Positions 1 through 32,000 of a stretch of DNA of 32,000 nucleotides are shown here, one piece after another (positions within the stretch are counted from its first letter, which is position 1; each line of letters opens with the position of its first letter). A program made the translations under genes and the position numbers. The notes beneath the pieces are model-generated. The model did no database searches, was not told where the DNA came from, and saw nothing but the letters and a program-made list of their open reading frames with translations. The stretch is from Desulfatiglandaceae bacterium. GTDB taxonomy: Bacteria > Desulfobacterota > DSM-4660 > Desulfatiglandales > Desulfatiglandaceae. The DNA is taken from NCBI GenBank assembly GCA_041753575.1, contig JBGSUA010000033.1, positions 58,091 through 90,090 on the forward strand. Direction: 5' to 3'.

Positions 1-494
1 CAGATAAGGATTGCGCTCCAGATGCCTGCACCCAGGCTGGTGTACAGGCAGAACTTAGCTATGTTCATTCTTGAAAAGCCAGCGGGGAGAGAGATAAGCT
101 GCCGAATCGCCGGGATAAGCCTTCCTATAAAGGTTGTGATGCTCCCGTGATTTTCGAAATATCTTTCAGCCTTCCTAAGGTTGGATTCGCTCAGAAGCAG
201 GAATTTCCCGTATTTCGCTATAAGTCTGTCTGCCAGCCTTCTTCCCAGATACAAGGCCATATAGTAATTTATCAGGGCTCCTGCCAGGCTTCCAAGTATT
301 GAAAAAACGAGCAGCAGAGTAAATGACAGCTTCCCCTGGTGAACAAGCATACCCTGCGGGATAAGGAGGAGTTCACTGGGCCATGGTATGAATGAACTTT
401 CTATGACCATCCAGAGAAACGTCCCCGGATATCCTACTTTAAGGGAAAAATCGAGAAAGATATTTATAATAGTGGTAAAAATATGTTCAATCAT
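1..494 (-). CDS. DedA / SNARE-associated family inner-membrane protein, C-terminus cut by window edge
   Basis: Open minus-strand frame from ATG at 494-492 to position 1; it is missing from the ORF track because it is open-ended. Hand translation MIEHIFTTIINIFLDFSLKVGYPGTFLWMVIESSFIPWPSELLLIPQGMLVHQGKLSFTLLLVFSILGSLAGALINYYMALYLGRR... shows the DedA-type G-Y-x-G...ES..IP.PSE..L..G pattern. No clear SD upstream, so the start is tentative. Confidence 0.6.
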   Translation of the reverse strand, partial: MIEHIFTTIINIFLDFSLKVGYPGTFLWMVIESSFIPWPSELLLIPQGMLVHQGKLSFTLLLVFSILGSLAGALINYYMALYLGRRLADRLIAKYGKFLLLSESNLRKAERYFENHGSITTFIGRLIPAIRQLISLPAGFSRMNIAKFCLYTSLGAGIWSAILI

Positions 495-679
495 AGTAGA
501 ATATAACTTTTATTACTAAGACTGTTCTTTTTAAGACTGAAAAGTACATAAATTAGGCCATGGAGTCAAGGCGAAAGAGGGGATTCCAAAGAGCAGCAAT
601 AAAATTGGGAACCCTCTTGGGATTTGCGCGAGGTTTTCCGCAGGGTTTTCCACGAGCAGGCTATTCCCCTCAAAGCAAC

Positions 680-708
680 ACGGGAGCAGAATGGAATCTC
701 GCTCCCGT
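680..708 (-). terminator. Candidate intrinsic terminator after the Mo-subunit gene
   Basis: Perfect 8-bp inverted repeat acgggagc (680-687) / gctcccgt (701-708) with a 13-nt loop, 42 nt past the stop at 750. On the minus strand it is followed by gttgctttg, which is only moderately T-rich. Confidence 0.3.
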
Positions 709-749
709 AACGCTTCTTTGCCGTGCCTGAGACGAATCCGGTAAAATTG

Positions 750-3110
750 TTATTCTTTCTTTTTTTCCAGATCCTTTATTGCCTTATGAACCCTTTCAGG
801 GGTGAGGGGAAGTTCCCAGACCCTTATGCCTGTCGCGTCATAGACCGCGTTTAGGATGGCCGGAATGGTCGGCATGATGGCTCCTTCGCCCACCTCCTTT
901 GCCCCGTATGGTCCGTTAGGCTCGTTGCTTTCAACTATGATGCACTCAACATTAGGCATGTCGAGGGCAGTCGGGATCTTATATTCGGCAAAATTGGGAT
1001 TCAAGATCCTCCCCTTGGCGTCAAACTTGACCTCTTCAAAGAGGGCCTCCCCAAGGCCCATTGACAGGGAGCCCTGCATCTGGCCTTCAACCGAGGTGAC
1101 ATTTATCGCGAGACCGCAGTCGTGGGCGTCGGTCATCTTGTCCACCTTGATCTGGCCTGTCTCCATATCAACGGTAACCTCCACCACCTGTGCCGACGGG
1201 CCGTAGGCTGGTGATGTGCCCACGGTCGCGCCCTTGAATGAACCCCCCAGATCCCCGGGCTTGTATTTTCCAGTGCCGACGATGCTTCCCCTGGCAAGAA
1301 AGGCTATCCTGGCCGCTTCCCTGAACTGAAGAGGTCCCTGTTCTCCAGGGTTGTCGGTAAATCCCCTGTGTTCTTTTATATAGGATCCCCTCAGGAGAGA
1401 AAAGTCGGGCTCTTTGCCCTTGAAGGTTACTACGCCACTTTTTACATCCATGTCAGAGGCAGGGACCTTGAGTTTCTCTGCCACCACTTCAAGTACCTGC
1501 CGTTTTACATCCTCTGCCGCTTGCTTCGTCGCATGGCCTGTCATGAGGGTCTGACGGCTGGAATAGGCTCCCAGATCAACTCCAAATTCAGTGTCTCCTG
1601 ATGAGACCCTGATGGAGTCAAGGCCTATTCCGAGGGTCTCAGCGGCAATCATGGCCATTGCTGTGTCGGAGCCCTGGCCGATATCGGCTGATCCTGTCAA
1701 GAGATGCGCCGTGCCGCCGTCTTCGCTCAATTTGATAATCACCGTGGAGTGGGGAGTATCTGAACGATATATGGGGTATCCCGCGCCGGATACAAAAAAG
1801 CCTGTGGCAATGCCGATGCCCTTTCCTCTGGGCATCTTCCCCTTTTTATCTTTCCAGCCTGAAACGCCTGCTACGGCCTCTATGCACTCCCTCATGCCGA
1901 AGCTGCTGGTGTTGAACTCGTTGCAGGTGATATAGCCGGCCTGCATGGAGTTCTTAAGCCTGAACTCCACCGGGTCCATGCCCAGTTCGTGGGCCATGAT
2001 ATCAAGCTGCTGTTCCCAGGCCGCCCTTGCTGCAACGCCTCCGTGCCCCCTCTGCGCTCCGCACGCGGGCCTGTTGGTATAGACCCTGTAGCCATCGTAT
2101 TTCATGTTGGAGAGCTTGTAAGGGGCTGCGAGCAGGGAGCCCGCATAATAGACGGTTGCTATGCCGAAGCTCGCGTAGGCTCCTCCTTCAAGATGACATT
2201 CATTGATGAGGGCCATGATGGTTCCGTCTTTCTTTATGCCGGTTGTAAGCTTATGCCTGAACTGATGCCTTGCCCTTGAAAAGAGAAATACCTGCTCCCG
2301 GCTGTAATTCATCTTTACGGGCCTGCCTGTCTTTTTTGAAAGAAAACAGGATGCAAGCTCCATGGTGTTGGTGCCCGCCTTGGGTCCGAATCCGCCACCG
2401 ACATAGGGCTTTACCACCCTTGCCTTGCCTATGGGGATACCGAGCACCATGGCTATGTTTCTCATTACATAGTGGGGCACCTGGGTGGAGGAATAGAGGG
2501 TGAGGAAACCGTTACGGTTGAAATCGGCGATACAGCCCTGGGGCTCAAGAAAGGCCCCGTCCTGCCTCTTGTTGACAAAGACATCCGTCCTTACCAGATC
2601 TGATTGCCTCAGCCCTTCTTCCACATTGCCGAATTCCTGATGCACCTCGGCACAGAGGTTTCCGGGGTATCTCTCCTGAACCAGGGGAGCTCCCTCTGCA
2701 AGCGCCTCTTCCATCGTGAAGACGGCCGGCAGTTCCTCATAGTCAACCTTGATGAGCGCTACAGCCTCCATGGCTGTTTCGAGATCAGTTGCGGCGACCG
2801 CTGCCACCTCATCTCCCACATATCTTACCTTGTCATGACAGAAAACCGTCTCATCATAGCGCGCGGGGCTTACGCCGTAGTGGACAAGCCCTACGTCTGC
2901 GGCCGTCAATACGGCCTTGACGCCGGGAAGTTTCCGGGCCTTCTCTGTGTCTATATTTTTGATCGCGGCATGGGCGATGGGGCTCTGGAGCAATGCGCCA
3001 TAAAGCATCCCCGGCATGGTCATGTCGTCTATGTATTTTGCCCTGCCCGAGGCCTTATCCGGCGCGTCGAGTCTGGGTGCTCTTTTGTTTATCACATTGT
3101 AATCATTCAT
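750..3110 (-). CDS. Xanthine dehydrogenase / aldehyde oxidase family molybdopterin-binding large subunit (4-hydroxybenzoyl-CoA reductase alpha-like)
   Basis: ORF 750..3215, trimmed to the ATG at 3110 (MNDYNVINKRAPRLDAPDKASGRAKYIDD is the typical family N-terminus). ATGAATGA overlap with the upstream 2Fe-2S subunit stop. About 786 aa, with the C-terminal catalytic Glu motif AKEVGEGAIMPTIPAI. Confidence 0.85.
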   Translation of the reverse strand: MNDYNVINKRAPRLDAPDKASGRAKYIDDMTMPGMLYGALLQSPIAHAAIKNIDTEKARKLPGVKAVLTAADVGLVHYGVSPARYDETVFCHDKVRYVGDEVAAVAATDLETAMEAVALIKVDYEELPAVFTMEEALAEGAPLVQERYPGNLCAEVHQEFGNVEEGLRQSDLVRTDVFVNKRQDGAFLEPQGCIADFNRNGFLTLYSSTQVPHYVMRNIAMVLGIPIGKARVVKPYVGGGFGPKAGTNTMELASCFLSKKTGRPVKMNYSREQVFLFSRARHQFRHKLTTGIKKDGTIMALINECHLEGGAYASFGIATVYYAGSLLAAPYKLSNMKYDGYRVYTNRPACGAQRGHGGVAARAAWEQQLDIMAHELGMDPVEFRLKNSMQAGYITCNEFNTSSFGMRECIEAVAGVSGWKDKKGKMPRGKGIGIATGFFVSGAGYPIYRSDTPHSTVIIKLSEDGGTAHLLTGSADIGQGSDTAMAMIAAETLGIGLDSIRVSSGDTEFGVDLGAYSSRQTLMTGHATKQAAEDVKRQVLEVVAEKLKVPASDMDVKSGVVTFKGKEPDFSLLRGSYIKEHRGFTDNPGEQGPLQFREAARIAFLARGSIVGTGKYKPGDLGGSFKGATVGTSPAYGPSAQVVEVTVDMETGQIKVDKMTDAHDCGLAINVTSVEGQMQGSLSMGLGEALFEEVKFDAKGRILNPNFAEYKIPTALDMPNVECIIVESNEPNGPYGAKEVGEGAIMPTIPAILNAVYDATGIRVWELPLTPERVHKAIKDLEKKKE

Positions 3111-3579
3111 TTTTGACTCCTGTATGCGCAGCAGAGGCAATGGCCTCGACGATCTTTTGATAACCGGTGCATCTGCAAAGATTTCCAGAGATGGCGGTCC
3201 TGATCTGCTCTTCATCAGGCGACGGGATTTTATCCAGCAGGGCTTTGGCCGAAAGGATCATCCCGGGCGAACAGAATCCGCACTGGATTGCGCCCTTTTC
3301 AACAAAGGCCTTCTGGATGGGATGCATCCCGCTATCGGTCTCTATCCCCTCAATAGTCGTAATGGAGCTGCCGTCGGCCCTTACGGCAAGAACCAGACAG
3401 GAGTTTACGGGCCGGCCGTCCAGAATTACGGTGCATGAACCGCATTCCCCGATCTCGCATCCCTTTTTTGTCCCGGTCAGGCCCAGCTCGTAACGCAAGA
3501 GATCCGCGAGGGTCTGATTAGGGCTTACGGCAAGCTCAAAGGCCTTGCCGTTAATGGTCGTTTTTATGAGCCGTTTCAT
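3103..3579 (-). CDS. [2Fe-2S]-binding small subunit of the XDH-family enzyme (CoxS/HcrC-like)
   Basis: 158 aa. Both 2Fe-2S motifs are present: CEIGECGSCTV and CGFCSPG...CRCTGY. AGGAGA SD about 6 nt before the ATG at 3579. Confidence 0.9.
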   Translation of the reverse strand: MKRLIKTTINGKAFELAVSPNQTLADLLRYELGLTGTKKGCEIGECGSCTVILDGRPVNSCLVLAVRADGSSITTIEGIETDSGMHPIQKAFVEKGAIQCGFCSPGMILSAKALLDKIPSPDEEQIRTAISGNLCRCTGYQKIVEAIASAAHTGVKNE

Positions 3580-3621
3580 CTGAGTCTCCTAACTTGTAGT
3601 TTTTCCACTAGATACATTCAG

Positions 3622-4497
3622 TTATTCAGCGACCCGCTTCATCGCTGTATCCAGACTCCGTCTTGTGAGAACTATAACCATATCCCTTCTGTACTCCGCC
3701 GATCCCCTGAAGTCGTCAATAGGTCTCGCGTCCCTGGCTGCTGCCTTGGCCGCCCTTTCAAAGAGGGAAGCTGAAGGCTTCTGCCCAATCAGGACCGCTT
3801 CAGCGGATGAGGCCCGTAAGGGGATGGGCCCGACTGCGCCAAGTGCTATACGCGCCGCCTTTATCGGGCCTTCAGGAGATTCAAGGCTTATGAAGGCCGC
3901 TGCGCTCACAAGGGATATCTCCAGCGCCCGCCTCATCCCCAGCTTGATATAAGAAGCCCCGGAAAAGGGAGGCGGCTGGTCAATGATGATCTCGGAGAGG
4001 ATCTCTCCTTCCTTCATAAGGGTTTTCCCGGGTCCGGTAAAGAACTCTTCAATAGGGATGATTCGCGATCTTCCTTTTCTGTTCAGTTTGACCCTGGCTC
4101 CGTAAACCATAAGGGGGGGGGGCATGTCCGCGGCCGGCCGAGCTGAGGCAATATTTCCGCCAACGGTCGCAAGGTTTCTTACAAGCGGACTTCCAAGGCT
4201 TGACGCCCCGTCAGACAGGGCAGTAAGGCTCTTGTTTATAATGGGGCTGGCAGCGATGTCGGCGATGTTCATGAAACAGCCCAGGCTGAAATCCTTCGAG
4301 TCTTGCTTCAAGGCGGCAAGCTCCTTGATCCGCCCGAGGAAGACGACGTGCTGGGGTCTGATGAGGTTCTTTTTCATGTTGACCAGAAGATCCGTGCCGC
4401 CCGCAAGGGGCCTTGCGCTCTGGCCCAGCTCGGCCATCAGAGCGCACGCATCTGAAAGCTTCCTGGGCTCATGGTATTCAAATTTGGGTAACAACAT
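3622..4497 (-). CDS. FAD-binding medium subunit of the XDH-family enzyme (CoxM/HcrB-like)
   Basis: ORF 3622..4608, trimmed to the ATG at 4497 (MLLPKFEYHEPRKLSDA...). Motifs AGGTDLLV and TVGGNIASARPAAD. 291 aa. The start overlaps the ubiX 3' end by 20 nt. Confidence 0.8.
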   Translation of the reverse strand: MLLPKFEYHEPRKLSDACALMAELGQSARPLAGGTDLLVNMKKNLIRPQHVVFLGRIKELAALKQDSKDFSLGCFMNIADIAASPIINKSLTALSDGASSLGSPLVRNLATVGGNIASARPAADMPPPLMVYGARVKLNRKGRSRIIPIEEFFTGPGKTLMKEGEILSEIIIDQPPPFSGASYIKLGMRRALEISLVSAAAFISLESPEGPIKAARIALGAVGPIPLRASSAEAVLIGQKPSASLFERAAKAAARDARPIDDFRGSAEYRRDMVIVLTRRSLDTAMKRVAE

Positions 4498-5083
4498 TGT
4501 TTTTGCTCCTGTTCTCCTGAATGTCTTCACCCCATCGAGCGAAGAGGTCATGGTCAATGCCCAGGTAATCAAAGATCTTTCCAACTGTCTGAGAAATGAT
4601 GTCGTCAATGCTTTTGGGCTTGTGATAAAAAGACGGTATAGGAGGAAGGATATGCGCGCCCATGTCTGCCGCCATGGTCATGAGTCTGAGATGGCCTTTG
4701 TGCAAGGGGGTCTCCCTGACCACCAGGACGAGCTTTCTTCCTTCCTTCAGATGTACATCTGCGGCCCTTACCATGAGGTTCGAGGTATAGGAATTGGCTA
4801 TGCCTGAGAGGGTCTTTACTGTGCACGGTATGATCACCATGGCCTCAGTCAGAAAAGATCCGCTTGCCAGCGCCGCTCCGACATCCTGATTGTCATAAGT
4901 GCGGTGGGCCATGGCAAGGACGTCCTTCACCTGATAATCTGTTTCGATCTCAATGTTCCTTCTGCCGGCCTCAGATATGACGAGATGTATCTCCCTGCCG
5001 CTTTCCCTGAGGAGTTCAAGCATCCTGATGCCATAGATGACTCCGCTTGCCCCGGAGATCCCTATAACAAGCCTCTTTTTCAT
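4478..5083 (-). CDS. ubiX: UbiX-type flavin prenyltransferase (makes prenyl-FMN for UbiD enzymes)
   Basis: 201 aa. N-terminus MKKRLVIGISGASGVIYGIRMLELL, then the central VIIPCTVKTLSGIANSY motif typical of UbiX/Pad1. Confidence 0.9.
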   Translation of the reverse strand: MKKRLVIGISGASGVIYGIRMLELLRESGREIHLVISEAGRRNIEIETDYQVKDVLAMAHRTYDNQDVGAALASGSFLTEAMVIIPCTVKTLSGIANSYTSNLMVRAADVHLKEGRKLVLVVRETPLHKGHLRLMTMAADMGAHILPPIPSFYHKPKSIDDIISQTVGKIFDYLGIDHDLFARWGEDIQENRSKNNVVTQI

Positions 5084-5099
5084 TATAAGTCCTTACAAG

Positions 5100-6344
5100 C
5101 TACTCCTGGCCCTGTGAGGCCTTTGGAAAGATGGACAGACATGCGTCAATAACGGCCTCGGCAAATTCAGGCTCTTCCATGTTCGCATCAATGACAGAGA
5201 CCAATGTATCCTTTTTCAGCTTAGCCCTCAACTCCTCCACGAATATCATATCCTCAAGGGGGTCGAATGTGGGATTGCCGGGGACATCCACTGAAGACCA
5301 TCCGCGACCTGGGATCATCACCCTGACAGGTCCCTTGGCCTTGTTGAGTTTTTCAACAAAGACGCGAGCCACCTCCCGCAGTTCCGAAGGAGAGATCCTG
5401 AGCCAGGTCCTGAGCTTATCCAGATCATATTTTCTCCTCCCTGCGTGCTCCGGCGTATAGGTTGAGCGGGAAGGCGTTATGTGGTTCACGCTGCATGTGG
5501 AGATAATCTGAGGGATTCCAACCTTGCCCGCTGCCTCCATTCTCTTCGGACCCGCGTCGCGCATGAAGCCGAAGAGGTTTTCCCCCACGCCTCCGGGCGC
5601 CAGATCCACCACGCCCTGAAAGAAACCCTCTTCGATCATTTCCTCCATTGCCCTGTCGCATACGCCTGCCGCGTGAAAGCCTATGACCTGATAGCCTTTA
5701 TCCTCAAGGGCCTGCTGAACCCTGTGACCGCATGAATCGCATGGCCCAAGCATGGTGAGGGCGATTGCCTTTCCCTTAGGGGCCCTTGGAAATACGGCCT
5801 CTCCCTTGAGCATACCGGCCATTGCGCCTGCGGCACGGTCCAGGACGTTTTTGAGGAGATTGGAAAGTCCCGACAGCTCTATCACGGTATGAAAGAGCAT
5901 GATATCGCCGGTCCCTATGAACCGCGTTGAAAGCCCGGGCAGGGCCGCGGCCGATGAGACCATGATCTTGGGTATTCCAAAGGGAAGAGACCTCATTATC
6001 TCGGTGGCCATGAGGGAGCCAGTCGCCCCTCCTATGGCCATGATTCCGTTTAGATCGCCCTTTTTCCAGATACGCAGGGCAATAGCTGATCCGCCCTTTA
6101 TGAAGGCGCTGGTGGATTTGGATCTTTCCCTTGAGCTTCTTATCTCATCAATTGATTGGCCTGCCGCTTCGGCCACATCCGAGGGAGTAATGTCGGCCTT
6201 GACGGAAGCGCTCCCGCGCATGGAAAGATCCATCAGGATCGGTTCAAGGCCGAGGGAAGCTGTCTTCTCCTTGAGATAAAGCGTTTCTCTTGCCTTTGTA
6301 TCGAGGGTTGATATAACAAGGACTTTCAAGGAAGGGTCCGCCAT
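5100..6344 (-). CDS. UPF0261 / Tm-1-like ATP-binding domain protein (paralogue 1)
   Basis: 414 aa. N-terminus VLVISTLDTKARETLYLKE, then IGGATGSLMATEIMRSLPFGIPKIMVSS. Its ATG shares one base with the ligase stop (TGATG at 6346-6342), suggesting translational coupling. Confidence 0.75.
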   Translation of the reverse strand: MADPSLKVLVISTLDTKARETLYLKEKTASLGLEPILMDLSMRGSASVKADITPSDVAEAAGQSIDEIRSSRERSKSTSAFIKGGSAIALRIWKKGDLNGIMAIGGATGSLMATEIMRSLPFGIPKIMVSSAAALPGLSTRFIGTGDIMLFHTVIELSGLSNLLKNVLDRAAGAMAGMLKGEAVFPRAPKGKAIALTMLGPCDSCGHRVQQALEDKGYQVIGFHAAGVCDRAMEEMIEEGFFQGVVDLAPGGVGENLFGFMRDAGPKRMEAAGKVGIPQIISTCSVNHITPSRSTYTPEHAGRRKYDLDKLRTWLRISPSELREVARVFVEKLNKAKGPVRVMIPGRGWSSVDVPGNPTFDPLEDMIFVEELRAKLKKDTLVSVIDANMEEPEFAEAVIDACLSIFPKASQGQE

Positions 6345-7999
6345 CAGACCTGTCCTCCGGCGATCTTATCCTCAATCTGCTTTCTGAGGATCTTTTTGTC
6401 TATCTTGCCTGAGTCACCGACAATCGGAAAAGCGTCCATAATGACCAGCTTTTCTGGTAGTTTGAACATGGCAAGCTTCTTGGATTTCAGGAAATCAACC
6501 ATCTCCTGGAAGCTGATGGTCTTGCCTGCCTTGGGTATAACGCACGCACATGCCCTCTCACCCATCTCCCTGTCAGGATAGCCCACTATTGCAACGGAGG
6601 CGACAGACGGGTGCTCGTTCAGAAGTCCCTCCGTCTCGGCCGGATAGATGTTCTGGCCGCCTCGGATGATCATGTCCTTGGCCCGCCCAAGGATCCAGAG
6701 GCAGCCCTGATCGAATTTGACAATATCTCCGGTAGTGGTCCATCCGTCAGGATCAAAGACCGTGCTGGTAAGTTTCTCGTCCCTGTAATATCCGGCAGGG
6801 GCGTGAGGTCCCCTGAAGTAGAGTATGCCTGGTTCTCCTTCAGGGACTGGGTCTCCCTTCTCATCAACAAGCCTTACCACGTTGCCGGGGAGCATCCTCC
6901 CAACGGTTCTTCTTCTGAGTTCTTTGGGATCTTCCACCCTGCAGCCGGAAACAGAGCCCATGTCCTGGGTGCCCAGATCGCTGGTAATGGAGGCTCCGAA
7001 AGCCTCTTCCGCCTCTTCGGCCACCTGGGGCGACAGATACCCTCCCGCGGAGCGTATGAATCTCAGACTCGAGAGATCATACTTTTTCGCGTCCGCCTCA
7101 AGCATCCTGACAAGATGTGTGGGAACCACGCCGATGGCCGTAGCTCTCTCTTTTTCAATGAGAGAGAGGGCCGCATCAGGGGAGAACTCCTCAAGCATGA
7201 CGGTCTTTGCTCCCGCAAGGGGGGCGGCGAAGTAGGTAAGCGTTCCGGCAGCTCCTCCCGCGTGCGGCGCTATTGCCATAGTTATGTCATCCTTAGTGAG
7301 ATTCCATATATCAACCCGTGCCTTGGAAGTGCATATCCTGGGCGCCATCGGCCATTCGACAAGCTTTGGGAGGCCGGTTGTTCCGGTGGTGCTTGTAAGA
7401 AGGCCGACATTCCAGATGGGGTCCAGTTTTCTGGCCAGCAGGGCCGCTTCGTCTATCTTTCTTGAAGCCCTCTCCCTGGCGATCTTTGTGAGGGAATAGG
7501 TTCCATGCGGGGCTTTTTCAGGCACTTCGTCGTCAAAGAGGAAAAAGTGCTTCAGGGACGGGAACCGCTTTCTCAGGCTGCTATACATATCCAGGTAATC
7601 AAAACCCCTGTACACGGAAGGTATCACAACCGCTGAGGCCTCCGTGCGCTCTACCATATACTCCAGTTCTTTTTCTCTCAGGTACGGATAGACCGTGAGT
7701 GATATCAGGCCAGCCCTTTCGCTTGCTATCCTGGAAAGAAATCCGTAAACGCTGTTTGGGGACTGGATGATGATGCGGGCGAATTTTGGTATCCCCATCT
7801 CGGCCCAGGAGATGGCTATCGCGTCAACAAGCCTCTTAGCCTCGGCCCAGGTGACCCTGTATCTTGAGTCAACAAGGGCCTCTCTGTCTCCGAGGTTTTT
7901 CGCGTTTCTGTCGTAAAAATCATAGAAGGTCTCTTTTGTCCAGTAACCTTTTGCCAAGAATTCGCTTACCATCTTTTCGGTATAACGAATGGGTTTCAC
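6344..7999 (-). CDS. AMP-dependent aryl-/acyl-CoA ligase (adenylate-forming superfamily)
   Basis: 551 aa. GTG start preceded by GGAGGT. AMP-binding P-loop variant TSTTGTTGLPK, then GYYRD, TGD and a C-terminal GKIDKK Lys motif. Substrate cannot be read from the sequence. Confidence 0.85.
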   Translation of the reverse strand: MKPIRYTEKMVSEFLAKGYWTKETFYDFYDRNAKNLGDREALVDSRYRVTWAEAKRLVDAIAISWAEMGIPKFARIIIQSPNSVYGFLSRIASERAGLISLTVYPYLREKELEYMVERTEASAVVIPSVYRGFDYLDMYSSLRKRFPSLKHFFLFDDEVPEKAPHGTYSLTKIARERASRKIDEAALLARKLDPIWNVGLLTSTTGTTGLPKLVEWPMAPRICTSKARVDIWNLTKDDITMAIAPHAGGAAGTLTYFAAPLAGAKTVMLEEFSPDAALSLIEKERATAIGVVPTHLVRMLEADAKKYDLSSLRFIRSAGGYLSPQVAEEAEEAFGASITSDLGTQDMGSVSGCRVEDPKELRRRTVGRMLPGNVVRLVDEKGDPVPEGEPGILYFRGPHAPAGYYRDEKLTSTVFDPDGWTTTGDIVKFDQGCLWILGRAKDMIIRGGQNIYPAETEGLLNEHPSVASVAIVGYPDREMGERACACVIPKAGKTISFQEMVDFLKSKKLAMFKLPEKLVIMDAFPIVGDSGKIDKKILRKQIEDKIAGGQV

Positions 8000-8090
8000 T
8001 TTGCACCTCCATTTTCCGTTGATGGAAATATTTTGATGAACAGCGGTTTGCTGCAGTCAGTAGGAAAAATCCCCTCCTGATGCATTTTCT

Positions 8091-8612
8091 TCATTTGTTT
8101 TCCTGGTCTTTTCTTGCCCTGATGCTTGATCTAAATGTATCCCAGAAGGCCCTGTCGGTATTCTGCCAGGCCGCCCCCCACCTTCTTTCAAAATAGGAGG
8201 AAGGCAGTTTCTCTTCCCAGTATTTCCATGTGCTTTCGCCCTGTCTCCGCGCCTTAAGGACATCAATGAGGAATTCTTCTATCCTGCTGAGTTCTTCCTT
8301 TGGGATATAGGAATCGGCGCCTTGCTTTATGGATCTGGCAAGGTTGTCAGGGGTGAAAGCATGGGCTGTCAGCATAACCGTAGGAATGTTTTTCTTCTTG
8401 GCTATTTCAAGCAGTCCGTAGCCATCTACTCCCATGATATCCAGTACGGCAAGATCAAGGTCCTGAGTTTCAATGGCCTTTTTTGCCTCGGCGTAGCTTG
8501 ATGCCTTAATGAGCTGGGCCATTGAAAGAAGCTCTCCAAGAATCTCAAGGATATCAGGCTCATCATCAACTGCCAGGATCCGCAATCCATCCAAAACACT
8601 GCCTTCGGCCAT
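8091..8612 (-). CDS. Stand-alone response-regulator receiver protein with a short Trp-rich tail
   Basis: ORF 8091..8675 starts at a TTG. I prefer the ATG at 8612, which has GGAGAG 6 nt upstream. REC motifs ILAVDDEPDILE, DLAVLDIMGVDG and TVMLTAHA. No DNA-binding output domain recognised. Confidence 0.75.
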   Translation of the reverse strand: MAEGSVLDGLRILAVDDEPDILEILGELLSMAQLIKASSYAEAKKAIETQDLDLAVLDIMGVDGYGLLEIAKKKNIPTVMLTAHAFTPDNLARSIKQGADSYIPKEELSRIEEFLIDVLKARRQGESTWKYWEEKLPSSYFERRWGAAWQNTDRAFWDTFRSSIRARKDQENK

Positions 8613-8711
8613 TTCTGTCTCTCCTGACTTAACGTTAATATGCGCGGGGTTTGGGCCGGACTTCAAGGAGACCAAAACCCCGCTTAACAGGTCATCTTTG
8701 TCCCGTGATGT

Positions 8712-10112
8712 TTAAAGACCCAGTTCAGCCCACCTAGCCTTTACCTTTTTCACCACTTCCTGGTCAAGCACTATAGGAATAGGCTTTTCCTTCCATTCAT
8801 AGGGGATTGTCGCATCCATCAAAAGCCTTCCCGTAATGTCTCTGGTATTAATAGGAAGAGAGGGGTCAAGCGGAGTGGAGCGGCCCCTCTTTATGACCTG
8901 GCTTCTGTTCGGCTGGAACCTGAAACTCAGGGCGTACAGAACTCTTGGAATATCCCAGGGATCTATATCTTCATCTACCACAATGACGGTCTTGAGTCCG
9001 TAAGCGCCCATCTCAGTTGAGATGGCTGCCGTGAGCACCTGGTCCGCATGCCCAGGATACATGGTTTTTACGGAAATGATGGCGAGAAACCTGCCTGAGC
9101 CCTCCGGCGGACAGTAAACTGCCTTTATGCCGGGGATTCTCATATCAACAAGCTGCTGCCAGAGCGTAGCGCCATAGGTAAGGGCCATGGTCATGTGGGT
9201 GTCTGTTACGGCCCTTCCGACGGTTGTTCCCCAGAAGATGGGATTGTTCCTGTGGGTGACGCATTTTACTGCTATGTAGTTTCTTTCGTCGGTCCCGACC
9301 CCTGAATAGTAGCCTGTATATTCGCCGAAAGGACCCTCGGGAAGTGTCTTATTGGGGTCAACTTCTCCCTCAACGACGATCTCGGCAAAGGCAGGCACGG
9401 GAAGATCGTTGGTTTCCGCCTTCACGACCTCTATGGGGTTGCCTCGGATTGCGCCTGCCAGATCATATTCGCATTCAAAGGCACTGACCCTTGCCGCTCC
9501 CATCAGGAAAAGCAGGGGATCACATCCTACAACAACGGCTACAGGCATTGATTTTCCCATTGCCTGATATTTCTTCAGCATCATGTCGGCGTGTTTGCCC
9601 TTTATAAACTGAGTGCCCAGGCGGTTTTTCGCCAGCAGTTGCAATCTGTATGTCCCTAGATTAACCCACCCTGTATCAGGGTCCTTGGTCAGTACGAAAT
9701 GGGCTGTCCCGAAGAAGCGCCCTCCGTCTTTTGGATAGTATTTTGGAACGGGGAATTTGAAGAGATCAATGTCTTCACCTTTGATGATGTTTTCCTTGCA
9801 GGGGCCGGAGTCCACCCATTTAGGAGGAACCTTGGCCTTGTTCTTCTCAACCCAGAACCTCATGAGGTCAACAAGGGTGGAATTCCTGGGAAGACCCATG
9901 ATAAGGGCCAGTCTTTGGGTTGTGGTGCACACACTGGTAATGACAGGGCTCTTATAGCCTTTTACATTTTCAAAGAGAAGTGCCGGGCCTGCAACTTCTT
10001 CATTGAGCTTCGCGATGTGTGAAAGCTCCAGGTTCCAGTCCACCTCAGCCTTTATTCTCTTGAGCTGTCCTTCCTTTTCCGCTTGTGAAATAAATTCTCT
10101 CATGTCCTTCAT
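8712..10112 (-). CDS. ubiD: UbiD-family prenyl-FMN-dependent (de)carboxylase (phenylphosphate-carboxylase alpha/beta-like size)
   Basis: ORF 8712..10127 (TTG), trimmed to the ATG at 10112 with a GAGGA SD. UbiD hallmarks PALLFENVKGY and PEGPFGEYTGYY. 466 aa. Confidence 0.9.
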   Translation of the reverse strand: MKDMREFISQAEKEGQLKRIKAEVDWNLELSHIAKLNEEVAGPALLFENVKGYKSPVITSVCTTTQRLALIMGLPRNSTLVDLMRFWVEKNKAKVPPKWVDSGPCKENIIKGEDIDLFKFPVPKYYPKDGGRFFGTAHFVLTKDPDTGWVNLGTYRLQLLAKNRLGTQFIKGKHADMMLKKYQAMGKSMPVAVVVGCDPLLFLMGAARVSAFECEYDLAGAIRGNPIEVVKAETNDLPVPAFAEIVVEGEVDPNKTLPEGPFGEYTGYYSGVGTDERNYIAVKCVTHRNNPIFWGTTVGRAVTDTHMTMALTYGATLWQQLVDMRIPGIKAVYCPPEGSGRFLAIISVKTMYPGHADQVLTAAISTEMGAYGLKTVIVVDEDIDPWDIPRVLYALSFRFQPNRSQVIKRGRSTPLDPSLPINTRDITGRLLMDATIPYEWKEKPIPIVLDQEVVKKVKARWAELGL

Positions 10113-10146
10113 AGATTTTCCTCGCAAAATAGTCTAGTTTTCTCAA

Positions 10147-11214
10147 TTAAGGGATGCGGATTCGCTTCATGGCCCTTTCCATCAGAAGCTCATAGCCACT
10201 CTTCTTGCCAAGCAACGGTTCTTTCCTTTTCTGACTCCAAACGGTCTCAGGTCTTGCCTGTACTATGAAGATGTTGTGGGGGAAGGGCAGGTCTTTGTCT
10301 ATGGCCCACTCAATATCCATGGCTCGTCCGTAATGGCGTTCAATTTCTTTTCCCATTTGAACCAGCATCTTCACCTCGCGGTCCTCAAGGCAGCACTTGC
10401 CTCTCATGTCCGGATCTACTTCGCAATTGGCCACCTCCCCTTTAGCCTGATCAAAGAGGCAGGCGATATGCTTATCTGAAATCCTCCTTTCGCTTATCTC
10501 CAAAATGACCTTGTCAACCACGAATTTGTCCGGGTTCACAGATCCTGAAACTACCGTCTCTCCAAGTCCCCAGCTTCCCTCTATTACCGCCTTTGAAGGG
10601 TCACCGTCGGTGGGATTAATGGTAAACATGACGCCGGCAACCTTGGAATTGACCATCTTCTGCACCCCCACGCTTATCAGTACCTTTTCGTGGGGAAAGC
10701 GGTTTTTCATCCGATAGCTGACTGCCCTGGGGTTAAAAAGACTTGCCCAGCATTTCTTAACTTTTTCAGCCACATCTGAGGCGCCTTGGATCCAAAGATA
10801 TGTATCCTGCTGTCCGGCAAAACTGGCGTTCGGCAGGTCTTCCGCGGTAGCGCTTGAGCGGACCGCAACCGGGACACTGCTTAGAGAAAGCATCTCACAC
10901 AGATCTCTGTAATGCTCAGAAATGGCCTTCGCTACCTGTTCAGGGAGCGGCCGGCTTTCTATCATGGATTGTATCTCTTCGGTCGCCCTGAGAAGTTCCG
11001 CGGTATCTTCAGGATCAAGCCCGGAGAGCAATGCGTAGATATTATCCTTTATTCCCGTATCAGAGATGAACTCAAGATATGAATCCGTGGTCACGGCAAA
11101 TCCGGGAGGAACACGTATCCCGGCCTTGATCATCTCGCCGAGGCTTGCGTTTTTCCCTCCCACTGTTGCCAGGCAATCTTTATCCACCTTACGGAAATCG
11201 AGGATGTAGTCCAT
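10147..11214 (-). CDS. PEP-synthase N-terminal (ATP-grasp) homologue, phenylphosphate synthase beta (40 kDa subunit)-like
   Basis: 355 aa. N-terminus LATVGGKNASLGEMIKAGIRVPPGF matches the PEP/pyruvate-binding domain of the PEP synthase/PPDK family. There is no His swivel domain in this ORF. AGGAGG SD 6 nt upstream. Confidence 0.85.
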   Translation of the reverse strand: MDYILDFRKVDKDCLATVGGKNASLGEMIKAGIRVPPGFAVTTDSYLEFISDTGIKDNIYALLSGLDPEDTAELLRATEEIQSMIESRPLPEQVAKAISEHYRDLCEMLSLSSVPVAVRSSATAEDLPNASFAGQQDTYLWIQGASDVAEKVKKCWASLFNPRAVSYRMKNRFPHEKVLISVGVQKMVNSKVAGVMFTINPTDGDPSKAVIEGSWGLGETVVSGSVNPDKFVVDKVILEISERRISDKHIACLFDQAKGEVANCEVDPDMRGKCCLEDREVKMLVQMGKEIERHYGRAMDIEWAIDKDLPFPHNIFIVQARPETVWSQKRKEPLLGKKSGYELLMERAMKRIRIP

Positions 11215-11252
11215 GAGCGCCTCCTGAGAAATTGTGTATTAATCGTAACTAA

Positions 11253-11418
11253 TCAGGTTGTCAGGTTCACTGTTCACGGTTTAAATGAAAATGCTTCCAA
11301 CTTATTGACCATTTTCATCTTTCGTTGTGCCCTACCCGGGCATGGCCGTTAGCTAGTTGGCTTTCGTTCTTCATAGCTCTCTAACCTTGAACCGCGAACC
11401 CCTGAACTTTGAACCTGA
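11253..11418. repeat. Long imperfect dyad built from phased GGTT(C) and GAAC(C) arrays
   Basis: Left arm 11253-11282: tcaGGTTgtcaGGTTCactGTTCacGGTT. Right arm 11383-11418: AACCttGAACCgcGAACCcctGAACtttGAACCtga. Outer 7 bp (tcaggtt/aacctga) are perfectly complementary, and inner blocks pair 6, 5 and 4 bp with bulges. A perfect 9-bp hairpin, atgaaaatg (11285-11293) / cattttcat (11310-11318), is nested between the arms. Confidence 0.6.
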
Positions 11419-11472
11419 GTATTTACTAATAATCTAAGTATTCAGGTTATTAGGCTGTAGGCTGATAGCCTG

Positions 11473-11533
11473 TTAGTCATTGCGTATGGCATTCTCTTGA
11501 AGCTCTGCAATCTAAAAGCCTACAGGCTATCTA
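11473..11533 (+). repeat. 61-nt dispersed intergenic element, copy 1
   Basis: ttagtcattgcgtatggcat...taaaagcctacaggctatcta aligns without gaps to the reverse complement of 29116-29176. I counted 46/61 identities by hand. The ends are conserved (18/20 and 19/21) and the centre is variable (9/20). Confidence 0.65.
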
Positions 11534-11571
11534 ACCGTAACTAATAGAACTCATTAAGATCGTTGTTCCCG

Positions 11572-11669
11572 GGAGGACGTGAGAGTCGCATAAGGCGCCC
11601 GGCATGTACCCGGGGAAAGGCGATTGCACTTTCGATTTCATCAGGTCTCGAGCGACTCACACGTCCTTC
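11572..11669 (-). repeat. 18-nt inverted repeat (16/18) with 62-nt spacer, directly after the PpsA-like stop codon
   Basis: ggaggacgtgagagtcgc (11572-11589) versus gcgactcacacgtccttc (11652-11669). One mismatch becomes a G-U pair in RNA. An inner cccgg/ccggg mini-hairpin sits in the spacer. On the mRNA strand the stem begins 6 nt after the TAG at 11677-11675. Confidence 0.6.
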
Positions 11670-11674
11670 TACTG

Positions 11675-13531
11675 CTAAACCCGCTTAACTATGGTTACAA
11701 CTCCGGTATCTCCATCCACTCTTACTATGTCCCCGGTCTTTATGACTGAGGTGGCAATGCCTGTTCCAGTTACGGACGGGACGCCATATTCACGGCACAC
11801 TATGGCAGCGTGGCTGGTAAGACCGCCGATATCGGTGACCGCAGCCTTTATCTTTGTAAAGACAGGTGCCCACGAAGGGTTGGTGGAGGGGCAGACCAGC
11901 ACCTCTCCGGCCTTGAGATCAACTATATCCTTCAGCAGTTTCAGCACCCTGGCAGGTCCTTCCGCAGCTCCTGCGGAAGAGGCAAAGCCCTTTATCTCTC
12001 CTGCTGATCCTGCGGCTCCCGCATCAACGCCTTTAAGCCACTCCTTGACCTTGTCTGTGGTGATGCCCCAGAGCATAATGGTAAATGGTTCAGCCACTTC
12101 CTCGGGCGGCACGCCCAGGGCCGGGGTCTGCGCCCAGTTGCGGGCTGCTTCGAGGATTTTTTTCCTCTTGGCGGCCTTGGCTTTATAATAGCTTGACCTC
12201 AGGGGTATGTTGACGCCCAGGGCCCAACCGGTTGCGATCTCCGTGAGCATCTCTGGTATCTCATAGCGGTTGAACATGAATATGTCGTCAACCTTTTCTA
12301 ACAGACCGCGTTTTACCATTATGTTTCCTAAGTTGCGGATCTTGCCAAACCAGATGGTGTGGAACCAGTGCTCGACCCAGAAGAGATGATCCTCTGCGTA
12401 TCTGTAAATGGTCCTGACCGTCTTATAGGCGTTATCGAAGGTGGTTCTGTCTTCGTCTGATTTGATAAGGTCTCTATAGCTTTTTATTATGTCCTCGCGC
12501 TGTTTGTCTATGTGGTCCAGTGAGCGCTCTATCTTTTCGCCTTTTTCCAGTCTTGCGATATAGTCCTTGATGTAGTTGAAGGGGATCTCGGGTTGCGTCA
12601 GCCAGCTTCCTTCATAGTGGAGCCAGCCGCTTCCGCATGAGACATAAAACCATGGGTCTCTTGCCTTATTATACTCTTCAATCCACTGACGTCCGTCGGG
12701 GGTGGTGTCCAGTTCCGCCAGCTTTTCGGAGACTGTCTTGTTGTTTGATAAAACTCCCTTCACCCCCTTCAGAGAGGTTGCAAGCCTTGATAGTCTGCAC
12801 AGTTCTTCTTCAGGACGGAACATGGACACGTATGCCCCTGCCACCATCTTGCCGATGGCGCTTTCGCTGATGCCGGGGAAGAGCTTTCTTGCCACATCCG
12901 CAAACATCAGGTAAGCAAGATAGGTAAGGTTGAGCATCTCAAAGTGATACTGCCAGCCCTTGAACACCATATTTACCAGCTTGTCAAAGACCTCCACCAG
13001 TTCATAGGATACATAGTATCCCCTCGGCGCTGGGATGACCTGATCCTCAGGAGCGAACTTGGGCATCTCCTCAGGAACATTAAGTGCCTTCATCTCATTG
13101 CCCAGGACCTTGAACTTGGTAAGCCACTTGTCCCAGAGTTCATCATAGTGATCAAAGACATAGAAGACCCTCTTCTGGAAGAGCTCCGCCTTCTCGCCTA
13201 TAACCTCAGGAGGAGGAGGCTCAACCGCGCAGATGTACAAGTAGCATCCTACCATCCTCTGGGCGATGCCCTGGGCGGGCGGTATGCAAAATACCCTGGT
13301 TGTGTATTGCGATAGCGAGATCTGCCACGCCTCCTGGAAGATCAGGTCCAGGGGCGGCATGGGTTCAGGCGCGTGGATCTTGTCCTGATACCAGAACTGC
13401 CTCTTTTCCCAGTCCATCCTGTCTTTGGAGAACAGATAGTGGGAGGGGTACATCTCTTCCCAGCCTTCAAGCTCCGGTGGGACCTTAAATTCATGGGGAT
13501 CCGGGAACCTGCCTGCCTTTTCGTCTGCCAT
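11675..13531 (-). CDS. PEP-utilising enzyme with C-terminal phospho-His swivel domain, phenylphosphate synthase alpha (70 kDa subunit)-like
   Basis: ORF 11675..13582, trimmed to the ATG at 13531 (MADEKAGRFPDPHEF) with AAGGAGG 7 nt upstream. The C-terminus GEVLVCPSTNPSWAPVF...TDIGGLTSHAAIVCREYGVPSV is the PEP-utilisers mobile-domain His motif. 618 aa. Confidence 0.85.
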   Translation of the reverse strand: MADEKAGRFPDPHEFKVPPELEGWEEMYPSHYLFSKDRMDWEKRQFWYQDKIHAPEPMPPLDLIFQEAWQISLSQYTTRVFCIPPAQGIAQRMVGCYLYICAVEPPPPEVIGEKAELFQKRVFYVFDHYDELWDKWLTKFKVLGNEMKALNVPEEMPKFAPEDQVIPAPRGYYVSYELVEVFDKLVNMVFKGWQYHFEMLNLTYLAYLMFADVARKLFPGISESAIGKMVAGAYVSMFRPEEELCRLSRLATSLKGVKGVLSNNKTVSEKLAELDTTPDGRQWIEEYNKARDPWFYVSCGSGWLHYEGSWLTQPEIPFNYIKDYIARLEKGEKIERSLDHIDKQREDIIKSYRDLIKSDEDRTTFDNAYKTVRTIYRYAEDHLFWVEHWFHTIWFGKIRNLGNIMVKRGLLEKVDDIFMFNRYEIPEMLTEIATGWALGVNIPLRSSYYKAKAAKRKKILEAARNWAQTPALGVPPEEVAEPFTIMLWGITTDKVKEWLKGVDAGAAGSAGEIKGFASSAGAAEGPARVLKLLKDIVDLKAGEVLVCPSTNPSWAPVFTKIKAAVTDIGGLTSHAAIVCREYGVPSVTGTGIATSVIKTGDIVRVDGDTGVVTIVKRV

Positions 13532-13586
13532 GATTTGCCTCCTTCTTGAGTTGGTTTGGGTTAACGAAAAATACCGGTTCACACAA

Positions 13587-13617
13587 GCGGATTACCCCCT
13601 GCAGTCGGGTAATCCGC
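13587..13617 (-). promoter_or_regulatory. Perfect 10-bp hairpin or palindrome in the leader of the pps-like operon
   Basis: gcggattacc (13587-13596) / ggtaatccgc (13608-13617) with an 11-nt loop, about 55 nt upstream of the ATG at 13531. There is no U-tract directly after it on the sense strand. Confidence 0.4.
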
Positions 13618-13801
13618 AAAAGACTATACCCCTTTTGCCAACCCGGAATAAGAGGGTCCATGAAAGGGAGGCCGGGTTGTATAACATGGATACCTTCCTA
13701 TTAATGCCGGGAAGGTTTCAAATGCGTTAGACTGAAAAAGAAAAGAACCACTTCCTCCGCAATCATTGCTCACATAAAAAAGCAGTGTCAATTTCATTTT
13801 T

Positions 13802-13818
13802 CTTATGATATCCATAAG
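13802..13818. promoter_or_regulatory. Perfect palindrome CTTATG-N5-CATAAG, candidate LysR (T-N11-A type) operator
   Basis: cttatgatatccataag lies in the divergent region between the pps-like operon and the LysR gene. It contains a T-N11-A core. A second overlapping dyad ATAA-N7-TTAT sits at 13814-13828. Confidence 0.4.
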
Positions 13819-13871
13819 CTCAGGTTATAATGAATCAGATGGATAATATTTCCTTATCAGGAAAGGATGGG

Positions 13872-14876
13872 ATGCTGAATCTTAACCAACTGAGGATCTT
13901 TTATCATACGGCAAAGCGCCTCAGCTTTACGGCCGCGGCAAGGGATCTTTTCATAACCCAGCCGGCGGTTTCCGCCCAGATGAAGAACTTTGAGGATCTT
14001 TGTGGGCTGAGACTGTTCAGGAAAAGGGGCAAAACCCTTCACCTGACGGAAGAGGGATCCATCCTCTATGAATTGTCAAAAAGGATATTTGAATGCGAAA
14101 GGGAGATGGAAAACGCCCTGGAGGAGATGAGAGAGCTGAAGCGGGGCGTCCTTCGGCTCGGGACTACAAAGACATACGCAAGATATTTTATGCCCGATAT
14201 TATTTCAAGGTTTCATGAAGCTTACCCGCATATCAAGGTGCAGTTAAACGAGGGAAGTTCCCTTGAGATGACTGAAAGCCTTCTGGATTTTCACAATGAG
14301 GTTGCCATAATAGCAAAGGCGACCGACCACCCTGATGTAGTCTTCAGTCCATTCAGCCAGGAGGAAGTGGTCCTTATTACAAGCCCGTGGCATCCCTTTC
14401 GGGGAAAGGGCTATGTGACGGTTGATGAACTTGCCTCTGAGCCCATAATCATGAAGGAAAAGGGCTCCGGAACAAGGAAACTTGCAAGTGAACTCTTTGC
14501 AGACAGAGGGCTCGTTCCCAATATCCTCATGGAGACAGGCAACACTGAATTCATCAAACAGCTTGTTCAGAAGGGTGAGGGAATTGCCTTTCTTGTAAAG
14601 GCGGCCGTTTCCTTTGAGTTGCAGGAGGGCAAACTGGGCGCGGTAAAAATTGCTGACAGGACTCTCTTGCTCGATGTGAGCATCGCCAGGCTCAGGAATC
14701 AGCCTCTGTCGCCAGCCGGAAGGGTCTTTCTGGATATGCTTGCCGAGATAGCTTCAGCGTGTGGAAAGTCGTCGAAGGGGCTGAGGGCCATCATGGCCGA
14801 TGTGCTGGCTACCCATTGGAATCTGCCATCTCATGGAGATACCGGGCGGCAAGCTCAGCAAAGGCAGGATCATTGA
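13872..14876 (+). CDS. LysR-family transcriptional regulator
   Basis: ORF 13830..14876. I prefer the ATG at 13872 (MLNLNQLRIFYHTAKRLSFTAAARDLFITQPAVSAQMKNFE is the canonical LysR wHTH N-terminus), which has a GGAAAGGA SD. The ATG at 13830 is an alternative. The C-terminal 68 nt overlap the convergent gene. Confidence 0.85.
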   Translation: MLNLNQLRIFYHTAKRLSFTAAARDLFITQPAVSAQMKNFEDLCGLRLFRKRGKTLHLTEEGSILYELSKRIFECEREMENALEEMRELKRGVLRLGTTKTYARYFMPDIISRFHEAYPHIKVQLNEGSSLEMTESLLDFHNEVAIIAKATDHPDVVFSPFSQEEVVLITSPWHPFRGKGYVTVDELASEPIIMKEKGSGTRKLASELFADRGLVPNILMETGNTEFIKQLVQKGEGIAFLVKAAVSFELQEGKLGAVKIADRTLLLDVSIARLRNQPLSPAGRVFLDMLAEIASACGKSSKGLRAIMADVLATHWNLPSHGDTGRQAQQRQDH

Positions 14877-16017
14877 CATGATAATCCGCCTCTAAGATCA
14901 TGATTCCTTTATCCAGTCTTTCCTTTATGGTTTCTAAAAAAATTCGCGTAAGGGCCTGATCAAAAAGGGGCGCCCCCTTACGGTCCGCCTCCGACCACCC
15001 CTTGAGCGGCACGAGCAGCCTCGTATGATGCGGTGCAAGATTGAGGCGCTCCGCCACGGTCTGAGCAATCTGTCTTGTCTCGTCAGCGCTCAGGCGTATG
15101 GCGGATCTGAAGTCGTAGAAAAAGACGGGTCTGTCTTTGTAAGCGTCAGGGACAGTGTCTCGGGTGAATTCGAGCACCGCGCAGTCAAGCCCGCCAGGCA
15201 CTACAAGGCGGGGCACATCTCTGCCATCCGGGGGTGCGAGTCTCTTAGGTCCGATTCCTTTGCAGTATCCGCCCTTGAGTTCGTCGGCGAATTCATGGGT
15301 AGCCAGATCCAGTATGCCGTCAAAAAGGCCTTCCGAGGCAAGCTCTTCCATTGCCATACCGCCCGTGCCGTTCGCATGGAAGGCTATCACCTCATATCCC
15401 AGGGCCTCAAGGGCCGCCCTGGTGTGTTCGGCTCCCTCCGTTATAAATCCGAACATGGTGAGAGCTATTCTCTTCCTGGGAGAACCCGGCCTCCATTTGG
15501 CCCTTGCCATGGCGCACACGGCCTCAGCAGCCCTGTCAAGCACAGCGCCGGTTATGGAGTTTACCCCGAGCAGATCCACCACACTGTGCATCATGGTTAT
15601 GTCCTTTGTGCCTACAATCGCCGACATATCTCGAGAGGCCACCGTTGACAACATGACCTTTGGAATGCCGAGGGGCAGCACCTTCATAATGGATGTGCAG
15701 ATGTGGGTGCCGGTTCCTCCTCCGGCGCTGATGATCCCAGAGATGAGTCCTTTACCGAAAAGCTCTTCAACCAGCTCCCTTGCCCTTGAAATGACCAAGG
15801 CTATAGCCTCATCACGGCTTCCGGATGGTTCGGATTCATTAAGAAGTTCGCTATGGATATCAAAGTCAGGGTCAAAAAGAGGGCGGCCCTTGGTTCCGAC
15901 GTTGATTGTCAGAGCCTTGAGTCCAAGGGCCTCTATTCGGTTTTTGAGGAAGAGGTGTTCCTCACCCTTTGAGTCAAAGGTGCCCAAGACGGCAATAACT
16001 GTTTTTTCTGCGCTCAA
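14809..16017 (-). CDS. UPF0261 / Tm-1-like ATP-binding domain protein (paralogue 2)
   Basis: 402 aa. VIAVLGTFDSKGEEHLFLKNRIE and AGGGTGTHICTSIMKVLPLGIPKVMLST are collinear with the 5100..6344 protein. Only a TTG start is available near the family N-terminus, and the SD is weak. Confidence 0.7.
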   Translation of the reverse strand: MSAEKTVIAVLGTFDSKGEEHLFLKNRIEALGLKALTINVGTKGRPLFDPDFDIHSELLNESEPSGSRDEAIALVISRARELVEELFGKGLISGIISAGGGTGTHICTSIMKVLPLGIPKVMLSTVASRDMSAIVGTKDITMMHSVVDLLGVNSITGAVLDRAAEAVCAMARAKWRPGSPRKRIALTMFGFITEGAEHTRAALEALGYEVIAFHANGTGGMAMEELASEGLFDGILDLATHEFADELKGGYCKGIGPKRLAPPDGRDVPRLVVPGGLDCAVLEFTRDTVPDAYKDRPVFFYDFRSAIRLSADETRQIAQTVAERLNLAPHHTRLLVPLKGWSEADRKGAPLFDQALTRIFLETIKERLDKGIMILEADYHVNDPAFAELAARYLHEMADSNG

Positions 16018-16093
16018 ACGCTGTCAGTCCGGCTATGCAGTGTAAAACCGCCTCGGCAGGCATCCTTGTCTAGTATTGATAGGTGGAGTTCCC

Positions 16094-16876
16094 CTAATAC
16101 CTGGATTCCGCGACGGCCTTCGGTTTTGTAAGTATTACGGCAATGTCCACGGCCTCTTCCGATGTGCCGCCATCCTGCCGGATCTTCACGGCCAGGGTCC
16201 CTGCCGCATCCTTTCTTTCCACCCCTGAGACAACGGCCTCCAGTATCTTGAGTCCCTTCAATCCCAGGGCCTGTGGCATGAATCCATCCCGGAATTCCCG
16301 GCACAGGGGTGAAACAAGGATAATTTCTAACTCAGGATTGCGGTGAAGAGCAAGAATAGACTCATTGACCCCAAGAATAAGGGAGGAAAGGAGATACGCA
16401 TCCCCACCCTTTGGAGCCCCCTGAATGATGGCGATTCTCTTGGGTACCTCTCCGTCAAGAGATGATACCACAAGCCCGTCTGTAGGCCCTGTGGGAGAGA
16501 GCATCCTCTCAAATTGAAGATCTGTGATCACATTGGCAAAAGATCCGTAGCCAAGTTCCCTGGGGATTTTTTCAAAGGTGTTGTCCTGACCCGCGGTGGT
16601 GACTACCTCATCAAATTCAAGGTCAAGGATCTGATCCGGGATACTGAAATCAATCGCCTCAGGCTTGCATTCGGCCCAGCACAGGGCGCATCCCAGGCAT
16701 CTTCTGCAGCTCAGACACCTTTTTGCTTCTGTTATGGCCGTTTCCTCAGGAAAGCCTGTTTCGACCTCGGTAAAATTTCCCTTTCTTTCCGCGACCGTTA
16801 TCTCCGGCATTTCAGCCCGTTCGGCCGGGACGTCGAAAAATGGGATGATATATCTTCGTTCTTTTTCGTAGATCAT
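16094..16876 (-). CDS. Ferredoxin-like plus HdrA-middle-domain protein, degenerate (FeS Cys cluster lost)
   Basis: 260 aa. The ATG abuts the TAG of the upstream gene, with a GAGGAG SD. EAKRCLSCRRCLGCALCWAECKPEAI and NVITDLQFERMLSPTGPTDG are collinear with the HdrL-like segment [26 protein letters not shown]...[20 protein letters not shown]. Where HdrL has QCVGSRD...YCSSVCCMY, this protein has IIQGAPKGGDAYLLSSL. Confidence 0.65.
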   Translation of the reverse strand: MIYEKERRYIIPFFDVPAERAEMPEITVAERKGNFTEVETGFPEETAITEAKRCLSCRRCLGCALCWAECKPEAIDFSIPDQILDLEFDEVVTTAGQDNTFEKIPRELGYGSFANVITDLQFERMLSPTGPTDGLVVSSLDGEVPKRIAIIQGAPKGGDAYLLSSLILGVNESILALHRNPELEIILVSPLCREFRDGFMPQALGLKGLKILEAVVSGVERKDAAGTLAVKIRQDGGTSEEAVDIAVILTKPKAVAESRY

Positions 16877-18550
16877 CTATTTGCTCCTCAGGTATTCGTG
16901 AATCCCCAGGGCGCCCTTCTTGCCGCCTGCGATGGCCCTGATGGCGATATCGGGTCCCGAAACCACGTCGCCACCGGCGAAAACGCCGGGTATGTTGGTC
17001 TCGCCTGTGTATGGATCTATCTCAAAAGTTCCGTATCTGGAGATCTTGAAGGTGTGATCCTGAGGAAGCATCGAGAGGTCTGTCCCCTGGCTTATGGCGG
17101 GAACTATGGTTTCGGCCTCGATGACATATTCTGAGCCGGTTTTTGGTACCGGCCTTCTTCTTCCGGATGCGTCAGGCTCACCCAGTTCCATCTTTATGCA
17201 CTTCATGCCTGTGGTCTTCTGTCCATCGCCAATAATCTCAACAGGGGCTGCCAGATACTGAAGCTTAATCCCTTCATGTTCCGCCGCGTCAATCTCCCAT
17301 GGGTTGGCAGGCATCTCCTTCTTGGTCCTTCTGTAAAGGATATAGACTTCATCAAAACCCATGCGCCAGCCCACCCTGGCTGAGTCTATGGCCGCGTTTC
17401 CTCCCCCAATGACAATGATCTTTCCCTTGGCCTGCGGAAGCCTCCCTAATGCCTGTTCCCTCAGAAAGGTAACGCAGTCAATCACACCCTTGCCCTGGTA
17501 TTCATCTTCTCCGGGCACGGCGAGCTTAAGTCCCCTGTGGCACCCGGCGCCGACAAAAAGGGCATCAAAGTTTTTCTTCAGATCATCAAAGGATATGTCC
17601 TTGCCCATCCTGGTATTATAATGGATCTCAACTCCCATGGAGCAGATCAGATCCACTTCCCTCTGAAGGATCTTTTTGGGGAGGCGGTATTCCGGGATTC
17701 CCACCCAGAGGTATCCGCCAGGGATTGGCAGTGCCTCGAAGATCTCTATGTCTTTGTAACCAAGCCTTGCAAGGTCGTAGGCGCAGGCGAGACCGGCAGG
17801 ACCAGCGCCCACAATGCCTACTTTCTCAGGATATTTCTTGACGGGTGTTTCGTATGCCGGCTCAACACCTTTAGACAGCTCGACGTCTGACACAAACCGC
17901 TTGAGAAAACAAATGCTTATTGGCTTGTCGAGATATTGTCTGTTACAAGCGGTCTCGCACGGATGAGGGCATATTCGGCCTATGCTTCCTGGCAGGGGAA
18001 GCCTGTCTCTGATTACGGCTAGTGATTCGAGGTACTTTCCGTCAGCGATAAGGCCCACGTAGGAACGAATATCAAGATTTGCCGGGCATGTCCTTTGACA
18101 GACAGGCATTTCCTCCTTGAATATGTTGTATTCGCCGGTAATGGGATTGCAGAAATCAACAGCGGTTCTAAAGCCAAGACCCTCGTTGAAGTCATCGAAC
18201 ATGTTGACAGGACACACTCTTATGCAGGCCTTGCAGTCGGTGCACTTGGAGTTGTCAACGCGGATGCTCCTTTTGAGGATTTTGGCATTTACCTTGCCGC
18301 TATCCTTTCGCAATCTCTTGATCTCACTGTAGGTAAGGATGTCAATGGAGCTGTTTGAACGCACCTTTTCAAGATCCGGATTAACAAAGGCGTTTTCCGG
18401 GGTTATGAGCCGATCTCTGGGGATGCGCTCCGCGCCAAGGGTTGGGAACTTCTCAAGGATGGTAACCTTGGCTCCTGCCTGGGCCCTTTCAAGAGCCGCG
18501 TTTACGCCCTCAAGACCCCCTCCGATAATCAATATTTTTCTGCTTTCCAC
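16877..18550 (-). CDS. Fusion of a degenerate HdrA N-terminal FAD segment, ferredoxin and a GltD/NfnB-type NAD(P)H-binding flavoprotein
   Basis: ORF 16877..18619 (TTG), trimmed to the GTG at 18550 (VESRKILIIGGGLEG). AAGAGG lies 9 nt upstream, and the start is 5 nt after the upstream TGA stop. GltD hallmarks: GRICPHPCETACNR, VGIVGAGPAGLACAYDL, IIVIGGGNAAIDSAR and GVFAGGDVVSG. Confidence 0.8.
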   Translation of the reverse strand: MESRKILIIGGGLEGVNAALERAQAGAKVTILEKFPTLGAERIPRDRLITPENAFVNPDLEKVRSNSSIDILTYSEIKRLRKDSGKVNAKILKRSIRVDNSKCTDCKACIRVCPVNMFDDFNEGLGFRTAVDFCNPITGEYNIFKEEMPVCQRTCPANLDIRSYVGLIADGKYLESLAVIRDRLPLPGSIGRICPHPCETACNRQYLDKPISICFLKRFVSDVELSKGVEPAYETPVKKYPEKVGIVGAGPAGLACAYDLARLGYKDIEIFEALPIPGGYLWVGIPEYRLPKKILQREVDLICSMGVEIHYNTRMGKDISFDDLKKNFDALFVGAGCHRGLKLAVPGEDEYQGKGVIDCVTFLREQALGRLPQAKGKIIVIGGGNAAIDSARVGWRMGFDEVYILYRRTKKEMPANPWEIDAAEHEGIKLQYLAAPVEIIGDGQKTTGMKCIKMELGEPDASGRRRPVPKTGSEYVIEAETIVPAISQGTDLSMLPQDHTFKISRYGTFEIDPYTGETNIPGVFAGGDVVSGPDIAIRAIAGGKKGALGIHEYLRSK

Positions 18551-18554
18551 TTTG

Positions 18555-19337
18555 TCATACCTCTTTAGGAGCGAGTGTATAGAGAGGACTTTGGCCGGCA
18601 ATCCTGTCCAGAACCACAAAGCCCTTTCGCTTCAGAGCCAGTATATGGCGAAAGACCTTTTCGACAGGCATGGAAAAGGAAGCGGCCAGATCCTTTACAG
18701 ATCGCGCCCCTTCCCTGAGCCCTGCAATGATCTCCTGGACCTCTGTCTCCTCAACTATAATCATGTCAACTGCGCGTTTGAATTCGTGCTCTGTAAAGAC
18801 CTCACCGTACATGTTGCCTTTCGTGAGGAACGGAGTCCTTTTTCCGATCACCCATCTGATCTTTTCTCCCGCTAGAACCGCTTCAGCACTCTCAAGTTTC
18901 TTGTGGAGCCGCGATGTCTCAAGACGATCGCCTCCTGCTCCCAGCGGCCCCAATTCTTTTATCTTTTCTGTAAATTCTGTGACGATCTTTACAAAGACCG
19001 ATGCCTCGCCTGAGGAGCATTGCCTGAAGGCCAGCCTTTCAGGGTTCATGCCCACGTAATCGAAGACTCTCCTGGCGACATCGAGTTTTGCCTTAGCCTG
19101 AAAGTTGCCGCTTATGTAATGACAGTCGCCGAAGTAGCAACCCACGACCAGCAATCCGTCAAGGCCTTTCTTGAAGGCCCTTGCCGTGATGGCAGGGTCA
19201 AGCCTGCCGGTGCACATGATGCGCACGATTCTGATATCCGGGGTATATTGTAGTCTGGAAACTCCAGCCAGGTCCGCTGCCGAGTAACCTCACCAGGTGC
19301 AGCAGAAGGTCAGTATCTTGGGAGCAAATTCACCCAC
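18555..19337 (-). CDS. mvhD: MvhD-like (BamF-like) FeS protein with in-frame Sec codon and about 127-aa C-terminal extension
   Basis: GTG at 19337, with AGGAGG 6 nt upstream. Reads [50 protein letters not shown]...LLVVGCYFGDCHY. ORF-track entry 18555..19226 is only the part downstream of the TGA. 260 codons. Confidence 0.8.
19290..19292 (-). other. In-frame UGA read as selenocysteine (MvhD-like copy 2)
   Basis: The TGA falls where the paralogue at 23891..24310 has Cys ([15 protein letters not shown] versus [15 protein letters not shown]). The frame continues for 244 further codons. Confidence 0.75.
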
Positions 19338-19456
19338 GGGAAACCTCCTTAAACGATAGCCTTAATCAATCTTCGCAGCCAGGCGGATCTTCAGACTCGA
19401 AGCCCACGCCCGCCTTAAACAGTCAATGCTGATGGCAGAACTTGTACGGCATGCCC

Positions 19457-21127
19457 TCAGCCCAGGAATGCCGCTATCTGAGCGTCAATCTGATCGTCCG
19501 TGAAAGAGTTAATGGTAAGAGCGTGCTGATAACAGGTAGCGGCGCATACCCCGCATCCCTTGCACGCGACATCTATCACCTTGACCTTTCTACCTTTGTC
19601 AGTCTTTTGAACCTCAAGTGCCCCGTAAGGACAAAGCGCTACGCACAATCCGCAGCCTCTGCACGCGTCCACATCGGCCAGAACCGATATGATCGGCTCC
19701 ACAACAACCGATCCCTTGGAAAGGGGTATGGATGCTCTTGATGCAGCCCCCAGACCCTGGGCAATAGCCTCGCGTAAGTTTGCGGGGAACCGGGCGCTGC
19801 CGCAAAGGAAAACACCGTCCGTCGCGAAATCAAGGGGTTTGAGTTTGACGTGACCTTCCAGGAAAAATCCGTTTTCGTCAACGGGCACCCTTATGAGCTT
19901 TCCGACCTCGTCGGCGTCCTCCTGGGAAAGCAGTGGAGTAGAAAGCACCACCATATCGGCCGGCAGTTCCATATCCTTTCCTAAAAGTGCGTTATATACC
20001 AGGACGGAACCGGTCTGGACCTGAGGAGGCCTGTCCGGGTTGTAGTTTACATATCTGATACCCTTCGCTTTAGATTCCCGGAACATCTCCTCGTTTTCCA
20101 CCCCATACATCTGCATATCTCTGTATAGTATGGTGACCTTTGTCGCCGGGTCTTTATCCTTTATCAAGAGAGCGTTTTTGACGGCGGTCTGGCAGCAGAT
20201 TCTGGAGCAGTAAGGCCTTTCTTCGTTTCTGGCTCCGGCGCACTGGATCATCACCACGCTTTTGACCGAGGGATCAAGCCCTTGTTTCAGTCTGGGCTCC
20301 AGCTCAAGCTGCGTGATGACCCTCTCGGCGTCGTATCCGTAAAGGCCGGTAGGGACAAAGACCCTCGCACCGGTGGCTATGATTACGACCCCCAGATCAA
20401 TTTTCTTGGTCCCGGTTGGTGTCTCTATATCAGCGCTGTATTTCCCTATGAAACCCTCTACCCCTGTTACCCTTGATCCTGTGAAGGTCGTTATCTTCGG
20501 ATGGCATGACACAGCTTTTACTGTGCTTTCGGCTAACTGCAAAGCGTCAGTCATGGATGGGCCAAGTTTATTCAGGTTAAGGAGCATGCCCCCCAGCCTT
20601 CCTTCCCTTTCAACGATAACTACTTCGTAGCCTCTGTTCGCGAGCGCAAGCGCCGCGGTCATACCGGAGATGCCGCCGCCGATCACAAGCGCTCTTGGAA
20701 AGACGGGGCTCATTATGGGCTTCTGGGGCTCTAGAAGGGCGGCCTTGGCTATCCCCATTCGTATGAGATCCTTGGCCTTGCTGGTGGCTTCTTCCTTCTC
20801 CTGCATGTGGACCCAGGAGCATTGGTCCCTTATGTTGACCATCTCAAAGAGATAAGGATTGAGGCCTGCCTCGCCGCACGAACTCCTGAAAAGGGGTTCA
20901 TGTGTCCGGGGGGTGCAGGAAGCCACAACCACCCTGTTGAGGTTTTGCTGGCCAATGGCCTTCTTGATCTCGTTTATGCCTCCCTCAGAGCAGGTATAGA
21001 GGTTTCTTTGAACAAAGGCCACATTGGGGAGGGTTTCCGCGTATGCTCCGAGGGCCTCCATATCGAGATATCCTGCGATATTTGAGCCGCAGTGGCAGAT
21101 GAACACACCTATCCTAATCTCATCCAT
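19457..21127 (-). CDS. hdrA: HdrA-like flavoprotein (N-terminal Cys domain, FAD domain and two C-terminal ferredoxin motifs); second half of a BamE-like unit
   Basis: ORF 19457..21142 (TTG), trimmed to the ATG at 21127 (MDEIRIGVFICHCGSNIAGY). [36 protein letters not shown] and the C-terminal CRGCGLCVALCP/CKGCGVCAATC motifs are collinear with the C-terminal 550 aa of the 24345..28808 protein. Confidence 0.85.
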   Translation of the reverse strand: MDEIRIGVFICHCGSNIAGYLDMEALGAYAETLPNVAFVQRNLYTCSEGGINEIKKAIGQQNLNRVVVASCTPRTHEPLFRSSCGEAGLNPYLFEMVNIRDQCSWVHMQEKEEATSKAKDLIRMGIAKAALLEPQKPIMSPVFPRALVIGGGISGMTAALALANRGYEVVIVEREGRLGGMLLNLNKLGPSMTDALQLAESTVKAVSCHPKITTFTGSRVTGVEGFIGKYSADIETPTGTKKIDLGVVIIATGARVFVPTGLYGYDAERVITQLELEPRLKQGLDPSVKSVVMIQCAGARNEERPYCSRICCQTAVKNALLIKDKDPATKVTILYRDMQMYGVENEEMFRESKAKGIRYVNYNPDRPPQVQTGSVLVYNALLGKDMELPADMVVLSTPLLSQEDADEVGKLIRVPVDENGFFLEGHVKLKPLDFATDGVFLCGSARFPANLREAIAQGLGAASRASIPLSKGSVVVEPIISVLADVDACRGCGLCVALCPYGALEVQKTDKGRKVKVIDVACKGCGVCAATCYQHALTINSFTDDQIDAQIAAFLG

Positions 21128-21131
21128 TTTA

Positions 21132-22676
21132 TCAGCAGGCAACGGCTTTCTCCTTCCCTGAATAGTAATGGAACGCTATCTCAGCCGCCCTGGCAGCCGC
21201 ACTGGATGCCTGAGCGACCGATTCGGGTACATCCATTGGGGCCTGAGCGCAGCCGCATACAAAAACCCCAGGCACGTTGGTGTCCACGGGCGAAATCGGG
21301 CTGGTCTTTATGAAATTGTATTTATCAAGCTCCACGCCAAGTTTCTTTGAGAGTTCGACAATCCCCCTGGTAGGGGCGCAGGCCGTAGCCAGGATTACCA
21401 TATCGAACTCCTGGCTTTTCACCTTTCTCTCCTTTGTGTCTTCGTAGGTGACAACAGGATTATTGTTTTCGCCTCCGGTTATCTCAGCCACTCGGCCCCT
21501 TACGTACGTTATGTTGGAATGATTTCCGCCCCTGATCTTGTATTCCTCAAAACCCTTGCCCACAGCCCTTATGTCCATGCCGAATATGGTGGAAGTGGTC
21601 TCCCTCCCATGTTCGTGAGCTATGATAGCCTCTTTTATGGAGTGCATGCAGCAGTATCCGGAGCAGAAGGGAAAAAATCTGAAGTCTCTTGAACCTACGC
21701 ACTGGACAAAGGCAAGGCGCTTGGCTACACTGAACCCGGATGCTTTCGCCTTCATGGCCTCAAGGGAGGTCTGCATGGGGAGAAACTCCTCATACTTCTC
21801 AGCCCACTTGGCCCTGTCGGAGTCATCTCCGTAATCACCACTCCGGTATTTCAAGATGAAATCCGATGATTTTTCACCGTATTTTTCCTCGTATTTTTCC
21901 AGCGCCTTTACTGCCTTTTCAGCTTTTTTCTCCAGTTCGGCAAGCTCCGACTCTATGGCCCTGTCAGAGGGCCGATCAAGATGCCCGCCTGTAGGTCCGC
22001 TTGCGCTCAAAAGCCTTTCGAATTCTATCGCGGTGACGACGTTCGGCAGGTCCCTGTAGTGATATTCGGGGATCCTGGAAGGGTCAAAGACATCATATCC
22101 AGCCGCAACGATTATGGAGGCGACATCAATTTCGACTATCCTGTCTTTTTGATCGAAGTTGACCGCCTTTGCCTGGCAGGTCTTGGCGCAGATACCGCAT
22201 TTTTTCCCGTTAAGCTGCCGACAGTGGGCCGGATCTATGGTATGGGTAGATGGTATGCCCTGGGCGAAGAGGCTGTATATGGCCTTTCTGGTTCCAAGTC
22301 CCTCATTAAAGGAGTCAGGCACAACAGTCGGGCATTTCTCCTTACAGGCCCCGCAGCCTGTACATTTATCCTCATCCACATATCGGGCTTTTCGGCGGAT
22401 AGTCACCTTGAAGGCGCCCGCTTCACCTTCGACCTTTTCAACTTCGCTGTAGGCCAGGAGCTTAATGTTTGGATGTCGACCGACATCCAGCATCTTCGGC
22501 GAGAGAATTCAGATGGCGCAGTCGTTTGTTGGGAATGTCTTGTCGAGCTGAGCCATCTTCCCGCCTACGCTGGGAAGTCTCTCCACCAGGTGCACCTTGA
22601 TGCCCATATCTGCGAGATCAAGGGACGTCTGGATGCCGGCAATGCCTCCTCCGATAACAAGGACGTCTTTAGTCAT
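21132..22676 (-). CDS. hdrA: HdrA-like flavoprotein with in-frame Sec codon; first half of a BamE-like unit
   Basis: ATG at 22676. Reads [79 protein letters not shown]-track entry 21132..22493 is the post-TGA part. Also [32 protein letters not shown] and QCVGSRD...FCSGYCCMH. 514 codons. Confidence 0.85.
22509..22511 (-). other. In-frame UGA read as selenocysteine (HdrA motif DCxx[C/U]IL)
   Basis: The TGA is the 56th codon from the ATG at 22676. The flanking FPTNDCAI / ILSPKM is the conserved HdrA active-site stretch. Confidence 0.8.
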
Positions 22677-22723
22677 GATCAATTATCCTTCGGTCCTTAA
22701 GTTTGTGTTAAAGTCAAAAAATC

Positions 22724-23860
22724 TCAAACAGCGGTCGCGCCGGGTTTAATCCGCTCGGCCACCATGTCGTAAAGGTCAACTATCTCTATGCCAAGATCAA
22801 ACGCTGACTTGGCGCACCGGAAATGAATCTGGCATTTGGGACAGGCAGTCACAAGGGTATCCGCTCCTGTCGCGGAAGCCTCCTTCAGTCTTTCAAGCTG
22901 TATCGCCTTGCTGCAGCTTGAGCAGTTCATCCATCCGGTGGTTCCGCAGCAGACAGCGTTTTCTCTCGATCTCGGCATCTCTGTTAGTTCCACGCCCGGC
23001 ATGGCCTTGATGATGGCCCTGGGGGCATCAAAGATGCCGGCAAGCCTGCCGAGTCTGCACGGGTCGTGGTAGGTCACTTGGGCCTTTGATTCCGTGAAAC
23101 TGATCAATCCCTGGGAGGCCTTTTCACTCAGGAGATCAATTATATGAACGGGCTCAAACCCCAGTTCACCGAAATAGCGGGGATAGTAACGCTTGAATGT
23201 GAGGTAGCCTTCCGGACAACTGAAGACGACCCTCTTCGCCCCTGAGGATCTGATCAGTTCAATGTTTTTAAAGGCCAATTTCTTGAATTTATCCTCATCT
23301 CCGTTCCAAAGTGCATCGTGGCCGCAGCAGCGCTCATCATTGCTGACAACAGGTATCTCACCCATGGCATTGAGTATGGACACAATGTTTCTAGAACTCT
23401 TTATGGATCCGGCATTTATGTCCCTGAAGACCACATCAAAATATGGGCGGCATCCGACGAAATAGAAAAGGTCTCCCTTTTCAGCCGTCTTGAGGCCTTC
23501 AAGCCAGAAGTTTCTCTTCTGCGCCATTTCCCCGGTCTGTATGGAAGTTATGGTCTGTAGCATGCCGTTGTGCGCGGGCACTCCGTCAAAGCCCATTTGG
23601 TGTGCCTCGTCTCTCATGAGGCGCACGAATTCCGGGAAATCTATGTTGGCTGGACACCTGACGCTGCACTGGGCGCAGGTCAGGCAGCTCCAGATGGTTC
23701 CATCCGATGGTTCTTCCAGACCGTAGAGGGATCTTTCTATGATCTGGCGTGGTGAAAAATCACTGAATACCCTGGCCACAGGACAACTTCCTGTGCAGAC
23801 TCCGCAGTCCAGGCAGTAGTAGGTCTTTGTTGCGTCTATTAACTGGGCAATTGCAGTCAT
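22724..23860 (-). CDS. HdrD-like / BamD-like protein (HdrC-type 2x[4Fe-4S] N-terminus plus two HdrB-type CCG domains)
   Basis: 378 aa. CLDCGVCTGSCP and CLTCAQCSVRCP ferredoxin motifs. CCG-type motifs FVGCRPYF...ERCCGHD and YHDPCRLGR...AVCCGTTGW. Confidence 0.85.
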   Translation of the reverse strand: MTAIAQLIDATKTYYCLDCGVCTGSCPVARVFSDFSPRQIIERSLYGLEEPSDGTIWSCLTCAQCSVRCPANIDFPEFVRLMRDEAHQMGFDGVPAHNGMLQTITSIQTGEMAQKRNFWLEGLKTAEKGDLFYFVGCRPYFDVVFRDINAGSIKSSRNIVSILNAMGEIPVVSNDERCCGHDALWNGDEDKFKKLAFKNIELIRSSGAKRVVFSCPEGYLTFKRYYPRYFGELGFEPVHIIDLLSEKASQGLISFTESKAQVTYHDPCRLGRLAGIFDAPRAIIKAMPGVELTEMPRSRENAVCCGTTGWMNCSSCSKAIQLERLKEASATGADTLVTACPKCQIHFRCAKSAFDLGIEIVDLYDMVAERIKPGATAV

Positions 23861-23890
23861 TGTCTCGCCTCGTCCAATAAAGTCATTTTC

Positions 23891-24310
23891 TCAGGCCGCC
23901 TTGCGAAGAGGCGAGGGGCCTATGGCCTTGACTTGTCGCGTGAATTCAGTGGCAACCTGAGCGAATTTTGTGCCTTCTGCAGATGAGATCCATTCAAGGC
24001 GCAGTCTGATCGGATCAATTCCCAGAATGACGGCCAACTCCCTGGTCATTGCGAACATCTTTTCTGCCTTTACATTACCGTCCAGGTAATGACAGTCACC
24101 GATGTGTCAGCCTGCGACCAATACCCCGTCGGCCCCCTGTTCAAAGGCCTTCAGGATGAAATTGGGATTTATCCTGCCTGAGCACATGACCCGGATTATC
24201 CTCATGTTAGGAGGATACTGGAATCGGCTCACTCCGGCAAGGTCCGCAGCCGAATAGGCGCACCAGTTGCAGGCGAAGGTTACTATCTTTGGACTGAACT
24301 CCTCGTTCAT
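23891..24310 (-). CDS. mvhD: MvhD-like FeS protein with in-frame Sec codon
   Basis: [26 protein letters not shown]...[30 protein letters not shown]...[10 protein letters not shown], with a stop at 23893-23891. I counted 72 codons after the TGA by hand. The ATG at 24310 has GGAGGAG 9 nt upstream; the alternative ATG at 24328 has its SD too close. ORF track lists only 24107..24328. Confidence 0.8.
24107..24109 (-). other. In-frame UGA read as selenocysteine (MvhD motif G[C/U]HxGDCHY)
   Basis: The paralogue at 18555..19337 has Cys in this column (LLVVGCYFGDCHY versus VLVAG-U-HIGDCHY). Confidence 0.75.
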
Positions 24311-24344
24311 GCTGCTGAACTCCTCCATACCTCAAATAAGGACC

Positions 24345-27300
24345 TCAAATGCCCTGGTGCAGCGCTGCGTGCACCATGGTGAGGACCTCTTGGTCGTCAA
24401 AGTGAAATATGCTGGCCGCCCCGGTGGGGCAAGCCACCGCGCAGGAGCCGCATCCCTTGCAGAGGGCCTCCTGAACAAAGGCCACAGTTCTTCCTCCCTC
24501 CCTTTCAACAAGGGAGACGGCATTATAGGGGCATACTTCAACGCACTTGCCGCAGCCCCTGCACATGCTCTCAGTCACATGAGAGACAACCCCTTCAACT
24601 GTAAGCTCCTTCTTCGATAGCACAACCGAGGCCCTTGATGCGGCTGCCTTTGCCTGGGCTATACTTTCCTCAATGGGCTTGGGATAATGTGCCATCCCGG
24701 CCAGAAAAATTCCATCAGTTGCGAATTCCACAGGTCGCAGTTTTGCGTGTGCTTCCATGAAGAAACCGTCCTGATTAAGCGGAAGCTTGAATATCTGTGC
24801 GAGGGCACTGTTATCCGCTGGGATAATGGCTGATGCAAGCGCCACAAGATCTGCGCGGAGCCTGATTTTTCGATCTAAAATATGATCTTTCACAGTTACC
24901 CAAAGCTCGGATCCATCTTTTTGAACCTCAGGCTTATCGTTGAGGGTATATCTTATGAATATAACTCCCTTGGCTCTGGCATCTCTATAAAGGGCTTCTC
25001 TTTGCCCATAGGTTCTTATGTCTCTATAAAGGACATAAATATCCATTTCCGGATTAAGTTCTTTGAGTTCCAGCGCGGACTTGATGCTGTGGGTACAGCA
25101 GACTTTTGAGCAGTAAGGTCTGGAAGGCTCCCTTGACCCCACACACTGTATGAAGACGGCGGCTTTGGCCTCCGATATACGGATGTCCTTGCCTGTGATC
25201 GCCCTGTCAAGCTCAAGATGGGTCATAACCCTCGAGTCTTCTCCGTATAGATACTCTTTGGGCTTGCATTCCTCGGCGCCGACCGCCATCACGACCGCTC
25301 CGTGGCGGATCTGGGTATCTTTTTCTCCCTGCCCTATGGCGGTCTCGAAGTTGCCTACAAAACCACTGCTTTGCCTGATCACAGCATCTGTGTAGAGATC
25401 AATTAATGGGTGACTTTTAACCCTCTCGATCATCTCAGACAAAGATCTGCCTATTTCTTCCCCTCTCCACGTTGAAACAAGGTTCCTTGCGTTGCCTCCC
25501 AGTTCACTTGCCTTCTCTACCAGGGTAGTCCTGTAGCCCTGATCAGCAAGAGAAAGAGCTGATGTCATTCCGGCTATTCCTCCGCCGATGACGAGAGCCC
25601 TGTCGTCTACTCCAATGGTAGGCTGTGGAAGGGGGGTTATGAGCCTAGCCCTGGCCACTGACATTCTAACAAGATCCATAGCTTTCTGGGTTGCTTGCTC
25701 TTTCTCCCTGCTGTGGACCCAGGAGCACTGGTTGCGTATATTTGCCATCTCAAAAAGGTACTTATTGAGGCCTGCATCTCTCAATGTTTCTTGAAAAAGC
25801 GGCTCGTGAGTCCTTGGAGTACATGCCGCCACCACAACCCGATTCAGTTTCTCCCTCTGGATTACCTCCTTCAACTTGTCCTGAGTGTCCTGGGAACAGG
25901 TGAAGAGATTTTCCTCCACATAGGCTACACTTGGCAGGGATCGAGCGTATTTTACAACCTCAGGCACATTGACTATGCCACCAATGTTAGTTCCGCAATT
26001 GCAGACAAAAACACCGATTCTCGGTTTTTCATCTGAGACATCCCGTTCCGGGGGATAGATTCTTTCCTTTACAAGGCTGCCCCGAGCGGAGGAAAGTTTG
26101 GCCTTAACGTCACACGCCGCTGCGCTTGCCTCCATTACAGAATATGGTATATCCTTTGGTTCCTGAAATGCGCCGCATACATAAACACCTGGTCTGGATG
26201 TTGCCACTGGTGAGAAGCTTCCGGTGTCAACAAAACCGTCTTTGTCGAGTGAGATCTCAAGTCTTTCTGCCAGTGCCTTAAGAGACGCGGGGGTCTCGAG
26301 CCCGACAGAGAGAACAACAAGGTCAAAGATCTCTTCCCTGGGTGTTCCGTCCTCATCAGCATACCTTATGATCAGGTCGTTCGTTTCGCCAACCTCTTCT
26401 ATGGAATGGATCCTCGATCGGATATATCGAACTCCCATCTCTTCCCTGGCACGGTTGTAATAACCTTCGAAGTCCTTCCCGTAAGTTCGCATATCCATGA
26501 AAAAGATGGCAGTATCAAGGTCTCCGCCGGCATGCTCCTTGGCAATTACGGCCTCCTTGGTTGCATACATGCAACACACAGAGGAACAGTAGGAATGATC
26601 GCACTGGTTGATGTCTCGGGAACCAACGCATTGGAGCCAGGCAATCTTATGAGGGTGTTGTCCGTCAGAGGGCCGCTTGAGCTGCCCCTGATAAGGGCCT
26701 GTTGAACTCAGGATCCTCTCAAACTCCATGCTGGTCACAACGTTGGGAAATCCGGCGTAGCGATAGGTCTCGTAGCGGCTGGGATCAAAAGGCTCAAAAC
26801 CCGGTGCGAGAATCACGGACCCAGCCTTTATTTTCAGGAGATCACTCACCTGTGCATGGGTTTCGAGTGTGACAGCCTGTGCTTTGCATGCAGTGACGCA
26901 TTGATAACATTCGCAGCATCCTCCGCAGTTGAGACAGCGATTGGCCTCTTCAGAAGCGTCTTTTTCGCTGGCGCAGAGGTTTACCTCCTGAAAACCGGAA
27001 AGCCTTTGTTCCGGGGGCATGGTAGGCGCATGCATTCTATGCCTTATGGGTTCCTCCTTGGAAATTGAAAGCCAATGGTCTCCCATGGGGGGGCCTTCTT
27101 CCCATTCTGTTGGAAGGACTTCACCTTGCAGATATTTGGAGATATAAGTTGCAGCTCGCTTTCCGGCCTCCACCGCTTCAATTACCGTAGCGGGGCCTGT
27201 AATGAGATCTCCGCCTGCGAAGATTCCTGGCTGGTTGGTCTGAAGTGTTTCTGGGTTTACTACCAGTGTGTTCCATCTCGATATCTCAAACCTGGAATCC

Positions 27301-28808
27301 TTCCCCAAATTTCCGAGGTCTGGTTCCTGACCAACAGCAGGTATGATATGCTCCGCCTCGATAAAGAATTCCGATCCTTCTATAGGAATCGGCTTTCTTC
27401 TCCCGGTGGAATCGAGTTCTGAGAGTTTTGTCCTTATGCATTCTATTCCTGAAACGTTGTTCCCATTACTGGCGATCTTGAGAGGAGCCACCAATAAATG
27501 AATCTTGATTCCCTCAATTTCGGCCTCCTGGATTTCTTCTGGTTCAGCAAGCATCTCTGCCTTTGACCGTCTGTAAATGATATGGGCCTCGCTAGCTCCA
27601 AGCCTTAGTGCGACCCTGGCGGCATCCAGGGCTGAATGTCCCCCTCCGATTACCACCACCCGGCCTTTTAAGGAAGATAGTTTTCCAAGGTGTACTTCTC
27701 TCAGAAAGGTTATTACATCTACAACTCCCAGGGCCTCCTCTCCTGCTATTCGCATCTTGAGTCCCTTCCAGGCCCCAATTGCAAGAAATATCGCGTTGGC
27801 GCCGTGTGCCTGTAAGTCTTCCAAAGTGATGTCTTTGCCTAGTGAAACATTTGTTTGAATGGCTATGCCGAAGCGGGAAAGGTTATTTATCTCTGCATCC
27901 AGGACACTTCTTGGGAGGCGATGCTCAGGAATTCCGTAACGCATCATTCCTCCAGCCTCCGGCATTGCCTCGTAAACGGTAACCCGGTAACCATCGAGAG
28001 CAAGAAAATAGGCTGCAGTAAGACCTGCAGGGCCTGATCCTATTACAGCAACATGCGCTTTTCTGGGTGTTATATTTGGAACTGGGAGATCGCTGAGGTT
28101 TACGTGGTCGGCTGCTACACGTTTTAACTCCTTTATGGATATAGGCTCATCAACCTCGAGCCTGCGACAGCTCTTTTCGCAGCGATGAGGACATACCCTT
28201 CCCAGAACCCCTGGGAAAGGGAGATCCTTCATTATGATCTCAATGGCTTCTCGGTACTTCCCCGCCTTCACCATCTGGACATACCCCTGCACGTTTAAGT
28301 GGGCCGGGCATGCCATCCGGCAGGGGGCCTTGTCCAGTTTCTCTATGGCAAAACCTCCGGGTATGGCCTGGGCATAGGGTTTAAAGATAGCCTTCCTTTT
28401 AGCAAGGCCCTCGTCATATTCGCTGGGCCTCACAACGGGGCAGGCCTGAGCGCAATCCCCGCACGCCGTGCAGCGGGCAGGATCAATATATCTGGGGGTT
28501 CTTCTGACAGCGACCTCGAGGTTGCCTTCTTCTCCTTCAATGCTTTCTATGTTAGAACAGGTAAGAAGCTCGATGTTGGTGTGCCGGCCGACCTCGACCA
28601 GCTTGGGCGAGATAATTCACATGGCGCAGTCGTTAGTTGGAAAGGTCTTGTCAAGCTGTGCCATCACGCCGCCTATGGCCGGCGACTTCTCAACGAGATA
28701 AACGTAATAACCGGCGTCGGCGAGATCCAGGGCCGACTGCATGCCGGCGATTCCTCCTCCTACCACTACAACAGACCCTTCTATATGCTGGGTTTTTTTT
28801 GCTTCCAT
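24345..28808 (-). CDS. hdrL: Giant HdrL-like selenoprotein: HdrA FAD domain interrupted by a GltD/NfnB-type NAD(P)H module, followed by a second complete HdrA unit
   Basis: ATG at 28808 with an AAGGAG SD. Reads [78 protein letters not shown]..., in frame with ORF 24345..28433 (125 codons upstream of that ORF's first residue). Total 1487 codons. GltD motifs [29 protein letters not shown] and [15 protein letters not shown]. Second HdrA unit: [15 protein letters not shown]...[18 protein letters not shown]...[24 protein letters not shown]. Confidence 0.85.
28617..28619 (-). other. In-frame UGA read as selenocysteine (HdrA motif DCxx[C/U]I)
   Basis: This is the stop codon of ORF-track entry 28617..28808. 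The reading frame continues uninterrupted into ORF 24345..28433. Confidence 0.8.
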
Positions 28809-28874
28809 CTATCCGCTCCTTGCGGGAAATCCCAAGATTCAGCTAAATGTTATGAAGGCAATGCCTAATAAAAT

Positions 28875-28920
28875 AGACAGCTCGAATCGGCTTATACTGA
28901 AAAGCTGTCTTTATTGTCAA
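28875..28920 (-). promoter_or_regulatory. Candidate sigma70-type promoter with an overlapping 8-bp inverted repeat, upstream of the hdrL-like gene
   Basis: Minus strand: TTGACA (28920-28915), an 18-nt spacer, then TATAAG (28896-28891), about 80 nt upstream of the ATG at 28808. The inverted repeat agacagct (28875-28882) / agctgtct (28903-28910) brackets the -10 element. Confidence 0.4.
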
Positions 28921-29115
28921 GCCCTAAAAGACCCGTGATCAACTTTTTCTATTGCCTATCCATCTAATATAGTTTGCAATCCTCGAACAGGCCATCCAGT
29001 GTGTAATGCCTCCGATTCGCGGGCTTTTTGGAAACGATCCCAAAGTTGGCATATTTCCCAGAAATGCGTATAGTTATGGGAAAGACTATTATATGAAAAT
29101 GTGAAACTACTCAGA

Positions 29116-29176
29116 TAGATAGACTGTAGCCTTTTAGGCTGTAAGGTTGGAGGATTATGCCACACACAATGACTAA
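29116..29176 (-). repeat. 61-nt dispersed intergenic element, copy 2
   Basis: The reverse complement ttagtcattgtgtgtggcat...taaaaggctacagtctatcta matches 11473-11533 at 46/61 positions with no gaps. It lies about 310 nt upstream of the hdrL-like start and about 170 nt upstream of the divergent gene at 29349. Confidence 0.65.
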
Positions 29177-29348
29177 TAGTCTGGCAGCAGCTAACCATCT
29201 AAATAGTTATGAAAATGTTTTCAGCTTAGCGATCATTTTTATTCTTTATTGCGCCCGCCGAGGGCATGGTTCTTAGAAGGCAAATCTGTATAGGGACAGG
29301 TTCGATGTTTCCGATAGTGATAAATGAGACGCGGCAAGGAGGTAATTA

Positions 29349-30107
29349 ATGCTGCGGTATGACCTTGATAATGATTTAGGGGAAGACTCAAAGGCTGTAA
29401 GGGAAGGCAAGGGCGGATCAAGGGCTTTCAAGAAGGTGGTAGCCGAGATTCTTAAATTCGGTGATCTTGAGAGGATATTTGATGAGCTTTCCCATATCCC
29501 CTATGCCAGGATGATTGGCCCTCTTTTTTCCTCTCTCCTCGCGACCGATCCAAAGGTCAAATGGAGGGCGGTTTCGGCGCTGGGATTTGTGGTTTCCCGC
29601 ATGGCGGAAGAGGAGATGGAATCCGCCAGGGTAATCATGAGGCGGCTTATGTGGCAGTTAAACGACGAATCAGGGGGCATAGGCTGGGGATGCCCGGAGA
29701 CGATGGGAGAGATTATGGCGCGCAGCGAAGCACTGGCCGGAGAGTACGCCCACGTGCTGAGATCCTACGCAGTCGAAGAGGGGAACTTCATAGAGTATGA
29801 ACCACTTCAGGAGGGAGTTCTTTGGGCGCTTGGGAGGCTCGCTCGAATAAGACCAGCCATGGTAATGCCCGCAGGAGGCGATATATTCAAGTTTTTGAAG
29901 TCAGGGGTTACCTCTGTCAGAGGACTCGCGCTCTGGACATTAAATTTTCTTGATGAGGATCTTTCCGGAGACCGGCTTGAAATCGTTAAGAGATTGTGCA
30001 GCGAAGAAGGAAAACTTATAATTTTTGTGGACGGGAACCTCATGGAGTTCACGGTGGAGGAAATGGCAGGAAGACTGCTGAAGCGCGCCGGGGCGGCTTG
30101 CCATTGA
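29349..30107 (+). CDS. Hypothetical alpha-helical repeat (HEAT/PBS-like) protein
   Basis: 252 aa. Strong SD (AAGGAGG, 7 nt upstream). Repeated VxWRAVSALG / VLWALGRL / GLALWTL helices resemble HEAT-PBS repeats, plus a central NDESGGIGWGCPETMGEI motif. No function can be assigned by eye. Confidence 0.6.
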   Translation: MLRYDLDNDLGEDSKAVREGKGGSRAFKKVVAEILKFGDLERIFDELSHIPYARMIGPLFSSLLATDPKVKWRAVSALGFVVSRMAEEEMESARVIMRRLMWQLNDESGGIGWGCPETMGEIMARSEALAGEYAHVLRSYAVEEGNFIEYEPLQEGVLWALGRLARIRPAMVMPAGGDIFKFLKSGVTSVRGLALWTLNFLDEDLSGDRLEIVKRLCSEEGKLIIFVDGNLMEFTVEEMAGRLLKRAGAACH

Positions 30108-30185
30108 CAGAGGCGCGTAACAGTGCTTAACTTTTGGAAAGTTTTGACGTAAGGATAGGATAAAGATTAGGAAAGAGGTAATTCT

Positions 30186-30917
30186 ATGAGAAGATTGATG
30201 TTACTCGTTCTTATCGGGTTGCTCGCTGTTGCTATGATTGCCTGCGGGGCTGTATATAAAGCAAAACCGCTTCCGTTTAAGACCCCTTCCAACTATCCCA
30301 ATGCCACTGAGATTGCCGGCGGGACCATCGCTGCCAAGGCCTTTGCTGATCCGGTGGAGGCTAAGGAGATATTCGGATTCAATATCCGGGAGGCCGGTAT
30401 GCTGCCGGTTCAGGTGGTATTTGACAACAAGGGAGACAGGAGCCTTGAGATAAACGGCGGCCAGACCTTTCTTGAAGATAGAGAGGGTAATCTCTGGCCG
30501 ATCCTCCCAAGCGAAATGGCCTATGAGAGGGCATCTAAGTATGCCCAGACAGGAGAAGTATTCAAGGAGGGGGTGTATCAGGGATTTCTAGGCGCCGCGG
30601 CAGGCGCTGTAATAGGAGCCGCTATAGGCATTGTGACCGGCACTAACGTCGCCTCCGCTCTGGGAAAGGGCGCTGCGGTAGGGGCCGCCGCCGGGGCAAC
30701 CGTGGGAGGCGTCAAGGGCTATGCCTCGGACGATCCGGGCAGAAAGGTAATGCAGGATTTGAGACAAAAGTCTCTTCAGAGCAAGCCCATTCCGCCCAGA
30801 AGCCTTGCTTACGGTCTTATATTTTTCCCCGGAGAGGCGAAATCGGCCAAGAATCTGAGGCTAAAGCTGGTTGACAAAGAAGGAGCAGCGGAGCATGTGG
30901 TCAACCTTGGGCTATAA
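30186..30917 (+). CDS. Lipoprotein with an internal glycine-zipper segment
   Basis: 243 aa. Signal peptide MRRLMLLVLIGLLAVAMIAC with a lipobox-like M-I-A-C. Gly/Ala zipper GFLGAAAGAVIGAAIGIVTGTNVASALGKGAAVGAAAGATVGGVKG. SD AAGAGG. Confidence 0.7.
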   Translation: MRRLMLLVLIGLLAVAMIACGAVYKAKPLPFKTPSNYPNATEIAGGTIAAKAFADPVEAKEIFGFNIREAGMLPVQVVFDNKGDRSLEINGGQTFLEDREGNLWPILPSEMAYERASKYAQTGEVFKEGVYQGFLGAAAGAVIGAAIGIVTGTNVASALGKGAAVGAAAGATVGGVKGYASDDPGRKVMQDLRQKSLQSKPIPPRSLAYGLIFFPGEAKSAKNLRLKLVDKEGAAEHVVNLGL

Positions 30918-30976
30918 TGCTCAAAGCGACCCCGTCAACAGGAATTATGGCATCAAAATAGAAAAAGGAGGAATAA

Positions 30977-32000
30977 ATGAAACCTGTAGAGATCGCAAAG
31001 GGCATCTATTGCCTTCCTGCAATTGACTGGAATATCAGAGACTTTCATGGCTATTCAGTTTATAAGGGGAGCACGTATAATGCCTACATGATACTCGATG
31101 AGAAGGTAACCTTGATTGACGCGGTGAAAAAGGAATTTGCGGATGACCTTATCAAAGGTATTTCCCAGATCATAGACCCGAAGAGGGTAGACTACGTGAT
31201 AAGCAACCATACGGAGATGGATCATTCGGGGGGGCTTTCCAGGGTGATGCACCGAATAGGAGAGGATAAGCCCCTTTATTGCTCCAAGATGGGGCATAAG
31301 AATCTATCCAAGCACTTCCAGCAGAAGTTCAACTATCATCCTGTTGAGAACGGAGGAGAGCTCAACATCGGCAAGAGGACATTGAGTTTCATGGAGACTC
31401 GCATGTTGCACTGGCCGGACAGTATGTTCACCTATGCCAAAGAAGATCGCATCCTTTTTGCAAGCGACGCCTTCGGCCAGCATTACGCCTCCCTTGAGAG
31501 GTTCGATGATGAGGTGGGAGATGAGATCATGCCTCACGCAAGGAAATATTTTGCCAATATCCTTCTTCCATACGCGCCGCTGATCCTAAAGCTGGTTGCG
31601 AAGGTGAAGGAGATAGGGCTCGCGCTGGATATGCTCTGTCCTGACCATGGAATTATATGGCGCAAGGATCCTTCAAAGATCATCAATGCATATGTTGAGT
31701 GGAGCGAGCAGAAACCCAAGAGAAAGGCCCTTGTCATCTATGACACCATGTGGCACAGCACTGAGGCAATGGCCGAGGCCATTGTGGAATCTCTCGGGGA
31801 AGAGGGGGTGGATGCGAAGCCGTTAAAATTGAGGGCTAGCCACAGGAGCGATATCATAACAGAGGTCCTGGATGCCGGGGCGATAATCATAGGTTCCCCG
31901 ACTTTAAACAATGGGCTTTTCCCCACAGTGAGCGATTTTCTGACCTATATGAAAGGTCTCAAACCGCAAAACAAGGTGGCCGCGGCATTCGGCTCCTACG
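30977..32000 (+). CDS. Flavodiiron protein (FprA / rubredoxin:oxygen oxidoreductase type), C-terminus beyond the window
   Basis: Absent from the ORF track because it is open-ended. ATG at 30977 after AAAGGAGGA. I translated it by hand without stops to position 32000. Metallo-beta-lactamase di-iron motif NHTEMDHSGG, LHWPDSMF, then the flavodoxin domain ALVIYDTMWHSTEAMA...IIIGSPTLNNG. Confidence 0.85.
   Translation, partial: MKPVEIAKGIYCLPAIDWNIRDFHGYSVYKGSTYNAYMILDEKVTLIDAVKKEFADDLIKGISQIIDPKRVDYVISNHTEMDHSGGLSRVMHRIGEDKPLYCSKMGHKNLSKHFQQKFNYHPVENGGELNIGKRTLSFMETRMLHWPDSMFTYAKEDRILFASDAFGQHYASLERFDDEVGDEIMPHARKYFANILLPYAPLILKLVAKVKEIGLALDMLCPDHGIIWRKDPSKIINAYVEWSEQKPKRKALVIYDTMWHSTEAMAEAIVESLGEEGVDAKPLKLRASHRSDIITEVLDAGAIIIGSPTLNNGLFPTVSDFLTYMKGLKPQNKVAAAFGSY

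Follow-up and report, generated by a model that had tools for sequence, protein, structure and literature searches.

A selenocysteine-containing HdrA-type gene module beside a phenol-to-benzoyl-CoA island in a Desulfatiglandaceae bacterium

The 32,000-nucleotide stretch of Desulfatiglandaceae DNA analyzed here (the window; contig JBGSUA010000033.1) carries nine co-directional genes beside an island of phenol-degradation genes (Table 1). The first-pass annotation had read the nine as one set, possibly supplying low-potential electrons to aromatic-ring or aryl-CoA reduction and tied to the neighbouring XDH-family enzyme, a 4-hydroxybenzoyl-CoA reductase. The locus raises the question of whether these genes serve their neighbours or constitute an independent redox system.

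Our ORF calls agree on nine co-directional genes at 14809-28808, all on the minus strand. The domains assigned at first pass to g1-g8 (HdrA-type flavoproteins, two FlpD/MvhD proteins, one CCG/HdrD-like protein and GltD/NfnB-type modules) are borne out by Pfam and structure-relative matches, and, as had been stated, no AOR/BamB, hydrogenase or FDH gene was found within the window. Read from 28808 to 16094, the order is HdrL (Sec), MvhD (Sec), HdrD/BamD-like protein, HdrA (Sec), HdrA', long BamF-like MvhD (Sec), a fusion of degenerate HdrA with NfnB/GltD, and an HdrA remnant. The single-set reading stands for these eight Hdr genes but not for the ninth, a UPF0261 gene that encodes no Hdr-related domain and belongs, by synteny, to the phenol island.

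Table 1. Features of the window, with the basis of each assignment
Feature	Length	Position	Strand	Basis
g1, HdrL	1487 aa	24345..28808	-	translation; Pfam Pyr_redox_2, Fer4_20, Fer4
g2, short MvhD	145 aa	23891..24328	-	Pfam FlpD, E 5e-54
g3, HdrD/BamD-like	378 aa	22724..23860	-	Pfam CCG, Fer4_8
g4, HdrA-type flavoprotein	516 aa	21132..22682	-	HdrA 5ODC alignment
g5, complementary HdrA'	561 aa from TTG 21142	19457..21142	-	HdrA 5ODC alignment
g6, long MvhD, BamF-like	260 aa	18555..19337	-	Pfam FlpD, residues 8-130 only
g7, degenerate HdrA N-terminal piece + NfnB/GltD-type module	557 aa	16877..18550	-	Pfam Fer4_20, Pyr_redox_2
g8, HdrA/HdrL middle remnant	260 aa	16094..16876	-	alignment; weak HdrA matches in NCBIfam
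g9, UPF0261 (Tm-1-like) protein	402 aa	14809..16017	-	Pfam UPF0261 N- and C-terminal domains
LysR-type regulator		13830..14876	+	ORF and translation
Phenol-to-benzoyl-CoA island		750..13582	-	Pfam, TIGR03194, synteny with D. anilini cluster

Architecture of the eight Hdr genes

As previously noted, g3-g6 mirror bamD-bamE-bamF in sequence architecture and have the identical gene order D-E-F, "BamDEF-like" here resting on described BamDEF features and not on sequence orthology to the Geobacter proteins. The g3 protein combines two ferredoxin motifs (CxxCxxCxxxC) with a pair of CCG domains. In the first CCG domain only four Cys are present, Gly218 occupying the fifth Cys position; nine Cys and Gly218 are invariant in 50 of 50 homologues. 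BamD has a four-Cys distal cluster (preprint 10.64898/2026.04.10.717634), and g3 is, to judge from its sequence, a BamD-like HdrD with one four-Cys non-cubane site, resembling the HdrD-like subunit of G. metallireducens Bam[(BC)2DEFGHI]2, which is likewise one Cys short at one such site.

The g4 protein aligns with HdrA (5ODC) over residues 142-562 (E 1e-127) and consists of the thioredoxin-reductase-like FAD domain and the inserted ferredoxin domain, the HdrA N- and C-terminal domains being absent; it retains the TrxR-domain Cys cluster and the Lys of CCMxxxK, and contains an acidic helical insertion of ~80 aa (residues 240-320). Its counterpart g5 aligns over residues 1-234 and 316-647 (E 6e-128). 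It has the HdrA N-terminal cluster domain, whose Cys are kept in 71/71 homologues, an FAD domain devoid of both the Cys/Sec pair and the inserted ferredoxin domain, and a C-terminal 2x[4Fe-4S] domain; its start is more likely ATG 21127 (556 aa) than the TTG. Together, g4 and g5 would make up a complementary HdrA pseudo-dimer. BamE is also a pseudo-dimeric double HdrA, in which the first unit bears a Cys pair (here Cys/Sec) and the inserted ferredoxin domain and the second the N- and C-terminal domains; unlike in the Bam complex, this architecture is split over two genes.

Translation of g6 starts at a GTG preceded by the Shine-Dalgarno sequence AAGGAGG. Beyond its MvhD domain, the protein continues as a helical linker that leads to a winged helix at the C-terminus; in the AlphaFold model (pLDDT 84) the N-terminus matches MvhD chains 5odc_D and 7bkb_F and the C-terminus matches winged-helix domains (TM 0.8). 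BamF is a long MvhD with Sec19 and a wHTH (preprint 10.64898/2026.04.10.717634), and g6, in which Sec16 similarly lies beside the first Cys motif, is a BamF-like long MvhD, although its linker is predicted to be helical whereas BamF is reported to contain a second Rossmann fold.

The BamBC tungsten module and BamGHI are absent, and a GltD/NfnB-type module on a degenerate HdrA scaffold, g7 and g8, follows instead, as the first-pass annotation had recognized; no gene for a catalytic partner lies close by. The HdrA N-terminal piece of g7 keeps GGGxxG and one ferredoxin motif but has lost TNDCxxC/U; this degenerate segment is conserved among homologues. The attached module is intact (2x[4Fe-4S], FAD and NAD(P)H sites), and among solved structures the nearest relatives of this module and of its equivalent in g1 are NfnB 4ylf/5jca and the NfnB-like parts of 9bov/8oh5, with which they have in common the N-terminal 2x[4Fe-4S] domain and the FAD and NAD(P)H sites. 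In contrast to the NfnAB/Stn family, the NfnA partner and HydBC-like StnAB are lacking, and the module is grafted into the HdrA inserted-ferredoxin domain. The start of g8 abuts the g7 stop. No Pfam domain above threshold was found in g8, which keeps one CxxCxxCxxxC motif and an NVxT..FERxLSxTGP motif. In the alignment, neither the flavin Lys nor the C-terminal FAD motif is retained, and the four Cys of the FAD-domain cluster are missing as well. Relatives of g8 (394 cluster representatives at E<=1e-10) are stand-alone, fused or HdrL-embedded. We consider g7 and g8 a predicted NfnB-type NAD(P)H module, conserved and carried on a flavin-less HdrA remnant.

A further difference from the Bam complex is the HdrL-MvhD pair in front. 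HdrL (g1) is a "double HdrA" with an NfnB/GltD-type module (~residues 160-590) inserted within its inserted-ferredoxin domain; in this glutamate-synthase/NfnB-type NAD(P)H module it resembles the NfnB-inserted HdrA9-11 of ANME-1 (Chadwick et al. 2022). Its residues 1-561 are 40% identical to g7, residues 590-834 are 26% identical to g8 and residues 930-1483 are 43% identical to g5, while residues 13-164 and 633-888 match g4; the earlier view that one domain set is packaged in differing versions fits this paralogy pattern. Of 37 classifiable g1 loci in related genomes, 12 have the GltD insert, 22 lack it and 3 have a different N-terminus following a NuoF-like gene; the insert is dispensable in related genomes, or replaced by NuoF/NuoG-type input. 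With an NfnB insert and an MvhD of its own, the g1-g2 pair appears to represent a second double HdrA, of the HdrL type. The Desulfobacterium autotrophicum HRM2 HdrL-MvhD pair (Strittmatter et al. 2009) also comprises a large Sec HdrA followed by mvhD, but here HdrL only opens a fixed set of eight genes.

With the methanogen MvhAGD-HdrABC complex (5ODC), the locus shares the HdrA fold (g4 and g5 each at E ~1e-127), the MvhD adaptor and a CCG-type terminal subunit. It differs in having no hydrogenase, in the fusion of HdrBC as HdrD, in the replacement of the HdrA homodimer by two complementary half-functional paralogues, and in its selenocysteine and pyridine-nucleotide input.

Four in-frame TGA codons are kept in homologues (42-88 loci per codon), each followed after 19-27 nt by a small conserved hairpin. 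They correspond to Sec64 of g1 (28617-28619; TNDCAM-U motif, TGA in 62/62 homologous loci), Sec74 of g2 (24107-24109; VAG-U-xxGxCH motif, TGA in 48/56 and Cys in the other 8), the Cys55/Sec58 pair of g4 (22509-22511; conserved in 60-64 loci) and Sec16 of g6 (19290-19292; CCTW-U, 88/88).

Recurrence of the module and its flanks

Searching species-representative genomes yielded 162 relatives of the long MvhD, and the best 80 of these were examined. Among them, g6 is followed by g7 in 76/76 and g7 by g8 in 68/68 testable genomes, and the other members recur almost as regularly in testable loci (g5 64/69, g4 51/52, g3 46/47, g2 42/42, always upstream of g3). The first-pass description of g7 and g8 as a split, degenerate copy is correct for the HdrA part, but they span only the N-terminal half of HdrL and, with this conservation, are not decaying. 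Likewise, the layout is not a local duplication and reshuffling, as had been suggested, but a fixed arrangement common to dozens of Desulfobacterales genomes. Carriers are almost all Desulfobacterota, with Desulforhabdus and Syntrophobacterales included; one, Desulfobacterium sp. TRIP AH-1, comes from a PAH-degrading enrichment.

The flanks of the module are unrelated housekeeping genes (SecDF, TatD, Tgt, pyruvate kinase and similar), and no flank family is common to more than 7 of the best 80 of 162 loci; an AOR-family gene flanks one of the 80 and an ETF gene none. In none of these 80 genomes are pps, ubiD or hcr found within 10 kb, and none of g9, LysR, pps, ubiD and hcr occurs in the 45 loci whose sequence extends 3 kb or more beyond g8. 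Neither the window nor the conserved flanks contain dsr genes. Positions 16094-28808 are, on this comparative evidence, a putative self-contained operon widely conserved in Desulfobacterales. Consistent with the earlier statement that the arrangement is uncharacterised as a defined complex, we found no biochemical characterisation of the g1-g8 set in the searchable literature.

The phenol island and its boundary

The island encodes ppsA, ppsB, a ubiD-type carboxylase, a receiver-domain protein, an aryl-CoA ligase, a second UPF0261 protein, ubiX and hcrB-, hcrC- and hcrA-like genes (TIGR03194, 4-hydroxybenzoyl-CoA reductase alpha, 899 bits), and is syntenic with the phenol-induced cluster of D. 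anilini (PMC6114531). Counted from g9, the order is UPF0261, LysR, ppsAB, ubiD, ligase, ubiX, hcrBCA. Since g9 orthologues lead pps/ubiD genes elsewhere, we assign g9 to the island as its first gene; as a candidate Hdr-module member it was rejected, since none of the 45 other genomes with 3 kb or more of sequence downstream of g8 has it there. On metagenome contigs L092 and L093, g9 orthologues are followed by a convergent LysR gene and pps/ubiD, with no Hdr genes alongside. The same UPF0261-LysR-pps/ubiD layout is seen in D. anilini (L089), where no Hdr genes occur in the ~21 kb read from the UPF0261 gene onward, the window's Hdr genes lying on the opposite, upstream side. Nor are there Hdr genes within 10 kb of lone hcrBCA in Desulfonema magnum and one further contig (L090, L091).

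The LysR gene, convergent with g9 and divergent from ppsA, lies between the two transcription units, a layout repeated in L001-L005, L089, L092 and L093; a promoter-like site upstream of ppsA also lies between the Hdr and phenol units. The adjacency itself is shared by the window, L001-L004 and L005, at least three related lineages with 80-98% protein identity, so local recruitment is possible. However, because the Hdr module is found elsewhere with housekeeping flanks and the island elsewhere without Hdr genes, the adjacency is lineage-specific: the neighbourhood probably brings together two modules that are each conserved independently of the other, and should not be taken as a sign of shared function.

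Candidate roles of the Hdr complex

We therefore favour, as the probable explanation, that 16094-28808 encodes a soluble Sec HdrA-type bifurcating or confurcating system with pyridine-nucleotide input, conserved independently of the phenol island. As to donors, acceptors, composition and electron direction, we infer a complex in which NAD(P)H would be oxidised at the g7 flavin and the electrons would travel via the clusters of g7 and g8 to the ferredoxin domain at the g5 C-terminus, then to the g6 [2Fe-2S] cluster beside Sec16 and on to the bifurcating FAD of g4, bearer of the Cys55/Sec58 pair. One electron would leave via g3 to a soluble high-potential acceptor, candidates being ETF, the acceptor in class II benzoyl-CoA reductase (preprint 10.64898/2026.04.10.717634), or a DsrC-type disulfide; the acceptors would be ferredoxin plus ETF or DsrC. 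The opposite, confurcating direction is equally possible.

A more specific role in sulfite reduction, with DsrC (the "bacterial heterodisulfide") coupled to NAD(P)H and ferredoxin along the lines suggested for sulfate-reducer HdrL-MvhD clusters, would suit the almost exclusively Desulfobacterota carriers, the HdrL1-MvhD-DsrABC neighbourhood of D. autotrophicum (PMC2702500) and the abundance of HdrABC/HdrL only with sulfate in S. fumaroxidans (PMC5947623). We consider it unlikely, however, given the lack of dsr genes noted above and the disrupted, BamD-like CCG site of g3, which in BamD accompanies ETF and not disulfide reduction. Still less probable is an alternative BamDEF-type driver that docks tungsten BamBC-type reductases encoded elsewhere, yielding an NAD(P)H-fed class II aryl-CoA reductase. 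The four-Cys site, Sec position, winged helix and pseudo-dimer would accord with it, as would the carrier from the PAH-degrading enrichment; against it are the single AOR-flanked locus, the Desulforhabdus and Syntrophobacterales carriers, and a putative D. multivorans counterpart, hdrA1(Sec)-mvhD1-pyridine-nucleotide-disulfide-oxidoreductase, detected only on butanol, propanol and butanoate (PMC5109826).

The least probable reading, and a very doubtful one, is a dedicated low-potential electron supply for the neighbouring loop-less 4-hydroxybenzoyl-CoA reductase or for other aryl-CoA reductions in phenol degradation. The HcrB-like subunit (~292 aa) can be aligned over its full length with loop-less CutM-type flavoproteins, and its match to T. 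aromatica HcrB (1rm6_B, 324 aa) is confined to the first ~117 residues; it lacks the [4Fe-4S] entry loop, and another electron entry is therefore needed, which, with the conserved adjacency and the BamDEF-like core, speaks for such a supply. Yet in Desulfonema magnum and two metagenome contigs the 10 kb around the same loop-less hcrBCA contain no Hdr genes, and D. anilini has none in the range read, which ends just upstream of its UPF0261 gene. In addition, the two units are transcribed separately with an opposite-strand LysR in between, and Hdr proteins go unmentioned in the proteome papers on phenol- and aniline-related metabolism of D. anilini, as far as these were searched (PMC6114531 for the phenol cluster). 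The earlier proposals of a supply to aromatic-ring or aryl-CoA reduction and of a tie to the adjoining reductase are thus unsupported, and the recurrence of the module with no pps, ubiD or hcr within 10 kb comes close to what the first-pass annotation itself had named as refuting them.

The Hdr module could serve aromatic metabolism from a distance. Because it is conserved alone in dozens of sulfate-reducer genomes, we regard it as probably a general redox complex of these organisms and not a dedicated aromatic-reduction machine.

Gene models, selenocysteine codons and paralogy

Nine co-directional ORFs run along the minus strand from 28808 down to 14809 and are designated g1 to g9 in the table below, together with the neighboring features. 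For g5, an ATG at 21127 (556 aa) is the likelier start, because it matches the HdrA N-terminus.

Features of the window. Product lengths of g1–g8 count four in-frame TGA codons as read through.
Feature	Coordinates	Strand	Product	Description
DedA-like	1–~510	-		end of a DedA-like membrane protein (judged by eye)
phenol island	750–13582	-		PpsA- and PpsB-like phenylphosphate synthase subunits, UbiD-type carboxylase, receiver-domain protein, aryl-CoA ligase, second UPF0261 protein, UbiX, XDH-family trimer (hcrB/C/A-like)
LysR gene	13830–14876	+		overlaps g9 3' end; divergent from ppsA
g9	14809–16017	-	402 aa	UPF0261 protein
g8	16094–16876	-	260 aa	HdrA remnant; start abuts g7 stop
g7	16877–18550	-	557 aa	NfnB/GltD fusion
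g6	18555–19337	-	260 aa	long MvhD; GTG start 6 nt 3' of AAGGAGG
g5	19457–21142	-	561 aa	HdrA' (second HdrA half)
g4	21132–22682	-	516 aa	HdrA (Sec)
g3	22724–23860	-	378 aa	HdrD/BamD-like
g2	23891–24328	-	145 aa	short MvhD
g1	24345–28808	-	1487 aa	HdrL
flavodiiron-type	30977–32000	+		sequence recalls metallo-beta-lactamase and flavodoxin (judged by eye)

The in-frame TGAs of g1, g2, g4 and g6 encode selenocysteine and do not break the genes. The aligned codon is kept across homologous loci: it is TGA in 62 of 62 loci for g1, in 60–64 for g4 and in 88 of 88 for g6 (Sec16), and for g2 it is kept in 48 loci and replaced by Cys in the remaining eight. A short conserved hairpin lies 19–27 nt 3' of each of the four UGAs; these hairpins are nearly invariant and therefore add little weight beyond the TGA conservation itself, and Rfam holds no bacterial SECIS family that matches them.

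Domains were assigned from Pfam, NCBIfam and PDB sequence searches. The product of g4 corresponds to residues 142–562 of methanogen HdrA (5ODC), that is, to the thioredoxin-reductase-like FAD domain with its inserted ferredoxin domain; it has a TNDC-x2-Sec pair (Cys55/Sec58), a four-Cys cluster and the CCMxxxK lysine, and lacks the N-terminal and C-terminal domains of HdrA. That of g5 corresponds to HdrA residues 1–234 and 316–647 (N-terminal cluster, FAD and C-terminal di-cluster domains), and its FAD domain has neither the Cys pair nor the inserted ferredoxin domain. As these domain sets are complementary, g4 and g5 are predicted to be the two halves of an HdrA pseudo-dimer. Compared with methanogen HdrA, the FAD domain of g4 also carries a helical insertion of some 80 aa, acidic and rich in Lys and Glu (residues ~240–320, window 21720–21965), which caused a spurious NCBIfam match to the antitoxin TumA.

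The first gene, g1, encodes a single-chain double HdrA in which an NfnB/GltD-type module of ~430 aa sits in the inserted-ferredoxin domain (Fer4_20 and Pyr_redox_2 at residues 160–549, between HdrA segments); it carries Sec64 and has g2 downstream. In BLASTP comparisons, g1 residues 1–561 align with g7 (40% identity), residues 590–834 with g8 (26%) and residues 930–1483 with g5 (43%), and residues 13–164 plus 633–888 match g4. This paralogy map bears out a first-pass annotation of the locus, which had recognized three versions of the same domain set, one fused and two split. The third version, g7 plus g8, is degenerate, as had been proposed, but is restricted to the N-terminal half of HdrL. 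The Cys/Sec pair is absent from g7; g8 has neither the four cysteines of the FAD-domain cluster nor the flavin lysine, and it stops ~55 residues short, without the PGVxVCG motif. The ferredoxin-type motifs of g7 and g8 and the entire NfnB-type module are intact, the solved structures nearest to the g7 module being the NfnB-like parts of 9bov/8oh5 and NfnB itself (4ylf/5jca). We rejected the interpretation that g7 and g8 are decaying pseudogene fragments, because both are kept in every testable genome.

Likeness to BamDEF and other known systems

We compared g3–g6 with the features described for the class II benzoyl-CoA reductase of G. metallireducens. In that enzyme, BamE is a fused HdrA dimer having the bifurcating FAD, a Cys59–Cys62 pair and Lys280 in its first unit; BamF is an MvhD protein that exceeds the usual length by over 100 aa, carries Sec19 and contacts BamI through a winged helix; and BamD is HdrD-like, its distal non-cubane cluster having only four Cys ligands, with ETF as the acceptor (10.64898/2026.04.10.717634). 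The complementary HdrA units of BamE are shared by g4 and g5, g4 having Cys55/Sec58 and the CCMxxxK lysine and g5 lacking the pair, although the units that are fused in BamE are split between two genes in the window. Like BamD, g3 has four cysteines at its first CCG site (C137, C178, C179, C215), with Gly218 in place of a fifth; all five positions are invariant in 50 of 50 homologues, and the second CCG site has all five cysteines. Like BamF, g6 is long (260 aa, versus 145 aa for g2) and has a predicted selenocysteine (Sec16). Its Pfam FlpD domain spans residues 8–130, and its AlphaFold model (pLDDT 84) resembles MvhD chains at the N-terminus and, over its final ~65 residues, winged-helix domains (Z-alpha and ArsR, TM about 0.8). 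However, where BamF has a second Rossmann fold, the g6 model has a predicted helical linker, so that g6 reproduces the BamF features only in part.

Taken as architecture, these likenesses support g3–g6 as a putative BamDEF-like core, as the first-pass annotation had suggested, and its placing of GltD/NfnB-type modules where BamGHI would be expected also holds: the NuoE/F/G-type BamGHI input is absent from the window, and g7 and g8 stand in its place.

Other Hdr systems resemble parts of the module. The g1–g2 pair fits the Desulfobacterium-type HdrL-MvhD, in which a large Sec-containing HdrA with a glutamate-synthase/NAD(P)H insert is followed by mvhD; g1 matches HdrL of D. autotrophicum (PMC2702500). 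HdrL-MvhD was named in 2009, and in S. fumaroxidans it has been discussed as possibly linked to DsrC (PMC5947623). NfnB-inserted and heterodimeric HdrAs have been catalogued in ANME (Chadwick et al. 2022). By its description, an hdrA1(Sec)-mvhD1-pyridine-nucleotide-disulfide-oxidoreductase cluster of D. multivorans, reported only with butanol, propanol and butanoate (PMC5109826), can be set beside the window module. The NfnB-type module (2x[4Fe-4S], FAD, NADPH) is shared with the NfnAB transhydrogenase, but no NfnA-like gene ([2Fe-2S], FAD, NAD) was found in the window. In contrast to MvhAGD-HdrABC, the window has no [NiFe] hydrogenase (MvhAG) or formate dehydrogenase input; domain searches thus agree with the earlier statement that hydrogenase, FDH and AOR genes are all lacking here.

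Conservation of the module and its relation to the phenol island

An alignment of the long MvhD identified 162 relatives among species-representative genomes, and the best 80 of these 162 loci were examined, gene order being tested by tblastn with all window proteins wherever the contig was long enough. Nearly all of the 80 loci belong to Desulfobacterales or 'Deltaproteobacteria' MAGs, most of the carriers being uncultured; other carriers are Desulforhabdus sp. TSK, Syntrophobacterales and a Desulfobacterium from a PAH enrichment, and the 80 do not include the Geobacter locus. Protein identities are ~55–90%, and SURF_67, a Desulfobacteraceae MAG, is the closest relative (84–89%). Wherever the contig permits the test, the order is that of the window: g7 follows g6 in all 76 testable loci and g8 follows g7 in all 68, and g5, g4, g3 and g2 are present in 64 of 69, 51 of 52, 46 of 47 and 42 of 42, respectively. 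Two paralogous copies of the module occur in a single MAG, HyVt-30 (L020 and L046), and one locus (L073, 17160–20700) has an extra HdrL-like gene a few kb downstream.

The sole variable gene is the first. It encodes HdrL with its GltD insert in 12 loci and an insert-free version of that double HdrA in 22; in three to four loci its N-terminus differs and a NuoF-like gene precedes it. This variation, illustrated upstream of the module by L008, L019, L033 and L066 and also by L005, L025 and others, suggests exchangeable input modules. A more distant group (L079–L081, L085, L088) has a fused double HdrA, a long MvhD, g7-like and g8-like genes and then a distant CCG protein, without g2–g5; this reduced cluster may be a minimal form of the complex. 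We found no paper that defines or characterizes the eight-gene set, g1–g8; the set is widespread and uncharacterized.

No conservation is seen in the flanks: any one flanking family is common to seven of the 80 loci at most. The commonest families, named by eye from cluster-representative sequences and not by domain search, are SecD, SecF, TatD, a deacetylase-like protein, Tgt, an MFS transporter, threonine dehydrogenase and pyruvate kinase. By tblastn, none of the 80 loci has a homolog of pps, ubiD, ubiX or hcr, and both g9 and the LysR gene are absent from all 45 loci that extend 3 kb or more past g8.

Downstream of the module, the phenol island is complete from phenol to benzoyl-CoA (750–16017, minus strand, plus the opposite-strand LysR gene). 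D. anilini has a phenol-induced cluster of the same kind (PMC6114531), which we found to be collinear, with rearrangements (UPF0261, convergent LysR, ubiD, ligase, UPF0261, ubiX, hcrBCA, ppsAB). The same island, with differing gene sets upstream, occurs on two metagenome contigs bearing g9 orthologues: hcrBCA lies upstream in one (L092), DNA ligase and regulators in the other (L093). In all three of these islands, the pair of UPF0261 (Tm-1-like ATP-binding) paralogues, represented in the window by g9 and the gene at 5100–6344, is fixed, and these proteins might stand in for missing phenylphosphate carboxylase/synthase subunits. A promoter scan gave one plausible site upstream of ppsA, and a terminator scan found none after g9. 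Between ppsA and ppsB lies a gap of ~460 nt (11215–11674) without an ORF of at least 80 aa; a similar gap is found in L001, a near relative of the window.

The best model for the XDH-family Mo subunit of the island is 4-hydroxybenzoyl-CoA reductase alpha (TIGR03194, 899 bits versus a cutoff of 995), and the FAD subunit (3622–4500, minus strand) reaches 112 bits in TIGR03195, versus a cutoff of 405. This ~292-aa subunit matches CutM (287 aa) over its full length, but T. aromatica HcrB (1rm6_B, 324 aa) only over residues 3–117. These alignments confirm the earlier observation that it lacks the ~40-aa [4Fe-4S] insertion of the beta subunit of the Thauera-type enzyme. A loop-less FAD subunit (292–293 aa) is also encoded in D. 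anilini, Desulfonema magnum and one metagenome contig, and is typical of a Desulfobacterota clade.

The island also occurs apart from the module. No Hdr genes lie within 10 kb of the lone hcrBCA of Desulfonema magnum and one further contig, or over ~21 kb in D. anilini, a range that starts just upstream of the UPF0261 gene and is informative only from that gene onward. Since the island is seen without Hdr genes beside it, we assign g9 to the phenol island and consider the island and the Hdr operon independently conserved units; g9 as a ninth Hdr subunit, a member of the nine-gene set of the first-pass annotation, is rejected on synteny.

Outside the window lineage, the two units are adjacent only in the relatives L001–L004 (86–99% protein identity) and L005 (~70–90%), and in the window the opposite-strand LysR gene separates them. 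Comparative genomics from both directions, with 80 module loci lacking pps, ubiD, ubiX and hcr and islands lacking Hdr genes, argues for a coincidence of position. Literature searches brought up no relevant paper connecting 4-hydroxybenzoyl-CoA reductase to Hdr or to bifurcation. Of the machine proposed earlier, pyridine-nucleotide-linked HdrA-type bifurcation, a BamDEF-like core and the lack of an encoded catalytic partner thus stand, while its assignment to the neighboring reductase and to the reduction of aromatic rings or aryl-CoA is unsupported. It is conceivable that the module was locally recruited to aromatic metabolism in the window lineage, where the two units do lie side by side. 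It could also partner BamBC-type enzymes encoded at a distance in the genome; no AOR-family gene that could belong to a BamBC tungsten module was found in the window, one of the 80 loci has such a gene in its flanks, and none of the 80 has ETF genes there. We prefer the coincidental adjacency of two independent units.

Proposed wiring and wider implications

On the model of electron paths published for BamDEF and HdrA, we infer every step of the following route. The g7 flavin would oxidize NAD(P)H, and electrons would pass via the g7/g8 clusters into the C-terminal ferredoxin domain of g5, and on to the g6 [2Fe-2S] cluster next to Sec16. The g4 FAD would thereby be reduced, and its electrons would be split between g3 with a soluble acceptor (ETF or DsrC) and ferredoxin or HdrL-MvhD. 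The flow in vivo may run in reverse.

By analogy with BamGH-BamE, we tentatively propose, as a reading to which we give a low probability, that g1–g8 encode a single supercomplex, widespread among Desulfobacterales, stacking NfnB- and HdrA-type bifurcating flavins, which would interconvert NAD(P)H, ferredoxin and ETF/DsrC or make unusually low-potential electrons for a partner encoded elsewhere. In the window lineage, that partner might include the adjacent loop-less 4-hydroxybenzoyl-CoA reductase.

HdrA-type bifurcating modules are emerging as interchangeable building blocks, the newest case being the 2026 structure of class II benzoyl-CoA reductase. The operon described here joins a putative BamDEF-type core to a different, NfnB-type input, in a fixed gene order and with no adjacent catalytic partner. 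If characterized, the complex would test the stacking of Nfn-type and Hdr-type bifurcation, and would fill a gap in the cytoplasmic electron flow of completely oxidizing sulfate reducers.

Follow-up and report, generated by a model that had tools for sequence, protein, structure and literature searches.

The window analysed here, a 32,000-nucleotide stretch of a Desulfatiglandaceae contig (JBGSUA010000033.1) from a bacterium of sulfate-reducer type, carries four in-frame TGA codons on its minus strand, all of which are very probably selenocysteine (Sec) codons. They lie in two HdrA-type and two MvhD-type genes, each on a conserved Cys column that is redox-active or close to a cluster. We show that two fall in the Cys197 column, at the second position of the C-x-x-C pair in HdrA's thioredoxin-reductase-like domain; one falls in the Cys16 column, at the CxxC position adjoining the MvhD [2Fe-2S] cluster, and one in the MvhD Cys67 column. 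The Sec reading of these HdrA-like and MvhD-like genes, proposed in a first-pass annotation, is borne out by the identity of the Cys and TGA columns, the occurrence of TGA as the only stop codon there, purifying selection and conserved hairpins.

Positions, frames and starts of the interrupted genes

Translation of the window reproduced the four in-frame TGAs on conserved Cys columns that the first-pass annotation had described, with coordinates, frames and peptides agreeing in all four cases:

28617 to 28619, minus strand: TGA, Sec codon 64 of HdrA1, motif C61-A-M-U64
24107 to 24109, minus strand: TGA, Sec codon 74 of MvhD1, in the column of Cys67 of 5ODC_D
22509 to 22511, minus strand: TGA, Sec codon 56 of HdrA2, aligned to Cys197 of 5ODC_A
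19290 to 19292, minus strand: TGA, Sec codon 16 of MvhD2, motif FCC-T-W-U (CxxU)

These codon numbers follow from the placement of the starts. As had been claimed, the upstream piece of each gene has its own Shine-Dalgarno (SD) sequence and start codon: ATG at 28808 with AAGGAG as SD for HdrA1, ATG at 22676 with GAAGGA for HdrA2, ATG at 24328 after GAGG (or an alternative ATG at 24310) for MvhD1, and GTG at 19337 with AAGGAGG for MvhD2.

Mechanical ORF calling splits each of the four genes, so that the warning that standard calling would mis-model them was justified, and public gene calls in relatives split them likewise (e.g. 60-aa and 907-aa pieces in locus L001). This is what would be seen if the TGAs were true stops in genes that are split by nature or have decayed to pseudogenes, with short N-terminal peptides as products and C-terminal parts translated separately or not at all. 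We consider such an explanation highly improbable. The break would cut the CxxC pair inside a conserved motif, and no start codon or SD was found 3' of the TGA in the Sec-type genes inspected. Against four relatives, the stretches before and after each TGA, read in a single frame, carried far more synonymous than non-synonymous changes; both pieces of each of the four genes are thus under purifying selection in one frame. Moreover, cryo-EM density has shown Sec at the presumed homologous positions of HdrA (PMC13518236) and BamF (bioRxiv 10.64898/2026.04.10.717634).

A reassigned TGA, read as Trp or Gly (translation tables 4 and 25) instead of Sec, might be suggested by the W at the MvhD column in database proteins of the close relatives P0001, P0002, P0004 and P0010. 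However, the one W that was checked is an artefact of gene calling; locus L003 has TGA there at the DNA level, and the protein is untranslatable under table 11. Desulfobacterota, to which the organisms belong, have the standard code, and TGA serves as the normal stop in 12 of the window's 22 genes, the four Sec genes among them, at the places where their homologues end. Because of this normal use as a stop we regard reassignment as excluded, its remaining chance being minute.

Codon usage at the Cys columns in related loci

The three Cys columns were surveyed in 83 related loci from Desulfobacterota genomes together with the window. TGA was found 324 times and TAA or TAG never, which is also hard to reconcile with true stops; all other codons were TGY except two TTA and one GGA. 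The HdrA column had TGA 142 times and TGT once, with TGA in 67 of 67 class-I orthologues of HdrA1 and 75 of 75 class-II orthologues of HdrA2. MvhD column 74 had TGA in 124, TGY in 21 and TTA in 2 of 147 homologous genes, and MvhD column 23, which holds Sec16 of MvhD2, had TGA in 58 and TGY in 93 of 151. This pattern is far beyond chance.

The proposed check of column identity against Cys-containing homologues gave concordant results. In an alignment of 27 MvhD homologues, the Cys columns of MvhD were invariant or almost so, and the Sec74 column of MvhD1 was Cys in 20. In alignments with PDB entries, the HdrA Sec column corresponds to Cys197 of HdrA in 5ODC and to X (Sec) in 9SFI_A, and the Sec columns of MvhD1 and MvhD2 correspond to Cys67 and Cys16 of 5ODC_D, respectively.

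The window is a single sequence, and one-base variants (TTA, GGA) occur at one column in three metagenome contigs, so that TGAs arising from sequencing or assembly errors at true TGC or TGT codons had to be weighed. This possibility is negligible and in practice refuted, as the same four TGAs are present in 15 other independently assembled loci with identical gene order, and over 80 loci, taken from different studies, have TGAs at these columns. In three metagenomic relatives the variants place Leu (TTA) or Gly (GGA) in column 74 of MvhD, and therefore the residue at this column may not be strictly essential.

SECIS-type hairpins downstream of the TGA codons

Each TGA is followed by a hairpin whose loop starts 22-27 nt downstream and has G at loop position 1 or 2:

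28583 to 28602, minus strand: SECIS-type hairpin of HdrA1, GCUGGUCG-AGGU-CGGCCGGC, 8 bp, loop 22 nt after UGA, -12.5 kcal/mol
24073 to 24091, minus strand: SECIS-type hairpin of MvhD1, CAUUACC-UGGAC-GGUAAUG, 7 bp, loop 22 nt after UGA, -7.3 kcal/mol alone
22470 to 22489, minus strand: SECIS-type hairpin of HdrA2, UGGAUGUC-GGUC-GACAUCCA, 8 bp, loop 27 nt after UGA, -11.0 kcal/mol
19253 to 19268, minus strand: candidate SECIS of MvhD2, G-CUGGA-GUU-UCCAG-(A)-C, 5 bp core and one pair across a bulged A, loop 27 nt after UGA

In the size of the loop, the place of its G and the spacing, the hairpins agree with the published bSECIS model (PMC13188914). Among the related loci there are five hairpin sequence classes, each near-invariant, and in Sec-type orthologues the third-position identity is 0.95-1.00 inside the hairpins versus 0.50-0.67 outside. 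All 67 instances of the HdrA1 core, drawn from 62 loci, read CUGGUCGAGGUCGGCCGG (0.983 inside versus 0.504 outside), and the HdrA2 hairpin reads GGAUGUCGGUCG(A/G)CAUCC in 75 instances from 75 loci (0.978 versus 0.665). The values are 0.95 and 0.57 for MvhD1, with 0.60 inside for its Cys-type homologues, and 1.00 and 0.64 for MvhD2, whose block GCTGGAGTTTCCAGAC, written with the unusual codons AGA and CTA, is present in 21 of 21 orthologous genes and defines that class. In Cys-type MvhD homologues, on the other hand, SECIS-type hairpins are absent, third-position identity in the hairpin region is 0.50-0.60, and the mean MFE 3' of column 74 is -9.2 kcal/mol compared with -13.4 kcal/mol for the Sec forms. 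This restriction of synonymous-site conservation to TGA forms again speaks against true stops. The folding check suggested for stem-loops 3' of the TGAs thus found one after each, and the SECIS evidence missing from the first reading is now present, because the hairpins are frozen at synonymous sites and are absent from Cys-type MvhD.

Since the hairpins barely vary, covariation is scarce, and therefore their support is conservation rather than compensatory change; the MvhD1 helix shows compensatory changes at two pairs, with 93.9% of cells paired. Single-sequence fold z-scores are unimpressive (-0.6 to -1.7; +0.5 for MvhD2), and no Rfam family matched. The MvhD2 candidate is weak: its free energy (core -4.0 kcal/mol, extended form -5.9 kcal/mol) falls short of the -7.5 kcal/mol set as the limit in the bSECIS model, and the MFE fold of its region is a different structure (pair probability of the candidate about 0.37). 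Its stem ctgga-gtt-tccag, noticed by eye before, does exist, though at 19267-19255 instead of 19270-19258.

Gene module and its possible role

The TGA-containing genes belong to a conserved eight-gene module, all on the minus strand:

24345 to 28808, minus strand: HdrA1, 'HdrL'-type, 1487 codons (readthrough translation, Pfam, PDB, NCBIfam)
23891 to 24328, minus strand: MvhD1, MvhD/FlpD-family [2Fe-2S] adaptor, 145 codons, or 139 from the ATG at 24310 (Pfam, PDB)
22724 to 23860, minus strand: HdrD/BamD/GlpC-like Fe-S protein, 378 aa, 2x[4Fe-4S] and two CCG domains (Pfam PF02754 and Fer4_8)
21132 to 22676, minus strand: HdrA2, thioredoxin-reductase-like (FAD) unit of HdrA, 514 codons (PDB, Pfam, NCBIfam)
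19457 to 21142, minus strand: second HdrA-like unit, 561 aa (Pfam; positions 1-229 and 325-649 of the NCBIfam model HdrA2)
18555 to 19337, minus strand: MvhD2, BamF-like long MvhD, 260 codons (SD and start; Pfam PF02662, 156.8 bits)
16094 to 18550, minus strand: g580 (16877-18550) and g260 (16094-16876) (Pfam, NCBIfam)

HdrA1 consists of a thioredoxin-reductase-like HdrA N-part with the CxxU motif, a GltD/NfnB-like NAD(P)H-binding insert (about residues 160-640), the HdrA remainder and a C-terminal second HdrA-like unit ending in a 2x[4Fe-4S] domain. It matches HdrA (5ODC/9SFI) as well as NfnI/GltD in the PDB, and scores 966 bits against the NCBIfam model HdrA2, below its cut-off of 1100. The HdrA2 gene product lacks the N-terminal and C-terminal ferredoxin domains and matches residues 143-374 of 5ODC_A (E=9e-92). 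It is adjoined in every related locus by the 561-aa unit, which has an HdrA N-terminal domain, a Rossmann/FAD part without CxxC/U and a C-terminal 2x[4Fe-4S] domain, and together the two resemble a split BamE-like 'HdrA dimer'. MvhD1 scores 181.9 bits against PF02662 (cut-off 22.3) and matches 5ODC_D (E=2.8e-50). MvhD2 continues beyond its MvhD domain for about 125 aa at the C-terminus, where the winged-helix/HTH matches are weak (E 0.0007-0.1, below cut-offs). The HdrD/BamD/GlpC-like gene has no in-frame TGA, and its product gives partial NCBIfam matches to TfrB, GlpC and HdrC. The genes g580 and g260 end the module and co-occur with the other six in about 20 loci. Between them they contain an HdrA Rossmann part that lacks CxxC/U, a GltD/NfnB-like NAD(P)H module and a brief stretch of HdrA, so that the pair resembles the first half of HdrL, copied without Sec and split in two.

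The eight genes from 28808 to 16094 probably form a single operon. On the translating mRNA, SelB with Sec-tRNA(Sec) would bind the hairpins and allow Sec insertion, giving predicted full-length products of 1487, 145, 514 and 260 residues; no tRNA-Sec was found in the window or the 84 fetched loci. The operon may encode an HdrA-type assembly, soluble and equipped with GltD/NfnB-like NAD(P)H modules, that would bifurcate or confurcate electrons by a flavin-based mechanism. The HdrA Cys-Sec pairs and MvhD selenols could serve there as thiol/selenol relays linking Fe-S clusters with the bifurcating FAD. Such a relay has been proposed for Sec197 of Methanococcus HdrA (PMC13518236) and Sec19 of BamF (bioRxiv 10.64898/2026.04.10.717634).

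Comparison with known systems

Nothing in the module is new in kind, as the first-pass annotation had recognised for the protein classes: the literature already describes Sec-HdrA, MvhD with a single or a double Sec, "HdrL" as a fusion of HdrA and GltD, Sec-BamF and operons with four selenoprotein genes. The annotation had considered the density of four Sec codons in about 10 kb notable, a view that we do not share because five or six per locus are common in relatives (within 20 kb or less, 4 in 22 loci, 5 in 30 and 6 in 4). Four-selenoprotein operons with hdrA and frhD/mvhD have been known since 2006 (PMC1794560, PMC13188914), and Sec HdrA, MvhD and BamE were reported in Desulfococcus multivorans (PMC5109826).

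With Methanococcales Hdr-Vhu (PDB 9SFI; PMC13518236), where Sec197 was seen in the density of M. maripaludis HdrA, the window shares the HdrA Sec column (CxxU, Cys197) by direct alignment, the MvhD family PF02662 and the proposed Cys-Sec relay from Fe-S cluster to bifurcating FAD. The CxxU motif of MvhD2 is the one listed for MvhD/VhuD (PMC13188914); up to two Sec residues are listed for this family as well, in agreement with 36 double-Sec MvhD genes in the related loci. The archaeal SECIS, however, lies in the 3' UTR, whereas the bacterial elements of the window lie inside the coding region directly after UGA. The window also differs in having neither hydrogenase (MvhA/G) nor an HdrB/C pair, in HdrA units that show fusion or splitting, permutation and GltD-like inserts, and in proteins that fall below the cut-offs of the NCBIfam HdrA and VhuD models.

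The domain architecture of HdrA1 matches, by description, HdrL of Desulfobacterium autotrophicum HRM2, which our analysis assigned, like the window, to the Desulfobacteraceae. According to the HRM2 report (PMC2702500), this organism has Sec in HdrA, HdrL and MvhD; HdrL is a fusion of heterodisulfide reductase and glutamate synthase that has an NADH site, HdrL1 and HdrL3 contain Sec, an mvhD gene follows each HdrL (four with Sec), and a tandem hdrL/hdrA locus is present.

BamDEF of Geobacter metallireducens likewise has a fused or paired 'HdrA dimer' with CxxC(U) next to cluster E3, an HdrD-like partner with CCG domains and a long MvhD adaptor with an N-terminal CxxU and a winged-helix-type C-terminal extension. 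BamF is an MvhD with a wHTH, more than 100 aa longer, and its Sec19 takes the Cys position next to the [2Fe-2S] cluster (bioRxiv 10.64898/2026.04.10.717634). Going by the CxxU motif and the near-N-terminal position, we take Sec16 of MvhD2 to be its counterpart. The same study qualifies the earlier statement that both BamE and BamF contain Sec: it holds for BamF, but BamE has a Cys59-Cys62 pair. Identity with class II benzoyl-CoA reductase (BCRII) was ruled out, because the window lacks BamB/BamC (tungsten AOR) and BamGHI (HydABC-like) genes, as do the flanks of the module in those relatives that were checked; GltD/NfnB-like NAD(P)H modules take their place, and the gene order differs.

Finally, the operons glpC-hdrA-frhD-frhG-frhA of Syntrophobacter fumaroxidans and Desulfotalea (PMC1794560; PMC13188914) resemble the window in combining HdrA and FrhD/MvhD selenoprotein genes in one deltaproteobacterial operon and in having hdrA duplicated or split (hdrA-hdrA, hdrA_N/hdrA_C). 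They encode a [NiFeSe] hydrogenase and a Sec-GlpC, whereas the window has no hydrogenase and a GlpC/HdrD-like gene without TGA, and its four Sec are instead those of two HdrA and two MvhD paralogues.

Four in-frame TGA codons in genes of the HdrA and MvhD families

The first-pass annotation had reported four genes with an in-frame TGA on the minus strand, and re-reading of this strand gave identical coordinates, frame and flanking peptides for all of them. As it had also claimed, each TGA lies downstream of a plausible ribosome-binding site (RBS) and start codon of its own.

Table. Gene models of the four putative selenoprotein genes, all on the minus strand
28619-28617, minus: TGA at codon 64 of HdrA1; gene 28808-24345, start ATG 28808, RBS AAGGAG; readthrough product of 1487 residues
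24109-24107, minus: TGA at codon 74 of MvhD1; start ATG 24328 (alternative ATG 24310), RBS GAGG; readthrough product of 145 residues
22511-22509, minus: TGA at codon 56 of HdrA2; start ATG 22676, RBS GAAGGA; readthrough product of 514 residues
19292-19290, minus: TGA at codon 16 of MvhD2; start GTG 19337, RBS AAGGAGG; readthrough product of 260 residues

Judging from the sequence comparisons described here, all four codons are very probably decoded as selenocysteine (Sec). Reassignment of TGA to a sense codon is excluded, because 12 of the 22 genes in the window, the four Sec genes among them, use TGA as their ordinary stop. ARAGORN searches of the window and of the fetched loci were negative for tRNA-Sec.

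The TGA columns had been thought to be conserved Cys positions, which was borne out by the alignment of MvhD proteins and by alignments to PDB structures. The TGAs of HdrA1 and HdrA2 both align to Cys197 of HdrA in the 5ODC crystal structure and to X in chain 9SFI_A, and Sec197 of Methanococcus maripaludis HdrA occupies this same Cys197 position (PMC13518236). The TGA of MvhD1 aligns to Cys67 of the 5ODC MvhD and that of MvhD2 to Cys16. The two MvhD paralogues are mutual Cys controls, in that the TGA column of one is Cys in the other: the Cys set C20, C23, C49, C74 and C79 (MvhD1 numbering) is complete in both, with one member replaced by Sec in each. Moreover, all of the more distant homologues in an alignment with 27 database sequences have Cys at the MvhD columns. 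The TGA of MvhD2 falls within the CxxU motif that is listed for MvhD/VhuD (PMC13188914).

Codon usage at the Sec columns in related loci

A single scan with MvhD1 against species-representative genomes gave 80 loci, all of them from Desulfobacterota metagenome-assembled genomes (MAGs) or isolates, to which three further contigs and the window were added. Not a single TAA or TAG was found at the three Sec columns across the 83 loci and the window, and the TGA codons alternate almost exclusively with Cys codons.

Table. Codons at the Sec columns in 83 loci and the window (MvhD1 numbering for MvhD)
HdrA column: TGA 142, TGT 1
MvhD column 74: TGA 124, TGY 21, TTA 2
MvhD column 23: TGA 58, TGY 93

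The genotypes at MvhD columns 23/74 were C/U (88), U/U (36), U/C (21) and C/Leu (2), and no MvhD gene with Cys at both columns was present in the 83 loci. The 36 genes with two Sec codons (e.g., in loci L013, L019, L020, L023, L025, L037 and L074) are consistent with the up to two Sec residues listed for MvhD/VhuD. When the window was compared with four relatives, synonymous differences far exceeded non-synonymous ones in the same frame on both sides of each TGA, and the TGA itself was unchanged.

Three metagenome contigs carry close relatives of MvhD1 with another residue at column 74 (L001:6552-6971, L002:654-1073 and L084:341-760), namely TTA for Leu in two assemblies or GGA for Gly, each one base away from TGA. 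The Gly case, L084, retains an intact SECIS hairpin, CATTACCTGGACGGTAAT. These variants could be sequencing errors, or a very recent loss of Sec hinting that the residue is dispensable. Four database proteins (P0001, P0002, P0004 and P0010) show Trp at the MvhD Sec position, and the DNA in the one case checked (L003, 98-517) reads TGA. The Trp is evidently a systematic artefact of gene callers that chose translation table 4 on short contigs.

The best match to the window was MNYJ01000208.1 from Desulfobacteraceae bacterium CG2_30_51_40, with 91.65% DNA identity over 13889-32000. This close relative shows a mosaic identity, which rises to 99.7% over MvhD1 and over the 5' end of HdrA1, and at the protein level is only 86-87% for g260 (the last gene of the hdr module), UPF0261b and LysR. 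The mosaic suggests that part of the operon has recently recombined or been transferred.

Candidate SECIS hairpins downstream of the TGA codons

Folding of the regions 3' of the TGAs, which had been proposed as a check, revealed a hairpin after each of the four, all supported by conservation at synonymous sites. The short stem seen by eye after the fourth TGA does exist, though at 19267-19255, three bases off the position first assigned to it.

Table. Candidate SECIS hairpins, all on the minus strand
28602-28583, minus: HdrA1, GCUGGUCG-AGGU-CGGCCGGC; 8-bp stem, UGA-to-loop 22 nt, -12.5 kcal/mol
24091-24073, minus: MvhD1, CAUUACC-UGGAC-GGUAAUG; 7-bp stem, UGA-to-loop 22 nt, -7.3 kcal/mol alone and -11.1 kcal/mol in context
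22489-22470, minus: HdrA2, UGGAUGUC-GGUC-GACAUCCA; 8-bp stem, UGA-to-loop 27 nt, -11.0 kcal/mol
19268-19253, minus: MvhD2, (G)CUGGA-GUU-UCCAG(A)C; 5-bp stem, UGA-to-loop 27 nt, -4.0 kcal/mol (core) and -5.9 kcal/mol (extended)

All four have the geometry of the bSECIS model, i.e., a loop of 3-9 nt, a stem of 4-16 bp, G at loop position 1 or 2 and a UGA-loop distance of 16-37 nt (PMC13188914). At the stability threshold of that model (minimum free energy of -7.5 kcal/mol or lower), HdrA1 and HdrA2 pass, MvhD1 is borderline and MvhD2 fails. The z-scores from folding of single sequences were weak (-0.6 to -1.7, and +0.5 for MvhD2), and therefore the case for SECIS elements rests on comparison.

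Five classes can be distinguished among the orthologues of the Sec type, and within each the hairpin sequence is nearly invariant. The identity at third codon positions is 0.95-1.00 within the hairpins versus 0.50-0.67 in the flanking codons, and 0.50-0.60 at the same positions of Cys-type MvhD homologues. For the MvhD2 type, the block GCTGGAGTTTCCAGAC is found in 21 of 21 orthologous genes, with the unusual codons AGA and CTA. In the helix after MvhD column 74, two pairs are compensatory (A-U to U-A and C-G to A-U), 93.9% of the cells are paired, and the covariation score is above those of 500 out of 500 shuffles. Moreover, the mean folding energy 3' of column 74 is lower for Sec forms (-13.4 kcal/mol) than for Cys forms (-9.2 kcal/mol). 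Thus, the evidence for SECIS is good for three sites, and for the fourth, MvhD2, it is based on conservation only. A longer MvhD2 stem, in which the minimum-energy fold of the single sequence pairs the invariant block with codons further upstream that vary, was rejected, because its 5' side varies without compensation in 18 orthologues and only the block of the short hairpin is frozen. Scanned against Rfam, 18000-29500 had no match up to an E value of 5; hairpins as short as those of bacterial SECIS elements would not be expected to score there. SelB carrying Sec-tRNA(Sec) would bind these hairpins and recode the UGAs, as in established bacterial Sec decoding.

Domain architecture and family assignment

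According to Pfam, NCBIfam and PDB matches, HdrA1 consists of an HdrA thioredoxin-reductase-like unit with FPTNDC-A-M-U, a GltD/NfnB-like insert and a second HdrA-like unit. The insert, an NAD(P)H module, spans about 480 residues (160-640) and matches GltD, NfnI-alpha and DPD. HdrA2 and the next gene (561 aa) encode one HdrA-like unit each, as a split pair. Judged by the thioredoxin-reductase-like FAD domain, the FPTNDCxxC(U) motif and the Fe-S domains of structurally solved HdrA, both HdrA1 and HdrA2 count as HdrA-like, and they match 5ODC_A with E values of 2.7e-185 and 9e-92, respectively. Their scores of 966 and 509 are below the NCBIfam HdrA/HdrA2 cut-off of 1100, and no protein of the module reaches the NCBIfam cut-offs for methanogen HdrA or VhuD. 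The proteins are classed by sequence as paralogues, not orthologues, of methanogen HdrA/VhuD, and HdrA1 and HdrA2 are HdrA-like paralogues rather than orthologues of the CoB-CoM heterodisulfide reductase subunit.

MvhD1, which starts 17 nt downstream of the HdrA1 stop codon, is a canonical MvhD/FlpD; PF02662 scores are 181.9 bits for MvhD1 and 156.8 bits for MvhD2, against a cut-off of 22.3. MvhD2 carries an MvhD domain that is extended at the C-terminus by about 125 aa; the winged-helix matches of this extension to Pfam HTH families are weak (E 0.0007-0.1, below cut-offs). The gene after MvhD1 encodes an HdrD/BamD/GlpC-like CCG protein and contains no TGA. The last two genes of the module, g580 and g260 (16094-18550, minus), look like a copy of the HdrL front half that is split, truncated and devoid of Sec, and their product may serve the same complex as an NAD(P)H-binding input subunit that does not depend on Sec. 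They lack the CxxC/U motif, having EKFPTLGAERIP at the position of the HdrA motif.

The eight-gene module and its predicted function

The order HdrL, MvhD, HdrD, HdrA, HdrA', long MvhD, g580, g260 was seen in about 20 loci, and 15 loci besides the window have all four Sec codons of the window type. A second arrangement, HdrD, HdrA, MvhD, HdrA, HdrA', MvhD, is present in Desulfatiglandales, strain NaphS2, Desulfobacula and Desulfocapsaceae. The flanks of the module vary between genomes and include two-component regulators, a 2-oxoacid oxidoreductase and unrelated genes.

An anaerobic phenol/4-hydroxybenzoate-type gene set adjoins the module in the window.

Table. Aromatic gene set next to the module
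750-13582, minus: PPDK_N and PEP-utiliser proteins (phenylphosphate-synthase-like), UbiD, UbiX and an AMP-forming CoA ligase
750-13582, minus: response regulator, UPF0261 protein and three-subunit enzyme of the xanthine dehydrogenase family (4-hydroxybenzoyl-CoA-reductase-like)

A functional link between the module and these genes finds no support in synteny, as the neighbours on both sides differ in other genomes, and the adjacency is probably incidental. Two pairs of mechanically called ORFs have long overlaps in the window. The HcrA-like ORF, with its start at 3215, overlaps the gene of the 2Fe-2S subunit by 113 nt (3103-3215), and this ORF at least probably begins further downstream than called; the LysR and UPF0261b ORFs, which converge, share 68 nt at their 3' ends (14809-14876). 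The TGA at 3260 belongs to the frame of another gene, and the overlapping ORFs involve no Sec codon.

The module is predicted to encode, most likely, a soluble HdrA-type complex that is linked to NAD(P)H and bifurcates or confurcates electrons. Neither BamB/BamC (tungsten AOR) nor BamGHI is encoded in the window or flanks the module in relatives with inspected flanks, which rules the module out as a class II benzoyl-CoA reductase. An alternative is an uncharacterised supercomplex, in which GltD/NfnB-like NAD(P)H modules could feed two HdrA-type bifurcation cores, each Sec could sit at a proposed thiol-relay or cluster-proximal position, and MvhD Sec74 could be a selenolate ligand of the [2Fe-2S] cluster. 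By analogy with BamDEF in class II benzoyl-CoA reductase, it might deliver low-potential electrons to the phenol/4-hydroxybenzoyl-CoA pathway. Taken whole, including this possible supply to the neighbouring aromatic pathway, the supercomplex is improbable.

Returning to the HdrA-type bifurcating complex, the Cys-x-x-Sec pair of HdrA would serve as a thiol/selenol relay adjoining the bifurcating FAD and an Fe-S cluster, as homologous structures suggest; this role is proposed because bridging density was observed at Sec197 of M. maripaludis HdrA (PMC13518236) and a Cys59-Cys62 pair lies between FAD and cluster E3 in BamE (bioRxiv 10.64898/2026.04.10.717634). One earlier analysis had Cys197 ligating a cluster of the partner HdrA, the one in its N-terminal domain. 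Sec16 of MvhD2 would be the residue adjoining the [2Fe-2S] cluster, which is Sec19 in BamF. Sec74 of MvhD1 may be either a ligand of the cluster or a neighbour of it. The 2026 structure papers leave the role of these Sec residues an open question (PMC13518236; bioRxiv 10.64898/2026.04.10.717634), and this locus adds examples to a debated pattern, in which HdrA-type bifurcating systems repeatedly have Sec at the CxxC near FAD and at the cysteines around the MvhD [2Fe-2S] cluster.

Comparison with known selenoprotein systems

The identification of the four genes as new members of already-known selenoprotein families is correct, and the protein classes are, as first noted, not new. In a 2006 survey of bacterial selenoprotein families, HdrA ranked third in size and FrhD/MvhD fourth; Syntrophobacter fumaroxidans alone had seven Sec-HdrA and eight Sec-FrhD, encoded in operons of as many as four selenoprotein genes (PMC1794560). 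A 2026 review describes a "four-selenoprotein-gene operon" and lists a CxxU motif under HdrA and a maximum of two Sec residues under MvhD (PMC13188914). The density of Sec codons, which the first-pass annotation had singled out, is typical for the clade, since four, five and six such codons within 20 kb or less occur in 22, 30 and 4 loci, respectively.

The locus leaves current understanding unchanged, and its practical value lies in annotation. The mis-modelling of the four genes by ORF callers, already suspected, was confirmed: these genes and hundreds of homologues in Desulfobacterota MAGs are broken into pieces, cut short or assigned a Trp that is not real. Because gene callers mis-model Sec genes, databases misrepresent a widespread family of electron-bifurcation components. 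The five conserved in-frame hairpin classes are possible search patterns for Sec-HdrA and Sec-MvhD genes.

Among cultured relatives, the Sec machinery is present in Desulfobacteraceae (PMC2702500, PMC5109826). D. multivorans has Sec-HdrA, Sec-MvhD and Sec-BamE with selABD (PMC5109826), and for Desulfobacterium autotrophicum HRM2 the list comprises Sec-HdrA1/2, Sec-HdrL1/3, four Sec-MvhD and selA, selB, selC and selD (PMC2702500). "HdrL" is described there as a heterodisulfide reductase/glutamate synthase fusion, with Sec in some copies (PMC2702500); HdrA1 and the following mvhD fit this HRM2 fusion in architecture. Finally, BamF of class II benzoyl-CoA reductase combines MvhD with a winged helix, is more than 100 aa longer and carries Sec19 (bioRxiv 10.64898/2026.04.10.717634). 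MvhD2 resembles it in its length of 260 aa and its Sec position, though its winged-helix matches are weak, and we equate its putative Sec16 with Sec19 of BamF by motif and near-N-terminal position rather than by alignment with a BamF sequence.

Follow-up and report, generated by a model that had tools for sequence, protein, structure and literature searches.

Two MvhD-type adaptors of one Hdr operon encode selenocysteine at different conserved cysteine columns, each state kept in its own lineage

The window analysed here is a 32,000-nucleotide stretch of contig JBGSUA010000033.1 from a Desulfatiglandaceae bacterium. As judged from its genes, one block of the window is a conserved eight-gene Hdr-type cluster for flavin-based electron bifurcation, in the order hdrL, mvhD1, an hdrBC-like gene, hdrA (two genes), mvhD2, a gltD-like gene and a small Fe-S gene:

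24345 to 28808, minus strand: hdrL-like gene, an HdrA with an inserted GltD/NAD(P)H-binding module, 1487 codons; partner of mvhD1
28617 to 28619, minus strand: selenocysteine (Sec) codon of the hdrL-like gene, residue 64, in FPTNDCAM-U, with a SECIS-like hairpin
23891 to 24328, minus strand: mvhD1, short MvhD/FlpD [2Fe-2S] adaptor, 145 codons, ending in TGA
22724 to 23860, minus strand: hdrBC/HdrD-like gene, a 4Fe-4S dicluster and two CCG domains
21132 to 22676, minus strand: N-terminal half of hdrA2, with Sec at residue 56 in FPTNDCAI-U (22509 to 22511)
19457 to 21142, minus strand: second hdrA-like gene, with N-terminal Cys-rich, FAD and C-terminal ferredoxin domains, immediately upstream of mvhD2
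18555 to 19337, minus strand: mvhD2, long BamF-like MvhD adaptor, 260 codons, ending in TGA
16877 to 18619, minus strand: GltD-like NAD(P)H-binding flavoprotein with HdrA-derived segments; synteny kept in 71 of 80 loci
16094 to 16876, minus strand: small Fe-S/HdrA-fragment protein, the last gene of the conserved block; synteny kept in 42 of 80 loci

The cluster contains two HdrA modules, each with its own MvhD-type [2Fe-2S] adaptor. mvhD1 lies next to and downstream of the hdrL-like gene, mvhD2 occupies the same position relative to the second hdrA-like gene, and both arrangements are conserved across loci. The C-x-x-U motif is carried by both partner HdrA proteins and is conserved in 126 of the 127 HdrA motifs across the loci. 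The orthologous loci were collected from Desulfobacterales and Syntrophobacteraceae genomes, using the hdrBC/HdrD-like gene as a neutral probe; there are 80 of them (L001 to L080), and 47 are informative for the adaptor pair. A link of the cluster with the adjacent phenol-degradation genes was considered and rejected, as those genes are not conserved neighbours.

Both adaptors match all 123 positions of the Pfam FlpD model (PF02662), scoring well beyond its gathering threshold, with E values of 5e-54 for mvhD1 and 3e-46 for mvhD2. The translation of 23891-24328 has one internal in-frame TGA, in the context VLVAG-U-HIGDCHY. The start of mvhD1 is probably the ATG at 24310 rather than position 24328, which would give a protein of 139 codons, because GGAGGAG lies upstream of it and it agrees with the N-termini of homologues. 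mvhD2 starts with GTG, has GGAGG upstream, and likewise contains a single internal in-frame TGA (translation of 18555-19337), which places Sec at residue 16. Its FlpD domain (residues 8-130) is followed by a helical linker and a C-terminal winged helix, an extension of 130 amino acids. In Foldseek comparisons of the AlphaFold2 model (pLDDT 86.7, pTM 0.82), the N-terminal part resembled MvhD chains and the C-terminal part resembled ArsR/SmtB and Zalpha winged helices, with a TM-target of up to 0.87 for the winged-helix proteins matched. Pfam TrmB/HTH_5 domains are present in some mvhD2 homologues.

The MvhD/FlpD family has five conserved cysteine columns, designated here C1 to C5 and found in the motifs C-x-x-C, M-C-x-G-R and G-C-x-x-G-D-C-H-Y. 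In translation these columns read C,C,C,U,C in mvhD1 and C,U,C,C,C in mvhD2, so that each adaptor keeps Cys where its paralogue has Sec. The sequence-only reading of this DNA had noticed the reciprocal placement and had named, as a possible objection, that a proper alignment might move one TGA off its Cys column. The two proteins align over 129 residues with 50% identity and no gaps; both also align gaplessly to the solved MvhD chains (E = 3e-50 for mvhD1 against PDB 5odc_D), with Cys or Sec at all five columns. Neither TGA can therefore be realigned away from its column, and the reciprocal placement is borne out by the full C4-Sec/C2-Sec pair in 42 of the 47 informative loci and a partial pair in 2 more. 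In two loci, L020 and L048, both adaptors are of the C4-Sec type, and L031 is without the second adaptor, indicating that the reciprocal arrangement is not obligatory.

The positions of the two Sec codons and of the hairpins that follow them are as follows:

24107 to 24109, minus strand: Sec codon (UGA) of mvhD1, column C4, in G-U-H-x-G-D-C-H-Y
24073 to 24091, minus strand: SECIS hairpin of the C4 UGA, CAUUACC-UGGAC-GGUAAUG, nucleotides 19-37 from the U of UGA, codons H-Y-L-D-G-N
19290 to 19292, minus strand: Sec codon (UGA) of mvhD2, column C2, in CCTW-U-GY (C-x-x-U)
19251 to 19270, minus strand: SECIS hairpin of the C2 UGA, nucleotides 23-42 after UGA, codons L-A-G-V-S-R-L

One could argue that at least one of these TGAs is not a Sec codon but a real stop, a lesion in a pseudogene, a fault of the assembly or the product of a reassigned code. 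Gene callers do treat them in this way, and database homologues of both adaptor families are either cut off at the UGA or show W, G or L in its place. However, the TGA is retained in all 71 full-length C4-Sec copies and in all 47 C2-Sec copies in related genomes, the reading frame and the domain remain intact downstream of it, and a synonymously constrained hairpin follows directly upon each. TGA is also the normal stop of 9 of the 18 genes in the window, including mvhD1 and mvhD2 themselves, and two further Sec codons of the operon lie at the position already known from HdrA. We consider this explanation, whose stop and pseudogene forms the sequence-only reading had also raised, to be effectively refuted. 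Taken together, the comparisons identify both TGAs as genuine Sec codons, each predicted to be recoded through its own SECIS hairpin within the coding sequence. The tRNA scan and the search of the open reading frames against family libraries detected no tRNA of any kind, tRNA-Sec included, and no sel genes within the window; the Sec machinery is implied by the presence of four Sec codons in one operon.

The nucleotides of the C4 hairpin are invariant in 76 unique orthologous sequences. Synonymous entropy at codons 80, 81, 82 and 84 is 0 in 62 mvhD1 orthologues, as compared with 0.94-1.0 in 45 mvhD2 orthologues, and the stem shows one compensatory pair, an A-U to G-C change found in L076-L078 and L080. 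The C2 hairpin consists of an upper stem and loop, CUGGA-GUU-UCCAG (nucleotides 26-38 from the U of UGA), a bulged A and a lower stem of 3 bp. This structure was defined as the invariant CUGGA-GUU-UCCAG hairpin with its pairs counted directly, whereas RNAalifold at default settings gave a poorer alternative. Here the pattern of constraint is the opposite one: the synonymous entropy of codons 31-35 is 0-0.22 in the mvhD2 orthologues but 0.72-0.94 at four of the five codons in the mvhD1 orthologues, the exception being Ser34 (0.18). The core of the C2 hairpin recurs in most of the C2-only Sec MvhDs from metagenomes, and both hairpins have loops that contain G and lie about 25-28 nucleotides past the UGA. 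When single sequences were folded and their minimum free energies compared with those of shuffled sequences, the evidence was weak: the C4 region gave z = -1.8 and the C2 region z = +0.76, no better than the shuffles, so that it is conservation that supports the C2 hairpin. At the gathering threshold Rfam gave no match anywhere in the window, SECIS elements included, and the support for both elements is thus drawn from the comparative analysis.

The sequence-only reading had described the pattern as a swap between the paralogues. A recent duplication followed by exchange was considered and rejected, because the two adaptors have a low identity and mvhD1 is closer to all-Cys MvhD homologues (69% identity) than to mvhD2, and the term does not fit states that are fixed by lineage across many species. 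The C4 state switches between Sec and Cys among MvhD-type proteins that are 81% identical, and metagenomes contain bacterial double-Sec (U/U) forms with two in-frame SECIS elements. C2 and C4 alternate between Sec and Cys independently within the family, and the two states seen here are old, separately conserved lineages.

Alternatively, the pattern might be historical rather than adaptive. A double-Sec, VhuD-like ancestor would have given rise to lineages that each lost one Sec neutrally, the other being kept because its reversal is costly. Double-Sec forms are indeed found in archaea, according to the literature, as well as in bacteria, and the core of the C4 hairpin (CAUUACC...GGUAAU) is common to mvhD1, the long C4 lineage and the double-Sec forms, which is compatible with common descent. 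The recurrence of this hairpin could, however, be convergence imposed by the H-Y/G-N codons, and the C2 hairpin is unlike between the C2-only and the double-Sec forms even though both encode the same peptide, ADLAGVSR. Moreover, a single TGA to TGY change would yield Cys, yet none of the 71 plus 47 copies has undergone it, which argues for purifying selection on Sec itself. We therefore think it unlikely that history accounts for the pattern, and favor two separately maintained Sec states.

To relate the two columns to known structures, residue numbers were mapped by alignment onto Methanothermobacter MvhD, which has Cys at 12, 13, 16, 42, 67 and 72 along with His68 and Asp71. Column C2 corresponds to Cys16 and column C4 to Cys67 of the M. 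marburgensis protein; all five Cys columns, His68 and Asp71 are conserved in mvhD1. PMC13580544 describes Cys16 as an 'additional' cysteine that is conserved and sits between the cluster and FAD, and it places His68 and Asp71 at the HdrA Cys202/205 site. Five cysteines are conserved, a [2Fe-2S] cluster needs four, and only Cys16 is termed additional; by elimination, C4 (Cys67) would be a cluster ligand. The predicted ligand set is C1, C3, C4 and C5, with C2 most plausibly a non-ligand cysteine. The general statement that the conserved cysteines of MvhD ligate the cluster, from which the sequence-only reading had started, is accordingly wrong for C2, and its own suggestion that one of the columns may not be a simple cluster ligand holds for that column, the site of the 'additional' Cys16 and of BamF Sec19.

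A different assignment of the two columns can be envisioned, in which C4 is not a permanent ligand and pairs with C2 in a redox-active (selenenyl)sulfide beside the cluster, like that of ferredoxin:thioredoxin reductase, so that Sec at either position would create the same Se-S bond. A preprint on BCRII compares the MvhD cysteine near the cluster to ferredoxin-dependent thioredoxin reductase chemistry and mentions a regulatory disulfide, and the occurrence of Sec at one partner, or at both (VhuD and the metagenomic U/U forms), would suit a bonded pair. Against this, there are only five conserved Cys columns for a cluster that needs four ligands, PMC13580544 marks Cys16 alone as additional, and C4 as a disulfide partner was not found in the literature searched. 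A C2-C4 bond seems very improbable to us, and we continue with C4 as the putative ligand and C2 as the free cysteine.

How these adaptors compare with known proteins bears on what is new here. VhuD, the D subunit of the F420-non-reducing hydrogenase of Methanococcales and Methanopyrus, shares with both adaptors the FlpD/MvhD fold family and the role of a [2Fe-2S] adaptor toward HdrA, and its HdrA partner, like those encoded here, has Sec in C-x-x-U. Its two Sec residues are reported to lie 50 codons apart, with a CxxU motif; this spacing and motif fit only the C2 and C4 pair, which implies that archaeal VhuD would carry Sec at both columns. A protein database search with the 5ODC MvhD sequence for the Sec columns of VhuD returned Cys isoforms only. 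Whereas VhuD has both Sec residues in one polypeptide served by a single archaeal SECIS in the 3'-UTR, the adaptors of this operon have one Sec and one in-frame bacterial SECIS per protein. VhuD also sits in a hydrogenase operon, and no hydrogenase genes are present in the window. The NCBIfam VhuD model (NF045873) gave 130.6 and 133.7 bits for the two adaptors, below its cut-off of 215.

In architecture mvhD2 resembles BamF from the class II benzoyl-CoA reductase of Geobacter metallireducens, an MvhD-type [2Fe-2S] adaptor that is more than 100 amino acids longer than MvhD, ends in a winged helix-turn-helix and feeds an HdrA-type bifurcating subunit. Through its description in the literature, BamF Sec19, at the cysteine near the cluster, maps to Sec16 (C2) of mvhD2; mvhD1 has no Sec there. 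BamF is encoded in the bamBCDEFGHI cluster, whereas the open reading frames of the window, judged by size and family, include neither BamB (tungsten AOR) nor BamGHI (HydABC-like) genes, and mvhD2 is followed by the GltD-like NAD(P)H module in their place. Because the bam context is absent, mvhD2 was rejected as BamF proper. The MvhD and ElpC subunits of the Mvh-Hdr, Fdh-Hdr-Fmd and Elp-Hdr complexes (5ODC, 7BKB, 8RVU) align without gaps at about 38-60% identity and, unlike the adaptors described here, have Cys at both C2 and C4. In Desulfobacterium autotrophicum HRM2, HdrL (a fusion of HdrA with a GltD-like NAD(P)H module) is followed by mvhD, and this one genome has a tandem hdrL/hdrA locus and several Sec-containing HdrA, HdrL and MvhD paralogues. 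This HdrL-MvhD module is matched by the 1487-codon reading frame of the window, with HdrA and GltD parts and Sec64 in C-x-x-U, followed by mvhD1. The D. autotrophicum paper does not say at which Cys column the individual MvhDs have Sec, and it reports no complementary pattern inside an operon. The sequence-only reading had supposed that the reciprocal pattern was undescribed. We found no paper that describes it in an operon, but neither position is new: Sec at C2 is already documented in BamF, and with VhuD both columns are known Sec sites in this protein family. The novelty is modest, lying in the arrangement and not in kind, and the operon is best seen as a well-documented case of the Sec/Cys plasticity already known from this selenoprotein family.

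Starting from these direct results (Sec codons, SECIS elements, conservation, column mapping and domain architectures), we infer ligation by C4 and the functional consequences that might follow. In mvhD2, Sec would stand in for the non-ligand cysteine at C2, equivalent to MvhD Cys16 and BamF Sec19, where a selenol may, by selenol or selenenylsulfide chemistry, ease the passage from the one-electron cluster to the two-electron flavin. In mvhD1, Sec would take over C4, equivalent to Cys67 and presumably one of the four cluster ligands. This position lies directly before the His and three residues before the Asp that touch the cysteine pair of HdrA in state 1a, and Sec here could form an Fe-Se bond and thereby alter the potential of the cluster and its electronic coupling toward HdrA. 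The two selenium sites would then share one face of the cluster but differ in their chemistry. The earlier proposal that the two relays differ in potential or reactivity is, as far as it concerns differing chemistry at the cluster, a reasonable one.

The two placements might instead be functionally equivalent, if all that matters is a single selenium on the exit face of the [2Fe-2S] cluster, across from the HdrA C-x-x-U, and C2 and C4 are alternative sites with the same mechanism. Both columns are on the side that faces HdrA, Cys16 lying between the cluster and FAD and the His68 and Asp71 that flank C4 and C5 touching the HdrA Cys pair (PMC13580544); U/C, C/U and U/U forms all occur naturally, with C4 changing its state between close relatives as described above, and long winged-helix adaptors are known with either state. 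On the other hand, the chemistry of a metal ligand is far from that of a free selenol in the second sphere, and each lineage has strictly kept its own state over dozens of species. In addition, a tally of the alignments showed that the residue following C4 is nearly always His in C4-Sec forms but variable in C2-Sec forms (Tyr in mvhD2, where MvhD and ElpC have His), which suggests that the two sites are under differing local constraints. Equivalence is in our view not a likely alternative. We regard it as quite likely that the operon encodes two genuine Sec adaptors with selenium at chemically distinct sites, descended from old separate lineages and not related by reciprocal exchange.

A more speculative possibility is that the selenium of the adaptors is the missing relay between the one-electron [2Fe-2S] cluster and the two-electron bifurcating flavin, the selenolate at C2 (free) or C4 (as a hemilabile ligand) transiently bonding with the Sec of the HdrA C-x-x-U. 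MvhD Cys16 and the HdrA Cys pair have been named in the literature as possible players. We consider such a relay doubtful, and decidedly improbable in this specific form. If it were true, the operon would hold two natural 'selenium-scan' versions of one step, and C4-Sec would give a natural [2Fe-2S] cluster with a selenium ligand, opening in the course of catalysis.

The public gene calls of both adaptor families are systematically wrong, being cut at the UGA or given Trp, Gly or Leu in its place, and as a result the Sec sites are missed by protein-level surveys. In this operon and in some 45 orthologous ones, selenium is placed at a second-sphere cysteine in one adaptor and at what is probably a neighbouring cluster ligand in the other, while both adaptors face an HdrA with its own C-x-x-U. 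Because selenium can serve as a label in both spectroscopy and crystallography (77Se EPR/ENDOR, anomalous scattering), these adaptors offer natural probes of the atom that communicates with the cluster and with HdrA.

The short MvhD/FlpD [2Fe-2S] adaptor gene mvhD1 and the long, BamF-like MvhD adaptor gene mvhD2 lie in one Hdr operon, and each translates with a single internal TGA.

Window 24328..23891, minus strand: mvhD1, 145 codons
Window 24107-24109, minus strand: in-frame TGA, Sec codon of mvhD1 at column C4
Window 19337..18555, minus strand: mvhD2, 260 codons
Window 19290-19292, minus strand: in-frame TGA, Sec codon of mvhD2 at column C2

Both translations matched the complete model of Pfam FlpD, the methyl-viologen-reducing hydrogenase delta subunit family (E 5e-54 for mvhD1 and 3e-46 for mvhD2). 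They align with each other over 129 residues with zero gaps and 50% identity, and the solved MvhD chains 5odc_D, 7bkb_F and 8rvu_F align to both without gaps. The conserved cysteine columns, numbered C1 (F-x-C), C2 (N/T-W-C), C3 (M-C-S/T-G-R), C4 (G-C-H/Y) and C5 (G-D-C-H-Y), read C,C,C,U,C in mvhD1 and C,U,C,C,C in mvhD2, where U is selenocysteine. The reciprocal Sec/Cys placement that the sequence-only reading had proposed for the two paralogues is thus borne out by the gapless alignment. The start of mvhD1 is most likely the ATG at 24310 rather than 24328, given the GGAGGAG upstream of it and its agreement with homologue N-termini.

All genes of the Hdr block are on the minus strand.

28808..24345, minus strand: hdrL, an HdrA into which a GltD-like NAD(P)H module is inserted; Sec64 in FPTNDCAM-U
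Following hdrL, minus strand: mvhD1, then the HdrBC/HdrD-like gene
Next, minus strand: N-terminal half of hdrA; Sec56 in FPTNDCAI-U
Next, minus strand: second hdrA-like gene, then mvhD2
After mvhD2, minus strand: GltD-like gene with HdrA-derived segments
Last in the block, minus strand: small Fe-S/HdrA-fragment gene
Window 28617-28619 and 22509-22511, minus strand: the two HdrA Sec codons, motif FPTNDC-x-x-U, each followed by a GC-rich hairpin

Related loci contain 127 occurrences of the HdrA motif, of which 126 read C-x-x-U; counterparts of this motif are the Cys/Sec pair of M. maripaludis HdrA (Sec197) and Cys59-Cys62 of BamE, and the HdrA pair has been considered as a candidate relay to FAD. 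Within 16094-18619 (minus strand), the N-terminal piece of the GltD-like protein matches HdrA2 positions 137-276 and the 260-aa protein after it matches positions 283-383, so that by these matches the two together look like HdrL split into separate genes. With the TTG given as its start codon (18619), the GltD-like gene would overlap the last 65 nt of mvhD2; translation probably begins elsewhere.

To follow the two Sec codons, we used the HdrBC-like gene between both mvhD genes (window 22727-23860, minus strand) as a probe that was taken as neutral. In species-representative genomes it identified 80 orthologous loci with 55-92% identity, almost all from Desulfobacterales MAGs and a few from Syntrophobacteraceae; across them the block from hdrL through the small Fe-S gene is a conserved unit. 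The loci were translated in six frames with TGA read-through and aligned to mvhD1. Full-length copies numbered 71 for the C4-Sec pattern (C,C,C,U,C) and 47 for the C2-Sec pattern (C,U,C,C,C), and none of them carried TGY where its lineage has Sec. The complete reciprocal pair was present in 42 of 47 informative loci (window included); a further two had the pair with a partial upstream copy, two (L020 and L048) had C4-Sec in both adaptors of the operon, and one (L031) had no second adaptor. Loci outside these 47 were interrupted by contig ends. A reassigned genetic code is ruled out because TGA is the normal stop of 9 of the 18 window genes, both mvhD genes among them. The conservation across genomes indicates that both TGAs are genuine Sec codons and that the reciprocal arrangement is real, robust and evolutionarily conserved.

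A hairpin follows each of these codons.

Window 24091..24073, minus strand: C4 hairpin CAUUACC-UGGAC-GGUAAUG, nt 19-37 from the U of UGA
Window 19270..19251, minus strand: C2 hairpin CUGGA-GUU-UCCAG with a bulged A and a 3-bp lower stem, nt 23-42 from the U of UGA

The window search of Rfam returned zero matching families for these hairpins, and single-sequence folding alone was not convincing. Normalised synonymous-codon entropy was determined for 62 unique mvhD1 and 45 unique mvhD2 orthologues.

Synonymous-codon entropy past the two UGA positions
Codons 80, 81, 82, 84, 85 (H,Y,L,G,N), mvhD1 (Sec at C4): 0, 0, 0, 0, 0.35
Codons 80, 81, 82, 84, 85, mvhD2 (Cys at C4): 1.0, 0.97, 0.94, 0.97, 0.92
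Codons 31-35 (A,G,V,S,R), mvhD1 (Cys at C2): 0.75, 0.94, 0.93, 0.18, 0.72
Codons 31-35, mvhD2 (Sec at C2): 0, 0.08, 0.08, 0, 0.22

No codon elsewhere in mvhD1 or mvhD2 had an entropy of 0.1 or less. Because the low values occur only there and only in the UGA-bearing paralogue, selection at the RNA level acts exactly 6-11 codons past the UGA; each UGA has its own SECIS element, and the paralogues serve as reciprocal synonymous-site controls. In Syntrophobacteraceae loci an A-U pair of the C4 stem has become G-C by compensatory change: CAU to CGU (His to Arg) is matched by AAU to AAC. The motif G-D-C-H-Y reads G-D-C-R-Y in L076, L077, L078 and L080, which are Syntrophobacteraceae-like. Since the CGU change is coupled with AAC on the opposite arm, it appears to be the stem structure that led to this substitution within a conserved protein motif in the four loci.

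The two columns map to different residues of MvhD. The database sequence of Methanothermobacter MvhD has Cys at 12, 13, 16, 42, 67 and 72, with His68 and Asp71, positions that agree with the numbering of PMC13580544. According to the account of Cys16 in that paper, C2, which is Cys16, is not a cluster ligand, and the earlier suspicion that one of the columns is not a simple ligand was right. As column 19 (Cys12) is variable, being Ala in mvhD1, we infer by elimination that the four ligands are C1, C3, C4 and C5. C4 aligns with Cys67, directly ahead of His68. The same paper describes a density of undetermined nature bound to the HdrA cysteine pair, coordinated by MvhD Asp71 and approached by His68, the His following C4. 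The residue after C4 (column 75; window 24104-24106 in mvhD1, 19137-19139 in mvhD2) is His in 72 of 74 C4-Sec proteins; in C2-Sec proteins it varies, with Tyr in most mvhD2 orthologues, while metagenomic forms have Arg, Trp, Lys or His. A preprint on class II benzoyl-CoA reductase of Geobacter gives the near-cluster MvhD cysteine as Sec19 in BamF; a selenenylsulfide intermediate was suggested there, yet the measured distances forbid direct exchange.

For the part of the mvhD2 ORF that follows the UGA, an AlphaFold2 model built with 32 homologues had pLDDT 86.7 and pTM 0.82. By Foldseek its N-terminal part resembles MvhD chains and its last ~60 residues winged-helix domains; the C-terminal 130 aa (window 18555-18945, minus strand) are predicted with high confidence to fold as helices plus a winged helix. 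The extension resembles ArsR/SmtB and Zalpha domains, and Pfam TrmB/HTH_5 is present in some homologues. This model agrees with BamF as published, in which the winged helix docks onto BamI. The window contains no BamB or BamGHI genes, and we therefore regard mvhD2 as BamF-like and reject BamF proper. HdrL-MvhD architecture and several Sec-containing MvhD paralogues have also been described in D. autotrophicum HRM2, without Sec positions.

Phenol-pathway genes were not found as conserved neighbours of the Hdr block in the 80 loci. In the window they form an anaerobic phenol/4-hydroxybenzoate set.

Window 750-13582: the whole set
Window 750-4608: 4-hydroxybenzoyl-CoA-reductase-like genes, alpha subunit barely under the equivalog cut-off
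Window 4478-5083: UbiX
Window 6344-7999: CoA ligase
Window 8712-10127: phenylphosphate carboxylase beta equivalog
Window 10147-13582: PEP-synthase-like pair

The phenol genes and the Hdr block are bordered by a pair of UPF0261 (Tm-1-like) paralogues, at 5100-6344 and 14809-16017 (minus strand).

Sec at both sites has precedent in the family. VhuD, the archaeal hydrogenase subunit, carries Sec at two separate positions with a spacing of 50 codons (PMC4989117), and a 2026 review lists MvhD/VhuD with a CxxU motif and two Sec residues. C2 and C4 (mvhD1 positions 23 and 74) would fit these sites, as the only pair in the gapless alignment that meets both the spacing and CxxU; a search of the protein database returned only Cys isoforms. 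A metagenome scan with C-x-W-TGA-x-Y-x-[GA]-A-D gave 120 loci, namely 104 C,U,C,C,C, five neighbouring copies with C,C,C,U,C, and 11 double-Sec C,U,C,U,C (L100, L110, L117, L132, L137, L140, L153, L156, L181, L187 and L197). The double-Sec genes are of bacterial type, as each of their two UGAs is followed by an in-frame hairpin. Their C4 hairpin is CAUUACC...GGUAAU, as elsewhere; their C2 hairpin, GCUGACC-UGGCU-GGGUCAGU, is unlike that of C2-only forms, though the same peptide ADLAGVSR is encoded. The L153 double-Sec protein shares 81% identity with a C2-only protein, so the residue at C4 alternates between Sec and Cys in closely related proteins. One L153 contig carries double-Sec and C2-only copies with 71% mutual identity. 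A third lineage combines a long adaptor and a winged-helix-like tail with Sec at C4.

L020:14456-15210, third-lineage adaptor
L048:14454-15230, third-lineage adaptor
L080:5156-5910, third-lineage adaptor

In L020 and L048 it stands in the place of mvhD2.

One possible origin of the pattern is an exchange of states between the adaptors, as the word "swap" in the sequence-only reading would imply. This is ruled out, because mvhD1 is 69% identical to the nearest all-Cys MvhD vs 50-53% to mvhD2, and each lineage holds its own Sec state throughout the genome set. The pattern is better read from these comparisons as two old adaptor lineages in a family with two independently varying sites, whose Sec residues reflect either separate gains or differential loss from a double-Sec ancestor. 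MvhD-family selenoproteins with Sec at C2 and/or C4 are a known kind of feature. We found no paper describing a complementary arrangement within one operon, and this pair is a new instance, not a new principle.

Most likely, two Hdr-type bifurcating modules would be fed by NAD(P)H-binding GltD-like domains, each wired via its own [2Fe-2S] adaptor. The mvhD2 product would most likely present a free selenol at second-sphere C2 toward the HdrA C-x-x-U pair, where selenenylsulfide chemistry may occur. In mvhD1, selenium would most likely enter the first coordination sphere at C4, beside the His/Asp that dock onto the HdrA C-x-x-U pair, with a putative Fe-Se bond and a possible shift in potential. 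Protein databases mis-call genes of both types: in the closest database relatives of mvhD1 (13 of 120) C4 is W, G or L, the TGA having been read under another code, and all mvhD2 relatives start downstream of the TGA (216-240 aa vs about 260).

P0001-P0010, P0240-P0359: mis-called database matches, Trp/Gly/Leu at UGA (mvhD1 type) or start after UGA (mvhD2 type)

The main value of the two adaptors is as a natural selenium-label pair at the step where MvhD hands over to HdrA.
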